Source of the DNA: Candidatus Melainabacteria bacterium 17Bon1m
GTDB lineage: Bacteria > Cyanobacteriota > Vampirovibrionia > Obscuribacterales > Obscuribacteraceae
Reading direction: 5' to 3'
Length of the DNA: 64,000 nt
Assembly (NCBI GenBank): GCA_032128875.1
Contig: JAVLKG010000005.1
Coordinates: 374,778 to 438,777 of the forward strand
Part shown: positions 1 to 64,000 of the stretch, piece after piece
How positions within the stretch are numbered: the stretch's first letter is position 1
Layout: each line of letters begins with the position of its first letter
The notes under the pieces: generated by a model
The model's database searches: none
Seen by the model: only the letters and a program-made list of their open reading frames with translations
What the model was told of the DNA's origin: nothing
Made by a program: the position numbers and the translations under genes

Positions 1-2
1 GT

Positions 3-2711
3 CCGGTTGTATCTACTTTCAGTAACGTATTCAATTACTATCTTGTCTCCGATCGTCATGACATGATCGAGTTGCGCACCATCCAAGATTGGCAAGTGGC
101 ACGACGTTTGAAGTCTGTTCAGGGCGTTGGCAACGTTGTCAGCTACGGCGGCTTCGTCAAACAATATCAAGTGCTCGTCGATCCTAACGTGCTGAAAGGC
201 TACGGGGTGACGATTCCCGACGTAAAAAATGCGCTCACCAATAACAATATAAATGCGGGTGGAAACTTCATTGAGCGCGGCGGCGAGGAAATTATTATTC
301 GCGGGCTGGGGCGAATCGAAAACGAAAACGACATAAAGAACGTTGTTTTGAAAACGGTTGGCGGTACCCCGGTAAAAGTTGGACAAGTGGCTCAGGTTGT
401 TGTCGGACCAGCTTTCAGACGCGGTTCGGCTTCAATGAATGGCAAGGGTGAGGTTGTCACTGGCATGGTGCTCACTCGCAAGGGGGTTAACACAAAAGAC
501 GTTGTAGAGAAGGTTCGTCACCGCATCGAAGAAATCCGCAAAGAATTGCCGGCCGGCGTCACACTGCATGCGTATTACGATCAAACCGAGCTTGTAGAGA
601 AGACGATTGAAACAGTAAAAGAGATTTTGATGTTCTCTGGTGGTTTGGTTATCGTCATTCTGACCGCCATCATGTTGCACATTCCCAGCGGTTTGATCGT
701 TGCTGTCATCATTCCTCTGTCACTGCTTTTCTCCTTCATTCTTATGAAGTACACGGGACTCACGGCTAACTTGATGACCCTGGGAGCGGTTGATTTCGGT
801 GTTATTGTCGACGCTGGGGTGGTCATGGTGGAAAACATATTCCGCCAACTTTCTATTGCCAATGAGCATAAGAAAGAAGGCGAGAAGATCAACCACTATC
901 AAATAATCATCACCGCAGCGCGCGAGGTCGGGCGACCGATTGCATTTGCAGTCATTATTATTGTTTCTGTCTATCTGCCCCTTTTCACGCTTGAGGGAGT
1001 CGAGGGGAGGATGTTCCACCCCCTGGCACTCACTTTTATTTATGCCATCTTGGGCGCCTTGATCGCCTCTTTGACGGTCATTCCAATTCTTTGCTATTGG
1101 TTCTTGAGGGGAAATATCAAAGAAAAACACAATCCTGTGGTGGAGAAAATTCACCAGTGGCACGAGCCTTTGCTTGCAAAATCAATGGATCATCCATATT
1201 TCACTGTCCTGATTGCCGTCGGTATTCTTATCGCCAGCTTTGCTGCAATACCTTTTTTAGGCTCCGAGTTCATTCCTACTCTGGATGAAGGTTCGATTCT
1301 GTTGCGTACCAAGCTATCGCCTAGCGTCGCGCACTCTGAGTCTATGCGCGTTGCCGGTGAAGTCGAGGAGATGATCAAAAAATTTCCTGAAGTTACCGTT
1401 GTCGTGTCTCGTATTGGTCGCTCCGGCATGGGCTCCGACCTTGAAGGCGTGGACAATGCGGATGTCTACATCGGTTTGAAACCGAAGAAAGAGTGGACTT
1501 CTGCGCATGATAAAGAAGAACTTGTCAATCTGATGTCGAAAGAGGTGGAAGGTATCCCAGGTCTTATCCACTCATTCTCTCAGCCGATTGGCGACATGAT
1601 CGATGACCTTGTCGCCGGTATTAAAGCCGACCTTGGGATCAAAATCTTTGGCGAAGACTTGAAGGTTCTTGATAAAACCGCAAAGCAAGTTGAGAACATT
1701 GTGTCGAAGGTGCCTGGTGCGGCGGATATGCAGCGCGAGCATATCTTGGGCTTGCCGCAGATGACCATCAAGATGAAACGCGACGTAATCGCGCGGTATG
1801 GGCTGAATGTTGCTGACATTCAAGAAATTATTGAAACCGCGGTTGCAGGAAAAGTTGTCACCGATGTTGTTGAAGACAACAGGCGATTCGGGTTGCTAAT
1901 TCGTTTGCCCAGCCAATTCCGTGACACAGAAAACGATATCGAAAGTATTCTCATCGACACGCCGGATGGAGCCAAAGTGCCTCTTAAGCAATTGGCCGAC
2001 ATAAAGTTGCCGCGCGGAACCGTGATGATTAACCGCGAGGATGGTCAGAGAAGAACTGCTGTCTTAGCCAATGTGCGGGGCCGCGACTTGGGTTCTTTCG
2101 TTGAAGAAGCTCAACAGAGAATCAATCAGGAGCTTCAGTTGCCGAAGGGCTATCGCATTGTCTGGGGTGGACAATTTGAAAACCAACAGCGCGCCATGAC
2201 TCGATTGGCGGTTGTTGTGCCGGTCGTCCTTCTGCTTATCTTCATTCTACTTTTTGCATCTTTCAATTCGCTTAAGAACGCCGCGCTCATTATGATGAAT
2301 GTTCCGTTCGCTCTAATCGGCGGAATTCTAGCCTTGCTTATTTCGAGGCAAACGCTCTCCGTACCTGCGATTATCGGCTTTATCTCACTGTTTGGTGTGG
2401 CTGTGCAGAACGGGGTCATTCTTGTCAGCTATATCATGCAGCTGCAAAATCGAGGATATAAAGTTCGAGAGGCTGCGATGGAAGGAGTCACCGTGCGGCT
2501 GCGCCCGGTGCTTATGACCGCGCTCGTCGCCATTATGGGATTCATGCCGCTCATTCTTTCCCATGGAACCGGCGCCGAGGTGCAGCGTCCGCTCGCTACC
2601 GTCGTGGTCGGCGGGTTGGTTTCAGCGACTCTTCTGACTTTGTTCGTGCTGCCGACTGTTTACACACTCATCAATAAAGACAGTGATGAAGAGGAACAGC
2701 CGAGTGGCTAG
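3..2711 (+). CDS. HME-type RND inner-membrane efflux transporter (CusA/CzcA family), 5'-truncated by the window edge
   Basis: The frame is open from nt 3. PVVSTFSNVFNYYLVSDRHD aligns with residue ~130 of the downstream paralogue, so roughly 130 codons lie outside the window. TM4 relay motif VDFGVIVDAGVVMVEN. C-terminal GAEVQRPLATVVVGGLVSATLLTLFVLP. Overall layout is typical of CzcA/CusA. Confidence 0.93.
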   Translation, partial: PVVSTFSNVFNYYLVSDRHDMIELRTIQDWQVARRLKSVQGVGNVVSYGGFVKQYQVLVDPNVLKGYGVTIPDVKNALTNNNINAGGNFIERGGEEIIIRGLGRIENENDIKNVVLKTVGGTPVKVGQVAQVVVGPAFRRGSASMNGKGEVVTGMVLTRKGVNTKDVVEKVRHRIEEIRKELPAGVTLHAYYDQTELVEKTIETVKEILMFSGGLVIVILTAIMLHIPSGLIVAVIIPLSLLFSFILMKYTGLTANLMTLGAVDFGVIVDAGVVMVENIFRQLSIANEHKKEGEKINHYQIIITAAREVGRPIAFAVIIIVSVYLPLFTLEGVEGRMFHPLALTFIYAILGALIASLTVIPILCYWFLRGNIKEKHNPVVEKIHQWHEPLLAKSMDHPYFTVLIAVGILIASFAAIPFLGSEFIPTLDEGSILLRTKLSPSVAHSESMRVAGEVEEMIKKFPEVTVVVSRIGRSGMGSDLEGVDNADVYIGLKPKKEWTSAHDKEELVNLMSKEVEGIPGLIHSFSQPIGDMIDDLVAGIKADLGIKIFGEDLKVLDKTAKQVENIVSKVPGAADMQREHILGLPQMTIKMKRDVIARYGLNVADIQEIIETAVAGKVVTDVVEDNRRFGLLIRLPSQFRDTENDIESILIDTPDGAKVPLKQLADIKLPRGTVMINREDGQRRTAVLANVRGRDLGSFVEEAQQRINQELQLPKGYRIVWGGQFENQQRAMTRLAVVVPVVLLLIFILLFASFNSLKNAALIMMNVPFALIGGILALLISRQTLSVPAIIGFISLFGVAVQNGVILVSYIMQLQNRGYKVREAAMEGVTVRLRPVLMTALVAIMGFMPLILSHGTGAEVQRPLATVVVGGLVSATLLTLFVLPTVYTLINKDSDEEEQPSG

Positions 2712-2778
2712 GTGTCCCGTTTTACACACTATTCATCGGCAACCGCAAGGAGTTGTCTGACGACCGGCGGCGATAAAG

Positions 2779-5700
2779 TTGATAGACAAACTAATCACTT
2801 TTGCTATCACGCAGCGCTTACTCACATGCGCCGCGGTCATTGTAATGGCGGCTTTTGGCGTGTTTTGCATGATGAGCTTGCCGGTCGACTCGTTTCCTGA
2901 CGTAAGTAACGTGCAGGTGCAGGTAATCACCGACTGCGAAACGCTCGCCACCGAGGAAGTTGAAAGCCTCATTACTTATCCCATCGAGTATGTAATGAGC
3001 GGTTTGCACAAGGTGACCAATATCCGCTCCAACTCTAGTTTCGGCTTGTCTGTTGTGACGGTGATTTTCGAGGACGATACCGATGTCTACTGGGCGCGCA
3101 ATCTAGTCCAGCAAAGGCTTATGCAAGTGGAGTTACCTACCTGGGCGCCGACGCCGCAATTGGGTCCTGTGGTTTCCACATTCAGTAACGTTTACAACTA
3201 TTACCTGAGGAGCGATCGTCACGACCTTACCGAGTTGCGAACCATTCAAGATTGGTATCTGGCCAAACGCTTACGCGCAGTGCAAGGCGTCGGCAATGTC
3301 GTCAGTTATGGCGGCTATGTAAAACAGTATCAAGTGCAAGTGAACCCGCGACTCATGGCTGGCTATGGAATCACGCTTCACGAGCTGGTTGTTGCACTGA
3401 CCCGCAACAACATCAATGCGGGTGGCAACTTCTTAGAGCGAGCCAATGAAGAAATCATTGTGCGTGGAATTGGGCGTATCGAGACGACGAAGGACATAGA
3501 GGAAATTGTTCTAAAAGCTGTGGATGGAACACCTGTGAAGGTAGGCGAAGTCGCGAAAGTCGTGATTGGTCCGGCATTCCGTCGTGGTTCGGCTTCGATG
3601 GACGGGAAAGGCGAGGTGGTCACCGGCATGGTTCTCACTCGAAAGGGTGTGAACACGAAAGCCGTTGTCGAGAAAGTTCGCGAGCGAATTGAAGAACTGA
3701 AGAAAGAGTTGCCGCCTGGTGTTGAGCTTGTTTCATACTACGACCAAACCGAATTGGTCGAAAAGACCATTGAAACAGTAAAAGAGATATTGATGTTCAG
3801 CGGCTGGCTGGTCATTGTTGTTTTAACTGCAATCTTGCTGCATATCCCGAGCGGTTTGATCGTCTCTGTCATCATTCCGTTGTCACTTCTTTTCTCTTTC
3901 ATCTTGATGAAGTACACCGGATTGTCTGCCAATTTGATGACTCTAGGCGCCGTTGATTTCGGCGTTATCGTCGACGCCGGTGTTGTTATGGTTGAAAACA
4001 TCTACCGGCAACTGGCAATCGCGCACGAGCACGAAACGGAAGACCGCCATGCCAACCACTTTCAGGTAGTTCTCAACGCTGCCAGAGAAGTGGGACGTCC
4101 GATTGTCTTCGCTATCTTTATCATTGTCTCTGTCTACTTGCCGCTCTTCTCTTTAGAAGGGATCGAAGGCAAGATGTTCCACCCTCTGGCGCTCACGTTT
4201 ATCTATGCGATTCTTGGCGCGCTGCTGTTGTCTTTGACGATTGTACCTGTGCTTTGCTACTGGTTTCTTCGCGGCACCATAAGGGAGAAGCATAATCCAT
4301 TCGTAGAGGCTGCAAAAAACCTCCACGAGCCTGCCCTTCAGCGGACGATGAAACACCCCTGGGCAACTGCTTTTGTTTGTATTGGTGCTCTGGTTGGAAG
4401 CTTTTGCCTTGTACCTTTTCTAGGCTCAGAGTTTATTCCAACACTCGATGAAGGCTCAATTCTCTTGCGAACCAAACTATCACCCAGCGTTGCGCACACT
4501 GAATCAATGCGTGTAGCGCAGCGTGTAGAAGAGTCGATGAAGAAGTTTCCGGAAGTGACGGGGGTTGTGTCGCGGATTGGTCGCTCCGGCATGGGCTCTG
4601 ACCTTGAAGGTGTAGAAAACGCTGACGTTTATATAGGTCTCAAGCCGAAGGAGCAGTGGACGACAACTCATGATAAAGAAAAGCTCGTCATGTTGATGGC
4701 AAAGGAATTGGAAGGTATTCCGGGCTTGATTTTCTCTTTCTCCCAGCCGATTGCGGACATGATCGATGACCTTGTCGCCGGTATTAAAGCCGACCTTGGC
4801 ATCAAGATCTTTGGTGATGATTTGGAAACTTTGGATAAGCTTGCTTCAGACATTGAAACTTCAATTTCGGCGGTGCCCGGTTGTGCTGATTTGCAGAGAG
4901 AGCACATTCTTGGCTTGCCTCAAATGACTCTAAAACTGGACCGCAACGTGATGGCGAGATATGGACTCAACGTTACCGACATCCAGGATGTTCTGCAAAA
5001 CGAAATTGCAGGCAATGTAATTACCGACGTTATTGAAGGCAATATGCGGTTTGGATTGCTCACTAGACTGCCTGTACAGATGAGAGACACAAAAGAAAAA
5101 ATTGAAGCGCTGATGATCGATACTCCAACTGGAGCGCGAGTGCCGTTGAAGCAATTGGCGAAAATCGATTTGCCCAGAGGAACAGCGATGATCAATCGAG
5201 AGGAAACATATCGGCGTACTGCTGTTCTTGCCAATGTTCGCGGACGCGATTTGGGATCATTCGTAGGCGAAGCACAAGAGAGGATTAAGAAAGACGTGAA
5301 AATTCCCAAGGGCTATCGGCTCGTTTGGGGGGGGACATTTGAGAACCAGCAACGAGCTATGGTGCGGCTTTCGATTGTTGTGCCGATTGTTTTATTGCTG
5401 ATTTTCTTGTTGCTCTATGCGTCCTTTAATTCGTTCAAGAACGCCGGACTAATCATGTTGAACGTGCCGTTTGCGATGATAGGCGGGATTGTGGCGCTGT
5501 TCTTATCGCATCAAACAGTATCAGTGCCTGCAATCATCGGCTTTATCGCATTGTTTGGCGTGTCCGTACAGAACGGTGTGATACTTGTGACTTATATCAT
5601 GCACTTGCAGCGGCGGGGCGTGCCTGTTGCTCAGGCTGCTGTTGAAGGCGCTGCCATTCGTTTGCGTCCGGTTTTGATGACCGCATTGGTGGCAATTATG

Positions 5701-5880
5701 GGTCTAATTCCAAAAATCGTTTCTAACGGCACCGGCGCTGAGGTGCAACGTCCACTCGCTACAGTCGTTCTCGGCGGGCTTGTGTCGGCGACCCTATTGA
5801 CGCTTGTTGTGCTGCCGACTGTTTATGCGCAAATCAACAAGGACGACGACCTGCCGCCAGAGCAGTCGGAAACCGTTTGA
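2779..5880 (+). CDS. HME-type RND inner-membrane efflux transporter (CusA/CzcA family), full length, tandem paralogue of the upstream gene
   Basis: 1033 aa with a TTG start giving MIDKLITFAITQRLL, a typical CzcA N-terminus. Motifs VDFGVIVDAGVVMVEN, SQPIADMIDDLVAGIKADLGIKIFG and GAEVQRPLATVVLGGL. Collinear with and highly similar to ORF 3..2711. Confidence 0.93.
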   Translation: MIDKLITFAITQRLLTCAAVIVMAAFGVFCMMSLPVDSFPDVSNVQVQVITDCETLATEEVESLITYPIEYVMSGLHKVTNIRSNSSFGLSVVTVIFEDDTDVYWARNLVQQRLMQVELPTWAPTPQLGPVVSTFSNVYNYYLRSDRHDLTELRTIQDWYLAKRLRAVQGVGNVVSYGGYVKQYQVQVNPRLMAGYGITLHELVVALTRNNINAGGNFLERANEEIIVRGIGRIETTKDIEEIVLKAVDGTPVKVGEVAKVVIGPAFRRGSASMDGKGEVVTGMVLTRKGVNTKAVVEKVRERIEELKKELPPGVELVSYYDQTELVEKTIETVKEILMFSGWLVIVVLTAILLHIPSGLIVSVIIPLSLLFSFILMKYTGLSANLMTLGAVDFGVIVDAGVVMVENIYRQLAIAHEHETEDRHANHFQVVLNAAREVGRPIVFAIFIIVSVYLPLFSLEGIEGKMFHPLALTFIYAILGALLLSLTIVPVLCYWFLRGTIREKHNPFVEAAKNLHEPALQRTMKHPWATAFVCIGALVGSFCLVPFLGSEFIPTLDEGSILLRTKLSPSVAHTESMRVAQRVEESMKKFPEVTGVVSRIGRSGMGSDLEGVENADVYIGLKPKEQWTTTHDKEKLVMLMAKELEGIPGLIFSFSQPIADMIDDLVAGIKADLGIKIFGDDLETLDKLASDIETSISAVPGCADLQREHILGLPQMTLKLDRNVMARYGLNVTDIQDVLQNEIAGNVITDVIEGNMRFGLLTRLPVQMRDTKEKIEALMIDTPTGARVPLKQLAKIDLPRGTAMINREETYRRTAVLANVRGRDLGSFVGEAQERIKKDVKIPKGYRLVWGGTFENQQRAMVRLSIVVPIVLLLIFLLLYASFNSFKNAGLIMLNVPFAMIGGIVALFLSHQTVSVPAIIGFIALFGVSVQNGVILVTYIMHLQRRGVPVAQAAVEGAAIRLRPVLMTALVAIMGLIPKIVSNGTGAEVQRPLATVVLGGLVSATLLTLVVLPTVYAQINKDDDLPPEQSETV

Positions 5881-6066
5881 GTCGAACCTACGGAAATGGC
5901 GGCCCACACAATCGCGCGCGCCGATGACTTCTTTGCGCTAGGGCCCCGGGCGACACTAGCGCACAGGCTTTACACGCCGCCCAGCGGGGCCGTCTCGTGC
6001 GAAGCAAATCTGTATATCGATTATACATACAAATGTATGATGGTCAACTAAATTTGCGCAATTTGG

Positions 6067-6741
6067 GTGAAATTAAAGTATCGGATACGTCAAATTTGCT
6101 GCGAGGAAACTTTGATCTCGATGTGCTGGCGCCCTCACCCACTGCTGCTCACATTTGCTCTAGGCGTCGCCGCTTCTTTTCAGATGGAAGCTGTCGCATT
6201 TAGGTATAAAACTCCGGAAAAAACAGACTCTACTTTGGCCCGGGCAAAAACGCTTCTCGCTCACGAAGATATTGAAGAGGCTGCCAGAGAGTTTCGCAAA
6301 CTGATCAAAAGCGAACCGCAAAACTTCGAAGGCTATCTCGGAATTGCTGATTGTTCGTACCTCCAAAACGATTACCTGAAGGCTAGGGAGTCCGCCGACA
6401 AAGCTCTCAAGCTTAATCCCAAATCCGCAGAGACTTTCAGAAGGCGCGGCAAAATCAATGAAAAGCTAAACCAGCTAGTTCCAGCTATCGAAGACTACAC
6501 GCATGCAATTGCACTTTCGCCTAACAATCATCTGTATTTGAGCGACAGGGCAGAAGTCTATAACAAGAAAGGCGAGTATTCAAAAGCAATTGCAGACTTA
6601 GACAAGTATTTGAAACTTGTGAAGAGCCCCAACCCGAGGACGTTTTATGCACGCTCGGCCCTCTATGCGAAACTGGGAAAGAAGGCTCAAGCGGATGCGG
6701 AAAGAAAGCGCGGCGACATGATTATCGACAGGAATTATTGA
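6067..6741 (+). CDS. TPR-repeat protein, probably secreted or lipid-anchored
   Basis: Several 34-residue TPR-like units (EGYLGIADCSYLQNDYLKARESADKALKLNPKSAE, YLSDRAEVYNKKGEYSKAIADLDKYLKL). A hydrophobic signal-like segment LLLTFALGVAASF lies near the N-terminus. The start is uncertain; an alternative ATG is at 6121. Confidence 0.75.
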   Translation: MKLKYRIRQICCEETLISMCWRPHPLLLTFALGVAASFQMEAVAFRYKTPEKTDSTLARAKTLLAHEDIEEAAREFRKLIKSEPQNFEGYLGIADCSYLQNDYLKARESADKALKLNPKSAETFRRRGKINEKLNQLVPAIEDYTHAIALSPNNHLYLSDRAEVYNKKGEYSKAIADLDKYLKLVKSPNPRTFYARSALYAKLGKKAQADAERKRGDMIIDRNY

Positions 6742-7705
6742 TCCCTGCTCCGACTGGTTGCTTCTCACTTGTTTGGATTTGAGATTGCACAGCAGCGGAC
6801 TTATCCGGTTTCGGGCCGATTGCAAAAGCGGGCTTTTTCCTTTTCACCTGCGCGATTTGAACACCGGCAATGGTCAGAACTATTCCGAGAATTTGCCACA
6901 TTGATGCGGGTTCGTTCAATACAACAACTGCGAGAATCAAGAGCAGGGGGCGTTGCAGAAGCGATATTATCGAGACTCGTGTAGAGCCGATAAGAGCCAT
7001 CGCACTCAGGAATGCGATGTTTGCCAGAGCAGCAGCCGAGCCGGTAATCGCTCCCACTTTGACTGCTTCAAAGGTGAGGGCCGGAGTGAAGAACATCAGT
7101 GGAATGCAATACATTGCACACAGTGGAAATTGATAAGACGAGATGGTGAGCGGTTTCATCACGCTTGTTGCTGTTTCCATATTGACTCGATAGATGCTCG
7201 ACGAAACTACTGCCGCAAGCACTGCGAGAATTCCCATGGGCGTGCCGGACAAAGTTTTCACTTCCAGCATCAGGACTACTCCAAGCAGGCAAAGTGCGAA
7301 CCCGCCCCAAAACTTCGCAGTCAGCTTGTCTCGCCCGATGACCGAGTTAATGATTGCCACCAAAGCCGGTGTCGTTGTAACTAACGTCATTACCACCACT
7401 GCAGGTACGAGAGTCAGCGACAGCAAGATCAATCCGTTTGTGCAGAACAGAAGAAATGCGAGAAACATTAGTCGCGGCAGGTTGTTCCAGCCCACCCACT
7501 TAAAGGCACGAGTGAGCGGCAGAACAATCAGCGCAGCGCAGACGTTCTTCAAAACAAAAACTTGCAGAGGCGTAACGCCCGCTGAATAGCCGAGTTTCAC
7601 AAAGATAGGCTCTGCCGAAGCGGCGAAAATTGCCGCTGTCAGCCACAACGTGACGGCAGCTTCGCCTTTAAGAATTGAGGAATCGAACCATTTCACTCTG
7701 GTCAA
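6722..7705 (-). CDS. EamA/DMT-family transporter (drug/metabolite exporter superfamily)
   Basis: 327 aa with about 10 hydrophobic helices arranged as two EamA-like halves, and a polar Lys/Pro-rich C-terminal tail. The annotated start overlaps the 3' end of the upstream gene by 38 nt. Confidence 0.85.
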   Translation of the reverse strand: MTRVKWFDSSILKGEAAVTLWLTAAIFAASAEPIFVKLGYSAGVTPLQVFVLKNVCAALIVLPLTRAFKWVGWNNLPRLMFLAFLLFCTNGLILLSLTLVPAVVVMTLVTTTPALVAIINSVIGRDKLTAKFWGGFALCLLGVVLMLEVKTLSGTPMGILAVLAAVVSSSIYRVNMETATSVMKPLTISSYQFPLCAMYCIPLMFFTPALTFEAVKVGAITGSAAALANIAFLSAMALIGSTRVSIISLLQRPLLLILAVVVLNEPASMWQILGIVLTIAGVQIAQVKRKKPAFAIGPKPDKSAAVQSQIQTSEKQPVGAGINNSCR

Positions 7706-8942
7706 AATCTCCCAACCCGAGACTTTCTAGCGTCCTGCCAGTTTTGCGGAAGTCCTCGCCGACGACGCATGTCGCAAGGCTAATCATCGAGCTCAGTATT
7801 GGAGTCTCTTTTCCTGCCAACCGTGCCAATTGTTCAAAAGGCACAAGACTGCAGGCAACGTCTTCATAGAAGAAGCGGTGATTTAGGGTTTTTGGAGACA
7901 GGCTATGTCTGTAATTCGGCACTGTTGTCATCGCCGAATAAAGGTCGCTCGCATCGCAACCGTAATAGCGATCGAGCAAGTCTTTCATTGGAATCAAATC
8001 GCATCCGTATGCTTTTGCAATGGTTCGAAACTCCTCTTCCATCTGCTCAAGAATAGCGACAGTGCGGGGCGTCATGCCCTGATAGTAGAAGAGAAATTCT
8101 TCGGCGCGGTCGATTGAGTGCATGTTAGTCAATGCAATCGGCGCGTGCGCAAGCGCTCCAAAATCTGTTAGTCCTCTTTGAACTAGATTGGTAGCCGGTG
8201 TTAGACCCGGGAAGTAAGCATTAATGATTGGTGCGCAGACTTCGGTTTGGGATTTCGTGACGGATGAAAAAAGCGTCCAGCGTTTGATGCCGCGTATCCA
8301 AACGCGCGAATCAGCAACTAGACGGCATGCGAAAAGGGAGTCCGTTTCAACTATTTTCGGCAAATCGCTAAGACACTTCGCGAGCAATTGCAATTGAAAC
8401 TCGCGAGCGCCTCCGAATTTTCCCGAAAAAAGAATTATCGTGTGCGAGCTGTTCAAGTAAGGTGCCAGGGTTTCCGCTACTTCTCGATAGGCGGTGGCGA
8501 CGGTGGCTACAAAAATAGTTTTGCAATGCTTGGCGAAGTCGCGAGGGGCTGAATAAGCACCCTTGAGTTCAAACCTGCCCAGGATGCGATCTTCGGAATA
8601 AACGTGCCGAATGGAGTTGATGTGATCTGCTTTGATCGGGCTGCGGCTGTACATTCTTACATCGCAGCCAGCCGCTGAAAGATAGGATGCAAGCGCATGA
8701 GCGGAGTTGCCGGTACCCACGATACCGGTCGATAGAATAGATTTATCCGGATGAGCACGCAGTTCTGGAATCGCAATACCAGCAGCCGGCGATACGCAGG
8801 TCGTGCGGGTACTGAGCAACTCCGCAATTTGCCTTTGCGTTTCGGCGATTGTGGCCAAACGCGCTTCCAACGCGGAGACGTCGGATTGACTGCGGAGTTT
8901 TTGAGAAACTGCAAATGCTGAGACGTCACCCATAAGACGCAC
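7668..8942 (-). CDS. NAD(P)-dependent octopine/nopaline (opine) dehydrogenase-family protein with a ~70-aa N-terminal extension
   Basis: Rossmann motif GIVGTGNSAHALASYLSAAGCDVRMYSR. C-terminal region LFYYQGMTPRTVAILEQMEEEFRTIAKAYGCDLIPMKDLLDRYYG is typical of the Octopine_DH domain. GAGGTG lies 7 nt upstream of the ATG at 8942. Confidence 0.8.
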   Translation of the reverse strand: MRLMGDVSAFAVSQKLRSQSDVSALEARLATIAETQRQIAELLSTRTTCVSPAAGIAIPELRAHPDKSILSTGIVGTGNSAHALASYLSAAGCDVRMYSRSPIKADHINSIRHVYSEDRILGRFELKGAYSAPRDFAKHCKTIFVATVATAYREVAETLAPYLNSSHTIILFSGKFGGAREFQLQLLAKCLSDLPKIVETDSLFACRLVADSRVWIRGIKRWTLFSSVTKSQTEVCAPIINAYFPGLTPATNLVQRGLTDFGALAHAPIALTNMHSIDRAEEFLFYYQGMTPRTVAILEQMEEEFRTIAKAYGCDLIPMKDLLDRYYGCDASDLYSAMTTVPNYRHSLSPKTLNHRFFYEDVACSLVPFEQLARLAGKETPILSSMISLATCVVGEDFRKTGRTLESLGLGDFDQSEMVRFLNS

Positions 8943-9135
8943 CTCAGTTTATAAAGCTTACCGCCAGCTAATCCAGTATATGTGACGCCTCTCACCATTG
9001 GTAATTAAATTCGAGGGTTAGCCACTTCGATGACAAGCTGTCGCACATTCTTGTGCCGAAAGGTTTTTCGGAAATTGTGACGGGCGCCGATTCCCCGTCC
9101 ATCGCATTCGCGCACTTGCTGATTATTAGTCTTGC

Positions 9136-10956
9136 TTAAGCTTGGTTGGTCGGTATGACGACAATAAATTTACTGCCCTGACCAAGGACGCTGTCGACTG
9201 TAATCGTTCCTTTATGCGCATCGCAAATCAGTTTGCAAATCGCCAAGCCCAGTCCTGTTCCTTCTCCTTTGCTCACTGCTTCGGGAGTCTGCTCGAAGGC
9301 TTCGAAAATCCGCTTCTTATGCTCATCGGCAATGCCTGGACCATTATCGGTAACGGAAATTTCGACGCTTTCCTTGTCTTGCTTCCAGGCGACCGCAATG
9401 TGACCTTCTTTGGGCGTGTAGTTAATTGCATTCGCAAGCAGATTTGTCAAAAGTTGAACGAGTTTTTTCGGGTCGCACCACAAAATTATTTCGTCGCCCG
9501 TCGATTCGATTTCAATATTTTTGGCTTGCAATGCTGGTTTTACAAGATCAATGGCAGATTGAACCATGCTCTCAATGCTGGCATTGTCGTGTTCGAGCTG
9601 CAGTGCTCCGTGTTTCAACTTTTGGAAGTCGAGCAAATCATTGACGAAATCCAGCAGTCTGTCGAGGTTTCGACTCGCGCCTCTAACCTCTTTCAGTGCC
9701 TCTTCGCTCAGCGGTCCATAGACCTCTTGCCCGATCATGTCTAGAGATACTTGCATTGATGAAAGTGGGCTGCGCAGGTCATGGCTGACCATGTCTACAA
9801 AATCCTGCTTCAATTTCTCCAGTATTTTTTCTTGTTCGATGTTATGCACGACTGCGAAAAGTTCTTCTGTCTCCCGCGAAAAGAGGCATGACCAGCGCGT
9901 ATGCACCGGGGTTTCTGCGTTCTTACCCTGGACTCGCAATTCAAATGACTTGCTCTCTTCGTCGCTTATTGCGCTTTTAAAACTCGCTTCTGCCGCGTTT
10001 CGTTCTTCAGATTCGACAAAATCGAGAAACGATTTGCCCACGATCGTCTGCGGTGCTTCGTTGAAAAACTGCATGGTGGAAGCATTGGCGCGCAAGAACT
10101 TTCCGTCTTTACTGAGCGCGCAGATCAAGTCGTTGGTGTTCTCGACCATCGATTTTTCGCGCTCTTGCTCTTCAACCGTTGCTGCTCTTATGCCGTGCAA
10201 TATCGAATCGATATTAGAAAATTCGCTGCCGTCAGCGAGCACAGGCAATAACTCTTCCTGTCTGGAGATGCGCAGGCAGTTGGCGCCTAAGTGCTTTAGT
10301 GGAATCAGGATATCTCTTATATAAAATGCAGCCATCACAAAAGCCGCCGCAATTGTCAACCCAATTGCACCAGTCAAAAACATATTCAAGGTTTGAAACT
10401 GAGTATTTGTCGCTTCCTCGCTGCCCTGCCGTTTGGCTTCTTCGTATTGAACGACGCTGTCGGCTGCATTGAGCAGACGATTGCAAGCATAGATGAGCGC
10501 TATTTCAAAATTTTCGTGCACGTGTTTCCAATACTTCCAACCCCTTTGCTGGTTGTCTCGCAGCTCGTTAAGGCGCAGAAGCGTTTCCTGTCCCGCATTC
10601 ACTAAGTAGGAGATTTTTTTGCGCTGCACCTCGTCCTGCTCCTCCCGAGAGCTGATTTGCTCCAATTTGTCATTGATGACGGCGAACATTCTTTTGTCGC
10701 CGGTCACTGTTGCGAGCCTGCTGTGAGCCGACGGGAAGAAGTACTGAGGTTGATGACTTATGTAGCCCAGGTTGATCGATGACGAAATCAATGAAATGGT
10801 TTTGGTGATCAACTCGCAAGAGCGAGATTGTTTCACAATGTTGGATTGAATGCTCCAGAGTTGTGCCGTGAGAAAAACGACGAAGACGATTTGGCAGGCG
10901 AGCGGAAACAGCACCAGCAAAAACCCTCTTTCTTCGATACTGAGCTTTTTCATCAA
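9136..10956 (-). CDS. Membrane sensor histidine kinase (two-TM sensor region, PAS, HisKA, HATPase_c)
   Basis: H-box FVDMVSHDLRSPLSS, N-box LLANAINYT, G1 DNGPGI, G2 GEGTGLGLAICK. A PAS-like segment follows the second TM helix (LTGAIGLTIAAAFVMAAF). Confidence 0.9.
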   Translation of the reverse strand: MMKKLSIEERGFLLVLFPLACQIVFVVFLTAQLWSIQSNIVKQSRSCELITKTISLISSSINLGYISHQPQYFFPSAHSRLATVTGDKRMFAVINDKLEQISSREEQDEVQRKKISYLVNAGQETLLRLNELRDNQQRGWKYWKHVHENFEIALIYACNRLLNAADSVVQYEEAKRQGSEEATNTQFQTLNMFLTGAIGLTIAAAFVMAAFYIRDILIPLKHLGANCLRISRQEELLPVLADGSEFSNIDSILHGIRAATVEEQEREKSMVENTNDLICALSKDGKFLRANASTMQFFNEAPQTIVGKSFLDFVESEERNAAEASFKSAISDEESKSFELRVQGKNAETPVHTRWSCLFSRETEELFAVVHNIEQEKILEKLKQDFVDMVSHDLRSPLSSMQVSLDMIGQEVYGPLSEEALKEVRGASRNLDRLLDFVNDLLDFQKLKHGALQLEHDNASIESMVQSAIDLVKPALQAKNIEIESTGDEIILWCDPKKLVQLLTNLLANAINYTPKEGHIAVAWKQDKESVEISVTDNGPGIADEHKKRIFEAFEQTPEAVSKGEGTGLGLAICKLICDAHKGTITVDSVLGQGSKFIVVIPTNQA

Positions 10957-12776
10957 GCTTCACTCTCCGGCGAGCTTGATAGTCTGGGTATTCTCAAGAA
11001 AAAGATGCTGCCGCCTGGAGGAGAGTCTACGACCCCTGCGGACCCGTTGTGTGCTTCGGCAACGGCTTTCACGATGGCCAAGCCAATGCCGCTGCTCTTT
11101 CCTTTGATATTTGATTTTACTGCGGTCTGTTTGAATTTGTCGAAAACATGCGGTTTGTCTTTCTCCGGTACGCCTGGGCCCTGATCGATGACCTGAAGTT
11201 CTGCCATGTCATCGCTCAGCTTTACTTCGAGGCGCACTGTCGAGCCCCTAGGCGAAAATTTTATCGCGTTAGACACCAGGTTGGTCAAAGCTTGCGTCAG
11301 GCGCAACTCGTCTGCCCAGAGCGAGCAATCGGTGTCCGCTACAACAAGGCTGATTCCGGCTGAGTCGGCAAGACCGACCAGCACATCACGCACTCTAGTA
11401 AAAATATCACGCGCACTGACTATCGAAGAATTGAGCGACATTTTTCCGGCTTCTAATTTGTTCAAGTCTAGAAGTTCATTGACCAGCACGGTGAGAGTGG
11501 AGAGACTGCCTTCTGCTCGTTCAAGCACGGCTGACGCCTTTTCCGGCATCTCACCACGTTTTCCTTGCGACAATAAATTGAATGAAATGCCAATTGATGT
11601 AATTGGTGCGCGCAAGTCATGGCTGACAATCGAAAGAAACTTTTCTTTCAGCCGCTCAACTGCACGAAGTTCCGTGACGTCGTGAACCGTGCAGAAATAA
11701 CGCTTTTCCTCTCTTGACCAGCGAACACTCCATTGAAAATCTGCAACTGAATCATCCGACAATTCAATTCTGGTTTCGAATTCTCCGCTTCCTTCTTTCG
11801 CGATTTTCTTCAGTGCTTCGATGGTTGGCTCGATCGAGTCTTCCTTTAGAATCGTTGCTAGCGGTGCTCCAATCAAATCTCGCTCTGATTTGTGCCAGCG
11901 CTTTTCGGCGACCGCGCTCACGCCGACAAACTTGTATTTTGCATCGAGCGAACAAATAACGTCCGCCGCATTGTGCAAAATGGCTTGCTCTCTCAATCTT
12001 GCCTGGCGATGCTGTTCTGCGGCTTTGTGCAGGGTCTTATCGAGCTGTGCAATTTCATCGTTGCCAGGTTGTACTGCACCAAGATCTTTGCCCTGAAAGA
12101 CATTTTGCGCTTCGTTGGAAATTGTTTTCAATCTGCTGGTGATGTCTCGCGAAAACGCCTTCATCAGAAGGAATGACAGCAGGCAGCCGACTGCTGTTCC
12201 TATAGTAAGTATTGAGAGCATGCGGGTTTGAATTGCCGACAACTCTGCCGGAATGCGCGTTTCGAATTGCTTTTCGACCCTGTCGATCTTGTGCATGAAG
12301 CGACGATTTTCCGAGAAAGCATTGACCATAAGAAATGGATTCAGGTGCTGATTACGGCGTCCGGATGGAATTGTAGGGTCGAGTATGACTTCTTTTGCTA
12401 GTTTGAATCCTTCCGTCAGAACGGTCAGTATTTTGTCGAATTGATTGCATACATCGCTAACTTCGGGCGAAACGGAAGTGAGATGTGCAATGCGCTCTTG
12501 CATGTCCTTTGCTCGCCCAGTCTCCATGTCAATCATCTGAAGTGTGCGCGGATCATCCTTTGGTCCTGGGGTGAATATGCGGATCATTGTGCGCATAAGG
12601 GACACGTTGATCTGGTTGAGTTGAACGATCATTGAGCGTTCTTTGAGGATTGTCTGCAATCCTGTCTGTGCTCTGTTCAACTCTGTCGATAAGAGAAAGA
12701 CGAAAAAGAGCTCGAAAATTACTGGTAGTAAAACCAGCAGAACTCCCTTTTGTGTGACTGTAAGTCGGTTTAGCAA
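10953..12776 (-). CDS. Membrane sensor histidine kinase, paralogue of the downstream kinase
   Basis: H-box FLSIVSHDLRAPITS, N-box LVSNAIKFS, G1 DQGPGV, G2 SSGIGLAIVK. Same architecture as 9136..10956. Its stop overlaps the next start in ATGA (10953-10956). Confidence 0.9.
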   Translation of the reverse strand: MLNRLTVTQKGVLLVLLPVIFELFFVFLLSTELNRAQTGLQTILKERSMIVQLNQINVSLMRTMIRIFTPGPKDDPRTLQMIDMETGRAKDMQERIAHLTSVSPEVSDVCNQFDKILTVLTEGFKLAKEVILDPTIPSGRRNQHLNPFLMVNAFSENRRFMHKIDRVEKQFETRIPAELSAIQTRMLSILTIGTAVGCLLSFLLMKAFSRDITSRLKTISNEAQNVFQGKDLGAVQPGNDEIAQLDKTLHKAAEQHRQARLREQAILHNAADVICSLDAKYKFVGVSAVAEKRWHKSERDLIGAPLATILKEDSIEPTIEALKKIAKEGSGEFETRIELSDDSVADFQWSVRWSREEKRYFCTVHDVTELRAVERLKEKFLSIVSHDLRAPITSIGISFNLLSQGKRGEMPEKASAVLERAEGSLSTLTVLVNELLDLNKLEAGKMSLNSSIVSARDIFTRVRDVLVGLADSAGISLVVADTDCSLWADELRLTQALTNLVSNAIKFSPRGSTVRLEVKLSDDMAELQVIDQGPGVPEKDKPHVFDKFKQTAVKSNIKGKSSGIGLAIVKAVAEAHNGSAGVVDSPPGGSIFFLRIPRLSSSPESEA

Positions 12777-13026
12777 GTGAATTAGAAGAAGGTTCGGACC
12801 GCGACGTCAATTTTAGTCGGATCGGCCTTATATAAGTACCGCCCTGAACAAACAGGTTCAGCTTTTCGCGAACAGACTCAATAAGATGTATATCCTTATT
12901 GAAAATGATTGTCATATTTTATTGCCTGTCTTTGCAAATTTTTCTGGCGTCTGTGGCGATTTGAAGTTTTTTTTGAAATTTGCCCTTCTTTTTTGAAACT
13001 TTAAGTGGACAGGATTTGCAAAATAG

Positions 13027-13043
13027 TTGAGAATAAGTCTCAA
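13027..13043. promoter_or_regulatory. Fur-box-like inverted repeat TTGAGA-N5-TCTCAA upstream of the flavodoxin gene
   Basis: TTGAGAATAAGTCTCAA. The inner 15-mer matches the 7-1-7 Fur consensus TGATAATnATTATCA at 11 of 14 specified positions by hand. It lies ~120 nt upstream of the flavodoxin ATG. Confidence 0.3.
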
Positions 13044-13162
13044 CAAATTCGAACTCAGTTCCGGCAGTATTTTGCTCTGTCGGGATGGTTCTTGCGCTTT
13101 GTGGGTGAATGACATCGCGTGCGCTTTCGCGTGCTTATGCGGCCGCGCTCAAGGAGACAAAA

Positions 13163-13684
13163 ATGGGAAAACTTTTCTACGGAACGCAGACTGGCACCAC
13201 AGAAGGTGTTGCTGATGTAATTAAAAAGCACTTGCCAAACTTAGTATCTGAAATCAAATGCATCCAGTTTGCCAAGAAAGAAGAACTCGAAGCCTGCGAC
13301 TTCTTGGTTTTGGGCGGTTCTACCTGGGGCGACGGTGAACTCACCGACGATTGGCTGGACTTCTTTCCTCAAATGGATCTGATCGATTTCACTGGAAAGA
13401 AGGTTGCTCTCTTTTCTTTAGGCGATCAAGTCGGCTATTCCTACAACTTCGTTAGCGCTATGAAGTTGCTCTATGACAAGGTTATTGAGCGCGGCGGCGA
13501 AGTCGTTGCATCTAGAATTTCCAGAGAAGGATTTGAATTCGACCACTCCGAGTCGATCGTGGACGGGCATTTTGTCGGACTGGTAACTGACGAAGTCAAC
13601 GAACCTGAATTGACCGAACAGCGTGTGAGCATTTGGGCTCAAGCGGTTCTTGCTGCCGTCGGTGGCACAGCGGTGGCGGTTTAG
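13163..13684 (+). CDS. Long-chain flavodoxin
   Basis: MGKLFYGTQTGTTEGVADVI is the FMN phosphate-binding loop T/SxTGxT. Length is ~173 aa. AAGGAG lies 6 nt upstream of the ATG at 13163. The longer ORF-track start (13109) lacks an RBS and adds non-homologous residues. Confidence 0.92.
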   Translation: MGKLFYGTQTGTTEGVADVIKKHLPNLVSEIKCIQFAKKEELEACDFLVLGGSTWGDGELTDDWLDFFPQMDLIDFTGKKVALFSLGDQVGYSYNFVSAMKLLYDKVIERGGEVVASRISREGFEFDHSESIVDGHFVGLVTDEVNEPELTEQRVSIWAQAVLAAVGGTAVAV

Positions 13685-13719
13685 TCGTCTTTTCGGGCGT
13701 GTCGATTAGGAGGTGCTTC

Positions 13720-13869
13720 ATGAACGCAACGATCACTTTCGCCACTCGCACTCGCCCAAACAAAGCGGCGCAGCATAAAAAACCCCGGAATGCGCGCCGC
13801 TCAATTTTCTCTTTGATCGAGAACTCGATTCTCAACTGGCTTATGTCCTACCCGATTGAGATCATTTAG
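13720..13869 (+). CDS. Small basic hypothetical protein (49 aa)
   Basis: AGGAGG at 13708-13713, 6 nt before the ATG at 13720. Its stop TAG abuts the next ATG (TAGATG at 13867-13872). No recognisable domain. Confidence 0.35.
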   Translation: MNATITFATRTRPNKAAQHKKPRNARRSIFSLIENSILNWLMSYPIEII

Positions 13870-14232
13870 ATGAAAGAAACATCCAGTCACCGCCAGTGGT
13901 TGCACACTCGATTTCCCGTTAGTCCGGTTGGACCTGCTTCCGACCTTACTAGACAGCAGTCGCACAACAATTTGCGCGGGCGGCGAGTCTGGTCGAAGAC
14001 GCCATTCATAGATTGGGGAAATGCGCTTACGACAAGCGTTATTGTTCCCAGCGAAGTAGGCGGGACTGTCGTTTTTCACGGCTCTGACGATATCTTCGTC
14101 GTTCGCTGGGATAACGGTCGTGTAGCCATGCACAGAAAAGATGATTTGCTCAGAGCGGCAGTGCTAATTGGTGCGCATGAGAGTTTGAAGAGTTATCTCA
14201 ATGGCATGAGGCAGCACGCATGCACGCCTTAG
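13870..14232 (+). CDS. Hypothetical protein (120 aa)
   Basis: ORF abutting the preceding small ORF. The segment VIVPSEVGGTVVFHGSDDIFVVRWDNGRVAMHRKDDL looks like a small beta-barrel (SH3/Tudor-like); that is my impression only. No family recognised. Confidence 0.4.
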   Translation: MKETSSHRQWLHTRFPVSPVGPASDLTRQQSHNNLRGRRVWSKTPFIDWGNALTTSVIVPSEVGGTVVFHGSDDIFVVRWDNGRVAMHRKDDLLRAAVLIGAHESLKSYLNGMRQHACTP

Positions 14233-14600
14233 CCAGCGTCAGACCGGCGGAAGCCGGCTTTACAGCTTGGTTGGAAGGGTTTCCCAACTCTTCCATCTTG
14301 CGCTTGAAGGCGATCAACACAAGCACTTCGTCCAGTCGGCATATAATTTTGGCGCTGGCCTATGGATTGACAGATTTCAGGATAGCCAAATTGAACGGGC
14401 TTATCACCGGCCTTATGCTCCGGCGCATGCAGGCCGAGCGACGGGGAGATAAAGCCAGGATAGAACGTATAGAAAAGGTTCTCCACTCACTGCACCTGGC
14501 AATTGATAAAGTGACCGGCTTCGAGGCGTCTAAAGTCCACGGTGACGGTCAAGTCTGCCGAGCCGTAACCAAGTCTAAGAAAGCCTCATCGCGTTACTGA
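14220..14600 (+). CDS. Hypothetical protein (126 aa), mostly helical by composition
   Basis: The ORF overlaps the previous one by 13 nt. Composition is protein-like, unlike the antisense ORF 14229..14486. No family recognised. Confidence 0.4.
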   Translation: MHALASVRPAEAGFTAWLEGFPNSSILRLKAINTSTSSSRHIILALAYGLTDFRIAKLNGLITGLMLRRMQAERRGDKARIERIEKVLHSLHLAIDKVTGFEASKVHGDGQVCRAVTKSKKASSRY

Positions 14601-16375
14601 AGCACTGTTCCGATTGACTGTTCTAAGTCAGTGAATGCCTGCTGGTATGAATTAACCGCGTCCAAATACTGATTGCGAATTTGAATATTCGCTTGTTGCG
14701 TCAAAAGAGTTGAAGTAATGTCGGACTGACCAACTTCATAACTGCGTCTTGCCAGTCGAGCCACTTCATTCGAGTCGTTGAGCAGTTTTTGCTGATACGT
14801 CAAAATCCGTTGTCTGGCAGCCAGCACTCTTTGGTATGCGGCAGAAACTTCCTGTTGAATGACGTTTTCTTGCGATGTTACCTGCGAGTTCAATGCACGG
14901 ATTGTCGCTCTATATTTGCTGATGTCGCCCTGATTCAAATCGAATATCGGCAATGGTTGGAAGACCTGGATAAAGTAACCATGGAAAACGTTTTTCGGCA
15001 GTGGCTTGTCCGGGTCTAATTGGGACGGATTAAGAGGCGGACCGTTGACCACGGAACTACCAACACCAAGAGTAGGGTTTGGCAGTATTTCTCCGTATGC
15101 AACTTTCAGTTGCGCTTTGGCAGCAGCAATTGCTCTTTCCAAGACCTTCAGCTCAAGCCTGTTTTGCTTGGCTGCTGCAAGCAGGACATCCAACTTCGGC
15201 ATCTCTTTATTGAAGTCTGGCAGCAAGTCTATGATTTCGGCACGCAGCTTAAACGGCTGCAGGCGCGGAACCTCAACTTGCGTGTCGACGTTTCGGCCCA
15301 GCAAAATCGCCAGTGCTTGCCTCGCTTGCACGACTCTTCTGGCACCCACATCGCGCTCGATACCGTTTTGACCATTCAAAAGGCGAGCTTTGAGAACGTC
15401 CAACTCCGGAACGTCACCAGCTTGGAAGCGTTTTGCCGCAACCTCGTAAAGCCTGGCGCTAAGGTCATACAAGTCGACAAGAGTTTCATATGTCTCTTGC
15501 GCAACAACCAGCTCCGTATAAGCTTTTCTGATATCACCGCGAAGCTGCCAGAGCGCATTGCGAATTTCAAAATCAGTTTGTTTGATCTGTTTTTTCGCAG
15601 CCAAGATTCTAAAGACCAGCTTCCATGGCGGCTCGATTGGAATCGTTACGCCATAGCGGTATGTGAATTCAGCTTTGTAACCGCTGTCCATAAAGATTGT
15701 CGGATTCGGCAATTCTGTGGCGCGAATCAGTTCTGACTTCGTGATTCCCAAATTGAAACGCACGGCTGCTGCTCGCGGGCTATTGATGAGCGTTTCGTTC
15801 ATCGCTTGCCCAATGGTCATCGAGTCACCCATCGGTCCGCGCAGGTTAAGTGCGTCCTGCGGAGTCACTGATGGAGGAGTATGTGCGCCCTGCTCCGGGA
15901 TGCCGGATGGATTACTTTCCCCGCGCGATGCTGGGTCGATCGGGGACGTCACCGGGGTATTGCTCAATGGAGTCGTGGGCGTGGGTTTAGGCGTAAATCG
16001 TTCCTTCGGATCGACTGTGCTGCCTGGTCCACCTGGACCCTCCACGCCCTCTGAGGGCACCTTGGTGCCTTCGCCCGGGATGCCAATCGGCAGATTAAGC
16101 GACGGCTGCGTGGGAGCCTCGACTGGTTTTATAACTTGTGGGGAGGCGGACGGCAGGATTACTGGAGGCGCGTCCGAATAACTTGGTGTGGAAGCTCTCT
16201 TTGCCGCAGCGATTTTTAAGCGCGACCGCAGGCTTAGCGGTTGCCTGAAATTGGGGCTAAAAGTCTTGTCGGAACTTGTGTCGCCAGCTATTGCCGCTTC
16301 CGGGATGGAAGCAGCGAAAAGGTTTAGGACTAAGAATCCAACAAAGCGTTGTCTGGTAAAGGGGCTCATTATCAA
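14594..16375 (-). CDS. TolC-family outer-membrane efflux channel with a ~190-aa Pro/Ser/Thr-rich N-terminal extension
   Basis: The C-terminal ~400 aa show the duplicated OEP pattern (coiled-coil-rich segments, ...AQLKVAYGEILPNPTLGVGSS..., ...LLTQQANIQIRNQYLDAVNSYQQAFTDLEQSIG). There is an N-terminal signal-like segment, followed by a low-complexity PxP-rich stretch. Confidence 0.85.
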   Translation of the reverse strand: MIMSPFTRQRFVGFLVLNLFAASIPEAAIAGDTSSDKTFSPNFRQPLSLRSRLKIAAAKRASTPSYSDAPPVILPSASPQVIKPVEAPTQPSLNLPIGIPGEGTKVPSEGVEGPGGPGSTVDPKERFTPKPTPTTPLSNTPVTSPIDPASRGESNPSGIPEQGAHTPPSVTPQDALNLRGPMGDSMTIGQAMNETLINSPRAAAVRFNLGITKSELIRATELPNPTIFMDSGYKAEFTYRYGVTIPIEPPWKLVFRILAAKKQIKQTDFEIRNALWQLRGDIRKAYTELVVAQETYETLVDLYDLSARLYEVAAKRFQAGDVPELDVLKARLLNGQNGIERDVGARRVVQARQALAILLGRNVDTQVEVPRLQPFKLRAEIIDLLPDFNKEMPKLDVLLAAAKQNRLELKVLERAIAAAKAQLKVAYGEILPNPTLGVGSSVVNGPPLNPSQLDPDKPLPKNVFHGYFIQVFQPLPIFDLNQGDISKYRATIRALNSQVTSQENVIQQEVSAAYQRVLAARQRILTYQQKLLNDSNEVARLARRSYEVGQSDITSTLLTQQANIQIRNQYLDAVNSYQQAFTDLEQSIGTVLQ

Positions 16376-16692
16376 GGTTAGTATAGCCCAGAGACGGTGA
16401 AAGTCCTGGGAAAGAGGCAGCCCGAACGCGCCCGTACAGCGAAGCTTGTTATCGAATTGACGTAAAAGACGGTGAAAAACCTCAAAGCTGGGCTGTTACA
16501 CAGTAAGCCGAACGGGAAGATCGCCTATAGATGGCTGCTTCCCGCCTGCGGACGGCTAATGCGCTTGCGCCAGCGCACTTATAATTTGCTAACATTGGGC
16601 CGGTCGGCGCATGGCTAACTATTTAAAGGGTGTCCGAGATTGACTGAAATCCGTATATACATCCTTTTGGAGTCGCCGGGCAGACGGGGGAT

Positions 16693-17439
16693 ATGAAGGA
16701 CAGCGAAAGTAGGGCTTTTTTAAGAGGGGAGATGGATTTCACTCCCCAGCGTATGATGCGGTACATCCGTTCACGCGCTCGCCTTGCCACGGATGAAGAT
16801 ATCGAGGACATTCTCCAAAATGCCCTCGTATTGGTCTGTCAGCACTTCGACCCCACCCACCCGGACGCGAACCTATCCTTATATTGTCTGGGAGCCTGCA
16901 ACAAGGCAATTGCTCAGAATCTCGAGCGCTATCACAAGGTTCAGCTGAAAAAACGCGACCCAAACGCAAAAGACAAGCCGCGCGTCGCGCCTGTCGGTGT
17001 TTCCAGCTCCGAGACCGAAATGGATGGACAGGCAATGAAGGTGACTGGGCTTGCCCCTGGCAAGTCTTTTGACGATACGCCGGGAAATTCGACCCAATGG
17101 CGGACCACATCCTTAGATAGTATGTTCGACGAAGACGACGGCAGAAATCCCGAAGACGTATTGGGCTGGGAGCTTTCTGTGCTCGCCGGTGATTCTGAGA
17201 CATCTGACCCGGCGATTAAGGCCTTAATTAATGATCTGATCGAACAGATTTTGGCCGAGTTGCCCACCCAATTGCACCGTACCTGCTTCCTTTTGAAGTA
17301 TGTGGAAGGTCATAAAAGAGAAGATTTGATTTCATGTCTAAAAATGGACCCCAAGAGTATAGATACGGTCGACAAGAAGATCGTCCGAACGCTGAAAGCA
17401 TTCAAAGAAAAACTCGACAGGGACGAGGCACGAATTTAG
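16693..17439 (+). CDS. Sigma-70-family (ECF-like) sigma factor with an unusually long acidic linker
   Basis: Region-2-like DIEDILQNALVLVCQHFDP...YCLGACNKAIAQNLERYHK. Region-4 HTH-like LPTQLHRTCFLLKYVEGHKREDLISCLKMDPKSIDTVDKKIVRTLKAFKEKL. About 100 aa of low-complexity acidic sequence separates them. Confidence 0.6.
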   Translation: MKDSESRAFLRGEMDFTPQRMMRYIRSRARLATDEDIEDILQNALVLVCQHFDPTHPDANLSLYCLGACNKAIAQNLERYHKVQLKKRDPNAKDKPRVAPVGVSSSETEMDGQAMKVTGLAPGKSFDDTPGNSTQWRTTSLDSMFDEDDGRNPEDVLGWELSVLAGDSETSDPAIKALINDLIEQILAELPTQLHRTCFLLKYVEGHKREDLISCLKMDPKSIDTVDKKIVRTLKAFKEKLDRDEARI

Positions 17440-17442
17440 GAG

Positions 17443-18141
17443 ATGACCATGAACACCCTTCAAGAAAAACTGGCAAAGATTCTCTCTATAAAGGATGAGC
17501 GTGCGTGCGCTGATACTTTCGAATCGTTCTGCCAGGAGCATGCAGATGTTCTGCCGATGCCCGGCGAAAACAGCATGTTCGACAAAGCCATGTGGGCTGC
17601 CTCTAAGCACACAACTTTGTCCAAGAAGGACGAAGCGATTCTCAAGCGTGTCACCGGAAGAATGATTCAAGAGTCTGTTGTTAAGCCGGTCGTGGCTAAG
17701 GCAGAGTCTGCAGTGCTCATGCTCAAGGACCTTGTCGGCAGTACGAAAGAAAGTGCAATTGGTGCATGGCAAGATATGCTCGACGCTATGCAATGGCAGC
17801 AAATGGTCCCGGCTGGCGCGCTGCGGGGGGTGGGAACCCAATTGGTTTCTCTGGGTACTTTCCAAAAACAGATTGATGATGCGACTGTGCAAGTCAATCT
17901 CGGATGGTTGGTAGACAAAGACCAGTTGCGCGTTCTCTTGCAAGCAAAAGATAAAGAAGAAAATGCCCTTGCCGATGTTGAAGTTAGAGTTACAGAGATG
18001 GAACGTGGCGTCGTTTTCTCTCGCAAAACCAACGAAGACGGCTCTGTTGTTGCACCAAGCGTGCAATGCGGACCTGGTCAGTATCAGATCCAAGTGATCT
18101 GGCTCGATAAGGTCGTTGAGACTCCGTTCTTTAGAATTTAG
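17443..18141 (+). CDS. Hypothetical soluble protein co-transcribed with the sigma factor (possible sigma partner); C-terminal Ig/CarboxypepD_reg-like beta domain
   Basis: Starts 4 nt after the sigma factor stop. The C-terminus VEVRVTEMERGVVFSRKTNEDGSVVAPSVQCGPGQYQIQVIW resembles carboxypeptidase-regulatory-like beta-sandwich repeats. No TM helix is evident. Confidence 0.55.
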   Translation: MTMNTLQEKLAKILSIKDERACADTFESFCQEHADVLPMPGENSMFDKAMWAASKHTTLSKKDEAILKRVTGRMIQESVVKPVVAKAESAVLMLKDLVGSTKESAIGAWQDMLDAMQWQQMVPAGALRGVGTQLVSLGTFQKQIDDATVQVNLGWLVDKDQLRVLLQAKDKEENALADVEVRVTEMERGVVFSRKTNEDGSVVAPSVQCGPGQYQIQVIWLDKVVETPFFRI

Positions 18142-18203
18142 AAGTCAAATCTAAATCTAGATTCTCAGTCACATCTACCTCGGCAGCAGATGAGACTAGA
18201 TAC

Positions 18204-18238
18204 AAAGTCCCCGGATAACACCGGGGACTTTGCTTTTT
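18204..18238 (+). terminator. Rho-independent terminator
   Basis: AAAGTCCCCGG-ataaca-CCGGGGACTTT forms a perfect 11-bp stem, followed by GCTTTTT. It lies 63 nt downstream of the stop at 18141. Confidence 0.75.
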
Positions 18239-18352
18239 GTAGCTTCCTTACCATAGTGTAAGCATAAGACACGTATAATCGACCATTTTTGCATTGGTGG
18301 TATCCTTGGCCGCCAAAAAGCGCTTGGTGGCCTAATACGAAGTAACTGGTTA

Positions 18353-19933
18353 GTGTTGCAATTGGATGCAAGGGATACACTCGAAAAAGACTCTTTACCT
18401 GCGGCAAGGGGGCGCAGGGGGCTAACCGGTCTTAATAGATTCGCAACTGCGATCGCATGCACCGTATTCATCGCCATAAGCGTCGCTGTCCTCGTCGACA
18501 GAATTTTGGTTCCATATCTGGAAGATCAAAACATCCTGGTGTCCAGAAGCTGGAAAGAAGATACTTGGAAAATTGGGCAGATGTCTGATCAGCGCTGGCA
18601 GTTCCCAGACGGTTGCAGAGTCCTCCAATCTGCAGGTATACCGACGACCGAGAAAAAGCCAAAGTCGAAAAGAATTCTAGTAGCAGGTGATTCGTTTTGC
18701 GCGGGATATGCACTGGCAAATATCAATGATGCCTGGTGGCGTGCTCTGCATCGGGAACTCATAAGACGAGGTTACAACGATGTCGATGTCATAGCGCTTT
18801 GCGGATTTTATGGTTCGACTGCTTCAACATTGGAAAAGCTGGAGAGATGGGGGAAGCAATACAGTCCCGATCTGATTCTTTTCGGTTACGTTTGCGACGA
18901 TCCAGAAGAATTTGAAGGGAAGCGCTACATCGTCCCCTACTTAAGAAAATTCGAGCCCGATGCGCGAACCAAATTGGTAAGACGAATTCTTCGCTCGCTA
19001 CTTCCGAATAGTGCCGAAGTATATATTGGCTGGCAGGAGAAACAAGAAAACTCAAGATCGTCTGGACCAGAGCGAGGGTTTGAATGCAACAAGCGTGAAT
19101 TAGAACTGCTAAAAGGCAAAAATATCAATCAATATCAAAAGACGTTGCAACACATGAGCGATTTGATGAAACGTTGGAATTTGCCTTGTTATGTGATTAC
19201 GCTTCCTTGTGTGGCTGGTTTTCATCCCGAGTTAGACGTAAGCATCGGCCATCGCGAGTTTGTGCCATACGTGCACAATTACTATAAAGAGCGTTATGAC
19301 ACAATTGCGCCCTACTTCCAAAAGGCCAGGCTTGAATTTGTAAATCTGCTTGAACCTTACATTGCGATGCTTTGGGCTGAGCCTAAGTTGAAGAACGGGA
19401 GTAATTCTGCCCTTTTGAGCGCAACGCCGGCGGATGGTCATCCAGGTGGTTTGGTCACGCACTTTTACGCCTCCCAAGTCGTCGACTTGTTAGAGCGAAA
19501 ATGCCCGTCGGTACTGGGGAGAAAGTCGGAGGTCGTAGAAAAATACCCTATAAATATCAATGATTGGATGCCTCCCAGTACCAACGTTTATAAAGTGTCA
19601 GACTCAAGCTACATCTTCATGGTGCCATCCTTCGCCGTAAATCAACTCTATATGCCAGTCCGGCAACCGCATGTTCAAATCAATTTTGAAATGCCTGCTG
19701 ATCTCACAAAAATTCGACTGAGCGGACCTGGGCTCAAGAAAAGCACGATCTGGCTGAGTTCTGTCGATCCCAAAGACGGCTATGACAGCAGAGTTCTTCA
19801 CCCTCTGGGTACATTGAAAGGTCATGACGTAACCTGGCAGCTTCCGAACGAAGCGTGGGCTCGGAGCGTCAATACAATAAAGGTTTCGGCAGAAGTGAAA
19901 GGTCCGGATCGTCGCGTTGCCATCTCATTTTAG
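18353..19933 (+). CDS. Membrane-anchored SGNH/GDSL-family hydrolase or acyl-esterase with a C-terminal beta-rich domain
   Basis: N-terminal TM helix (ATAIACTVFIAISVAVLV). Block I RILVAGDSFCAGYAL, and a later ADGHPGG. Resembles the SGNH half of the AT3-SGNH protein at 44221..46551. GTG start; the start is uncertain. Confidence 0.75.
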   Translation: MLQLDARDTLEKDSLPAARGRRGLTGLNRFATAIACTVFIAISVAVLVDRILVPYLEDQNILVSRSWKEDTWKIGQMSDQRWQFPDGCRVLQSAGIPTTEKKPKSKRILVAGDSFCAGYALANINDAWWRALHRELIRRGYNDVDVIALCGFYGSTASTLEKLERWGKQYSPDLILFGYVCDDPEEFEGKRYIVPYLRKFEPDARTKLVRRILRSLLPNSAEVYIGWQEKQENSRSSGPERGFECNKRELELLKGKNINQYQKTLQHMSDLMKRWNLPCYVITLPCVAGFHPELDVSIGHREFVPYVHNYYKERYDTIAPYFQKARLEFVNLLEPYIAMLWAEPKLKNGSNSALLSATPADGHPGGLVTHFYASQVVDLLERKCPSVLGRKSEVVEKYPININDWMPPSTNVYKVSDSSYIFMVPSFAVNQLYMPVRQPHVQINFEMPADLTKIRLSGPGLKKSTIWLSSVDPKDGYDSRVLHPLGTLKGHDVTWQLPNEAWARSVNTIKVSAEVKGPDRRVAISF

Positions 19934-20090
19934 GGACTGATTACGAGCCGGCTGGACCATTTGTTGTCACATCGAAACATATTTGCCGCCTGTCAGTGAC
20001 GGGCCGGCTGCTTTCGGGAATGAGTAGAATGAGAATGACTGAGTCTCACGGAGTCTGGATCCTGGTTGTTACGGTAACTCTGGAGGCCGA

Positions 20091-21353
20091 TTGGACAGGA
20101 ATGTCGCTGAACGCCCCATTGGTGACTGGCTGGTCGAATGGGGATTGATTTCCGAGAAGCAACTGCAAGTTGCCCTCAATGACTCGCGTGCGCACATGTT
20201 GCCTGTTGGAATGTGCCTGGTTTTGCGCGAGCAGGTCGATTCCGAGCTGATTCAGTCGGGCGTTATTGCTCAGTCGTATTTGCGAGATGGCGCGATTTCG
20301 GCTCAAGACGCCACTAATGCCATGGCTCTTGCTAAAAGAAAACACGTCTCAATCGGGGTCGCTTTCAACCTGCTGGCCATTCAGCCCGAGCCTATTCCTC
20401 GCAACCGGCTTGGTGATTTGCTTACTGCCTCCGGCGCCATATCCAGCGGTGAGCTGAAGGTTGTGCTCAACCTGGCAAAAGCGACCGGCTTGCCCTTGGG
20501 GCGCATTCTTCTCAATCATGGCAGTATCACCGAAGACTTGATTCAGCTTGCTCTTGGACTGCAGCGGAATATTCGCATCGGCGAAATTGACAGAAATGGC
20601 GCTTTTGAAAAACTCAGCCGGTATGTCGAAGACGGCGCTAGAAATTCTATTTTGGCAGGTATTGGTTTGCATGCCGAAACCTTGACCGGCTGTCTGCTTG
20701 TGAAGTCCGGAGTGATCTCGGAAGGCAACATCAAAGACGCTCTTAGATCCGGCACGAAAGAGGGAGCCAGGCTTGGAGAGGTTCTTGTCGGCAAAGGCAT
20801 GGTCAAGCAGGACATGATCGAATCGACTTTGGAAGTGCAAAAACTGATTCGTGCTCACAAATTCACGGTCCCTCAAGGGCTGAGTGTGTTGCGCAATGTC
20901 CATGCCGCTCAGCGCCGTGAAGAGATAAAGTCTGAATTCGGAAATCATGGACAGCGCAATAAGGCGTTGGTGATGTCCTTTTACAGATATTTGAAATTGA
21001 CCCGCGCCCTTCCCGATGTAATTTTGCGCGGAGGCGTCAATCATGAACCAGCTACACAAGAAGCGGTTCAAAGCGAGATGGAAATGACCTGGCAGGAGCT
21101 TAGAGCCGTTTCGCCGCTGGCAGAGCCTGTTGTTCCTTCTCTTCCTGAAGATGTTCGCTCGCTTTTACAGCGCTGCGGATTTATCACGGATGAGCAGCTG
21201 GTAGTGGCACAGCGTGCCGCTTATACGTATAAGCTAGTTCTTGATCAGGTTCTTTCAATCGAACAATCTTTGATTGAGTTTCACCGACTGAAGATGGAAG
21301 AAGTGCAGCCAAAAGACTGGACGGGCACATTCCCGAATCTATCGGCAATATAG
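20091..21353 (+). CDS. Stand-alone protein built from four bipartite MshEN/T2SSE_N-like repeats (candidate c-di-GMP-binding adaptor)
   Basis: Repeats include RPIGDWLVEWGLISEKQLQVALNDSR..LPVGMCLVL, RLGDLLTASGAISSGELKVVLNLAKATGLPLGRILLNHGSITEDLIQLALGLQ (nt 20406-20564) and ARLGEVLVGKGMVKQDMIESTLEVQ. These match the RLGxxLLxxGLIxxxxLxxALxxQ motif. TTG start with GGAGG 4 nt upstream. Confidence 0.75.
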   Translation: MDRNVAERPIGDWLVEWGLISEKQLQVALNDSRAHMLPVGMCLVLREQVDSELIQSGVIAQSYLRDGAISAQDATNAMALAKRKHVSIGVAFNLLAIQPEPIPRNRLGDLLTASGAISSGELKVVLNLAKATGLPLGRILLNHGSITEDLIQLALGLQRNIRIGEIDRNGAFEKLSRYVEDGARNSILAGIGLHAETLTGCLLVKSGVISEGNIKDALRSGTKEGARLGEVLVGKGMVKQDMIESTLEVQKLIRAHKFTVPQGLSVLRNVHAAQRREEIKSEFGNHGQRNKALVMSFYRYLKLTRALPDVILRGGVNHEPATQEAVQSEMEMTWQELRAVSPLAEPVVPSLPEDVRSLLQRCGFITDEQLVVAQRAAYTYKLVLDQVLSIEQSLIEFHRLKMEEVQPKDWTGTFPNLSAI

Positions 21354-21415
21354 CGTGCATTAAGAAAGGGCGATGCTGTTGCACGCCCCTCTCGATTTCT
21401 GTATTGCCGAGCGCC

Positions 21416-23149
21416 TTAAGCGTGACGTCTGTGTTGCCAGCCGTTCAGGTGCGCGTGGCGCATGCAGCTTGCATCTTTCGAATGCATTCTTAGCAGTTCC
21501 AGTCCGGTGATTTCCACTTCCAATTTGCCGGTTCTATGGCATTCGGATTGGAAAGCCAGGATATTGGAAGCGCTTGTGTGATCGACAAGACCCACAGATG
21601 GAGCGAAGATGAGCTTCAGTTGAGTGCAGTTGGCTGGAATCTTTTCGAGTTCTTTCTGAACATGCAAAGCGTTGAAGCAAACTACTGGTCCATTGAAGCG
21701 AATCTTGTGCACGCCGTCTTGAGTATCGTGCATGGTGACCGGATTACGGAAGAGTTTCACAAACTCCACCCAAAGCGTTTTTGCAGTCACTGGTCCGTGT
21801 CCATGGTGTCTTTCCAGTGTGCTTGATAAAGAGTAGACCCATGCAATAACCAGTTTTGCAGCCATGCCGTAGATCAAGCCCCAGAGCAAGTCGGTGTAGA
21901 GCGTGACGGCAATAGTTGAAGCGAATAAGAACAATTGTTCTTTGCCCACTGCCGCTGCGTAGAACCATTTCTTAGGTTCGCAGAGTTTGTAACCAATGTG
22001 GATGAGAACAGCTGCCAGTGCCGCAAGCGGGATCATATTGATGCATTCGCGTGCAACCAAAAGATAGCAACTCAGGAAGCATGCATTGTAGAAGTTCGCC
22101 CACAATGTTTTTCCTCCGGACAAGATGTTGGTTGTGCTCTTGATTCCTCCCGGAATGATTGTCAGACCGCCTGCCAGACTGGAGCAGATGTTGGACATGC
22201 CCATTGCAAAAAGAGTGCGGTCGGGATTGGACTTTCTGTGAAAGGGGTCAATTCTGTCGACAGCCATGATGGTAGCCAGCGATTCAAAACCATCGATCAA
22301 AGTAAGAGTAAGAACGCAGCCTGCGATCGTCCACCACATGCTGGGATCACTGAAGAGCCCGACGAAATTTGGCATTACGATTCCGTGCTTGAGCGGGTCA
22401 GCAGGAATATTGATCAAGAATTTGGGATCGATATTCATGACCTGACCGAGTACAGCACCAACAACGACAGCAATCAACTGAGGTGGCACCATGCGCAGTT
22501 TTGTCTTGGCCAAAAGTTTTGGAAAGGAAAATAGAATGAGCAGGCAGACGACGCCGATAAATAGAACTGATGCGTTCGATTGCATTAGATTGGAAGGTGC
22601 TTCAGCCATGAGCCCGAAGAACTCGTGTGCATGACCCTTGTGACCGACCAGCGCCGGGATTTGTTTGGCGATGATCATCAAGCCTATTGATGCAAGCATT
22701 GCTTCCACCGCGATTACAGGAAACATCGCGCTGAATCTTGCCGCTTTCATTTGGCTAAGAATGAGCTGAACAATTCCTGCCATCGTTATTACGCCTAAGA
22801 CAAGCGTATAACCGTATTCCATGTTGCCTTTGCCGAGCACCATTATGCAAGCCATAACGGCGGGAGCCAGACCGGCGGCCGGTCCGCTTATCGTGCAGTA
22901 GGCGCCGCCCAGGAGGGGAAACACTAGACCAGCAATAATTGCAGAAATTAGTCCACACACAGGCGGCGCGCCCGAGGCGATAGCAATGCCTAACGAAAGA
23001 GGCACCGACACGAGGGATACGATTAATCCCGCGACAAGATCGTGCCTCCAGTGTTTCAGACCCTTAATACCGTTTTCCGGTTTTTCCGTAGACGATGCGG
23101 CCTTGGGTGTGACCCTGGTGACTGTGAGTTCCATATTTATTGATTCCAA
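21416..23149 (-). CDS. SulP-family inorganic anion transporter with a C-terminal STAS domain
   Basis: 577 aa. N-terminal DLVAGLIVSLVSVPLSLGIAIASGAPP is the typical SulP signature region. About 12 hydrophobic segments. The C-terminal ~120 aa are STAS-like (IRFNGPVVCFNALHVQKELEKI...LVDHTSASNILAF). Confidence 0.92.
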   Translation of the reverse strand: MESINMELTVTRVTPKAASSTEKPENGIKGLKHWRHDLVAGLIVSLVSVPLSLGIAIASGAPPVCGLISAIIAGLVFPLLGGAYCTISGPAAGLAPAVMACIMVLGKGNMEYGYTLVLGVITMAGIVQLILSQMKAARFSAMFPVIAVEAMLASIGLMIIAKQIPALVGHKGHAHEFFGLMAEAPSNLMQSNASVLFIGVVCLLILFSFPKLLAKTKLRMVPPQLIAVVVGAVLGQVMNIDPKFLINIPADPLKHGIVMPNFVGLFSDPSMWWTIAGCVLTLTLIDGFESLATIMAVDRIDPFHRKSNPDRTLFAMGMSNICSSLAGGLTIIPGGIKSTTNILSGGKTLWANFYNACFLSCYLLVARECINMIPLAALAAVLIHIGYKLCEPKKWFYAAAVGKEQLFLFASTIAVTLYTDLLWGLIYGMAAKLVIAWVYSLSSTLERHHGHGPVTAKTLWVEFVKLFRNPVTMHDTQDGVHKIRFNGPVVCFNALHVQKELEKIPANCTQLKLIFAPSVGLVDHTSASNILAFQSECHRTGKLEVEITGLELLRMHSKDASCMRHAHLNGWQHRRHA

Positions 23150-23247
23150 CGCAAATTGAGGGAAGCCATCTTGGTAGGATGGCTCTGCACTTCGGTATTC
23201 AGTTCAGGAGGAGCAAGCCACGTACCTGGCTTGTTTCATGGATAATC

Positions 23248-23266
23248 TAACAACAGTATGTTGTTA
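23248..23266. promoter_or_regulatory. Perfect 8-3-8 palindrome TAACAACA-GTA-TGTTGTTA upstream of the SulP gene
   Basis: Read directly from the sequence. It lies ~100 nt upstream of the SulP start codon (23149) in the 192-nt gap after the sensor kinase gene. Confidence 0.25.
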
Positions 23267-23341
23267 ACTTGTGATCGCCATGTGACGGTTTTGTGATCAA
23301 AACAAAATTCTGTCGTGGAATTCCCACTGAGGTCTTCCTGT

Positions 23342-24580
23342 TTAAGCCAGCGGGATGGTGACTTTGAACGTGCTGCCGCGCCCGACTTCGCTGGTTACGC
23401 TGATATTTCCCTTGTGCGATTCCACGACTGCTTTCACGATAGAAAGTCCGAGACCCGCTCCGCCGGCGGCTCTTGCGCGAGCTTTGTCGACGCGGTAGAA
23501 ACGATCGAAGACGTGATCTATGCTTTCGGGGGGAATTCCAATGCCTGTATCGCTTACTTTTATCGCGAGATTTCGACCTTCGGCTTCTGACCAAATAATA
23601 ATGGTTCCGCCCGCATCAGTGTAACGAAGCGCGTTACTTGCAAGGTTTGTCACCATTCTTCTAAGGAATTCCAGATTGCCCATTACCTCTAAATCCGTGA
23701 CGGCGCCCAGCTTAAACTGAATATCGCGCGTTTTTGCCAGGGTTGAGAAATCTTCGCAGACATCTTCGAGCAGCTTTCTCACGCTGACCGGTGCCATCAC
23801 ATAGTGCGAAATGGGATTTTCTACACGGGCAAGAAAGATCAAATCGGAAGCCAATTCGCTCATTCTGGCGCTGGCTTTGGCGATGATATCGGTAAGGTCC
23901 TCTTTGACATTGTTCTCCCGTAAAATCTCCGTTAGAGCCTCCAGGCTGGCTTCTATGATGGCTATGGGGGTATTCAGTTCGTGCCCGGCATCGGCAACAA
24001 AGCGTCGCGTCAATTGCATAGCTTGTTCGGCGGGCTTCAATGCTAATCCTGAAAATAGATACCCGGCAATGGCGACGAGTGCGCCGAGAAACGGCATAGC
24101 CACAATAGCTGCGTAAATCGCCAGCTCGCTAGCTTGGTCGTTCTGTTTGGTAGAAACCTGCACTTGCAAATAGCCGCACAATTTTCCAGCGGAATTGATC
24201 CTTTCATTTAGCGACCTGACGGTTATTCTGCCCGATTGATCACGCTCTTCCAGTCTGCCTTTAGCCAGCTTTTCGATTCCATCGCTGCCATATTTTTCGA
24301 GCAAATTCTTGTCTTTGTCAAAGACTTGAATACTCGCTGTCACCATGGAGTGGGCTTCGTCAGCGCGTTCTGCCCAGTCTTTCAAAGTAGGGCGACCGTT
24401 CTCAACTTTTATTGACGGACGAATTTCTGAAACAAGATCGGCAAGAAGTGCTTCATTCGATCGAACCAGACTTGCTGAAAACAGAACATAAAACGCGGTC
24501 GCACCGACCGTGTGCAGAACCAGAACCAGACACATAAAGTAAAGCGCGAGCTTTACCCGCATCTGATTAAGCATCTTCAA
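23342..24580 (-). CDS. Two-component sensor histidine kinase (two TM helices, HAMP, HisKA, HATPase_c), heavy-metal-sensor-like
   Basis: H-box FVADAGHELNTPIAIIEASLE, N-box LASNALRYT, G1 DTGIGI, G2 GAGLGLSIVK. It overlaps the upstream response regulator gene by 14 nt. Confidence 0.9.
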   Translation of the reverse strand: MKMLNQMRVKLALYFMCLVLVLHTVGATAFYVLFSASLVRSNEALLADLVSEIRPSIKVENGRPTLKDWAERADEAHSMVTASIQVFDKDKNLLEKYGSDGIEKLAKGRLEERDQSGRITVRSLNERINSAGKLCGYLQVQVSTKQNDQASELAIYAAIVAMPFLGALVAIAGYLFSGLALKPAEQAMQLTRRFVADAGHELNTPIAIIEASLEALTEILRENNVKEDLTDIIAKASARMSELASDLIFLARVENPISHYVMAPVSVRKLLEDVCEDFSTLAKTRDIQFKLGAVTDLEVMGNLEFLRRMVTNLASNALRYTDAGGTIIIWSEAEGRNLAIKVSDTGIGIPPESIDHVFDRFYRVDKARARAAGGAGLGLSIVKAVVESHKGNISVTSEVGRGSTFKVTIPLA

Positions 24581-25247
24581 TTCCTAATTTGTAACCGACG
24601 CCGTGCACGGTAACAATGATGGACGGACCTTCGTCATTGTCGAGCTTCTTGCGCAGTCTTGTGACGTGCCCGCGGACAGTGTCGTGATGGGCATTCGAAT
24701 CCATTTCCCACACGCTGTCCAGAATTTCGTCTGCACTGAAAACTCGTTGAGGATGGCGCAGCAGAAATTCAAGGAGGCGAAACTCTTTCGGCAGCAAATG
24801 CACTTCTTTGCCGTCTTTTAGCACCCTGTGATTCTCGATGTCCAACTCGATATTGCGAAGCGACAGCTTCGTGTGATGCTCGGATGAAGAACGCCTGAGC
24901 AGCGCCTTGACACGCATTGCCAGCTCTTTGAGCTGGAACGGTTTTGTCAAATAATCATCAGCGCCTGATTCGAATCCTTCCGCCTTGTCATCTAATGATT
25001 GCTTGGCTGTAAGCATGATTATGGCTGCATTGCCGCCGCTTTGTCTGTAGCGTCTGCATACTTCTATGCCCTGCATTTCCGGGAGCATCCAGTCTAAAAC
25101 AACTACGTCAAAACTTGTGCCGGTCATTTGCAAGAGCGCAGATTTGCCGTCGTAGACTTGTTCTACAAGATGATGGTCGCGCTTGAGCCAATCGGCTATA
25201 AGCCTGGAAAGATCCTTTTCGTCTTCAACAACCAGTATGCGAGCCAT
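24567..25247 (-). CDS. OmpR/PhoB-family response regulator
   Basis: The receiver domain begins MARILVVEDE, with the phospho-acceptor context FDVVVLDWMLPEMQG and LTAK. A winged-helix output domain follows (LLPKEFRLLEFLLRHPQRVFSADEILDSVW...TVHGVGYKL). Confidence 0.93.
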   Translation of the reverse strand: MARILVVEDEKDLSRLIADWLKRDHHLVEQVYDGKSALLQMTGTSFDVVVLDWMLPEMQGIEVCRRYRQSGGNAAIIMLTAKQSLDDKAEGFESGADDYLTKPFQLKELAMRVKALLRRSSSEHHTKLSLRNIELDIENHRVLKDGKEVHLLPKEFRLLEFLLRHPQRVFSADEILDSVWEMDSNAHHDTVRGHVTRLRKKLDNDEGPSIIVTVHGVGYKLGIEDA

Positions 25248-25275
25248 TCAGCAGCTTATTTCTATAGAACCGATA

Positions 25276-25605
25276 CTATTCTGGCGAGATCTTGAGCGCG
25301 TCTGCGCCACGTTTTCCTGAGGCTATGTCGACTACTTGATCGATATTGGTTACGAAAAGCAGTCCATCGCCGTCCTGGTGCGTGCCGACAGCGTGGAGAA
25401 TGATATTGATCAATTCCTCTACGTGCTCTTCTCTGATGACGATTTCGACTTTCGAGCGTGGCACCAAATACTGTGGATTGGACATGTCGGGCTTTGCGGA
25501 GCCTTGTGACTCGGTTACGGTATAACCACTGATAGGCGCCTTGAAAAGCGCGCGTGCCAATCTGTCGATCATAAACGGCTGGATAATCGCCGTCACGAGC
25601 TTCAT
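25276..25605 (-). CDS. P-II (GlnB)-like signal-transduction protein of the type found in metal-efflux operons
   Basis: MKLVTAIIQPFMIDRLARAL...GYTVTESQG...KVEIVIREEHVEELINIILHAVGTHQDGDGLLFV aligns by hand with GlnB (MKKIEAIIKPFKLDDV...). AAGGAG lies 6 nt upstream of this ATG. An alternative upstream ATG at 25707 overlaps the adaptor gene stop in ATGA. Confidence 0.8.
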   Translation of the reverse strand: MKLVTAIIQPFMIDRLARALFKAPISGYTVTESQGSAKPDMSNPQYLVPRSKVEIVIREEHVEELINIILHAVGTHQDGDGLLFVTNIDQVVDIASGKRGADALKISPE

Positions 25606-25703
25606 CGCGGGCTCCTTTTCTTTGTCGCCGTATTTCGTATTTTGAGATGCCGGCTGCAGCCCTGTGTAAGAGCGCGATGCCACTGATGCGTTAAAACCTG
25701 AGC

Positions 25704-27011
25704 TCATTCGGATAACTGCTTCAACATTTGTCCCTGCAACTGCAAACTTCCGTGTGCAACCACAGTTTCGCCCGGACGCAGACCTTTCAAAATTTCCACG
25801 CTGCCACCGAGTCTCCTGCCTACCTCTATCTTTCGTTCCTCGAAACGGTTATTACCGAGCACCACATACGCCACCGTCGCTTCACCCGTTTTTCGCACCG
25901 ATTCGAAAGGAATCGAAAGCGCTTGGGTTTCTCCTATTTCAACGCGCATATTGGCAAACATCTCCGGCTTAAGAATAATCTGGGGATTTTGCACCGTAGC
26001 GCGCACCGGCATCGTACGTGAGTCCGTATCGAGCATGACGCCAGTATAATCGACTTTGCCAGGAAAAACCTTGTCAGGGTAGCTATTGACAGTTACGGCG
26101 ACGCGCTGACCTTTCTTGATGTAGTGGATGTCTTTCTCAAACGCCTGCGCCGTGAGCCATACCTGCTTCAGGTCGGTAACGACGAAAATATTGTGCGCGT
26201 TGTCAATAAGCTGTCCGACGTCCGCATTTCTTTCGGTGATGATTCCATCGCGCGGAGAAAGCATATAGAAATCGTCGTCGATTTTTTTCTTCGCCAACAC
26301 TCTATCAAGCTCGTCTTTTTCCACTCCGTAGAGCCTTAGTCTCTCTCGAGCCGTCGTAATTAGTGCTTCGCGCTTGTCTTTCAATGTTTCAAGCGCTACT
26401 TGAGCTTTTTGATATTCGTTTTCTGCCGAGTCGAGATCGGCTCTGGCACTTATTCCTTCGCTAAATAATTGTTTGTGTCTTCCGTAGATTTTTTCTGTCA
26501 AAGCAAGCTGAAAACGCGCCTGATCTATATCCGCTTCGAAATCAAGGACATTCTTCAACAGCTCCGCTTCGATTTGAGCGATGTCGTCGCTTCTGATGAA
26601 GGCTAGTTTTTGACCTTCTTTGACTACGTCGCCGAGCTGCACAAAGCACTTCTCTATGCGCCCCGGTACGAGCGAAATAACAGGCGTTGTTATGTTTGCA
26701 TCAGGCTCGACCTGTCCGGTCAGGCAAACTTCTTTGATCATCTTATGTTGCTGAACGACTTCAGTGGTCAAATGTATTTCGTTCATTTGATCCGGCCTTA
26801 TTGTCACGTAGCCGGTTGATGGAACGCTGTCGTCCATATCGACTTCGCCTTTGTGAGGCTGTTTGAGGCTGGAGACCATAGCGCTTTGTGCACCGTGATC
26901 GCAGCCTGTGATAAGAAATGGCAGCACGAGCATGCCGAGAGCCATGAGCGGCGAGACCAGGGATGCTTGATTCGAAAATCGTCTGGTTTCGATCTTCATT
27001 GATGTACTCAT
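25704..27011 (-). CDS. RND efflux periplasmic adaptor (membrane fusion protein, CzcB/CusB-like)
   Basis: An N-terminal lipoprotein-like signal ends in ...LITGC. Next comes a lipoyl/barrel-sandwich hairpin pattern (GRIEKCFVQLGDVVKEGQKLAFI ... coiled coil ... SPRDGIITERNADVGQLI). The C-terminal beta-barrel ends in GLRPGETVVAHGSLQL. The start overlaps the RND gene stop by 4 nt. Confidence 0.9.
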   Translation of the reverse strand: MSTSMKIETRRFSNQASLVSPLMALGMLVLPFLITGCDHGAQSAMVSSLKQPHKGEVDMDDSVPSTGYVTIRPDQMNEIHLTTEVVQQHKMIKEVCLTGQVEPDANITTPVISLVPGRIEKCFVQLGDVVKEGQKLAFIRSDDIAQIEAELLKNVLDFEADIDQARFQLALTEKIYGRHKQLFSEGISARADLDSAENEYQKAQVALETLKDKREALITTARERLRLYGVEKDELDRVLAKKKIDDDFYMLSPRDGIITERNADVGQLIDNAHNIFVVTDLKQVWLTAQAFEKDIHYIKKGQRVAVTVNSYPDKVFPGKVDYTGVMLDTDSRTMPVRATVQNPQIILKPEMFANMRVEIGETQALSIPFESVRKTGEATVAYVVLGNNRFEERKIEVGRRLGGSVEILKGLRPGETVVAHGSLQLQGQMLKQLSE

Positions 27012-30000
27012 ACTTCCTTTGCGGGCGGCTCTTTGCGCCGTTGTGTAGATTCGACCTTGCTTGAAGTACCAATCTGACCGGGTCTGGTGGCTCTAGGTTG
27101 GAATTTTATGTATAAAACAGGTAAGACGTAAAGGGTGAGAAGAGTACAAGATACCAAACCGCCAATTATGACTATAGCGAATGGTTTTTGAGTCTGCGAT
27201 CCGATTTCATTGGAAAGAGCTGCCGGCAAGAGCCCTGCTGCGGCAATTACAGCGGTCATCAATACGGGTCTCAAACGGATCAGAGCGCCTTTATAAACAG
27301 CTTCTTCAATGGGCAGACCCTCCTGCCTCAGTTCGTTAACGAATGACACAAGCAGAATGCCGTTTTTCACCGCTAATCCGAACAAGGCAATGAAGCCGAC
27401 ACCGGCAGAAATTGAGAAGTATGTTCCGGTCAAGTACATAGCCAAAATCGCGCCGATTGCTGCTAGAGGCACGACCGAGAACATCACCATCGCGCCACGG
27501 AAGGTTCCGCAAGACAAGTAGAGAATAGTTATGATGACGACGAGTGTGACGGGGACAACAATCGCCAACTGGTGCGAAGCTTCTTTCTGTCTTTGAAATT
27601 CGCCGCTCCACGAAACCCTGTAGCCCGGCGGAAAACTTACTTCCTTATTCACTCTTTGCTGCGCATCTTCCACTGCTGTTGCGAGATCTCGTCCGCGTAC
27701 GTTGGCACGAATTGTAGCTAAGCGCGAACCCTGCTCTCGCCAGATTTGAGTCGCGCCGGAGATCTCCTTCAAGCTGGCAAATTGCGAAAGGGGTACCTTT
27801 TGACCATTGGGAGTATCTACGAAAATATTGCCTAGCGATTCTTCGGTAGAGCGATCCTCCTTCGCTAACCTGACCATGAGGTCAAACTTTCGCTCACCCT
27901 CAATTACCTTAGTAGCTGATGCGCCTGCGATGGCTATTTCAACCAATCTCTTCAAATCATCGACGTTCAATTGATAGCGCGCCGCTGCATCGCGATCGAT
28001 TTCGATAGCGAACTGGGGCTGCCCTACGAGCGGGTCTACGATAACGTCGACGATGCCCGGCGTCCTATCCATGACGCCGCCTACTTTGTGGCCAAGCCCT
28101 TCCAGCATGTACAAGTCGGGTCCTGAAATCTTTGCAACAAGTGACCCCTGGACTCCGGAGAGCGCTTCGTCGACGGTAGTTTGAATGTATTGCGTGAAGT
28201 AATAACCGACGCCAGGTATCTCTTCGAGCTCCTTTTTCATGCTGGCAATCAGCTCGTCTTTCTTCTCGTGGAATTCTGGACGCCACTCTTTAGCGGGTTT
28301 CAGTCCAATGTAATATTCTTGGTCTGCGAACTTTGCCGGGTCTGTTCCGTCATCAGGACCGCCAGCTTGTGACAAAACCTGGGTCACTTCAGGGTATTTG
28401 AGTACGCGCTCGCGAATTTTTCTTGCCACCTTGACCGATTCGTCCAATGTGACAGAGCCAGGCTTTACGGTTGCTCGCAGCCAGATGTTGCCCTCTTCGA
28501 GGTGAGGCAAGAATTCGCTTCCCAAGTTGACAAACAGCAGGGCTGACCCTAAAAACGCTACGGTTGCAATGAAGATGACAAGCCCTTTGACCTTTAGCGC
28601 CCATTTTAGGGTCGGTTTATATATCAGCAAGGAAAGGCTGATAAGCGGACTTGTGCGTTCTGTGACCGGTTTCTTGGTCAGTATAAGTGAGCAAAGAACT
28701 GGAACCAAAGTAAGTGCGACCAGCCCCGCGCCAATCAATGCACAGACCATTGTGGTAGCTAGCGGGCGAAACAGCTTGCCCTCGACGCCTTGAAAAGTGA
28801 AAATCGGCAGGAATGTTGCGACGATGACTGCGATACCAAAAAGGATAGGTGCGCCTACTTCTCGGGCGGATTCGTTCAGAAGCATCAGCCGGTGATTTAC
28901 AGATAAATCACGCCCTTCTTCCGATAGTCTGCGGATAATGTTTTCCACCATGACCACAGAGCTGTCGACCAAGATGCCGAAGTCGATGGCACCAAGGCTG
29001 AGCAAGTTTGCCGGCACGCCAAAGAGATTCAAACATATGAAGGCGACCAGCATGGCCAGTGGAATTGGGATAGCTGTAATAATCGCTGCCGGGATATCCA
29101 GAAGGAAAAGGCAGAGCAGGACGACAACCAGACCTATGCCAAATTGGATATTGGTGCTAATGGTTTTGATCGTTTGATTAATCAGGTCCATCCGGTCATA
29201 GAGGACTTCCATGTTGACGCCTGGTGGAAGCCGTTTCACTATTTCCGGCAGGCGTTCGTAAACTCTTTCCAATACTTGCGATGGGTTTTCTCCTCGTCGC
29301 AGAAGAATAATTCCTTCGACGACGTCGTCTTCATGCCCTTTTCCAACCTGACCGCGTCGGACCAGCGAGCCGATTTTGACCTCTGCGACGTCTCTGATTC
29401 GAATCGGCGTTCCCTTTTTGTCCGCACTCACAACTACCGATTCAATATCACCGATATCTTCGAGCAGTCCGAGTTCTCGCACGATCAGAGCCGTCCCGCT
29501 CTTTTCTATAAAGCCACCACCCGAGGTGGCGTTTGCTTTGGTCAGGCTGTCGAAAACTTGTTGCAGCGTGATGCCATAAGACTTAAGGGCGTACTGATTG
29601 ACGTTGACTTCATAGGCCTTTGTAGGTCCGCCTTCACTGATGACTCCAATGACTCCCGGGATTTGACGGAAAAGTTTTTCCATCTCCCACTGTTGCATCG
29701 AGCGCAAGCCCATAGCTGAGTAATAGGGGCTGTGTAAGCAATAACGAAAAATTTCCCTGAGTGATCCGACGTCAGGTTCCAAATGTGGGTGGCAATCTGA
29801 CGGAATATCCGCCTGCTCCAGTCGTTCCAGCACTTGCTGGCGGGCCAATGTGGTTGGAGTTGCTTCCGTAAAGGTTGTGGTTACAACCGATAATCCGTAG
29901 AGCGATAAGGAGCGCAAGCTTGTCTGTCCCGGGATGCCGTTCAGCTCTTTTTCCAGCGGAACGGTAACAATGCGCTCCATTTCTTCAGCGCCCTTGCCCG

Positions 30001-30169
30001 GATAGAGTGTAATTACCCGAACCTGAGGGTTGGTCAGTTCAGGATAAGCTTCCAGAGGCAGCATCTTTACTGCCACAAGTCCGGCGATTATGACGAGAAT
30101 TGTCGCGACAAGCGTCAGGTAACGCCCCTTAAGGGCGCTGTTGATTAGTTTGTCGATCCAGGAATTCAT
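27008..30169 (-). CDS. HME-type RND inner-membrane efflux transporter (CusA/CzcA family), third copy in the window
   Basis: 1053 aa. N-terminus MNSWIDKLINSALKGRYLTLV. TM4 motif AIDFGILVDSSVVMVENI. C-terminal EIGSQTQKPFAIVIIGGLVSCTLLTLYVLP. Confidence 0.93.
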   Translation of the reverse strand: MNSWIDKLINSALKGRYLTLVATILVIIAGLVAVKMLPLEAYPELTNPQVRVITLYPGKGAEEMERIVTVPLEKELNGIPGQTSLRSLSLYGLSVVTTTFTEATPTTLARQQVLERLEQADIPSDCHPHLEPDVGSLREIFRYCLHSPYYSAMGLRSMQQWEMEKLFRQIPGVIGVISEGGPTKAYEVNVNQYALKSYGITLQQVFDSLTKANATSGGGFIEKSGTALIVRELGLLEDIGDIESVVVSADKKGTPIRIRDVAEVKIGSLVRRGQVGKGHEDDVVEGIILLRRGENPSQVLERVYERLPEIVKRLPPGVNMEVLYDRMDLINQTIKTISTNIQFGIGLVVVLLCLFLLDIPAAIITAIPIPLAMLVAFICLNLFGVPANLLSLGAIDFGILVDSSVVMVENIIRRLSEEGRDLSVNHRLMLLNESAREVGAPILFGIAVIVATFLPIFTFQGVEGKLFRPLATTMVCALIGAGLVALTLVPVLCSLILTKKPVTERTSPLISLSLLIYKPTLKWALKVKGLVIFIATVAFLGSALLFVNLGSEFLPHLEEGNIWLRATVKPGSVTLDESVKVARKIRERVLKYPEVTQVLSQAGGPDDGTDPAKFADQEYYIGLKPAKEWRPEFHEKKDELIASMKKELEEIPGVGYYFTQYIQTTVDEALSGVQGSLVAKISGPDLYMLEGLGHKVGGVMDRTPGIVDVIVDPLVGQPQFAIEIDRDAAARYQLNVDDLKRLVEIAIAGASATKVIEGERKFDLMVRLAKEDRSTEESLGNIFVDTPNGQKVPLSQFASLKEISGATQIWREQGSRLATIRANVRGRDLATAVEDAQQRVNKEVSFPPGYRVSWSGEFQRQKEASHQLAIVVPVTLVVIITILYLSCGTFRGAMVMFSVVPLAAIGAILAMYLTGTYFSISAGVGFIALFGLAVKNGILLVSFVNELRQEGLPIEEAVYKGALIRLRPVLMTAVIAAAGLLPAALSNEIGSQTQKPFAIVIIGGLVSCTLLTLYVLPVLYIKFQPRATRPGQIGTSSKVESTQRRKEPPAKEV

Positions 30170-30231
30170 CCGGATATGTCGCGCTCGGAAATGTCTCTCT
30201 AAATAGTAGCGAGTCTTCTATATAAAACGCA

Positions 30232-30251
30232 TTGATAATCTCTTGATTGTC
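30232..30251. promoter_or_regulatory. Direct repeat TTGATAATC-tc-TTGATTGTC (11-bp periodicity) in the divergent promoter region of the RND operon
   Basis: Two 9-mers sharing 7 of 9 bases, spaced one helical turn apart. They lie 63-82 nt upstream of the RND start (30169, minus strand). This architecture is typical of OmpR/PhoB-family binding sites. Confidence 0.3.
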
Positions 30252-30297
30252 ATTAGACGTTAAAAGTGTAAGAATCCCCTCTCGCCTGTTTTTGTGA

Positions 30298-31233
30298 GTG
30301 CATTGCTTGATGCTGGAAGTCAAGAAGATTCGTGATTTGATGATGAATAAAGGCGATCTGGGTGTCGCTTATGTTTCTGCCGCCAGTGGCATTGCCATAG
30401 TAGGCAAGTATGCCTATGTCGTTGCCGATGACCAGATGTGTCTTGCTTGTTTCGATTTTGACGCCGGCACACCTGGCGACTGGATAAGGCTTTTCAGCGG
30501 CGAATTGCCCCATGAGCACATGGCGCGCAAGGCAAAGAAGCCCGATCTCGAGGCGATTTGTGTTTTGCCGCCAAGCAAGTATGCTCAGCAAGGCGCACTG
30601 CTGGTGGTGCCTTCAGGATCAAAGGAATGGCGGAGTAAAGGTTGTCTTTTGCCGGTTGATGCGAATGGTAAGATCGCCGGAGAGCTTTTGCCACTGAGCT
30701 TTTCTGGACTTTTCAGTTTTTTGGGAACTAAAGTAAGAAAACTCAATATTGAAGGCGTTGCGGTTTTGGGCGAAAAACTATTATTAGCCAATCGAGGCAA
30801 TTCGAAAAATGGCGACAATGCTGTCATTGTCTTGAGTCTAAACGACTTTTTGTATCAGGCTTATGACACCCATGAGATTAATAGTCAGTCGTTTTTGGCT
30901 GTCCACCATAAAGAATTAGGCAAGGTAAACGGTGTTGCGCTTTCTTTTACAGATCTTTGCGTCTTTCCTGGTGATCGCATCATTTATTGCGCTGCAGCTG
31001 AAGCAACGAATGACGACTATGTAGATGGCGCATGTGCCGGTTCGGCAATTGCCATTGGTGACGGAACGTTTCAAGATTTGCAGATGCAGATTTTGAATAC
31101 CCGCCTTAAGGTCGAGGGTGTGTACGCTCGTTCTGTCCACAATCAGCCGGGTCTTGCGGAATTAATTCTTGTAACGGATGGTGACGCAGATTCCTCGATA
31201 GGCGGAATGCTTTCTACTTTCGTTACTTTATAA
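30298..31233 (+). CDS. Hypothetical protein, beta-propeller-like by composition
   Basis: 311-aa ORF with repeated beta-strand-rich segments (IEGVAVLGEKLLLANRGN, VNGVALSFTDLCVF, VEGVYARSV...LILVTDGD). No confidently recognised family. Several candidate starts (30298, 30310, 30340). Confidence 0.5.
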   Translation: MHCLMLEVKKIRDLMMNKGDLGVAYVSAASGIAIVGKYAYVVADDQMCLACFDFDAGTPGDWIRLFSGELPHEHMARKAKKPDLEAICVLPPSKYAQQGALLVVPSGSKEWRSKGCLLPVDANGKIAGELLPLSFSGLFSFLGTKVRKLNIEGVAVLGEKLLLANRGNSKNGDNAVIVLSLNDFLYQAYDTHEINSQSFLAVHHKELGKVNGVALSFTDLCVFPGDRIIYCAAAEATNDDYVDGACAGSAIAIGDGTFQDLQMQILNTRLKVEGVYARSVHNQPGLAELILVTDGDADSSIGGMLSTFVTL

Positions 31234-31342
31234 ATCGTGAAATATGGCTTGGTGACGGGCGCTAGGCATAACGTTGTCGGTTAGACTGTGCTGGCTTGAG
31301 TTATGCACTTAAGTTCATGTGCCACGCCCTGGGAGGCTTTTA

Positions 31343-32671
31343 ATGGTCGCGACCACGCCGGTTAGAGCAAATGCAAAACTACTGCGCATTATTCGTCTGC
31401 GCGTTACAGACAAGCCGGGCTTCCTCGGCAAGATTGCCACGCTTCTGGGTGAGCTGGACGCGAATATCGGTGAAATCACTATCGTTACCCAGGGGCACGA
31501 CTTCATCATCCGCGAATTCAGTTTGCAAATCGATGATGACACCCATCTACAATGCATCCTCGAAGGACTTAAGGTTCTCGAAGGTGTGCAGGTAGAAGCC
31601 GTTATCGATCCGGTGCAACATATACACGAGGGCGGCAAGATTGAGATGCGTAGCCGTGTAAAGCTCGACAGCGTCGGCGAGATGCACAAAATTTATACGC
31701 CGGGCGTCGCGCAAATTTGCAAGCTGATCGAGAAAGAACCGCAGGCAAGCAAGCTTTACACCTCTATTTCGAATACTGTCGCAGTCGTGACAAATGGAAC
31801 CGCCATCCTTGGACTGGGTAACATCGGAGCCGTTGCCGGCATGCCGGTGATGGAAGGAAAGTCTGTGCTGTACCAACAGCTGGTCGGCATCAGTGCGGTG
31901 CCTATACTTTTGAATTCCACAGATATTGATGTAATCGTAAATACGGTCGCAGAAATTGCTCCGACTTTCGCAGCGATTCACTTAGAAGATATTGCAGCTC
32001 CCGAATGTTTTGCCATAGAAGAGCAATTGCAAAAACGTCTGAACATCCCTGTTCTGCACGATGACCAGCATGCTACCGCCGTCGTCGTACTCGGCGCATT
32101 AATGACAGTTACTCAAAGGACAGGCATCGATTTGGGCACTGCAAAAGTAGGCATCATCGGGCTCGGTGCTGCCGGTTTTGGCATCGCTAGTTTGCTGAAA
32201 GCCTTTGGTGTCCGTGAAATTTTGGGTACCGACCTTAAGAAAGAAGCGATGGAGAGGCTCAAGAAAGCCGGCGGAAAACCGGTTGACCTCAGTGCTCTGA
32301 TGGACGATTCAGATGTGGTCGTTGCCACGACGGGCGTTCCTGGCTTAATCAAACCTGAGATGGTGAAGAAAGGGCAGGTGATTTTGGCGCTTTCAAATCC
32401 TGATCCCGAAATCGATCCTGAGCTTGCCATCAAATGTGGTGCCGAGTTTGCAGCCGATGGAAGAACGATTAATAATGCACTCGCCTTCCCTGGCTTGTTC
32501 CGCGGTGCTCTAAAAATTGGCGCAACTCACTTTACTGATGCGATGAAGATTGCCGCTGCGCATGCCATCGCAGGACAGACAAAAATGGATTCGCTCGTGC
32601 CTAGTATCTTGGATAAAGATACTCACCAGGCGGTTGCAGAAGCGGTTATGCAGGCGTGGTTGGACGGCTAG
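31343..32671 (+). CDS. NAD(P)-dependent malic enzyme with an N-terminal ACT domain
   Basis: ACT-like LLRIIRLRVTDKPGFLGKIATLLGELDANIGEI. Malic-enzyme core YTPGVA, VVTNGTAILGLGNIG, PVMEGKSVLY, HLEDIAAPECF, HDDQHATAVV, GLGAAG, LSNPDPEI, NNALAFPGLFRGAL. GGAGG lies 6 nt upstream of the ATG at 31343. Confidence 0.9.
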   Translation: MVATTPVRANAKLLRIIRLRVTDKPGFLGKIATLLGELDANIGEITIVTQGHDFIIREFSLQIDDDTHLQCILEGLKVLEGVQVEAVIDPVQHIHEGGKIEMRSRVKLDSVGEMHKIYTPGVAQICKLIEKEPQASKLYTSISNTVAVVTNGTAILGLGNIGAVAGMPVMEGKSVLYQQLVGISAVPILLNSTDIDVIVNTVAEIAPTFAAIHLEDIAAPECFAIEEQLQKRLNIPVLHDDQHATAVVVLGALMTVTQRTGIDLGTAKVGIIGLGAAGFGIASLLKAFGVREILGTDLKKEAMERLKKAGGKPVDLSALMDDSDVVVATTGVPGLIKPEMVKKGQVILALSNPDPEIDPELAIKCGAEFAADGRTINNALAFPGLFRGALKIGATHFTDAMKIAAAHAIAGQTKMDSLVPSILDKDTHQAVAEAVMQAWLDG

Positions 32672-33921
32672 CTCGGCGCGAAAACGATTCTTAGCAGTTG
32701 AAGAAAGAATAGAATCGACACGGCAGTCACAATGATCGCAATGATTGATTGTACGAACCATGCGGGCAATTTCTGTGGTTCGTCCGTTTTTTCTAATTTG
32801 TTCTCAGGCATTGCTGCGGGCATTGCCTCTTCTGCGATCTCTGCCGGTGCAGCTTTAGTTTCACTCGGCGCTCTGGTTTTGATTGGCTCTTCTTTTGTTT
32901 TCAGAGCTCTCAACTTTGTCCCGAGTACATCTCGCATTTCGGTTGCGTTTTCAAATCTCTCTTCGGGATTTTTTGCCAGCCCGCGCATTATCAACGCTTC
33001 CAGGTTAGCTCCTTCAATGCCGCTTAGATTGAGCGGAGCCGGGGCGGATGAGCGATGCATGCTCATCGTTTGTACTGGCGTTTCGCCATGAAAAGGTGGT
33101 CTGCCACTTAGACATTCGTACATCGTGCAGCATGAAGAATAAACGTCGGAGCGTGCATCCGTAGGTTTTCCTTCGCACTGCTCAGGGCTCATGTAGAGTG
33201 GGCTTCCAAACACCATTCCTTTCGCGGTAAGTCGTTGAATTTCTTCTGCGGTTGCAATGCGCTGGGCAATTCCAAAGTCGACTAACTTGATCTGTTCGGT
33301 GCCGTCTGCGCCTTTCGTCACGATTATATTGCTAGGCTTGATGTCTCTGTGAATAATGCCGAGTTGGTGCGCGACCGACAATGCACTCGATAATTGAATG
33401 AATATTGACTTTGTTCTTTCTATCGTCAGTGTATGTTCTGAGCCGATGATGTCTGCCAGGCTCTGACCTTCGACATATTCCATTACGTAATACGGGCAAC
33501 CGTTGTCCGTTATTCCGATGTCGGAAACCGCAATTAGGTTAGGGTGCTTGAGCGCAGCCACCGAGCCGATTTCGCGCATGAATCGGTAGACGCTTTCTTT
33601 CTTCTCGGCAAGAACCTTGGAAAGAACCTTAATAGCGACCGGCTGGTTGGTCTTTTCGTTTTTGCCTTTATAAACTTCGCCCATGCCGCCTTTGGCGATG
33701 AGCGAAACTATGCGATAGCGTCCATACAGCAATTCGCCGACAAATGCTTTGCCTGATTTTGCGGGCAAATAGGCAACATCGTCATCATCTTCTAATTCTG
33801 GATGACCGGGATTCTGTATTTCGGAAGTTTCGCCTTGATCAGAAACCGCCTGCGGCTCGATCGAGTTCGTCAGGTCAGTTACAGGCTCGTCACCGTGATT
33901 TTCAGTCATTGAGGATAACAA
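32668..33921 (-). CDS. Hanks-type Ser/Thr protein kinase, C-terminally membrane-anchored, with no extracellular sensor domain
   Basis: Kinase subdomains GKGGMGEVYKG, AIKVL, HRDIKPSNII, DFGIA, SPEQ. The single C-terminal TM helix WFVQSIIAIIVTAVSILFFLQLL is followed by only 9 residues. Confidence 0.9.
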   Translation of the reverse strand: MLSSMTENHGDEPVTDLTNSIEPQAVSDQGETSEIQNPGHPELEDDDDVAYLPAKSGKAFVGELLYGRYRIVSLIAKGGMGEVYKGKNEKTNQPVAIKVLSKVLAEKKESVYRFMREIGSVAALKHPNLIAVSDIGITDNGCPYYVMEYVEGQSLADIIGSEHTLTIERTKSIFIQLSSALSVAHQLGIIHRDIKPSNIIVTKGADGTEQIKLVDFGIAQRIATAEEIQRLTAKGMVFGSPLYMSPEQCEGKPTDARSDVYSSCCTMYECLSGRPPFHGETPVQTMSMHRSSAPAPLNLSGIEGANLEALIMRGLAKNPEERFENATEMRDVLGTKLRALKTKEEPIKTRAPSETKAAPAEIAEEAMPAAMPENKLEKTDEPQKLPAWFVQSIIAIIVTAVSILFFLQLLRIVFAPS

Positions 33922-33950
33922 TATCGCCTGAAATGAGTTACGGATACTCT

Positions 33951-34247
33951 TTAACTAAAGAGCGGCGCGTTCGGATTGCAAGCGAATAGATAGTTGAAAA
34001 TCGGTGTGAGGGCGATGGCGAAAACCATCAACAAGATTCCAATCACCATTTTTTTTGAAATTCTCGAAGCCGATTTGTCGCTGAAAGATTTCGCTAAGAG
34101 CACAGCGCCGGCAACAAATAGAACTGCTGAAGTACCTAGCAGGCAATAGTCGAGTCCGCTGAGCTTGGCGTCACGCACTGTTCCGGCGGTCTGAGCAATC
34201 AATTTAATTGCCTCAGTATCCGCGCAGGTGGAGCTTTTGTTGCTCAT
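33951..34247 (-). CDS. Small two-TM membrane protein, hypothetical
   Basis: 98 aa with two hydrophobic helices (LLGTSAVLFVAGAVLLA, VIGILLMVFAIALTPIF). It starts 10 nt after the rmlC stop on the same strand. Confidence 0.5.
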   Translation of the reverse strand: MSNKSSTCADTEAIKLIAQTAGTVRDAKLSGLDYCLLGTSAVLFVAGAVLLAKSFSDKSASRISKKMVIGILLMVFAIALTPIFNYLFACNPNAPLFS

Positions 34248-34257
34248 GAATCAGGCT

Positions 34258-34836
34258 CTAGCCTTTTTTGATTTCCCAGAAATCACTGCCGAGGGCGTCC
34301 CACGGAAGTCTGTGTTCATCCGGTTCGTCGGGATTGAAGCATTGATTGACGAAATAAATCATGCTCGCTGGCTTTTGCCAAACATTAGCCAAGCCGTGAG
34401 CGACTCCGCGCGGAATATAGAGAGCTTGAGCGCGACCGGCGCCGAGAACAAAGCGCATTGTCTTGTTGTATGTCGGCGAATCTTTGCGGGCATCGAACAA
34501 GCCAACGAGTACTCTGTCCGTCGGAATGACGAACCAGACGTCTTCCTGGTTGTAATGGAGGTGGAAAGCTTTGATCGTTCCCGGAAGCATTTGCGAGAAC
34601 GTGCTTTGCTTGACTTTGAAATTCGGCAAGATTTGCAGATTGCCGCTGTCATCCAAGCGGACGATTTCGGCGAGTTGACCGCCGTCGTCGACGAACATAT
34701 TCAAATTGATGAGCTGCACACCATCAATCGGTGTTTTCTTCGTGTAGTCCTGTACGGACAGATCTGACACGTAGTCTTTGCCAATGGCGTCTTTTGTTAG
34801 CGGTTTGAGCATGTCGTTGGATGAGATCGTATTCAT
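34258..34836 (-). CDS. rmlC: dTDP-4-dehydrorhamnose 3,5-epimerase-family cupin
   Basis: TPIDGVQLINLNMFVDDGG..., KAFHLHYNQEDVWFV...GLFDARKDSPTYNK...ALYIPRGVAHGLANV aligns by hand with RmlC catalytic-core motifs. The start is uncertain: ATG at 34836 is chosen, while the ORF track extends to a TTG at 34941. Confidence 0.78.
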   Translation of the reverse strand: MNTISSNDMLKPLTKDAIGKDYVSDLSVQDYTKKTPIDGVQLINLNMFVDDGGQLAEIVRLDDSGNLQILPNFKVKQSTFSQMLPGTIKAFHLHYNQEDVWFVIPTDRVLVGLFDARKDSPTYNKTMRFVLGAGRAQALYIPRGVAHGLANVWQKPASMIYFVNQCFNPDEPDEHRLPWDALGSDFWEIKKG

Positions 34837-35021
34837 GTGTATTGCGGTTAGCTGGTCTGCACCTTGCTTCTGCAAGATGCCCACGGTTGGTCTTATAAAC
34901 CACCGCTGCATAGAATAGCATGTAGAGCCGAGAAGCTCCAATGGCGCGGGTTAATCGGCAAATCGGTGTTTACAAGCTGTTGGCTGCACGAGTCTTGCGC
35001 TGGAAAGCTCAAATATTGCTG

Positions 35022-35867
35022 CTATACGGGCTGTTTCTTCAGATCTAAATAAGCCCGCAAAGATTCTTTCCACGGCTGCAGCTCGCGACCAATAGTGTTG
35101 ACCGTAGTTGTTTTGTCCAAAACCGAATATTTAGGCCGAGTGGCTGGGCGCGGCATGTCCTTTGTTTCAATAGGAATGACCTTCACCGGCAGACCCGCGA
35201 CAATTTCTTTGGCGAACTCGTACCAGCTTGTCACTCCGTCATCGCAGACATGATAAATGCCCCAACGTTCGGTAACGATCAAATCGGCGATAGTTTCCGA
35301 GAGGCTGAGCGTACAGGTGGGTGTGCCGATTTGGTCGCTGACAACGCGCAAGGTATCTTTTTCTTGGGCCATTGAATGGATCGTATCGACAAAGTTGCGT
35401 CCATTAGGACCATACAGCCAGCTCGTACGCACGATGTAGAAGCGAGTCAGGTGACGCTGTACTGCCTTCTCGCCGGCCAATTTCGATTTGCCGTAGACAG
35501 AAAGCGGTCTGGTTCTGTCCCAGGTCGTGTAGGGAGTGTTTTGCTCGCCATCGAAAACGTAATCGGAACTGACATACAGCATTGGGATATTGTGCTTGGC
35601 GCAGGCGACGGCAATGTTTTCCGTGCCGTATCCATTGATTAAATAAGCCAGCCCGGGCTCGGATTCAGCCTGGTCGACTTTTGTATAAGCCGCACAGTGA
35701 ACGACCAGGTCAGGCTTTTCGGTGCCGATCGTATCGAGAACTTGGGTGTAGTGGGTGACGTCCAGTTTTTCTTTTGGCAGGTCAATAACCTGGTGATCTC
35801 TTGCTTCGAGGCAAGGCACGAGCGCTTGCCCGAGCATGCCACCGGCGCCGGTGACCATCAGTTTCAT
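35022..35867 (-). CDS. rmlD: dTDP-4-dehydrorhamnose reductase
   Basis: MKLMVTGAGGMLGQAL, VVHCAAYTKVDQAE, YVSSDYVFDG, YGKSKLAGE and the RmlD substrate-binding pattern. 281 aa. Confidence 0.9.
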   Translation of the reverse strand: MKLMVTGAGGMLGQALVPCLEARDHQVIDLPKEKLDVTHYTQVLDTIGTEKPDLVVHCAAYTKVDQAESEPGLAYLINGYGTENIAVACAKHNIPMLYVSSDYVFDGEQNTPYTTWDRTRPLSVYGKSKLAGEKAVQRHLTRFYIVRTSWLYGPNGRNFVDTIHSMAQEKDTLRVVSDQIGTPTCTLSLSETIADLIVTERWGIYHVCDDGVTSWYEFAKEIVAGLPVKVIPIETKDMPRPATRPKYSVLDKTTTVNTIGRELQPWKESLRAYLDLKKQPV

Positions 35868-35897
35868 AATTTCTATCTAGCTCCGTATTGCGTGAGT

Positions 35898-37010
35898 TTA
35901 GCCAATCACATTTACTGGATTTGCTGGTTGAGCGACCGGTACTGCCACTGCAGGTGGTGTGGCGTCGAATGCTGCCTGCTTGGACTGCTTGGTGACAGCT
36001 TGCATCCAGGCTTGGTTATCCAGATACCATTGGATGGTCGAGTGAATACCCGTCTCAAACGTGTACGTTGGCGCCCAGCCCAATTCTTCTTGCAACTTTG
36101 TGGAATCTATTGCATAGCGGCGGTCGTGTCCGAGTCTGTCGGCAACATACTTGATCGACTCTTCGCCTTTGCCCATCTCTGACAAGATCAGGCGGGTGAT
36201 TTGCATATTGGTGCGCTCGTTGCTGCCGCCTACGTTGTAGACTTCGCCGGGCACGCCGCGGTGGAAAGCCAGATCGATCGCTTTGCAGTGATCTTCAACG
36301 TGCAGCCAATCTCTTACGTTCAATCCGTCGCCGTAAACTGGCACTTGCTTGCCGTTCAGCAACTGCAAGATGAAGTATGGGATCAGTTTTTCGGGGTGTT
36401 GATAAGGACCATAGTTGTTCGAGCAGCGTGTGATTACTGCGGGGAAACCGTAGGTTTCGAAGTAAGCGCGGCAGAGGAGATCTGCGCCGGCTTTGGATGA
36501 AGAATAAGGGCTGTTCGGTTGAAGTGGTGTGGTCTCGGTGAAATAGCCTTCCGGTCCGAGAGTGCCATAAACTTCGTCAGTGGAAACTTGCACGTAGCGG
36601 ATGGAAAATTCTTTCTTGTTTTCAGCGGCATCAACTGCGGTGCGTCCATAGCGGAAGGCAGCATCGAGCAGCACTTGAGTGCCCAGCACGTTGGTTTTGA
36701 CGAAAACTTGCGGATCGCTGATCGAGCGGTCTACGTGGGTTTCGGCAGCCAGGTTGATAATGCCGTCGATGCGACCGAAACGATTTCCGCTGACGATATC
36801 GTCAACAATGGCAGCATCTTCGATGCGTCCTTGAACATATTTGTAGCGCGGGTCATCAGCCACGTCGGCGAGGTTTTCAGGGTGACCGGCATAGGTCGCG
36901 GCATCGAGATTGATGATGGTGTAATTCGGATATGTCTTGAGCAAGTGCCGAACCAGGTTGCTTCCGATGAAGCCCAACCCACCAGTGACAAGCAATTGCA
37001 TGGCTCGCAT
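35898..37010 (-). CDS. rmlB: dTDP-glucose 4,6-dehydratase with a short Pro/Ala-rich C-terminal tail
   Basis: LLVTGGLGFIGSN, NLAAETHVDRS, VSTDEVYG, YSSSKAGADLL (YxxxK), RCSNNYGPYQHPEKLIP, RYAID. Confidence 0.93.
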   Translation of the reverse strand: MRAMQLLVTGGLGFIGSNLVRHLLKTYPNYTIINLDAATYAGHPENLADVADDPRYKYVQGRIEDAAIVDDIVSGNRFGRIDGIINLAAETHVDRSISDPQVFVKTNVLGTQVLLDAAFRYGRTAVDAAENKKEFSIRYVQVSTDEVYGTLGPEGYFTETTPLQPNSPYSSSKAGADLLCRAYFETYGFPAVITRCSNNYGPYQHPEKLIPYFILQLLNGKQVPVYGDGLNVRDWLHVEDHCKAIDLAFHRGVPGEVYNVGGSNERTNMQITRLILSEMGKGEESIKYVADRLGHDRRYAIDSTKLQEELGWAPTYTFETGIHSTIQWYLDNQAWMQAVTKQSKQAAFDATPPAVAVPVAQPANPVNVIG

Positions 37011-37161
37011 GAACGATTTCCCTCGCTGTGAATGAGATGTTCGGCAGCGCTGACAAAATAGCGCTATTGAAAAGTGAATTGTCGCTTGACAGACGTCATT
37101 AGATCAACGTCCATCAAATAATCTTCGAAGCTGCAGAATGAAAATTGGTTTAGGTTTTGAC

Positions 37162-38235
37162 CTAAACTACTTCGACTTTACTGTCGTCGCCGAGCATCAG
37201 GCGGAACGCTACAGGCTTGCTCTGACTACGAGTAAGTTCAACATTTACTCCAATTAAGCTGTCTTCAATGCGGCCATTGAAGTCCAGAATTTGGCATTTC
37301 TCGCGCAAGATCGAATGCTCGATTTCTGCATGCGAAACTCGGGCCCCGTCGCCGATTGAAGTAAACGGTCCAACATAGCTGTTTTCCAAAACGCAATCGT
37401 CCCCAATTACCGCCGGACCTCTGACTGTGCAGTTCTTCAAAATACTGCCTTTGCCTACGTGGACGCGTCCTGAAAGGCGCGACTGTTCGTCGAGATCGCC
37501 CAGCATGGATACATCTGTCATCTCGTCTAGCACGACCCGATTGGCTTCGAGCATATCGTCTTTCTTCCCTGTATCGAGCCACCAGCTGGTCAATACATGG
37601 CTGTCGACGTGTTCATTCTTGGTGATCATGCGCTGGATTGCATCGGTAATTTCCAGCTCGCCGCGCTTCGACGGTTTGATTTCGTCAATGGCATCGTGAA
37701 TTTTCGAGGTGAAGAGATAAACGCCAACCAGCGCCAGGTTTGACTTAGGTTTTGCCGGTTTTTCTTCGAGGCAGAGTATGCGCCCGTTGCCGTTCAATTC
37801 GGCAACGCCGAAAGAGGTGGGGTTTGGCACTTCTTTGAGCAAAATTTGCGCATCGGGCTTGTTCTTCTTAAAACGCTCAACAAGCGGTGCTACGCCGTCT
37901 TTGATCAAGTTGTCACCGAGATACATGACGAAAGTATCGTCTTTCAAATAGTCTCGGGCAGTTTTCACCGCATGTGCCAGACCCAGAGGCTGGTCTTGCA
38001 GGATATATTTGATTTCGATGTTCCAGCGCTCGCCGTCCCCGACGCACTGGCGGACTTCTTCACCGGTCTCTGGGCTGATGATGATACCGATCGATTTAAT
38101 ACCGGCTTCTATCAGCGCTTCAACCGCATAGAAGAGAATCGGCTTGTTCGCCACAGGCAATAGCTGTTTTGCTGCCGTGTGGGTGATAGGCCGCATACGC
38201 GTGCCTTTTCCGCCGCTGAGAATAAGTCCTTTCAT
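37162..38235 (-). CDS. rmlA: Glucose-1-phosphate thymidylyltransferase, long form with a C-terminal left-handed beta-helix domain
   Basis: MKGLILSGGKGTRMRPITHTAAKQLLPVANKP is the nucleotidyltransferase signature. YILQDQPLGLAHAV. C-terminal hexapeptide-like repeats. 357 aa. Confidence 0.88.
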   Translation of the reverse strand: MKGLILSGGKGTRMRPITHTAAKQLLPVANKPILFYAVEALIEAGIKSIGIIISPETGEEVRQCVGDGERWNIEIKYILQDQPLGLAHAVKTARDYLKDDTFVMYLGDNLIKDGVAPLVERFKKNKPDAQILLKEVPNPTSFGVAELNGNGRILCLEEKPAKPKSNLALVGVYLFTSKIHDAIDEIKPSKRGELEITDAIQRMITKNEHVDSHVLTSWWLDTGKKDDMLEANRVVLDEMTDVSMLGDLDEQSRLSGRVHVGKGSILKNCTVRGPAVIGDDCVLENSYVGPFTSIGDGARVSHAEIEHSILREKCQILDFNGRIEDSLIGVNVELTRSQSKPVAFRLMLGDDSKVEVV

Positions 38236-38258
38236 CCAAATGCACCTATGTATTTACG

Positions 38259-38843
38259 TCAAAAAGCACCGCGTTTGCTAAACACAGCACCAAAAGTGGA
38301 GAACATGATTTTCCAGTCGAGCAAGTAAGTCCAATTGTCGCAATACCACTTATCAGCCTCGACTTTGACGTCGTCCGGCAATTCGTCACGACCGTTGATC
38401 TGAGCCCATCCCGTAATTCCGGGTGGAAACCGCAACACACCAGCCGCCTCACGTTTAGCGGTCAGTTCGGTCTGATTATACAGAGCGGGGCGCGGTCCAA
38501 CGAGGCTCATTTCGCCCTTAAGCACGTTAAACAATTGGGGCAGCTCGTCGATGCTGTACTTCCTTAGCCGCGCTCCGACCGCGGTTATAGGGCTGGGTAG
38601 TTTGAGCATCTCTTCCGTGGACACATTTGGGGCACCTACATTCATGGTGCGAAATTTATAAATTTGAAAGAATTCGCCGTTTAAGCCGACTCTCTTCTGT
38701 TGAAATATGATCGGTCCTCTGGAGTCAAGCTTGATAGCTATGGCTGCCAAGACAAACAACCAAGCCAGCCCAGTGAGCGCTGCCAGTGAAATTACTATGT
38801 CTGTGAGTCGTTTCAAAAACATGAATGATTCGTATTCAATCAA
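38259..38843 (-). CDS. Small monotopic phosphoglycosyl transferase (bacterial sugar transferase family; initiating enzyme)
   Basis: KRLTDIVISLAALTGLAWLFVLAAIAIKLDSRGPIIFQQKRVG, FQIYKFRTM, DELPQLFNVLKGEMSLVGPRP. These are the classic Bac_transf motifs. Confidence 0.9.
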   Translation of the reverse strand: MIEYESFMFLKRLTDIVISLAALTGLAWLFVLAAIAIKLDSRGPIIFQQKRVGLNGEFFQIYKFRTMNVGAPNVSTEEMLKLPSPITAVGARLRKYSIDELPQLFNVLKGEMSLVGPRPALYNQTELTAKREAAGVLRFPPGITGWAQINGRDELPDDVKVEADKWYCDNWTYLLDWKIMFSTFGAVFSKRGAF

Positions 38844-38914
38844 CAGCGTTATTTTACGGTACGCTTGGTGCCTGCAAGAAAACTGATCGAATTAGAATTT
38901 CAATCAAAACGTAA

Positions 38915-39796
38915 ATGGATCTCTCGGTAGTCATAGTTAGTTGGAACACCTGCGGACTGCTCCGCAAGTGTTTAACCACGTTGAAGGCAGAACTCGACAG
39001 TTTTGGAGATTCGCTCAAGTGGGAAGTTTTTCTCGTCGACAATAATTCTGCCGATGGCTCCGCTGACATGGCGCGTAGCGAGCACTCCTGGGTTAAGCTG
39101 ACAGCCAATAACGATAACCTTGGATTTGCCAAGGCGAACAATCAAGCATTCAGGCAATCTACAGGCAATCTTGTACTACTGCTCAATCCGGACACAGAAG
39201 TCCAGCCTGGGGCGATAAAGACATTGCTCGAGTTCATGGATACGCACCCGAACGCAGCTATTGTTGCACCACAATTGCTGAACACCGATGGCAGCGTGCA
39301 AAGATCTTGCCGTGAGTTTCCCACCTTCATTGGTATGGTTTATGAGCTGATCGGGCTCAGTAAGATGTTTCCCGACAACAAAACTTTCGGCAGATACAAA
39401 ATGCTCGACTGGAATCATGACGACGTTCGCAAAGTCGATCAACCAGAAGGTGCATGCCTACTAGTTCGGCGTCAGGTCATGGATAAAGTTGGTTTGCTCG
39501 ATGAAGGCTTCTTTATGCTGTTTGAGGAAGTCGACTGGTGCTATCGCATTATCGAAGCCGGCTATGAGATTTGGTTTACGCCGGCTGCCAAAGTCATCCA
39601 TCACTACGGCCAGTCCATAAAACAAGTGAAAGTAAGGATGATTCTTTCATCACACCGAGGGCTTTACCGCTTTTGGCACAAGCATTATCAAAAAGGGCGT
39701 TGGTATCTCGCTCCCTTCGCGTATGCTGGGTTGATGAGCCTGGCTTATGTCCGCATATTTGCCTATTCGCTAAAATCGAAGCTCTCGAAAGCCTGA
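38915..39796 (+). CDS. Glycosyltransferase family 2
   Basis: LSVVIVSWNTCGLLRKCL, FLVDNNSADGS, NLGFAKANNQA, LLLNPDTEV, FFMLFEEVDWCYR. These are typical GT2 (rhamnosyltransferase-like) motifs. Confidence 0.9.
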   Translation: MDLSVVIVSWNTCGLLRKCLTTLKAELDSFGDSLKWEVFLVDNNSADGSADMARSEHSWVKLTANNDNLGFAKANNQAFRQSTGNLVLLLNPDTEVQPGAIKTLLEFMDTHPNAAIVAPQLLNTDGSVQRSCREFPTFIGMVYELIGLSKMFPDNKTFGRYKMLDWNHDDVRKVDQPEGACLLVRRQVMDKVGLLDEGFFMLFEEVDWCYRIIEAGYEIWFTPAAKVIHHYGQSIKQVKVRMILSSHRGLYRFWHKHYQKGRWYLAPFAYAGLMSLAYVRIFAYSLKSKLSKA

Positions 39797-39847
39797 AATC
39801 CACTCTGTCGAAAGCTTAGATCCAAACTGTCGAGAGCATAAGATTCA
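39782..39847 (+). repeat. Three imperfect tandem direct repeats (21-23 nt) spanning the GT2 stop codon
   Basis: CTCTCGAAAGCCTGAAATCCA / CTCTGTCGAAAGCTTAGATCCA / AACTGTCGAGAGCATAAGATTCA, read directly. Shared cores are TCGA(A/G)AGC and AT(C/T)CA. Confidence 0.6.
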
Positions 39848-39937
39848 AACGAGCGCCGCTCAGTAGCTGTTTAGTAACAAGTCCGGCATAACTTAGATGC
39901 ATCCGGTACGCCGCTAACATTCTAAGGAGCTTGGCGA

Positions 39938-40594
39938 ATGTCTCTTTTTTTTGAGCATGATCACAATGCATCGCCTGTTCTCGACCAGCCGGGATTTCTA
40001 TTCCCTGTAGAAGGGCGCCCTGACTTGCTTGAGTCAGGCGAGAGTTCTATCCCGCCCGGTGAGACTCTTGTTGCATCAAGCACTTCTGTTGATCGGCTCT
40101 ATGCCTATCTTGCCAGCGACTTCAATAAGTTTGACAGCAATCAAGATAAGAAGCTTGATGCCAAAGAATTTGAAGCTTCCCTTGCGACAACAACGAATAG
40201 TGATGAGTTGATGCTCTTGTCTTGGATGAGCAAGAACATTGATGGTTTGCAAAAACTGGGCGATCGCGACTCTGGCATTTCAATGGAAGATCTTGCCGGA
40301 CTCAACACTGCAATCAATAAAGGTACGGGAGACTTGGGTCTTGCTTTTCGACACACCGACTGGGTCGCACGCGGAGGCAGCAGTGCGGTTGGTGGTCTTG
40401 GAGGAGCTTTTCTTGGCTCTAAGCTTACAAGCGCTGCGTTTTCTATGAAAAGTGCCGCTGGTTTTGGTGCTGCCGTGTTCGGCACTCTGTCTGCCATTGA
40501 CGCGATCGGCTACTACATGTTTGATAAACCGAAGCTAGACCAGGCGTTGAAGGAACTGAACGAGATTCCGGATCCGAGCGCGAATCGAAGCTAA
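39938..40594 (+). CDS. Hypothetical protein with one EF-hand-like Ca-binding loop and a Gly/Ala-rich C-terminal hydrophobic region
   Basis: FDSNQDKKLDAKEF fits the 12-residue EF-hand loop pattern DxNxDxxxDxxE. The C-terminus is GGSSAVGGLGGAFLGSKL...AAGFGAAVFGTLSAI (glycine-zipper-like). AAGGAG lies upstream of the ATG. Confidence 0.55.
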   Translation: MSLFFEHDHNASPVLDQPGFLFPVEGRPDLLESGESSIPPGETLVASSTSVDRLYAYLASDFNKFDSNQDKKLDAKEFEASLATTTNSDELMLLSWMSKNIDGLQKLGDRDSGISMEDLAGLNTAINKGTGDLGLAFRHTDWVARGGSSAVGGLGGAFLGSKLTSAAFSMKSAAGFGAAVFGTLSAIDAIGYYMFDKPKLDQALKELNEIPDPSANRS

Positions 40595-40641
40595 TAGTTT
40601 TAAACAGTGCCTACGCGCTGAAAGCAAGTAACTGGGGAGAT

Positions 40642-40677
40642 AGCCAGCCGGTCGAAAGATCGGCTGGCTGCGTTTTT
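40642..40677 (+). terminator. Rho-independent terminator
   Basis: AGCCAGCCGGTC-gaaa-GATCGGCTGGCT forms a 12-bp stem with one mismatch and a GAAA tetraloop, followed by GCGTTTTT. Confidence 0.75.
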
Positions 40678-40812
40678 GCTCGCAACATTAATTGTGTGGG
40701 AGGAACTGTAACATCTAAATTACCGTCGAATTATTTTGTATGATGTCCGTGAAGGCTGAATTGGAGCCGGTTTTAGAGCTAATTGTTGTCTAAGTTTAGA
40801 ACGGTGATTGTG

Positions 40813-41682
40813 ATGGCAGATCCTTTGAAAATCGTATCCAGCAACGTCTCTGGAAATTTCTTCGTCGATACGACCTGTATAAATTGCGACACGTGCCGTC
40901 AACTTGCGCCTAAGACTTTTGTCGACGCCGGTGAGTATTCGTCTGTTTTTGATCAACCGAAAACCGATGAAGATGTACTCGCTGCTACCAGGGCTCTCTT
41001 ATGTTGTCCGACCGGTTCGATTGGGACAAAGGAGAAGAACGACGCTAAAACCATTCGCTCCGAGTTTCCACTTTTGATTGAAGACAATGTGTATTACTCC
41101 GGATTCAATTCTCCGCGATCGTATGGTGGCAACAGTTTCTTCATCAAGTCGCCAAGCGGTAATTGGCTCATCGATTCTCCAAAGTTTCTGCCTTTCCTTG
41201 CCGAGCAGATAGCAACCATGGGCGGTATCAAGTATATTTTTCTTACTCATCGTGATGATGTCGCTGATGCTCAAAAGTATGCAGAGTATTTTTCTGCCAG
41301 TCGCATTATTCATCGCGACGAACTAAGTGCGCAGCCTGGCGCCGAGATAGTCATAGACGGTTATGATGCGCAGAATTTCGAAACTGATTTCACCGTAATT
41401 CCGGTGCCCGGTCACACCAAAGGTCATATGGTGCTTCTCTACAGAAACAAGTTTTTGTTTACCGGAGATCACCTTGCTTATAATCCTGAAGATAGGCACC
41501 TTTACGCGTTTTCCGATTACTGCTGGTATTCGTGGACAGAGCAGACGAAGTCTATGAAGAGGCTAAGCGAATATGATTTCGAGTGGGTGCTTGCTGGTCA
41601 CGGAGATCGAGGAAAACTTCCGACCACTGAAATGAAAAAGCAAATGGCACAGCTTGTGAAATCTATGGAGAAATCACATTAG
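40813..41682 (+). CDS. Fusion of an N-terminal single-cluster [4Fe-4S] ferredoxin-like domain and a metallo-beta-lactamase-fold domain
   Basis: CINCDTCRQLAP...LLCCP is the CxxCxxC...CP cluster motif. MBL-like blocks WLIDSP, FLTHRDDVAD, PVPGHTKGH, FTGDHL, LAGHGD. ATG at 40813 is chosen; the ORF track begins at a TTG at 40783. Confidence 0.75.
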   Translation: MADPLKIVSSNVSGNFFVDTTCINCDTCRQLAPKTFVDAGEYSSVFDQPKTDEDVLAATRALLCCPTGSIGTKEKNDAKTIRSEFPLLIEDNVYYSGFNSPRSYGGNSFFIKSPSGNWLIDSPKFLPFLAEQIATMGGIKYIFLTHRDDVADAQKYAEYFSASRIIHRDELSAQPGAEIVIDGYDAQNFETDFTVIPVPGHTKGHMVLLYRNKFLFTGDHLAYNPEDRHLYAFSDYCWYSWTEQTKSMKRLSEYDFEWVLAGHGDRGKLPTTEMKKQMAQLVKSMEKSH

Positions 41683-41813
41683 TTTCTTGATCGCAAGGAA
41701 AAACAGCAACTGTGCGGCGCCTTCAGGTTTAATCTCGGAATTTGAACCTTTTGTCCGTTCGCGACGTATTAGCAATTAGGACTTACAAATTTGCTTTACG
41801 GAGGGACCGAACA

Positions 41814-41915
41814 ATGGATTCTCTGCTGCCTGTTTTCGCCGTTGTATCTTCAGTACTTGCTCTTGTGTTTTATACCGCGTTGTTTATAACCGGGTTACTG
41901 GACAATGAATTCTAG
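41814..41915 (+). CDS. Possible 33-aa hydrophobic micro-protein (below the ORF-track length cut-off)
   Basis: MDSLLPVFAVVSSVLALVFYTALFITGLLDNEF. GGAGGG lies 7 nt upstream of the ATG. It sits in an otherwise empty 340-nt gap. Confidence 0.3.
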   Translation: MDSLLPVFAVVSSVLALVFYTALFITGLLDNEF

Positions 41916-42022
41916 TTTGTTCTCATACTTATTATCTTTTGAGATCTTATTAAAGATGATCCACATCAGGTAGTTGACAATGTTCTTAAAGAAACACGGC
42001 TGGGGATGCTCTTGTCAAGAAG

Positions 42023-42997
42023 ATGAAGGCTTGCGTCGTTATACCGACCAAGAACGGCGGCTCACTTTTCGAGAAGGTTTTGAAAGAGACTCTATCGCAA
42101 GTGACCGGCTTTGCCTTTGAAGTTTTGGTCGTCGATTCCGGTTCAACGGATCAGACGATTTCAGTCGTTAAGCGCTCGAAAGCAAGATTGCTTTCTGTCA
42201 AACCCGAAGAATTCCAGCACGGCGCCACGCGCAACTTTGCTGTTTCTCAAACAGAAGCTGAGTTCGTAGCTTTTCTCACGCACGATGCGCTGCCTGCCAG
42301 CAAATTGTGGTTGCGCAACTTGATTTTGAAAATGGAGTCCGACATGAGTGTTGCCGGAGCGTTCGGCAGACACCGTGCATATCCTGATTGTGATCCCTTC
42401 ACAGCAGACGAACTCGAGCGACATTTCGATCATTTGAATTCTCTTGAGCCTCTCCAAAAAATTGAAGACAAAGAGCGCTATTCAAGCGACATTGGCTATC
42501 GTCAGCTGCTTCATTTTTTTTCGAACAACAATAGTTGTTTACGTCGCTCGGTTTGGGAGAAGATCCCATTTCCATCCGTCAATTTTGCCGAAGATCAAGC
42601 CTGGGCGCAGAAAATAGTTGAAGCTGGCTATGCCAAAATTTATGCTGATGATGCAGTAGTTTTTCACTCTCACTCTTTCAACACAGTGGAAACATTTCGA
42701 CGAGCGTTCGATGAATCGAAAGCAATGAAGGAGCTTTTCGATTACAAGTTAGTTCCGTCGCGCTCGTGCATTTTGAAGAACAGCTTGCATCAGCTGCGCA
42801 TGGATAAGCGTTTGGTCGTTAGTCGCAAGCTCATAAGAAGCGCTCCAGTGTGCGTACTAAAGAGACCAATCAGAGTTCTGGCAAAACAACTGGGCAGCTT
42901 CGCCGGGCAGCGAGCCAGTTCTTTAGGCGAAGCGCAGCACCTTCTTTCGCTCGACCAATCGAAGAAAAGAAGCAAGCACAAAGCATCCGTGGATTAG
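42023..42997 (+). CDS. Glycosyltransferase family 2
   Basis: KACVVIPTKNGGSLFEKVL, VLVVDSGSTDQT, ATRNFAVSQTEAEFVAFLTHDALP, FSNNNSCLRRSVWEKIPF, AEDQAWAQK. Confidence 0.85.
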   Translation: MKACVVIPTKNGGSLFEKVLKETLSQVTGFAFEVLVVDSGSTDQTISVVKRSKARLLSVKPEEFQHGATRNFAVSQTEAEFVAFLTHDALPASKLWLRNLILKMESDMSVAGAFGRHRAYPDCDPFTADELERHFDHLNSLEPLQKIEDKERYSSDIGYRQLLHFFSNNNSCLRRSVWEKIPFPSVNFAEDQAWAQKIVEAGYAKIYADDAVVFHSHSFNTVETFRRAFDESKAMKELFDYKLVPSRSCILKNSLHQLRMDKRLVVSRKLIRSAPVCVLKRPIRVLAKQLGSFAGQRASSLGEAQHLLSLDQSKKRSKHKASVD

Positions 42998-43013
42998 GCA
43001 GAGGCTGAAGAGA

Positions 43014-44246
43014 GTGGGCAAGTTAAAAACCTTCAGCCAACGCGTTCTGCGCCGACTGCGCAGAGAATTTCTCGGCGAGCAAACATCACCGTCTTGTGTG
43101 GTGGAAGACGTCTTTGCATATGTTACCGAGATTCCTTTTGGGCAATCTGTAACCATCGAAGAGGTGGCGGATAACACCATCAACTGGATAATGCCCGACT
43201 TTGGAATTGGAAGCGGCGGTCATCTGAACATCTTTCGAATGATTTCGCGCTTGCAGAAATTGGGTTTTGAAAGTCGCATTATCATTCCCGAACTGGTTTG
43301 GTCGAAAACGGCGAAAGATGCCGAAGAGCGAATCAATCAACACTTCCTTCGGCTGGATGCTCCAGTATATGTGGGACGTGAAGATATTCCTTCTGCCTGC
43401 TTCTCGTTTGCGACTGCATGGACAACTGCGTACTATCTGCGCGATTTTCAATCGACCGTGCACAAGTGTTATTTTGTTCAAGATTTTGAACCGTATTTCT
43501 ATGCTCGCAGCACCGAGTCTGCGCTCTCCGAAGAGACCTATCGGTTTGGGTTTAAAGGTTTTGCCGCCGGCGATTGGCTAGCTTCCAAGTTGGTCCGCGA
43601 CTACGGCATGGACGTAGAAGCCTTTCGTTTTTCCTATGATAAAGACCGGTATTGCGCGCCTTTAGAGCGCCGCTTGCAAACAAATAAGATCCTTTTCTAT
43701 TCTCGTCCTCCTACCCCCCGGAGAGGTTTTGAGCTGGGCTATTTGGCCTTGAAGCAGTTGATTGCGCTCAAGCCGGAGCTGCAAATTTTGTTGGCGGGCT
43801 GGGATATTTCCAACTATCGTCTGCCTAAAGGCATGAAAAATTTGGGCATTGTGCCGCTCAAAGACTTGCGCGAACTGTATCAGGAGTGTGATGCGGCATT
43901 AGTCCTCTCTTTTACGAATTTGTCCCTCGTCCCGCTCGAGCTGATGGCTTGCGGTTGCCCAGTCATCAGCAATCGAGGCGCCAATGTTGAATGGATGCTC
44001 AACGATGAAATCGTTACTCTTGCAGAACCCACTGTTCATGGGCTTGTAACCGCTCTTCTAAAAGTGATTGAAGACCATCAAGGTGCTGAAGCAAAAGCGG
44101 AAGAGGCCTTGAAATATGTCCAATCGACTGATTGGGACACGGAAACCTTAAAGTTGGCTACTTCTCTCAGAATGATGAACGAGAGAGAAAGGCAATCGGT
44201 ATGCCGTGAGGAGAAGAGCGATGCGCAGCTCCAATCTCGAATATAA
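43014..44246 (+). CDS. GT-B glycosyltransferase, WsaF-like (putative rhamnosyltransferase)
   Basis: INWIMPDFGIGSGGHLNIFRMISRL resembles the WsaF-family N-terminal signature as I recall it. The C-terminal half is GT4-like (LSLVPLELMACGCPVISN). GTG start. Confidence 0.75.
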   Translation: MGKLKTFSQRVLRRLRREFLGEQTSPSCVVEDVFAYVTEIPFGQSVTIEEVADNTINWIMPDFGIGSGGHLNIFRMISRLQKLGFESRIIIPELVWSKTAKDAEERINQHFLRLDAPVYVGREDIPSACFSFATAWTTAYYLRDFQSTVHKCYFVQDFEPYFYARSTESALSEETYRFGFKGFAAGDWLASKLVRDYGMDVEAFRFSYDKDRYCAPLERRLQTNKILFYSRPPTPRRGFELGYLALKQLIALKPELQILLAGWDISNYRLPKGMKNLGIVPLKDLRELYQECDAALVLSFTNLSLVPLELMACGCPVISNRGANVEWMLNDEIVTLAEPTVHGLVTALLKVIEDHQGAEAKAEEALKYVQSTDWDTETLKLATSLRMMNERERQSVCREEKSDAQLQSRI

Positions 44247-46551
44247 CGAAAAACTAGACCATTTGCGCTTTGCGGCATTCTTGCTGGTTTTGGTTTTCCA
44301 TACATATCACCCGGTCTATTCTTGGCTCACAAATGCTGTTGGAACTTACGCGTATACGAGACCGGTGGATCTTCTTTCAATATTTGTCGTTGATGGTCAC
44401 ACGGGCGTAGCGCTATTTCTTACCTTGAGTGGCTTTTTGTTTGCGCGCATTTGCAGCAGAACTCAAGGTTCATACTTTAGCGTGAGGAACTTCTACCTCA
44501 ATCGCTTTCTTAGAATTTATCCACTCTTCATTTTGATTTTGCTTATGGCCATCTTCTGGGGCGGCGCCCCTAACCCGTGGCCTTCATTATTGAGGTCTCT
44601 CCTAACCCTGCAAAATACTCCGGAAGCCGTTCATATCGACCAGCTAAATCATTTGTGGACTCTTGCCTGCGAATTGCAGTTCTATTTGGTTTTTCCAATT
44701 CTGCTGTGGTTGTATCGCTGCAATCATGGTTTTACTTTGCTCATACTGTTTATGGGTATCGACGTTTTTGCCTTGGCGGTCAATTATCTGCAAGCTGGTG
44801 ACACCCTCAGTCCGGCATATAGCACTATCCTCGGGCGAATCAATCAATGTATCGTAGGCATGATGCTTGGGTTCACTCTTGAGAAATTTGAGCACCGACT
44901 GCGCAGTCCTTTGTTTTTACTTCTCTCTATCGGCATTCTCAGTGCATTACTGTTTGTCTTGCACAGCTGCGGCGGTACTGTTCTGGGTGGAACAAGCCCT
45001 ATTTGGATTGTCTATCCAACATTAGAAGGACTGGCTTGGGCGGCTGTAATTGCTTCGTATGTGAGTTGTGATTTTCAATTGCCTCGTCCTCTGTCTCGCC
45101 TGTGTGCTGAGGGCGGTGCCTTGAGTTATTCATTGTATGTGTGGCACTTTTACTTTTGTTTGTTGATGATCCGCACTGTTTTACCGCTTTTGACAGATAA
45201 ACAGCATAAGTTCGCGTGGCTTCTGGCAATGCAAGATTGGCTGATTGCACATCCTTTCTTGTCTGCCGTTGTTTTTGCCTTGTTTGTAGTTTTTCCTCCT
45301 ACTTTGCTGGTTTCCATATTTACCTACAAGTATGTTGAAGTTCCATTCTTCAACTTGCGACGAAGGTACATCTTCGAAAGTAGGGCAGAACAAGCGGATT
45401 CATGCGACCCAGCGTACGATTTTAAGAAGGCACTTCAGAATATCAATTTACAGATAAGTAAATTTGCCAAAGTGAGTGCGGTAGCCGCTGCTTCGATGGT
45501 TGTGCTTCTTGTTGGCTGCGAACTTGCCTGCATTGCTTACGGAGTGCCGAAGAACGCGTTTCTTCAACCGGACGAGCAGCTCGGCACGGTGAGAATTCCG
45601 GGTCGGAAGCTTGAATGGACATTTGAAGGGTACTCTGCAGATGTACTGTCATCTGTCGGATTGCGTGACGTTGAGCATGCGAAAGAAAAGCCTCCTGGCG
45701 CAAAGCGCATAATGCTTATTGGCGATTCAATTGTTGAAGCTGTGCAGGTGCCTCTCGCGAATACTGCAGCGCGATTGTTTCAGCAAAAGCTCTACGGAGA
45801 TGGATACGAAAATGTAGAAGTCATAAACGCCGCGCATATGAACCATTCGCTCGGGCAGACAGTTTCTTACTACGACAGGCTCGCGCGTACATTCAAGCCT
45901 GATGAAGTCTATTTGGTGTTGGACTCTTTCAATGGTGACATTAATCAGCGTGCCGCATCTGATTTTTCAGTTGAAGCGCGTCCATACTTCTACGTGACTA
46001 ACAACTTTTTGCACGAGGACTCGACACTTCTACCGTCTAAATTCGAGTGTCAAACATGGCGCCTATTGTTGCAGCATAGCCGCCTTGCAAATTGGCTAGT
46101 CAATCAAGATTTGCGGCTGAAGCTTGAGAATCACTGCTATCAGGTATTTGCCCGCGAGCTGTCAGTAGCGACGAGAAGTATCTCTGCTCGAAAAATTGAG
46201 TATCCTGCTCCCGATCGGCGCGAAGTCCGAAATGCTCTTCTCAGTTTTCTCAACAGAGTAGTAAATTCTCAAGGAGCAAAGCTGACCGTTTTCACGAAGT
46301 TCTATCCTACGCCGGACCTGACTCGCAGAGATTTCGAAGAGATATCTGACTTAAGTAAGCGTGAGCGTTTCAGTTTGGTTTCGCTGGATGAAGCCCTGAT
46401 TAAGTCCGGTCCTGCTTGCTATGGCAAAGCGCATTTGACTGCACGCGGACAAGCGGTAATGTCCGAGAAGATGTACGAGACTTTCACAACTCGCGATACT
46501 GCAATTGCGAAGCTTAACTCTCGAAAAAATTTCCGAGATGTGTCAATGTAA
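44221..46551 (+). CDS. Acyltransferase-3 (AT3) membrane domain fused to a C-terminal SGNH domain (OafA/Oac-like glycan O-acyltransferase)
   Basis: KLDHLRFAAFLLVLVFHTY opens the AT3 domain, followed by about 10 TM helices, an extra TM, then RIMLIGDSIVEAV (SGNH block I). GAGGAG lies 7 nt upstream of the ATG at 44221. Confidence 0.85.
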   Translation: MRSSNLEYNEKLDHLRFAAFLLVLVFHTYHPVYSWLTNAVGTYAYTRPVDLLSIFVVDGHTGVALFLTLSGFLFARICSRTQGSYFSVRNFYLNRFLRIYPLFILILLMAIFWGGAPNPWPSLLRSLLTLQNTPEAVHIDQLNHLWTLACELQFYLVFPILLWLYRCNHGFTLLILFMGIDVFALAVNYLQAGDTLSPAYSTILGRINQCIVGMMLGFTLEKFEHRLRSPLFLLLSIGILSALLFVLHSCGGTVLGGTSPIWIVYPTLEGLAWAAVIASYVSCDFQLPRPLSRLCAEGGALSYSLYVWHFYFCLLMIRTVLPLLTDKQHKFAWLLAMQDWLIAHPFLSAVVFALFVVFPPTLLVSIFTYKYVEVPFFNLRRRYIFESRAEQADSCDPAYDFKKALQNINLQISKFAKVSAVAAASMVVLLVGCELACIAYGVPKNAFLQPDEQLGTVRIPGRKLEWTFEGYSADVLSSVGLRDVEHAKEKPPGAKRIMLIGDSIVEAVQVPLANTAARLFQQKLYGDGYENVEVINAAHMNHSLGQTVSYYDRLARTFKPDEVYLVLDSFNGDINQRAASDFSVEARPYFYVTNNFLHEDSTLLPSKFECQTWRLLLQHSRLANWLVNQDLRLKLENHCYQVFARELSVATRSISARKIEYPAPDRREVRNALLSFLNRVVNSQGAKLTVFTKFYPTPDLTRRDFEEISDLSKRERFSLVSLDEALIKSGPACYGKAHLTARGQAVMSEKMYETFTTRDTAIAKLNSRKNFRDVSM

Positions 46552-46564
46552 GGATCAAGAACAG

Positions 46565-47791
46565 ATGAAGATGCATAAGATCCTATTTCTGTTGCCGTCA
46601 CGAGCGCTCTCCGGTGGTGTTTTAGTGGCTCGTCATCATGCGATGTTGCTTGCGGCGAAGGGCTACGAAGTTACAGTCGCCTACCTTCACACCTCGGATT
46701 TAGACAACGGTTCGGTCTTGCCAATAATTGAACCGGCGCAAGAGATTCTTTATTCAGAGCTGGACCGGGACATCACTTTTGATGCTGTTGTTGCAACTTG
46801 GTGGGAAACTGCTTATCACGCCGCACAAATTAAGGCGAGAAGGTATTTCTATTTCGTTCAAGGGTTTGAAGAACGGCTTTACCCTACAGATTCAGTTTGG
46901 CCATTGCTTGTGCAACGAACCTACCAGTCCGGTTTTAACTTCATCACTGTCAACAGCGGTCTGCAAAAGTATCTTCAAAACCAGTTTGGGCAATCGTCGA
47001 TTGTAATTCCGCCTGGTATCAATCTTGATGATTACGATTGTGAGCCAAAAATTGCGCGCGGCTCGGAATCATTGAGAGTACTCGTCGAAGGGGCGCCTGA
47101 CGCTGACTATAAGCGCGTAGCGCTGGCTTTTGAAGCATTGTCGCAGATTTCTTCCGTCGAAACGGTTTATGTGTCTCCAAAGGGCAAAGCGCGACCGGAG
47201 TGGAAGGTCGATTATTTCTTTGAGAGCGTACCTCCTGCCGAGATGCCATCGATTTGCAAGTCTTGCGATTTGGTTTTAAAACTAAGCACAGACGAAAGCT
47301 TTTCGCTGCCTGTTTTGGAGTCTTTCGCAGCAGGAGCCACAGCAATTACTGCTGATTACTACGGTGGCTCGGATTTCATTGTTGATGGTAAAAACGCGCT
47401 TGTAGTGGCAGTAGATGACCTTTCTGCAGCTGTTGCGGCGTTAAGAAGACTGCAGAGCGATAGAAAGCTTTTGAGCGAACTCAAGGCTCAGGCAAAAGCG
47501 ACGGCAGCAATATACTCGTGGAACAAGATGGCGGAGAAAATGGAAAGCGCGCTGCTCGCGGGCTTTGACTTTGAAGCGCCTGAGACTCCTCCGCTAGCCG
47601 GTTGTTTGGCACAGTATCAAGCTCTACATGCGATGCGTTTGGAACTTACTCAAGCCCAATTTGAAAAAGAGCACTACAAGAGCGCACACTCGAAAGTCTC
47701 TGCCGAACTGCATGGATCGCGCGCCTATCGTGTTGGTAATTCGCTTGTAAAAGCATTTCGTTCTATTGCGCGAAATGAGGTGGAACGATGA
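46565..47791 (+). CDS. Glycosyltransferase family 1/4 (GT-B)
   Basis: MKMHKILFLLPSRALSGGV. The C-terminal half contains ESFSLPVLESFAAGATAITADYYGGSDFIVDGKNALVV (EX7E-type motif). An AGGA RBS precedes the ATG at 46565. Confidence 0.85.
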   Translation: MKMHKILFLLPSRALSGGVLVARHHAMLLAAKGYEVTVAYLHTSDLDNGSVLPIIEPAQEILYSELDRDITFDAVVATWWETAYHAAQIKARRYFYFVQGFEERLYPTDSVWPLLVQRTYQSGFNFITVNSGLQKYLQNQFGQSSIVIPPGINLDDYDCEPKIARGSESLRVLVEGAPDADYKRVALAFEALSQISSVETVYVSPKGKARPEWKVDYFFESVPPAEMPSICKSCDLVLKLSTDESFSLPVLESFAAGATAITADYYGGSDFIVDGKNALVVAVDDLSAAVAALRRLQSDRKLLSELKAQAKATAAIYSWNKMAEKMESALLAGFDFEAPETPPLAGCLAQYQALHAMRLELTQAQFEKEHYKSAHSKVSAELHGSRAYRVGNSLVKAFRSIARNEVER

Positions 47792-49137
47792 CGCGGACAA
47801 AAGTCAGTTCCTTCGCAAACAAGTTGGCACCGGCGTATCTGACTGTGTTGATGCTATATCAGTTTTTGCTCTATTTCATGATCGGCAATATTTTTCATTC
47901 ACTCTTTTTGCCGATGATAGACCACACGCATTTTGCCATTGTTTGGGTAACTACAATTATTTTGATTCCATTTTTTGCTAAAGAGTGCAAAAACGCTTGG
48001 AATGAAAAGCGGATAGCTGAGCAGATTTTTCTCGTCTCTTGTGGTGTTTTCGTTTCAATTGCTTCGCTTAAAAGGCTTGGGACTGTTGAAGCTGTGTGGG
48101 GCTTGCTTACCGCAATTACCGTGTTCATGTTTCTATTGCTCGCACCCAAGCTTCTTAAGAAGAGGCATTATGCAGTTTTATTTTGGTTTGTCTGTATTCT
48201 TGCCGGAGTTCACGCGGTTAGCCAGATTTGCTTTGTATTAGGCCAAACACAGCAGTTTTGTGGTTTTAACGTCAACATGCCACATGGGCGATTGATGCGA
48301 GTTCCACACCTTCCATTGCTGTCCCTGCTGGATGGCTATACGGGAGGGTGGTTTACTAATCCCAATTGCTTAGCCAGTTACATCATGGCGATCCCAGCAA
48401 TTTCTATATTTCTGAGTCAGTCTGCTACAACCCGCTTAAAAGCAGCCCGCTGGCTCGCTTTAAGCATCTGCGGGCTAACATCAATAAGCCTGCTTTTGAC
48501 ATTCTCCCGTGCTGCTATTCTGTCAACCATGCTTGGAATGATACCGCTGGCGGTGTACGCATTGCGTCAGCGAAAGGTTCCGGTTTTTGCATCTGTTTCT
48601 TTCTTGTTTGTCCTCGTTGGCGTGCTTTTCTTTGCACAGATGCGATTCACAACATTGGGTGATCCGCTCAGTCTCAGTGGCAGAATGGATATTTGGAACT
48701 CTGTCAGTGAATCACTCCAGCGTTTGCCGTTTTTTGGATACGGAACTTTCAGAGGCACTAACACTGGCGAAACACCTCACAATGTCTTTCTTGCAAATCT
48801 TTTGTTCTATGGCGTTCCTGGCCTTTTCTCTTTGCTTTCTATGTTAGGCTCAGGAATCTACATGATCTGGCGCCAGGTCAAACGAGAGCCTAATTACGGC
48901 GTGCTTGCTCTGTTTGGTTTTCTCTTAGCCTACATTTGCGCTTACTCGCAGATTGAGTTCGTTTTCACATGCCCTCATTCGTTTTCGAATTCGGTTGCCT
49001 TGCTGGTGTTTGGTTTCCTTATTTATCTGAGCACTATCAAGCCAAAAGACATACAAACAGTTCGAGACAATGAAGCGGAATCAGAAATTCTCACAAAGGC
49101 TGTCGCAAACGGGCTACAAAAGGCTGTTCGCACTTAA
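47788..49137 (+). CDS. O-antigen ligase/polymerase-family (Wzy_C-type) polytopic membrane protein
   Basis: About 11-12 TM helices. The large-loop motif LSGRMDIWNSVSESLQRLPFFGYGTF...TPHNVFLANLLFYGVPGL fits the R-x3-W...GxG...HN-x-(F/Y)-L Wzy_C signature. The start overlaps the previous stop (ATGA). Confidence 0.8.
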   Translation: MTRTKVSSFANKLAPAYLTVLMLYQFLLYFMIGNIFHSLFLPMIDHTHFAIVWVTTIILIPFFAKECKNAWNEKRIAEQIFLVSCGVFVSIASLKRLGTVEAVWGLLTAITVFMFLLLAPKLLKKRHYAVLFWFVCILAGVHAVSQICFVLGQTQQFCGFNVNMPHGRLMRVPHLPLLSLLDGYTGGWFTNPNCLASYIMAIPAISIFLSQSATTRLKAARWLALSICGLTSISLLLTFSRAAILSTMLGMIPLAVYALRQRKVPVFASVSFLFVLVGVLFFAQMRFTTLGDPLSLSGRMDIWNSVSESLQRLPFFGYGTFRGTNTGETPHNVFLANLLFYGVPGLFSLLSMLGSGIYMIWRQVKREPNYGVLALFGFLLAYICAYSQIEFVFTCPHSFSNSVALLVFGFLIYLSTIKPKDIQTVRDNEAESEILTKAVANGLQKAVRT

Positions 49138-49143
49138 GCGGTT

Positions 49144-51375
49144 TCACCTCTGGCAGCGCAAGTAAGCGGCTGTGATGTAATCTGACAGCGCCCCTGGGCT
49201 ATTATTGACCAAGCTAATCTCTTCAATCTCATCTGGATAATCGTCGAAAATGCGCCCGGGCTGTGTGTAAACAGCAGGCGCAGCGGGACCAAAAATTGGA
49301 ATTTCGAATGCACTCGCATTACCGCTTTTGTATCGTACAACGCAGTTAATTAGTGCAGGTTTTCCCGTGGTCAGGAAGTCTAAGGATTGAAAATTTTGAT
49401 GTGTAAATGAACCGACTGGGTGTATCGAAAGCGTCTGGGCATCAACTGTTTTCAGCTTGCTTTCCGGACTCATAGACAATGCTTGTGTGTTGAGAATATT
49501 CTCCGGCGCATACTTAATTCCTGTTTGTATTTGATCAGGCGGTGCAACAACTTCAATGCGCGGGTATTCGAAGATGGTTGTTTTGTTGCCATTATTGCGA
49601 AAACAGATGGTCACGGTTTGTCCAGAGTAGCGTTTTAGATCTACTTCGTTGACGTTGCTTTGCTTTTCGAACTCACCGTCAGAGCCTCCACCATGTTTAA
49701 TAAGAAGTTGATTCTGTGCTGGAAGACTTGCTGCCGGTGTTGCGTTCCCTTTCAAAACTTTGCAGTGGAGTCTTGCCACAGCGCTGTTCTTTGGTATCGT
49801 CACATGCCAGAAAACTTTGCTATCTCCTTGCAATGCGAGATTGAGGTGGAGATAGTTTTTCCAACTCTTTTGCCGGCTCGGATCTGAACCCTTGACCCAA
49901 AAAACGCGTCCGCCATTGACCCTCTGCAGCTCAACGGAATTCATTGCGAAGTCGCCCTGTAAGAGATATTCGCGATGTGGCGCAAATATGGACCAGCTGT
50001 TCTTTTCAAGCGGCACTGCAAGCGTGTAAGGCTCCAAATTCACCAATTTAAAAATCATTCTGGTCGCATATGTCGGCGCATGAGCGAAGTTGCGCAGCAT
50101 TGATGCAACGTAAGGTGCTCTGTTTGTTAGATAAAATTGCTTATCTTCGAAAGACTTGCTGGAGCTCAGATTCAACAAAAGCACCAATGTAAAAACTATC
50201 AATGCTCCTGCGCGTACGGCACGTTGGTACTGGGTGGCAAAGCTAAAGCAATAGAGCGCGATTCCAATCAGTCCGCACCAGTAAAGAGAACTCACAGAGC
50301 AGTTTGTTGGCGCGATGAAAGGACGTGCCGTAGCTATTAGACCTACTGTTGCTAAACCCATAATTGCGCACAGTAGTGATGGTGCTAACGCGTCCGCGAA
50401 TCTCTTTTTGTCAGTTAGCTTGAACGCGGCAAACAAAAGAAAAGTAATACACACGAGCCCGAACAGACCGGCATTAAAGGATTGTTCTAGGTGTCCATAA
50501 TGGCTTCCCGTGCCATTTGCGAATGGACGTCCCAGTATGTTCAGAAAGATTCCGAAGTTGAATCCGAGAACTTGCTCGGCAATTGACCGTGTGTGTTCCT
50601 GCCTGACAGTGAATGATGCTAAGTAAGGTGCCAAGGAAAGAACTGATGCCGCAATCGCCCATGTATAGTCACAGAGCTTGCGTTTTCCGTTTAAATAGAC
50701 TTGCACGAATAGCAGTGGCAGCGCGGTCAGGCTAAGCGCTGTTGTCCAACACCCGATCACGGCTGCCAGCGTGGATGCTATGTTAGCTGAAACTCGGCGA
50801 GGAAATCTTGCCAATGCCCAAATGCTCAAAAGGCTCATAAGCAGAGACAATTGCCAGGTGACAGCGAATGTCGGGTGAGCGAGAACTGTTGTTTGCGAGG
50901 GTGCGAACAGGATTAGGCTAAGTGGGAGAAACATCGCAAGCCTAGTATTGGCGCTGTATTTGCCGAACATGTAATCGTTCATGAGCAGAACGCGCAAAAG
51001 CAGAAGTATTAGAGAGAGGCTAAGCATCGCGGTTTGCGAGGCGGCTGTCAGTTTGCAATTCAACCAGAAGAGAGCAAGTCCGAGCGCAAAGCTGTGACCA
51101 TTGATCAGCGTGTCGCGAAAATAGTTCAACCAGTTGTAGTCACTGGCACTCATGCGCTCAATGAGTCTGAAGAAAATGACGTCGTCGTTGCTGGGTATAT
51201 CGATACCCGATGTGTAGAGAAAACTGCAAGCGCGGACAATCGGAATTAGCGCCGCCAGGGCTAAAAACAAGCAAATCGAGAAGGTGACCTTCTTACCTTG
51301 GTTTTGCTCTTCGAATTCCTGATTCTTCTGCGCTACTGTTTCCACGCTGCCTATGACATAGATGCAGGGAGCCAA
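49144..51375 (-). CDS. Large polytopic membrane protein with a ~300-aa C-terminal extracytoplasmic domain; GT-C-fold glycosyltransferase-like
   Basis: 743 aa. There are ~11-13 hydrophobic helices in the first ~430 aa. An acidic motif sits in the first loop (DIPSNDDVIFFRL). The C-terminus is beta-rich. No confident family assignment. Confidence 0.55.
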   Translation of the reverse strand: MAPCIYVIGSVETVAQKNQEFEEQNQGKKVTFSICLFLALAALIPIVRACSFLYTSGIDIPSNDDVIFFRLIERMSASDYNWLNYFRDTLINGHSFALGLALFWLNCKLTAASQTAMLSLSLILLLLRVLLMNDYMFGKYSANTRLAMFLPLSLILFAPSQTTVLAHPTFAVTWQLSLLMSLLSIWALARFPRRVSANIASTLAAVIGCWTTALSLTALPLLFVQVYLNGKRKLCDYTWAIAASVLSLAPYLASFTVRQEHTRSIAEQVLGFNFGIFLNILGRPFANGTGSHYGHLEQSFNAGLFGLVCITFLLFAAFKLTDKKRFADALAPSLLCAIMGLATVGLIATARPFIAPTNCSVSSLYWCGLIGIALYCFSFATQYQRAVRAGALIVFTLVLLLNLSSSKSFEDKQFYLTNRAPYVASMLRNFAHAPTYATRMIFKLVNLEPYTLAVPLEKNSWSIFAPHREYLLQGDFAMNSVELQRVNGGRVFWVKGSDPSRQKSWKNYLHLNLALQGDSKVFWHVTIPKNSAVARLHCKVLKGNATPAASLPAQNQLLIKHGGGSDGEFEKQSNVNEVDLKRYSGQTVTICFRNNGNKTTIFEYPRIEVVAPPDQIQTGIKYAPENILNTQALSMSPESKLKTVDAQTLSIHPVGSFTHQNFQSLDFLTTGKPALINCVVRYKSGNASAFEIPIFGPAAPAVYTQPGRIFDDYPDEIEEISLVNNSPGALSDYITAAYLRCQR

Positions 51376-52607
51376 TCAAAGTCTTTGATTGCAGAGGCTA
51401 TATCTACATCATTTTCATGAATGTATGCAAGCAGCGTTCGCGCTTGTTCTAAATCGAGTATTTTTTGTTCTACGAGTGATTTAAGCGTGTTCGCGCCGTC
51501 CATTGTCATTTGAGTCATAAAGCCGGATTCGAGCAATGAGGCAGCAAGCGACTGGCGTTTTTTTAGAGCCCTTTGCGTAGCTACCTCGAGGTCTTCAGGA
51601 TGGATACAACCCGTCACTTTCAGCAACTCGGCAACTTCCAATTCTTCTTCGAAGTACTCTTCCTGTTCCTCCAGCGCCTGCAAAACTTGAGCTATGTCCC
51701 AATCGACTGTTTCCAACTTCTTGGTCAGTTGAATTGCTTGGTCTTCTTGAAGCGCCCCTTCCATGAGCATGTTGAGAAGTTCATTCAAAGCAGTGACGCT
51801 TTTTTCAGAACAGAATCCGCAGGAGATGAGTGCTTCATCGATTGACTTATCCTCAGTCACTTCTATTTCTCGCGCTGAGATCAGTTCTCTCTCGTTTATC
51901 AAGCCGGACAGATACATCAGATATCCTATATCGCTGTAAGGATAAGGATCTTCCTCCACCACCCCTAATTCCATCAGCGGCTGCAAGAGTGGTAGCTTGC
52001 GCAATCGCGCAGACCGAAGGGCTTGCAGTACCTGGCTTCGTGTGGCAATTCCGTCGCGAATAATTCTAAGACCCAATAGAGCAGAATTTAGCAAATCAAC
52101 AGTAATGACGCCACGGTTGAGCAATACCTGCCCTAGTGGCAAAGAAGCGTTGATACCGTCAACAATTGCTTTCTCAATCTGCTTCTGCTGCGCCGCTGCC
52201 GATTCGCGCAACAGGTCTCCTAGGCGGCTTGCTTTTACGCCGGCGGCCGTGGGTAGAGCGTTGACACGAGCCACTGCTTCTTCAATGGTCAAAGCCTGCT
52301 GTTTGATGAGCTTTAGGGCAGTGACTCCATTGGTGACGGAAAGTGTGCCGTTGACAATCAGATTTTGCACTTCCAGTGCTTTTCCTAAGAGCTCTTCGGC
52401 AAGGTGCCCTTCCATCGACAGAATTCTGCCGAGCGGGACGTGCATTTTCACAGCCAGCGCGGTGCAACTGTCGAGCGTTTCCTGATCGATCATTGTCGAC
52501 TGCACAAGCAAATCGCCGATCTTGATGGGCAGAGGTTTCTCAGCCTCTGGCTGCAAGTCTTGCCCTTCGGAAAAATTGAATGGTATAAAGTACTCTTCCG
52601 ACATCAC
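51351..52607 (-). CDS. Stand-alone four-repeat MshEN/T2SSE_N-like protein, paralogue of 20091..21353
   Basis: KIGDLLVQSTMIDQETLDSCTALAVKMHVPLGRILSMEGHLAEELLGKALEVQ; RLGDLLRESAAAQQKQIEKAIVDGINASLPLGQVLLNRGVITVDLLNSALLGL; two further degenerate units follow. No ATPase or other output domain. GTG/ATG start at 52607/52604, with GGAG upstream. Confidence 0.72.
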   Translation of the reverse strand: MMSEEYFIPFNFSEGQDLQPEAEKPLPIKIGDLLVQSTMIDQETLDSCTALAVKMHVPLGRILSMEGHLAEELLGKALEVQNLIVNGTLSVTNGVTALKLIKQQALTIEEAVARVNALPTAAGVKASRLGDLLRESAAAQQKQIEKAIVDGINASLPLGQVLLNRGVITVDLLNSALLGLRIIRDGIATRSQVLQALRSARLRKLPLLQPLMELGVVEEDPYPYSDIGYLMYLSGLINERELISAREIEVTEDKSIDEALISCGFCSEKSVTALNELLNMLMEGALQEDQAIQLTKKLETVDWDIAQVLQALEEQEEYFEEELEVAELLKVTGCIHPEDLEVATQRALKKRQSLAASLLESGFMTQMTMDGANTLKSLVEQKILDLEQARTLLAYIHENDVDIASAIKDFDWLPASMS

Positions 52608-52619
52608 CTTGCTCCAAAA

Positions 52620-54431
52620 TTACTTGTAGCTCTTGGAGATAATCAGCGGGAAGTTAGCTTCGACTGCTCTATCCTTGGCTTTGCGTGCAGCGGACAGCAA
52701 TTGCTGGACCGAATCCCCGTCAGCGGGCAGATTGGCGACACCGAAAGCAAGCTTCAGGCTCTTCTTGTCCAGGTTTTTTATCAGTGGCGTCACTGTCAGA
52801 GTTTGCAGGATTCGGTTAGCGACATATGCGGCCGATGCGGTTCGCGTGTTCGGCAGAAGCAGTGCATATTCGAGCATCTCGTAGTGCCCTAGGATGTCTA
52901 GCGGACGCTTCACCATGTCAATGCGTCGGGCCGCGTTTTGCACCGCAGACGGTGGCAAAACATCAAACATGGTCTGCAAATCGCCGCGCTTTTGATTGCT
53001 GTCGTACTCTTTTTTTCTGTTCATTTCAAAAAGAATGATAGACATTGGCCAGCCATAGGCTTCGAATCGATAAAACTCATGCTGCAGATAAAGCAAGAAT
53101 GCAGAGTAGCTCAGCACGCCTGTTTCCTGGCGGACCATTGATTCTAAAAGAGCGTCTACTTCTTTCTTGCCATCGCCCAGAAAATCGAGTGCACCGACCT
53201 TTACTGCGTCCGGTGGCTTGATCTCAATTAATTCGCAAGTGAGGAAATTGAAAATCAGTGGAATCCAGTCAGCTGACTCCATCGGTCGGTCGCGCAAAAG
53301 ATCGTTGAGCGAGTATTTGTGCCCGATTGTTTTATACACCTCAATCTGTTTTTCGACATTGAGAGGCTCGCCCTTGGTCAACATGAGGCGAACTTCCGTG
53401 TCGCCCAGATTGCGTGATTTCTTGACCAAGTACGCGTCCGTGGTGAGACCCATCCGCTCGAGATGTTTTTTCTTGTCGAGAAGGGCGATACCTTCCATGA
53501 CTGTGTCCATCATCGGTTTGAGAACATTGCGTACTTCTGTCTTTTCATCAGGGAAGAATGCAAATGTCCCTTTGCGCCAGGTGATTAGCTCTCGCACGGC
53601 GTTGTCGCCTAAGATACCGGCGACGTGCGCGTACATGGCGACGCCGTTAAGGAAATAAATCTCTCCGACACTCTCGTCGCCGAGAATCTCCAGGCGGCCC
53701 GTTAATCCGTCGTTGTTCAAGTTCGACACTAAAGTCGACACTTGAGTGCTTTCGAGAGAGCCTTCCAATGACTTCGTCTCGAGCTGGGGTTCGGGAGCTG
53801 TAAAACGAGGACCGTGCTGCGATTGTGAGGGCATTTTGTCGCCCAGATAATCGACGCCACCACTTTGTGGTTGCTGAAATGTGGAAAGAGAACCGGAAGA
53901 CTGAGTAGGGTGAAAACTGCCTGAGCTGCTCGGCGAGCCCTCTGGATTATAGCCGGCAAGGTCGGCAGGATTTACGGCGGGGGGTGAATTGAAACCGCCC
54001 GACGCATCCTGAAACCTTGCTTCTGGTTGCATCGCGGGCACAGGCTGTGTCAGTGACGCATTCGGATCAAGCGCCGGCATCCCCGTTTTCGAGCGGTCCA
54101 TGGCGCGAGTACTTTGCACCGACATACAAACCATGTCGTTTACCAGATCGAAATCACCAGACTCCTGCTGCCATAGCATCTGCGCTTCGGTGCCGTCATC
54201 TTCAAGCAAAGTCCAGAGCGGATTATTTCTGCCGCTTTCTACTTTTACACTTAGGCTGTACGTCAAATTTGTGTTTGGTGCAACGAAAAGCTGCTCAACA
54301 TCGCGGGGTTGGTTGTCCCGCGCTTGCTCGAACATGGATTGGTATATATCCATGGTCGGAATGTGTTGGATATTTGGAAGATTGATTCTGCCCCGGCTGG
54401 GCGGAGGTTGTGGCTTTTTCGAACCAAACAT
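52620..54431 (-). CDS. Multidomain regulator: N-terminal domain, S/P/Q-rich linker, PATAN/DUF4388-like domain, and a C-terminal degenerate GGDEF-like domain with a retained RxxD I-site
   Basis: DUF4388-like LEILGDESVGEIYFLNGVAMYAHVAGILGDNAVRELITWRKGTFAFFPDE. GGDEF-fold cues ETGVLSYSAF..., PMSIILFEMN, RPLDILGHYEMLEYALLLPNT (nt 52866-52907 encode RPLD-ILGHY-EMLEY). Confidence 0.7.
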   Translation of the reverse strand: MFGSKKPQPPPSRGRINLPNIQHIPTMDIYQSMFEQARDNQPRDVEQLFVAPNTNLTYSLSVKVESGRNNPLWTLLEDDGTEAQMLWQQESGDFDLVNDMVCMSVQSTRAMDRSKTGMPALDPNASLTQPVPAMQPEARFQDASGGFNSPPAVNPADLAGYNPEGSPSSSGSFHPTQSSGSLSTFQQPQSGGVDYLGDKMPSQSQHGPRFTAPEPQLETKSLEGSLESTQVSTLVSNLNNDGLTGRLEILGDESVGEIYFLNGVAMYAHVAGILGDNAVRELITWRKGTFAFFPDEKTEVRNVLKPMMDTVMEGIALLDKKKHLERMGLTTDAYLVKKSRNLGDTEVRLMLTKGEPLNVEKQIEVYKTIGHKYSLNDLLRDRPMESADWIPLIFNFLTCELIEIKPPDAVKVGALDFLGDGKKEVDALLESMVRQETGVLSYSAFLLYLQHEFYRFEAYGWPMSIILFEMNRKKEYDSNQKRGDLQTMFDVLPPSAVQNAARRIDMVKRPLDILGHYEMLEYALLLPNTRTASAAYVANRILQTLTVTPLIKNLDKKSLKLAFGVANLPADGDSVQQLLSAARKAKDRAVEANFPLIISKSYK

Positions 54432-54985
54432 TCGCGTCTCTCTTCTCTAGGGGTACGTTTATCGGTCATACGGCAGCTCATGGCTTAAAGGTGTAATTCC
54501 CCATTATTTGATCAAAGAACCAGGCATATGAGTAGATTCGAGAGATTGATGTCAAGTAACAGGTTCGTTTGAATGCTTTAAACGCTTGTGGGGCTTTGAT
54601 CTCGAGGATCTGCTCTGCGAGAAAAATTTGAGCCTGTGGTGATCGAGGGACGGAAGGGCGAAAGGCTGTCAAGGGTTCGTTGGTTACCAAATTGAAATTC
54701 TAAAGTGCCGCTTGGCAATGTGTTGCAACTAATTAAAACTATTGCACCCTCCGGAGCCACTGAGAGTGTCCGATGAAAGCCTCATAGGCTGACACTTTTG
54801 GAAGATGAACTAAGCTTCATTGCTACCTGAACATAGCTTCAGCCGTGTCAGGAGATGTGCAGAGTTTCTATTGACTATAATTGTCAGTCGGAAAAGGTTT
54901 AGAGCTAGTCTGGAATTCGTGGCCTGCGTTTTGCCCCCTGGGCGTTTCTGCCCTTATCGGTCTAGTGTTCACGGAAACCCGTTAA

Positions 54986-55912
54986 ATGAGCCAAGGAAGC
55001 AATAGTCCAGTAATGCCAACTCCTTTAGCTGAAGCTACGAGAAACAAGATTGAAACAGACAGCGCCATCGCCGATGTTGCGTCGCGTCTTGATCAGCAGC
55101 CAGCGATAACTTCCACTGAATCCTTCGGGTTCTTCTTGTTTCGCTCACTTCGCGAAATGACAAATATCAAGTTTGCACTGGCAAGCTTTGTCGTCAACAA
55201 TTTGCGACGTCGTTACCGCCGGTCTGTGCTCGGTTTTGCATGGAGCTTGCTCAATCCGATTCTGACCATGTGCGTCATGACCGCTGTGTTTTCCATTTTG
55301 TTCAAGCAGAACCCGAAAGATTTTGGTGTCTACGTTTTCACCGGTCTTTTGCCTTGGAGTTTTTTCTGCGAATCAGTAGTTGCTGGTAGTGGCTCACTTA
55401 CAGGCGCCGAGAGTTATCTCAAGAAAGTCTACATACCGAAGCTGTTCTTCCCCATGGTGACTGTTGCGACAGAAGCAGTGAATTTTGCGTCAAGTATATT
55501 TGCTCTGATTCTTTTGGCTGCGGTTGCTGGTTTTCACTTCACGTGGACTTGCGTATTGGTCTTGCCCATCACAGCGCTCCTTTTCGCTTTCACATACTGC
55601 TGCGCACTTTTCTGTTCGATTGCCACGGTGTATTTCCGCGATTTCGCTCATATTTTGCGAGTCGGCTTGGGGGCTGTTTTTTACACTGTACCTATCGTCT
55701 ATCCGGTCGCAATGATTCCTGCGGATTACAGATGGTTTTACGCGTACCATCCCATGGCCCGCTTTGTAGAGCTATATAGGCTGGCAATCTGTGAAGGTCA
55801 AATTCCCTCTCTCGAGGTCTGGGCTTCTCCACTTGTCGTTACCGTTGTGGCATTTCTGCTTTCATTTGCTCTGCTCAAAAAGACTGAGCGCGACATCATT
55901 TTCCGCCTGTGA
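54986..55912 (+). CDS. wzm: ABC-2-type polysaccharide export permease
   Basis: 308 aa. The N-terminal cytoplasmic segment is followed by RRRYRRSVLGFAWSLLNPILTM, the typical ABC-2 start, and six TM helices. The cognate ATPase gene lies directly downstream. Confidence 0.88.
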   Translation: MSQGSNSPVMPTPLAEATRNKIETDSAIADVASRLDQQPAITSTESFGFFLFRSLREMTNIKFALASFVVNNLRRRYRRSVLGFAWSLLNPILTMCVMTAVFSILFKQNPKDFGVYVFTGLLPWSFFCESVVAGSGSLTGAESYLKKVYIPKLFFPMVTVATEAVNFASSIFALILLAAVAGFHFTWTCVLVLPITALLFAFTYCCALFCSIATVYFRDFAHILRVGLGAVFYTVPIVYPVAMIPADYRWFYAYHPMARFVELYRLAICEGQIPSLEVWASPLVVTVVAFLLSFALLKKTERDIIFRL

Positions 55913-55918
55913 GGTTTT

Positions 55919-56725
55919 GTGGACGCACTAATTGAAATCAAGAACGCCACTTTGCGGTTTCGTATTTATCGAAATCGTACTCCTGCGCTAAAGGAAGCCG
56001 TTATTCGCGTGCTGTCCCCGAAAAAAACAGCGAGCGAGGAAGTAATTGAGTTCAATGCTCTGCAAAATTTGAATCTATCCATTAAAGGTGGAGACCGTCT
56101 CGGCATCATTGGTTTGAATGGTGCCGGCAAGTCCACTCTGCTGAAAATGATCGTCGGAATTTATCCTCCGCAGCATGGTTCTGTTCATGTCAAAGGAAAA
56201 GTGACACCACTCATTGAATTGGGCACCGGCTTTGATCACGAATTGAGCGGAAGAGAAAACATATATTTGAACGGCGCCCTTCTGGGACGCTCGTTCAAGC
56301 AAATGCGTTCGCTCGAAGAGGCAATTATCGATTTTTCCGGACTTGAAGACAAAATCGATATGCCGATTAAGTACTATTCCAGTGGGATGCTCGGACGGCT
56401 TGCTTTCTCGATCGGCACCATTATGGAGCCGGAAATCCTTCTGGTTGACGAGGTCTTTTCGACGGGCGACGCTCAATTCGTCGAAAAAGCAAGAAACCGA
56501 ATGGACCATTTGATTTCCAAATCATCGATCGTTGTTATCGTTTCGCACAGCATGGACCACATCGTCCATTTCTGCAACAAGGTCGTTGTTCTCAACAAAG
56601 GCGCTGTTGTAGCTGAAGGGGACCCAGAGGAGATGGTCGAATACTATCGGCAGAACATTGCCAACGTCGGCGCTGCTCCCGCTCCTTATAAACCGGCTTC
56701 GCCACAACCTGCATTGACCACATAA
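55919..56725 (+). CDS. wzt: Polysaccharide/O-antigen export ABC transporter ATP-binding protein (short form, no C-terminal carbohydrate-binding domain)
   Basis: Walker A GLNGAGKST, signature YSSGMLGRLAFS, Walker B ILLVDEV, H-loop VSHS. The 268-aa length leaves no room for a Wzt-type CBM. GTG start. Confidence 0.92.
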   Translation: MDALIEIKNATLRFRIYRNRTPALKEAVIRVLSPKKTASEEVIEFNALQNLNLSIKGGDRLGIIGLNGAGKSTLLKMIVGIYPPQHGSVHVKGKVTPLIELGTGFDHELSGRENIYLNGALLGRSFKQMRSLEEAIIDFSGLEDKIDMPIKYYSSGMLGRLAFSIGTIMEPEILLVDEVFSTGDAQFVEKARNRMDHLISKSSIVVIVSHSMDHIVHFCNKVVVLNKGAVVAEGDPEEMVEYYRQNIANVGAAPAPYKPASPQPALTT

Positions 56726-56730
56726 TCAGT

Positions 56731-58152
56731 ATGTCAAACGCACCCAAGATACTTGCAATCGTTCCATCGTTGATAGCATCTTGCCAAATCAACGTGCTGA
56801 AGCCGCTCAATAAGCTTGCCGAGAGAGGCAAGGTCGAATTTCGCTGGATGCTGGAATCAAAGGCGGATGTTACTGCCCTTGCTTGGTGCGACGTTGTGAT
56901 TTTTTGCCGCAACACAGAGCCGGCATATGGACATTTATTGAATGCCGCGGTGTGTGCTGGAAAGCCGATCATTTTTGATCTGGATGACAATTTCTGGGAT
57001 ATTCCATATGACACGGATCCGGAATTGGCGCGCTATCATCGCCTCCCTCCTCGCCTGGCCCAATTAGAAAAATACTTGTCTTTCTCCAGTCTTGTTCGCG
57101 TGTACAGCCCTGTACTGGCTGAGCGTGTTAGTGCATTCAGCCAGAAAATCAAAATGCTGAAGTCCGGCTTTGATTTCTCGCTAGTATCAGGCAAGCGGCA
57201 CAAGCAGAACGGAAGCACGCGCATCGTGTACGCAACGAGCCGCATCGTCGATGACCAATATCATGAATTTCTCGACGGCATCATTCGAATCCTCGACGTT
57301 TACCAGGATAGAGTCAGTCTGACTATTTGTGGCTGCAAACCCAGAGAGCTAGCCGCGCGGCGGGGAGTGGAGCTTATACCGCTCTACCCAGACTATGATA
57401 GATTTTTGATGGACTTTCATGCCCGTGGCTTTGACATTGGGCTTGCACCATTGCCAGATACCGTTTTTCATCGCTCGAAAAACAACACGAAATTTAGAGA
57501 CTATGGTGCATGCCGGGTCGCTGGTGTTTACTCTGACGTAGATGTTTATTCATCATGCATTGAGGATGGCAGCACCGGAATTCTTGTCAGCAACACCGCT
57601 CAAGGCTGGTTTGACGGTGTCTCGAAGCTTATCGAAAATCCGGCGTTGACCGAAAGAATCAAAGACACTGCTTACAAGCATGTCTACGATAACTACCGGC
57701 AGGAATTAGTCGAAGAAGAGTGGCTTGTCGATATCACGTCAGTCTTGTCTCAACCTAGTCGAGAAGACTCTTTGCGGGCTGTGGAAACACAAGATATCCG
57801 TGTGAAAGCGGATTTCTTTGGACTATATGGAATCCGCATTCCAGGCGAGTCTCCGGATGGGCAAAAGACGGCTAATTTGCTTTTGGAAGTTCTCACACCC
57901 GACGGTTATATCTTGCGGGAGGCTACCAGTTCGAATCTGCGCATTCTTGAAGATGGTGATATCGAGATTACTTTCGAGCCTATTGCAAATTCTCAGCGCC
58001 GAGAGTTTGTTTTCCGGTTGGTCTCTCTGCCGAGAGAGTTTCAACCAAAACCAGATTCCGAATGGACTACTGGTTGGATTCCGCCCAGCGGATTGATGCA
58101 AATGCTTTATCAATCGAAGCAACTCGTGTCTGCGGGGATAGATAAACGATGA
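56731..58152 (+). CDS. GT-B-like glycosyltransferase with a C-terminal ~100-aa beta domain
   Basis: The N-terminal ~340 aa show a GT1/4-like pattern (IIFDLDDNFWDIP, KFRDYGACRVAGVYSDVDVYSSCIEDGSTGILV). The C-terminal domain is similar to the product of the next gene. Confidence 0.7.
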   Translation: MSNAPKILAIVPSLIASCQINVLKPLNKLAERGKVEFRWMLESKADVTALAWCDVVIFCRNTEPAYGHLLNAAVCAGKPIIFDLDDNFWDIPYDTDPELARYHRLPPRLAQLEKYLSFSSLVRVYSPVLAERVSAFSQKIKMLKSGFDFSLVSGKRHKQNGSTRIVYATSRIVDDQYHEFLDGIIRILDVYQDRVSLTICGCKPRELAARRGVELIPLYPDYDRFLMDFHARGFDIGLAPLPDTVFHRSKNNTKFRDYGACRVAGVYSDVDVYSSCIEDGSTGILVSNTAQGWFDGVSKLIENPALTERIKDTAYKHVYDNYRQELVEEEWLVDITSVLSQPSREDSLRAVETQDIRVKADFFGLYGIRIPGESPDGQKTANLLLEVLTPDGYILREATSSNLRILEDGDIEITFEPIANSQRREFVFRLVSLPREFQPKPDSEWTTGWIPPSGLMQMLYQSKQLVSAGIDKR

Positions 58153-58865
58153 ATTCCATTACTCATTTGGTATCCAATATAGTGCCATTAAATGAAGGCG
58201 GCAACCCGTGCTCGAGTGATTGTCCTGCCGTCCCTGAGCGTTTTGAGCCACAGAGTAAAGACGAACTTCTGCAACACATTCAAACTCTAGAAGCTGAGCT
58301 GCATAGCGTCAGAGAGAAAAGCAAATTTATTGCACAGGAGCTGGATCTGTTCCGCCAGCGTCGCGCTATCTTCTGGTCGGATCGTTTTCGCAATACATTC
58401 GATGCCTGGAGTTTGCTTAGCAAAGGCTTTCAGCGATTGAAGGACGACACCGCAATTTTTGCAAGCGATCTAAAAGGGTACCGTTTGCAGCCAAGTTTGA
58501 GCATGTTGCGAGTCTCGTATCTCAGTTACAAAGTCAAGCTGAATACCAAGGGTTTGACTGGTGTCTATCTTGCTCCTGTCGTCGAATTTCCGCTGCAAAA
58601 AGGCGAAATTGTCCTACAAATTATGGAAGAGTCCAAAAGGCTTCTTGTTGAAACTTCTGTGCCGGTGGCGCAAATTAGTGACGATGGTCCGGTCGCATTT
58701 AGATTTCCGCCCCTTCAAAATTCAGACAATGAGCTAATATTCAACATTTTTGTTCAAAATGTTGATGTGCCTGTAAGGCTTTTAGAAATGCGCCGCTACG
58801 CGCTTGGCGGTTTCGGAAGACTTTCTACAGTCTGCTTTGCCGGATTCATTTTCGACGGTGAGTAA
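58149..58865 (+). CDS. Hypothetical protein: coiled-coil N-terminus plus a beta domain shared with the preceding glycosyltransferase
   Basis: ATGA overlap with the upstream gene. Coiled-coil-like ELLQHIQTLEAELHSVREKSKFIAQELDLFRQ. The C-terminal ISDDGPVAFRFPPLQNSDNELIFNIFV parallels ILEDGDIEITFEPIANSQRREFVFRLV of the upstream protein. Confidence 0.5.
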   Translation: MNSITHLVSNIVPLNEGGNPCSSDCPAVPERFEPQSKDELLQHIQTLEAELHSVREKSKFIAQELDLFRQRRAIFWSDRFRNTFDAWSLLSKGFQRLKDDTAIFASDLKGYRLQPSLSMLRVSYLSYKVKLNTKGLTGVYLAPVVEFPLQKGEIVLQIMEESKRLLVETSVPVAQISDDGPVAFRFPPLQNSDNELIFNIFVQNVDVPVRLLEMRRYALGGFGRLSTVCFAGFIFDGE

Positions 58866-58874
58866 TTACCAGTA

Positions 58875-59774
58875 CTAATCTTTTGGGCTTTCCTTAGGTG
58901 CGTGCTTAGCGGAAACCTTGAGTGCACGTTTGACCTTCTGCCATTTGTTTCTCAGTTTCCAAAAACCGCTGGATTCCATTTGGCGAATTCTGTCCCGCAA
59001 ATTCTGCAGCTCTCGCTTCATCTCCATTTCTGGAGTGTCATCCTCGAGGAGCTGCCTGTATTCGGCAAAGCGATGCATGATGAAGTCCAGATTCTCAACA
59101 TAGAGATTGCGATGGTTCTTCGCCAGTTGCTCAAACATCTCCATCTTTTGTTTGGCGTTGAATCTTTGGGTTCTCGAGTCACTTTCTTGTCGGTAGTAAA
59201 AGAGCGTCTGAGGAATTCTTATTACCACTCTTTTCAGCTCAATAATCGAAAGCCAAAAATCATGGTCTTCCCAGCCGTGAATCATGTTGGGGTTGTAGCC
59301 GCCGACGCTCTGCCAGTCAGCTTTTCTGAAAACAGCCGCGGAAAATATGAAGTTGTCCAGGAGAATGTCAGGAAAATTGTACGGCGGCAATTCCCACTTT
59401 CCATTTCGATTGCCGAAATAGGCTGCGTCGCAATAGACGATTCCTATATCGCTTTGATCTCGAAAGAGTTTTTCTGCTTTCTCTAAATAAGAAGGGTCGA
59501 TTTTATCGTCGGCATCTAGCGTCAAGATCAGCTCACCCTTAGCATTCTTGATGCCATGATTGCGTGCTGCCGACGGTCCCGCGTTGTCCTTTTGCAAAAG
59601 AATCACTTGGGAGGACTTCAAAAATTCAAGTAACGAGTCTGAGGGAGGTTGAGTCGAGCCGTCGTCTACAACTATTATTTCTACGTCCGCAAGTGTTTGT
59701 TTCAAAACACTGTCCACGGCATCGCGCAGATAATGCCAGTGATTGAAGCAGGGGATGACGACTGAAACTTTCAC
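58875..59774 (-). CDS. Glycosyltransferase family 2
   Basis: MKVSVVIPCFNHWHYLRDAVDSVLKQT, IIVVDDGSTQ, NAGPSAARNHGI, LDADDKIDPSYLEK. Confidence 0.9.
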   Translation of the reverse strand: MKVSVVIPCFNHWHYLRDAVDSVLKQTLADVEIIVVDDGSTQPPSDSLLEFLKSSQVILLQKDNAGPSAARNHGIKNAKGELILTLDADDKIDPSYLEKAEKLFRDQSDIGIVYCDAAYFGNRNGKWELPPYNFPDILLDNFIFSAAVFRKADWQSVGGYNPNMIHGWEDHDFWLSIIELKRVVIRIPQTLFYYRQESDSRTQRFNAKQKMEMFEQLAKNHRNLYVENLDFIMHRFAEYRQLLEDDTPEMEMKRELQNLRDRIRQMESSGFWKLRNKWQKVKRALKVSAKHAPKESPKD

Positions 59775-59777
59775 TTT

Positions 59778-60569
59778 CTACCACAAGTTGTTTTGGCTAA
59801 GATATGCGCGAGTCTCAACAAAATTCTCGACCGTGTTAATGTCATAAAAACGCTTGCTGACAGAGAATCCTGCAAGCTCCTTCTTCTTTGACATTGACTT
59901 GAAAATGTCACTTAAGTCAAACGATGTTTTCTTTAACTTCTTGCTGTGCTGCATGAATGCGCTTTTGGAAAAGAATGACAATCCATAGTCAATAAAGTGC
60001 ATATTATCAGAGGGATCTTTCTTGTCGTATTTGAGGACCAGTCTGCTTTCCTCATCAAATTCGACATTGCTGGGCGCCCATTGATTGTTGTTCTCTAAAA
60101 TCGACATCATGCCGCCCAGGCGGCTGGCTTTGAATGCGGTAAACAATGGCGGCATCGATATATCGAGGTAGGTGTCACCGTACATCACCGCAAAATCTTC
60201 GTCCACCATGTCCAGCGCCTTTTCGACGGCCGACCCGGTGCCGAAATTGTCCTGCCCATCATGGCTGTATGCGATTGACATTGAGAATTTGCTTCCGTCT
60301 CCAAGATAATCCTCGATTTGCTCGGAGAAATGATGGACAAGCACTATCAGTTTTGTTACTCCTTGACGCTGCAGCAACCGGAGGACATGGGCTATGAAGG
60401 GCTCACCAGAGATATCGACCATGGACTTGGGTTTATCTTTGGACATCTCTCCCAGGCGTGTGCCTTTGCCTCCGGCAAGAATTAAGAATGGAACGTCCTT
60501 CAGGCTCAGTAATGACGACTGGGCTTGGCTTTGCGGGCGGGGCGGTGCGGCTTCTATTTCTTCGTCCAT
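59778..60569 (-). CDS. Sugar-1-phosphate nucleotidyltransferase (NTP_transferase family), specificity unknown
   Basis: FLILAGGKGTRLGEMSKDKPKSMVDISGEPFI matches the G-x-G-T-R-(x)n-K signature. Also GTGSAVEKAL and YGDTYLD. It ends 3 nt from the downstream GT2 gene. Confidence 0.85.
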   Translation of the reverse strand: MDEEIEAAPPRPQSQAQSSLLSLKDVPFLILAGGKGTRLGEMSKDKPKSMVDISGEPFIAHVLRLLQRQGVTKLIVLVHHFSEQIEDYLGDGSKFSMSIAYSHDGQDNFGTGSAVEKALDMVDEDFAVMYGDTYLDISMPPLFTAFKASRLGGMMSILENNNQWAPSNVEFDEESRLVLKYDKKDPSDNMHFIDYGLSFFSKSAFMQHSKKLKKTSFDLSDIFKSMSKKKELAGFSVSKRFYDINTVENFVETRAYLSQNNLW

Positions 60570-60588
60570 CTCGGCCGTAATCTCTTAT

Positions 60589-60614
60589 GTGCCAACTGTG
60601 GCACCTTTGCCGCA
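60589..60614 (+). promoter_or_regulatory. Palindrome GTGCCA-actg-TGGCAC overlapping a sigma-54-like -24/-12 element TGGCACCTTTGCCGCA
   Basis: Read directly. Positions 60599-60614 match TGGCACG-N4-TTGCW at TGGCAC and GCA with correct GG-to-GC spacing. It lies ~155 nt upstream of the + strand gene at 60768 and 20-35 nt upstream of the - strand gene start at 60569. Confidence 0.2.
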
Positions 60615-60767
60615 ATTGTCTAAGATTATCAAGTTTGAAGAAAGGGCTTTAGAACTAGCTAATTCGCATTTTAAATGCTCGCGGCCAGGTATGCTTTATT
60701 CTGAAAAACCGCAGTTTAAGCCGGTGTTAAACGGTTTGCGAGCGGTGAGCGGACGAGTCTTATTGGT

Positions 60768-61667
60768 ATGAGTGATAGAGTTCTAATATTTGGCGGCTCC
60801 GGAATGCTGGGGCACAAGCTAAGTCAGGTTGTATCCAAAGAAGCCGACACTTTTGTGACGATGAGAAGTGCCGATTTGGCGCTCAAGTATCCGGGTGTAT
60901 TCGGCAAGACAAAAGTGATCGAAGGCGTTGACGCTCAAAATGCCGAGAGCGTGGACAGAGCTTTCCAGGTCGCCAGTCCTACCGTCGTTGTCAATGCCGT
61001 CGGCATAGTGAAGCAGATTGCCACTTCAAAAGATGCAGTGAACAGTATCACTGTGAATTCCGTCTTCCCTCACCGACTTGCTGAGCGGTGTGTTCGCGAT
61101 GGTATTAGGCTCATTTCCATATCCACTGATTGCGTGTTCTCGGGTAATCGCGGCAATTATTCGGAAGAGGATGCACCGGATCCGCAAGATCAGTATGGCC
61201 GCACAAAGCTGTTGGGCGAAATCGATTTGCCCAATTGTTTGACTTTTAGAACTTCAATAATCGGACCGCAGATACAGGGCGAGTATTCGCTTTTGGAATG
61301 GTTTATGCGGCAAAAAGGAGGAAGCATCAAAGGTTACCGTAAAGCGATTTTTACGGGCTGGCCCACAATTGAGCTGGCTGAAATTGTCACTAAGGTGATA
61401 ACTCTGCATCGTGAGCTAAGCGGCATCTATCACGTCGCCACTCAACCTATATCAAAGTTTGAACTGCTATCGCTTATTAACGACGCCTATGAATTAAATG
61501 TGGAGATTGCACCTGACGATGTATTTGATTGCAATCGTTCACTCAATGGATCGCAGTTTCAAGCGAAAACCGGCATCGTAGCGAAGCCGTGGAAAGAGCT
61601 TGTCCAGCATATGCGCGCGGATTCGGCACTATATTCGGTGCTGGCTTCCTCCGCTGTTTCAAAGTAA
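60768..61667 (+). CDS. RmlD-like NAD(P)-dependent sugar-nucleotide reductase (SDR fold)
   Basis: RVLIFGGSGMLGHKL, VVNAVGIVKQ, ISTDCVFSG, YGRTKLLGE (YxxxK). About 300 aa, like dTDP-4-dehydrorhamnose reductase-family proteins. Confidence 0.8.
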   Translation: MSDRVLIFGGSGMLGHKLSQVVSKEADTFVTMRSADLALKYPGVFGKTKVIEGVDAQNAESVDRAFQVASPTVVVNAVGIVKQIATSKDAVNSITVNSVFPHRLAERCVRDGIRLISISTDCVFSGNRGNYSEEDAPDPQDQYGRTKLLGEIDLPNCLTFRTSIIGPQIQGEYSLLEWFMRQKGGSIKGYRKAIFTGWPTIELAEIVTKVITLHRELSGIYHVATQPISKFELLSLINDAYELNVEIAPDDVFDCNRSLNGSQFQAKTGIVAKPWKELVQHMRADSALYSVLASSAVSK

Positions 61668-61721
61668 ATTGGTTTTTCAAAGGCAAATTCAAGTCTAAAT
61701 TCAGGAGCGGAAATTTCGGAA

Positions 61722-62513
61722 ATGACGGTATCTTCAGTGGCTGTGTCTAAAGAGCAGAATGTGACAAATTCTGAGAAAACCAGCCGGCATCAGTGGGAAA
61801 AGATCAAGAAGCCACCTACGTTTTGCGTGGTATTACCGGTCTGCAATGCGCAGGAAAAGATTGCAAAACGTGTTAGTGCAATAGTCAAAGTTCTGGATAA
61901 CATCAGAGCACGAACCACGATAATTGTTGTCAACGACGGAAGCCGCGACCAAACTTCTCTCGTTCTTCAGCAGCTCACGCAGGTATATCCGCAACTTGTA
62001 ACCATCAACCGTCCGGAGCGGAAAGGCTACGGAAGTGCTACAAGAGCGGGCTTCCGGGCGGCGATCGATCACGGCTTTGATTACGCGCTCGTCTTGGACG
62101 GCGAAGCTCCGGCAAATGCTGAGTCAATTGAAGACTTTCTGCGTCCGATGCTGCTCTCGTACGATTTCATCAAGGCTTCGAGATATTCGCCATATAGCAA
62201 AGTGCGCGGAGTTTCGATGGTAAGGCGGTTCACATCGGTCATATTCAATAGGGTAGCCAGAAGAATTGTAGACTTGCCGATTACGGATTATTCCAACGGC
62301 GTCAGAGCAATTAAATGCACCTTGCTTGCGCGTATGATGACCGAGGAATGCGGACCGGCGTTATTGATCGAGGAAATCGTGCAGGGCAAAAGGCTGGGCG
62401 CGAAGTTTTTTGAGGTTCCTCACACACTTACACCGATGGGCAGCGAGTCGCTGTACTCCGCTTCTCCATCCACGTCAGACTATGGCAAATACTTGAAGCA
62501 TTTGCTCGGATAG
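61722..62513 (+). CDS. Glycosyltransferase family 2, DPM1/GtrB-like (possible polyprenyl-phosphate glycosyltransferase) without C-terminal TM helices
   Basis: FCVVLPVCNAQEKIAKRV, IIVVNDGSRDQT, KGYGSATRAGF, LDGEAPANAE, SRYSP. Confidence 0.8.
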   Translation: MTVSSVAVSKEQNVTNSEKTSRHQWEKIKKPPTFCVVLPVCNAQEKIAKRVSAIVKVLDNIRARTTIIVVNDGSRDQTSLVLQQLTQVYPQLVTINRPERKGYGSATRAGFRAAIDHGFDYALVLDGEAPANAESIEDFLRPMLLSYDFIKASRYSPYSKVRGVSMVRRFTSVIFNRVARRIVDLPITDYSNGVRAIKCTLLARMMTEECGPALLIEEIVQGKRLGAKFFEVPHTLTPMGSESLYSASPSTSDYGKYLKHLLG

Positions 62514-62531
62514 TTCAACAAAAGGGAGAGT

Positions 62532-63848
62532 ATGCACGTGAGCGTCGCATCTGCTAAAACCGCCAGAGATATCGATAAAGCAAGGAGCGTAGAAGTGAAG
62601 TGCGCATTTTGCTCCGGCAAAAAGATGCACAGCATTATCGATTTTGGTGATGTCGCCTTGGCCGGCGGCTTTCTCAAGAAAGACGACATTGCTAAGGAGC
62701 CAAAGTTTCCACTGCGTACTTTTTTCTGTACTGAATGCTATGCCGTCCAGGTCGTAGATATTGTCGAGCCTGAGGTTCTTTTCAAAAACTACTTTTATTT
62801 CTCATCGGCTATACGCTCTCTTAAAGAGCATTTTGTCGATTATGCGATGGAAGTTTCCTCCCGTTTTCTCAATCCGGAAGAGGCGACGGTTGTTGAATTC
62901 GGCTGCAACGACGGTATTTTGCTCAAGCCATTTGCCGACCAAAAAGTTCGCACTCTAATCGGTGTAGATCCCGCAACCAATGTCATCAACACTATTCAAG
63001 ATCCCAGAATCAAAACGATAAATGATTTCTTCGGTCCTCAGGTTGGCGCCGAAATCGAGCAGAAATATGGCAAAGCCGATTTGATTGTCGCCAATAATGT
63101 CTATGCGCATATTCCCGATATCAATGGCGTCACCACCGCCGTAAGAGATCTCCTTAAGGATGACGGTGTATTCGTCTTCGAAGTCCATTATCTCGGTAAG
63201 GTCATCGAGGGACTGCAGTACGACATGATTTATCACGAGCATCTCTACTATTACTCGTTGATAGCTCTGCAAAACCACTTTGCGCGTTATGACATGACTG
63301 TCTTCGACGTGAAGCCGATTCCTATTCACGGCGGCTCGATGCGCTATTACGTGACGAAAAACGGCAGCAAGTATGCCAAGAATATCTCGGCGCGTGTTGA
63401 GCTACTTGCAAAAGACGAGCGGCAGAAAGGCTACGACAAGCTGGAAACATACGCTACTTTCAGCAAAGATGTCGCCGAAAGAAGAGACCAGCTCATGAGT
63501 TTGCTCTCCAGGCTAAAGAAAAATGGGCGCACAATCGCCGGATACGGTGCGTCAGGGCGCGCCAACACCATAATTCAATACTCTGGAATAACGCATGAGC
63601 ACATCGATTATATGATCGACGATGCCCCAGCTAAAGAAGGATTTTGCACGCCGGGATCGCATTTTGAGATTTTTTCCAATCGACGATTGAAAGAAAATCG
63701 TCCTGACTATTTGTTGATTTTTGCTTGGGGATATTTCAATGAGATAGCCGAAAAATGCAGGGATTACCTTGCCTCCGGCGGTCGAATGATTGCTCCTCTT
63801 CCCGATGTGAAAGTGGTCTTCGCTCCAACGCAAGATGCCGATCTGTAG
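62532..63848 (+). CDS. SAM-dependent NDP-hexose C-methyltransferase-family protein (TylCIII/EvaC-like) with an N-terminal zinc-ribbon
   Basis: CAFCSGK...FFCTECYAVQV are two CxxC pairs. SAM motif VVEFGCNDGILL, then DLIVANNVYAHIPD and YDMIYHEHLYYYSL. The C-terminal domain has IAGYGASGRANT. Confidence 0.85.
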   Translation: MHVSVASAKTARDIDKARSVEVKCAFCSGKKMHSIIDFGDVALAGGFLKKDDIAKEPKFPLRTFFCTECYAVQVVDIVEPEVLFKNYFYFSSAIRSLKEHFVDYAMEVSSRFLNPEEATVVEFGCNDGILLKPFADQKVRTLIGVDPATNVINTIQDPRIKTINDFFGPQVGAEIEQKYGKADLIVANNVYAHIPDINGVTTAVRDLLKDDGVFVFEVHYLGKVIEGLQYDMIYHEHLYYYSLIALQNHFARYDMTVFDVKPIPIHGGSMRYYVTKNGSKYAKNISARVELLAKDERQKGYDKLETYATFSKDVAERRDQLMSLLSRLKKNGRTIAGYGASGRANTIIQYSGITHEHIDYMIDDAPAKEGFCTPGSHFEIFSNRRLKENRPDYLLIFAWGYFNEIAEKCRDYLASGGRMIAPLPDVKVVFAPTQDADL

Positions 63849-63892
63849 GATTGATACAAAAGTGTCTGGTACGTTTAGCAAGGTAATCTGAT

Positions 63893-64000
63893 TTGAAAGT
63901 AGTGACGATTTTTGGCACAAGACCGGAGATGATCAAGCTCTGGTCAACCATGCGATTGCTCGATGAATTGAACTTTGAGCATATTATGGTTCATACCGGG
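63893..64000 (+). CDS. wecB: UDP-N-acetylglucosamine 2-epimerase (non-hydrolysing), 3'-truncated by the window edge
   Basis: A TTG start gives (M)KVVTIFGTRPEMIKLWSTMRLLDELNFEHIMVHTG, matching the canonical MK(V/I)xxVxGTRPExIK...HTGQH N-terminus. An in-frame stop at 63884-63886 bounds the 5' end. Confidence 0.8.
   Translation, partial: MKVVTIFGTRPEMIKLWSTMRLLDELNFEHIMVHTG

Follow-up and report, generated by a model that had tools for sequence, protein, structure and literature searches.

A conserved PATAN/degenerate-GGDEF and tandem MshEN_N gene pair is a candidate c-di-GMP receptor cassette in polysaccharide loci of Obscuribacterales

Two adjacent minus-strand genes in the window (the whole 64-kb stretch of DNA analysed) encode a PATAN protein with a degenerate GGDEF domain (gene 1) and a protein of four tandem MshEN_N-type modules (gene 2). 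The conserved unit is this pair, not the trio that it forms here with a third, membrane-protein gene (gene 3). We propose that genes 1 and 2 constitute an Obscuribacterales-specific c-di-GMP receptor cassette for adjacent membrane glycan machinery, with gene 3 as the candidate target at this locus, and we give this reading a probability of about 0.5.

Organization of the locus

The operon and its flanking genes are arranged as follows.

47788..49137, plus strand, Wzy_C gene (O-antigen ligase/WaaL-type), convergent with gene 3 (PF04932, E 7.6e-15)
49144..51345, minus strand, gene 3, GTG start, 733 aa
49144-51375, minus strand, gene 3 ORF with the alternative TTG start
51351..52604, minus strand, gene 2, ATG start with GGAG upstream, 417 aa
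51351-52607, minus strand, gene 2 ORF with the alternative GTG start
52620..54431, minus strand, gene 1, ORF with ATG start, 603 aa
54432..54985, no strand, divergent intergenic spacer from gene 1 to wzm, 554 nt
54986..56725, plus strand, ABC-transporter genes wzm/wzt, divergent from the operon
54986-55912, plus strand, wzm (ABC2_membrane match)
55919-56725, plus strand, wzt (ABC_tran match)

The ORF coordinates bear out an initial annotation of this DNA in its three minus-strand genes, the 12-15-nt gap between genes 1 and 2, the 6 nt between the stop codons of gene 3 and the convergent Wzy/WaaL-like gene, and the divergence from wzm/wzt, across a 554-nt spacer. The 25-nt overlap given for genes 2 and 3 holds with the TTG start of gene 3 and gives way to a 5-nt gap with the GTG start, which gene callers chose on identical contigs; in one orthologous locus (L005) they took the overlapping start. 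No Rfam family, c-di-GMP riboswitches included, matched the 554-nt spacer at E <= 1, and no promoter or terminator signal that would define the operon rose above chance.

In 54/54 loci gene 2 comes immediately after gene 1 (the set holds 57 loci, three of which end at gene 1). Essentially all of these loci are from Obscuribacterales, part of a non-photosynthetic cyanobacterial lineage, and the orthologues range down to ~35% identity. At 29 of these 54 junctions the stop and start codons overlap by 1 or 4 nt. Polysaccharide genes surround the pair at every locus, including the present one, which the initial annotation had placed inside a glycan locus. The initial annotation had taken all three genes as a syntenic unit and named a lack of synteny in relatives as grounds for rejecting its proposal; the gene 3 family accompanies the pair in only five closely related loci and also occurs without it (L006), which counts in part against that proposal.

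Gene 1 combines PATAN with a degenerate GGDEF domain

The product of gene 1 is soluble, with no hydrophobic span (top 19-aa hydropathy 1.13), and all 39 homologues have the same architecture: a lineage-specific N-domain, a low-complexity linker, PATAN, a conserved middle region and a degenerate GGDEF domain.

54117..54431, minus strand, N-terminal conserved domain, aa 1-105 (23-member alignment)
53766..54116, minus strand, S/P/Q/G-rich linker, aa 106-222 (composition; variable-length, gap-rich alignment region)
53469..53765, minus strand, PATAN (DUF4388), aa 223-321 (PF14332)
53124..53468, minus strand, strongly conserved middle region, aa 322-436 (many invariant columns)
52665..53123, minus strand, degenerate GGDEF domain, aa 437-589 (PF00990)
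52896..52907, minus strand, I-site R509-P-L-D512 (RxxD; alignment to solved cyclases)
52866..52880, minus strand, former active-site motif E518-M-L-E-Y, replacing GG[DE]EF

E46 and W73 of the N-domain are invariant across 23 family members, and the domain has no match in Pfam or NCBIfam. The PATAN/DUF4388 segment recognised earlier scores 46.8 bits against PF14332 (cut-off 25, E 3.6e-12), covering model positions 1-121 of 122. Peptides of the middle region (LLRDRPME...NFLTCxLIEIKPP) contain many invariant alignment columns, and these family-specific patterns retrieved 52 genome loci.

A GGDEF fold that has lost its catalytic motif and kept its I-site had also been suggested, and both parts stand. 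PF00990 scores 30.4 bits (cut-off 23.8), and the gene 1 family profile matches solved GGDEF domains with E 2.7e-12. R509-P-L-D512, which aligns to RPAD and RPSD of solved cyclases, lies five residues upstream of E518-M-L-E-Y. R509 and D512, along with R503, K508 and R540, are invariant in 50/50 orthologues; residues at the five positions of the former GGDEF vary freely across the same number. Judged from this alignment, selection on the I-site is strict, and the catalytic motif is left to drift.

Gene 2 consists of four MshEN_N-type modules

The gene 2 product is likewise soluble, and its AlphaFold model is all-helical, with four six-helix repeats.

52260..52523, minus strand, module 1, aa 28-115, candidate c-di-GMP site (both xLG cores kept)
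51969..52226, minus strand, module 2, aa 127-212, best candidate c-di-GMP site
51660..51932, minus strand, module 3, aa 225-315, degenerate (16.9 bits alone)
51378..51638, minus strand, module 4, aa 323-409, degenerate (20.9 bits alone)

NCBIfam NF053729, an MshE-related c-di-GMP motif, matches the protein in four stretches with 69.9 bits (cut-off 38), and the family profile matches PilF (E 9e-13) and MshE 5HTL (E 2.5e-5). The four MshEN repeats of the initial annotation are upheld, with three caveats: Pfam MshEN/T2SSE_N gives no match, the alpha/beta C-subdomain of MshEN is missing, and modules 3 and 4 are degenerate. The ligand-contact glycines are kept in modules 1 and 2 and lost from three of the four half-motifs of modules 3 and 4. 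Half 3b reads S-I-D, and 0% of family members keep its position-3 Gly; the module 4 halves read E-V-A and S-L-A, with this Gly in 8% (4a) and 0% (4b).

Module 1 scores 30.7 bits alone, agrees with the relaxed motif at 17 of 22 positions and aligns to the c-di-GMP-bound GSPII-B domain of PilF. Local Foldseek superposition of gene 2 on GSPII-B, with the matching module unspecified, covers 54 columns at 0.8-0.9 A rmsd and 39-41% identity. Module 2 is the best of the four (36.2 bits alone), with R127-L-G and P156-L-G cores, a complete hydrophobic triad and a profile alignment on MshE residues 7-61. It agrees with the relaxed motif at 19 of 22 positions here, where Gly and Leu replace both Gln residues, and at 21-22 of 22 in 34/53 orthologues.

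Isolated MshEN_N binds c-di-GMP with a KD of 0.35 uM (PMC5013675), and the third-position Gly is critical for this binding (PMC5013675; PMC12002112), but GSPII domains near the consensus may still not bind (PMC12002112). None of the eight gene 2 half-motifs agrees with the published relaxed MshEN motif at all 11 constrained positions, and no single module reaches the 38-bit cut-off of NF053729; the "dual" c-di-GMP gating put forward earlier is thus uncertain. Four-repeat paralogues of gene 2 lie in unrelated genomic contexts, and the module is therefore not intrinsically glycan-linked.

Gene 3 is a GT-C-fold membrane protein

The AlphaFold model of gene 3 (pLDDT 84.4, pTM 0.83) matches AftB, ArnT, PimE, ALG3 and STT3 of the GT-C fold with Foldseek probability 1.00; at the family level, Pfam and NCBIfam give no match.

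51181..51192, minus strand, first-loop S52-N53-D54-D55 motif (18-member alignment)
49147..49977, minus strand, C-terminal beta-sandwich region, aa 457-733, CBM-like (strand-rich in model)

The S52-N53-D54-D55 motif directly follows TM1. Across the family (n=18, down to 24% identity) S52 and D54 never vary, and the conservation of N53 is 90% or more. The C-terminus holds two CBM-like beta-sandwich domains, matched by Foldseek to the CBM22 tandem 4xup and to GH101/EngBF carbohydrate-binding regions, and the positive-inside rule gives an outward topology. Foldseek and the invariant Asp thus agree with the earlier description of a GT-C-like protein with an acidic first loop and a large C-terminal domain. 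Gene 3 is a membrane sugar-transferase and only an occasional partner of the gene 1/gene 2 pair.

At other loci this slot after gene 2 is either empty or occupied by a large membrane protein of an unrelated family. Besides gene 3, its occupants include a YfhO-like protein (12 loci) and a family of unknown kind (three loci), and gene 3 and the YfhO-like proteins are not homologous at the profile level. In 20-22/50 loci the gene after gene 2 is codirectional and encodes a large polytopic membrane protein, which comes from one of several unrelated families; in 28/50 the next gene lies on the opposite strand or does not encode a large membrane protein. Where a codirectional third gene is present, it nearly always encodes a large polytopic membrane protein, at a short gap or overlap. 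That the pair acts on a glycan enzyme in the membrane remains a viable reading in view of the 20-22 loci, with a partner that may be interchangeable between loci.

Proposed mechanism and alternatives

From domain identities, residue conservation and synteny we infer a mechanism, including its ligand binding, complex formation, target and sign of regulation. The GGDEF domain of gene 1, unable to make c-di-GMP, would bind it through the kept RxxD, the site used for this by degenerate-GGDEF receptors such as PelD, and modules 1 and 2 of gene 2 offer candidate c-di-GMP contacts with the same glycines and hydrophobic residues as in MshE and PilF. Modules 3 and 4, whose contact residues are lost, are probably protein-contact surfaces. 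Both proteins would be made from one translationally coupled message and would probably bind each other by a contact between PATAN and MshEN_N, like the one that the PixE PATAN domain makes with the PilB1 N-terminus. That domain binds PilB1 residues 1-366, the N-terminal part, and not the C-terminal part. A natural PATAN+MshEN fusion protein also exists (P0049), and with the 54/54 adjacency these observations make the PATAN-MshEN partnership of the initial annotation plausible. c-di-GMP occupancy would switch the complex, which would then act on glycan machinery of the membrane that neighbouring genes encode. The candidate co-transcribed target here is gene 3, a GT-C-fold glycosyltransferase with its CBM-like domains outward. 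It would alter or elongate the rhamnose-containing glycan that Wzm/Wzt export, close to the step of the WaaL-type ligase. No account of this two-protein system turned up in the searchable literature, and the initial annotation did not recognise the gene combination as a described system.

A less probable reading keeps the pair as a c-di-GMP sensor and places its output elsewhere, at another shared step (Wzm/Wzt export, chain initiation or acylation) or, through PATAN, at type IV pili; gene 3 would in that case be one lineage-specific glycan enzyme among many, and would merely have ended up in this operon. The five-locus range of gene 3, the 28/50 loci that lack a codirectional large membrane protein and the mutually non-homologous occupants of the third slot all favour it, as does the identity of the known PATAN partners, PilB1 and PilC. 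So does the recurrence of wzt, MBOAT/DUF1574, Acyl_transf_3 and GT2 genes around the pair. Yet no single family of neighbours is shared by all loci within 9 kb (the commonest occurs in 24/57), no pilus genes were seen at any of the loci, and the consistent character of the codirectional third genes points back to a membrane partner.

Slightly less probable again is a role of the pair as a scaffold or adaptor that does not depend on c-di-GMP. What is left of the GGDEF domain, like the MshEN_N-like bundles, would then serve protein-protein contacts only, and the RxxD would be conserved for a structural role or another ligand. This would fit the sub-threshold scores of all the MshEN modules and the common occurrence of non-binding GSPII domains, such as XpsE and PilF GSPII-A. 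The helical hairpins of the PATAN insertion also resemble the starting repeats of the ATPase N1-domain and may simply pack together with them. The window encodes no diguanylate cyclase, 1.1 Mb of related loci hold no GG[DE]EF protein, and c-di-GMP turnover within Melainabacteria is documented only for another order. However, a structural role is hard to argue for five basic and acidic I-site-region residues that are invariant in 50/50 orthologues beside a decayed catalytic motif, and the near-complete module 2 of most orthologues also speaks against pure scaffolding. That genome compaction packed three unrelated genes together with no functional coupling is very improbable: polysaccharide loci are mosaic and gene-dense, and operon-defining signals do not exceed chance, but the invariable adjacency of genes 1 and 2 and their 29 overlaps are far beyond chance, and for these two genes mere co-location is effectively refuted.

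Comparison with known systems

Our preferred reading, a receptor cassette acting on membrane glycan machinery, has partial parallels. GT-C enzymes with extracytoplasmic carbohydrate-binding domains (AftB/Emb, ArnT, PimE, YfhO) share the fold and the acidic first-loop motif of gene 3, which lies outside all GT-C families described in Pfam and NCBIfam. The commonest alternative occupant of the third slot matches the Pfam model of YfhO, which we take to be GT-C-type. We know of no GT-C enzyme reported to be under c-di-GMP control. Cellulose secretion places two c-di-GMP receptors, BcsA-PilZ and BcsE, on one glycan machine, and one receptor of that system derives from a degenerate GGDEF domain; unlike the pair, it uses PilZ and GIL domains with a GT2 synthase, and neither PATAN nor MshEN.

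NfrB, a c-di-GMP-activated GT2 enzyme with a C-terminal MshEN, also couples an MshEN-type module to polysaccharide synthesis, and the gene 2 modules weakly match the MshEN part of the NfrB/PRK15489 glycosyltransferase models. NfrB has a single MshEN fused to its GT2 enzyme, whereas gene 2 is free-standing, has four modules and has a GT-C candidate partner. In both sequence and structure gene 2 is matched best by the Thermus thermophilus PilF N-terminus, with three tandem GSPII/MshEN domains of which B and C bind c-di-GMP and A does not. Both proteins thus set degenerate copies beside competent ones (candidate ones in gene 2), but the PilF modules are full domains with an alpha/beta subdomain, fused to an ATPase, and gene 2 keeps the four-helix part with two extra helices per repeat.

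In the PatA-type (PATAN-REC) proteins PixE and PixG, as in gene 1, PATAN is the output or contact domain. Their partner is the MshEN-type N-terminus of the ATPase PilB1, whereas gene 2 has no ATPase, and gene 1 lacks both a receiver domain and a pilus context; their input is phosphorylation, against the proposed c-di-GMP at the dead GGDEF domain of gene 1. PelD, a c-di-GMP receptor, is a post-translational activator of the Pel polysaccharide machinery and is membrane-anchored, with a GAF domain. Its GGDEF domain, like that of gene 1, is degenerate, no longer catalytic but still with RxxD, and its gene too lies in a polysaccharide locus. Gene 1 does not belong to the PelD family at the sequence level, only generic GGDEF models matching it in Pfam and NCBIfam; it is instead soluble, joins PATAN to a novel N-domain and is always accompanied by a separate MshEN_N protein.

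Layout of the operon and the surrounding glycan locus

The initial annotation placed three minus-strand ORFs next to wzm/wzt, and all three were confirmed in position. The operon and two neighbouring genes are as follows.

52620-54431, minus strand: gene 1, a 603-aa ORF encoding a PATAN and degenerate GGDEF protein
52604 (ATG, likeliest start), minus strand: gene 2, 417 aa, four tandem MshEN_N-type modules; the start is preceded by GGAG and lies across a 15-nt gap from gene 1
51375 (TTG) or 51345 (GTG), alternative starts, minus strand: gene 3, a GT-C-fold membrane protein
56731-58152, plus strand: a 473-aa protein encoded after wzt; sub-threshold GT1 matches only
58149-58865, plus strand: after wzt, a 238-aa protein without a family

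The TTG start gives gene 3 a 25-nt overlap with gene 2 and the GTG start a 5-nt gap; gene callers select GTG on identical contigs and the overlapping start in one orthologue. A convergent Wzy_C gene stops 6 nt from the gene 3 stop, and wzm and wzt diverge from the operon across a 554-nt spacer. The surrounding 30 kb form a glycan locus in which wzm/wzt and Wzy_C are accompanied by rmlA-D-type, methyltransferase, epimerase and Acyl_transf_3 genes, by several GT2 and GT1 genes, and by genes for a Bac_transf initiating transferase and a WsaF-like transferase. The contigs that encode identical or near-identical proteins carry the labels Candidatus Melainabacteria or Obscuribacterales. An Rfam search of the window and of the 554-nt spacer detected no c-di-GMP riboswitch and no other family, and promoter and terminator scans were uninformative, with counts at or below shuffle expectation. 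An anti-phage defence reading of the operon was rejected, as PADLOC gave no match.

Within the same sub-clade, the 473-aa and 238-aa genes (neighbour protein clusters 16 and 18) are conserved beside genes 1 and 2 in 11 and 10 loci, and accompany them more often than gene 3 does; in some loci wzm/wzt do not intervene and the two genes diverge directly from gene 1. The glycan locus also encodes a fusion of a ferredoxin-like 4Fe-4S domain with a metallo-beta-lactamase-fold domain (40783-41682, plus strand). Just outside it, a gene strongly matches the uncharacterised family DUF6929/DUF6910 (30298-31233, plus strand; E 4e-62). ORFs of 218 aa (39938-40594, plus strand) and 526 aa (18353-19933, plus strand) have no Pfam family. 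Two adjacent paralogous PAS-histidine kinases of ~606 aa are joined by a stop/start overlap (9136-10956 and 10953-12776, minus strand), and farther along lie an outer-membrane factor gene (14594-16375) and an RND efflux pair (25704-30169).

Gene 1 combines PATAN with a degenerate GGDEF domain

Both domains of gene 1 exceed their Pfam cut-offs. DUF4388/PATAN (PF14332) covers residues 223-321 over nearly the full model (46.8 bits, cut-off 25), and GGDEF (PF00990) covers residues 437-589 (30.4 bits, cut-off 23.8); the score against the stricter TIGR00254 model (28.1 bits) is under its cut-off of 37.4. The gene 1 family profile also matches solved GGDEF domains (E 2.7e-12). The first ~105 aa form a conserved domain outside any known family, and a variable S/P/Q-rich linker comes next; the protein contains no hydrophobic or transmembrane span.

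In the alignment to solved cyclases, E518-M-L-E-Y occupies the GGEEF position and the upstream DxD-type positions read F-E-M-N, while R509-P-L-D512 aligns with the RxxD motif five residues upstream of EMLEY. Across 50 orthologues, with identity down to ~35%, R503, K508, R509, D512 and R540 are all invariant (50/50); R540 presumably corresponds to the third arginine of the PleD I-site. In the same orthologues, the five positions of the former active site vary (E/Y/Q, G/M/T/A, L/Q/T, E/D and F/Y). An invariant I-site beside a drifting catalytic motif is the pattern expected of a receptor, and selection has acted on the inhibitory site, not on catalysis. Gene 1 shares with degenerate-GGDEF c-di-GMP receptors, PelD-like in function, a conserved RxxD five residues before the former GGDEF motif. 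The initial annotation, which had read this protein as PATAN plus a GGDEF domain with its catalytic motif lost and its I-site kept, thus stands.

Other assignments of gene 1 fit less well. Activity as a diguanylate cyclase is ruled out by the absence of the GG[DE]EF motif and of the GTP- and metal-binding residues. The PelD family proper carries a membrane anchor and a GAF domain before GGDEF; gene 1 has no transmembrane span, and only the DUF4388 and GGDEF models match it. A PatA-type response regulator, in which PATAN is followed by REC, was rejected on the grounds that no Response_reg match was found and the C-terminal domain is GGDEF.

Gene 2 consists of four MshEN_N-type bundles

Gene 2 does not match Pfam MshEN/T2SSE_N (PF05157) at E <= 1, so its assignment rests on NCBIfam, profile-versus-PDB and structural evidence. 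The whole protein scores 69.9 bits from four stretches against NCBIfam NF053729, an MshE-related c-di-GMP motif (cut-off 38). Scored singly, modules 1-4 reach 30.7, 36.2, 16.9 and 20.9 bits, and because of these scores all four appear homologous to the 53-residue module, though none alone passes the 38-bit cut-off. The family profile matches PilF at E 9e-13 and V. cholerae MshE at E 2.5e-5; in the latter, residues 7-61 align with module 2. The AlphaFold model (pLDDT 77) is all-helical, with four six-helix repeats and no beta-strand, and displays the short-long-short-long pattern of the four-helix MshEN_N bundle four times; the alpha/beta MshEN_C subdomain of full T2SSE_N is absent from it. Local Foldseek alignments superpose one module on Thermus PilF GSPII-B in its c-di-GMP-bound form, with an RMSD of 0.8-0.9 Å over 54 residues at 39-41% identity. 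Whole-chain Foldseek retrieved designed helical toroids only, and just the local 54-residue matches are meaningful. Of the four MshEN repeats originally proposed, four MshEN_N-type bundles are therefore retained, but as bundles that lack both a PF05157 match and the C-subdomain.

The isolated MshEN four-helix subdomain binds c-di-GMP at 0.35 uM and the alpha/beta MshEN_C is dispensable for binding; replacement of the third-position Gly of the motif leaves poor if any binding, and Arg or Gln substitutions cost at most fivefold (PMC5013675). Near-consensus MshEN/GSPII domains may still fail to bind c-di-GMP (PMC12002112). We scored gene 2 against the relaxed form of the motif given by the authors of that binding work, [RKPN]hGxxhhxx[GAS]hhxxxxhxxxhxx[QNKRYWST], which occurs as two 24-residue copies per module with 11 scored positions each. 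None of the eight half-motifs (1a to 4b) of the gene 2 protein in the window matches all 11 relaxed positions; their scores are 8, 9, 9, 10, 8, 6, 5 and 8. Module 2 matches 19 of 22 positions in this protein; in 34 of 53 orthologues it matches 21-22. The position-3 Gly is lost from half-motifs 3b, 4a and 4b across essentially the whole family. In our reading, modules 1 and 2 are plausible ligand sites and modules 3 and 4 are not.

Gene 3 has a GT-C-type membrane half

Gene 3 has only 19 homologues and no Pfam or NCBIfam family, and searches of both databases place it in none of the described GT-C sequence families (PMT_2, YfhO, STT3, ArnT and others). In its predicted structure (pLDDT 84, pTM 0.83), the membrane half matches AftB 9dlh, ArnT 5ezm, PimE 9dm5, ALG3 9s6r and STT3 6ftg with Foldseek probability 1.00, and PglB 6gxc with 0.97. 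TM-scores to GT-C structures are modest (0.27-0.50), so the assignment holds at fold level only. The C-terminal half matches CBM22, GH101-type and similar beta-sandwiches. Within the first-loop sequence S-N-D-D, ~9 residues after TM1, S52 and D54 are invariant down to 24% identity. The earlier GT-C-like call is thus borne out at the level of fold and by a conserved acidic first-loop residue. Helix counting gives an ambiguous 11-13 spans. Throughout the family, however, the loops that are short, free of acidic residues and dense in K/R lie on the same side of the membrane. By the positive-inside rule, the first loop and C-terminal domains would tentatively face outward if the short helix 87-100 does not span the membrane.

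The gene 1/gene 2 pair is conserved across Obscuribacterales

A scan of 185,579 species genomes yielded 52 gene 1 loci, nearly all labelled Obscuribacterales or Melainabacteria and including Ca. Obscuribacter phosphatis. Metagenome contigs brought the total to 57, of which 54 continue past gene 1. In all 54, gene 2 follows directly on the same strand, and in 29 of them the junction is a 1- or 4-nt stop/start overlap. A few loci (L034, L047, L060, L061, L023 and L041) come from MAGs labelled Actinobacteria, Bryobacterales, Flavobacterium psychrophilum, Proteobacteria or Drouetiella; as the distribution is otherwise strictly confined to Obscuribacterales, these contigs look mis-binned or mislabelled.

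The three-gene module of the initial annotation does not hold as a conserved trio, since the gene 3 family lies beside the pair in only 5 loci, and one distant member occurs without it. Among the 50 loci having a gene after gene 2, this third slot holds a codirectional large membrane protein in 20, plus two probable fragments: 12 are YfhO-like, 5 belong to the gene 3 family and 3 to a ~14-span family of no known kind. The other 28 carry an opposite-strand glycan gene (MBOAT, GT2, Acyl_transf_3 and the like) or another gene. The third-slot families are mutually non-homologous at profile level, with gene 3 and the YfhO-like proteins below 6% probability in split-alignment profile comparison. Profile searches of neighbour clusters 4, 12 and 13 against solved structures found nothing.

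Every neighbourhood of the pair is a glycan locus, and many also encode a Hanks-type kinase and a Tyr-phosphatase. In the window, the glycan locus has a Hanks-type Ser/Thr kinase at its edge (32668-33921, minus strand); elsewhere in Obscuribacterales the kinase, often with the phosphatase, is just upstream of gene 1 (clusters c19 and c25; L024, L027, L032, L044, L046, L058 and others), which suggests a second regulatory layer. One sub-clade (L008, L022, L023 and L041) has sulfate-activation genes upstream of gene 1, namely a CysN/C-like GTPase with APS kinase and a PAPS-reductase-family gene, and L007 and L009 show weak or faint sulfotransferase-family matches only. The polysaccharides of some relatives may thus be sulfated.

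An exhaustive gene 2 profile search recovered 615 clusters at 50% identity with full-length four-module matches (E <= 1e-30), whose named members are Melainabacteria. Among the best 149, about half are ~400 aa long and the rest extend into low-complexity tails, or into TPR repeats in a single case; the C-terminal extensions of the long proteins, mostly low-complexity tails, contain no output domain. Four sampled paralogue loci show unrelated neighbourhoods and no gene 1-like gene. The four-module proteins therefore form a broad uncharacterised family, and within it a fixed link to gene 1 is seen in the gene 2 orthogroup alone. The paralogues P0104, P0150 and P0095 (L064:6001-8463, L065:6001-7509) have long P/A/Q/S-rich tails, and the two tails inspected end in a short KKRLxDxxP-like motif. 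P0104 and P0150 share a conserved, unrelated neighbourhood of an SNF2 helicase, an uncharacterised ~390-aa protein and an Fe-superoxide dismutase.

The two domain types of the pair have precedents for association. The PATAN domain of PixE binds residues 1-366 of PilB1 and not its C-terminal part, and the PATAN helical insertion resembles repeats at the N1 domain of PilB1-type ATPases (bioRxiv 10.1101/2021.06.11.447907). PATAN is also found fused to the ComFB cyclic-dinucleotide receptor (PMC12448109). The protein P0049 (265 aa, 60 member sequences) carries a PATAN fragment and a canonical Pfam MshEN in one chain, the latter matched by PF05157 at 7e-18, and is a natural fusion of the domain types split between genes 1 and 2.

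A putative c-di-GMP receptor for glycan machinery

In the best-supported reading, genes 1 and 2 encode a soluble, translationally coupled two-protein c-di-GMP receptor, for which we infer ligand binding, complex formation, the target and the sign of regulation. c-di-GMP would bind at the gene 1 I-site, and perhaps also at gene 2 modules 2 and 1, and the complex would regulate the adjacent membrane glycan machinery, with gene 3 as the candidate target in this genome. The weak association of gene 3 with the pair is a real caveat on that target, as the sub-threshold motif matches of gene 2 are on the receptor model. A further real caveat is c-di-GMP production by Obscuribacterales: the window contains no diguanylate cyclase, and a regex scan of 1.1 Mb of related loci, which do not speak for whole genomes, found no canonical GG[DE]EF protein. 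Literature support for c-di-GMP turnover consists of HD-GYP domains in another Melainabacteria order only.

A wider reading, possible but in our view rather doubtful, is that the pair forms a portable, order-wide c-di-GMP receptor complex that docks on interchangeable large membrane glycosyltransferases, including the gene 3, YfhO-like and 14-span families. If true, it would be the first second-messenger control at an outward-facing GT-C step and the first PATAN role beyond the control of pili and heterocysts, and it would give the apparently large, uncharacterised tandem MshEN_N family (615 clusters at 50% identity) its first function.

The receptor reading of genes 1 and 2 would itself give PATAN a testable function beyond pilus motors and draw attention to the tandem MshEN_N proteins that stand alone, a large family so far unstudied. 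It is also a first point of entry to how the envelope is regulated in Obscuribacterales. This order is the non-photosynthetic lineage that is sister to cyanobacteria; the wastewater organism Ca. Obscuribacter phosphatis belongs to it and, to our knowledge, none of its members has been cultured. Binding and interaction can be tested even in the absence of a culture, since the two proteins are soluble and moderately sized.

Literature searches found no published description of the gene 1/gene 2 combination. c-di-GMP control of polysaccharide production is well known, and the receptors known to us act on cytoplasmic-face synthases: PilZ on BcsA or Alg44, PelD, and NfrB. The pair would be a case of this already known control of polysaccharide systems by c-di-GMP receptors, in a new receptor architecture.
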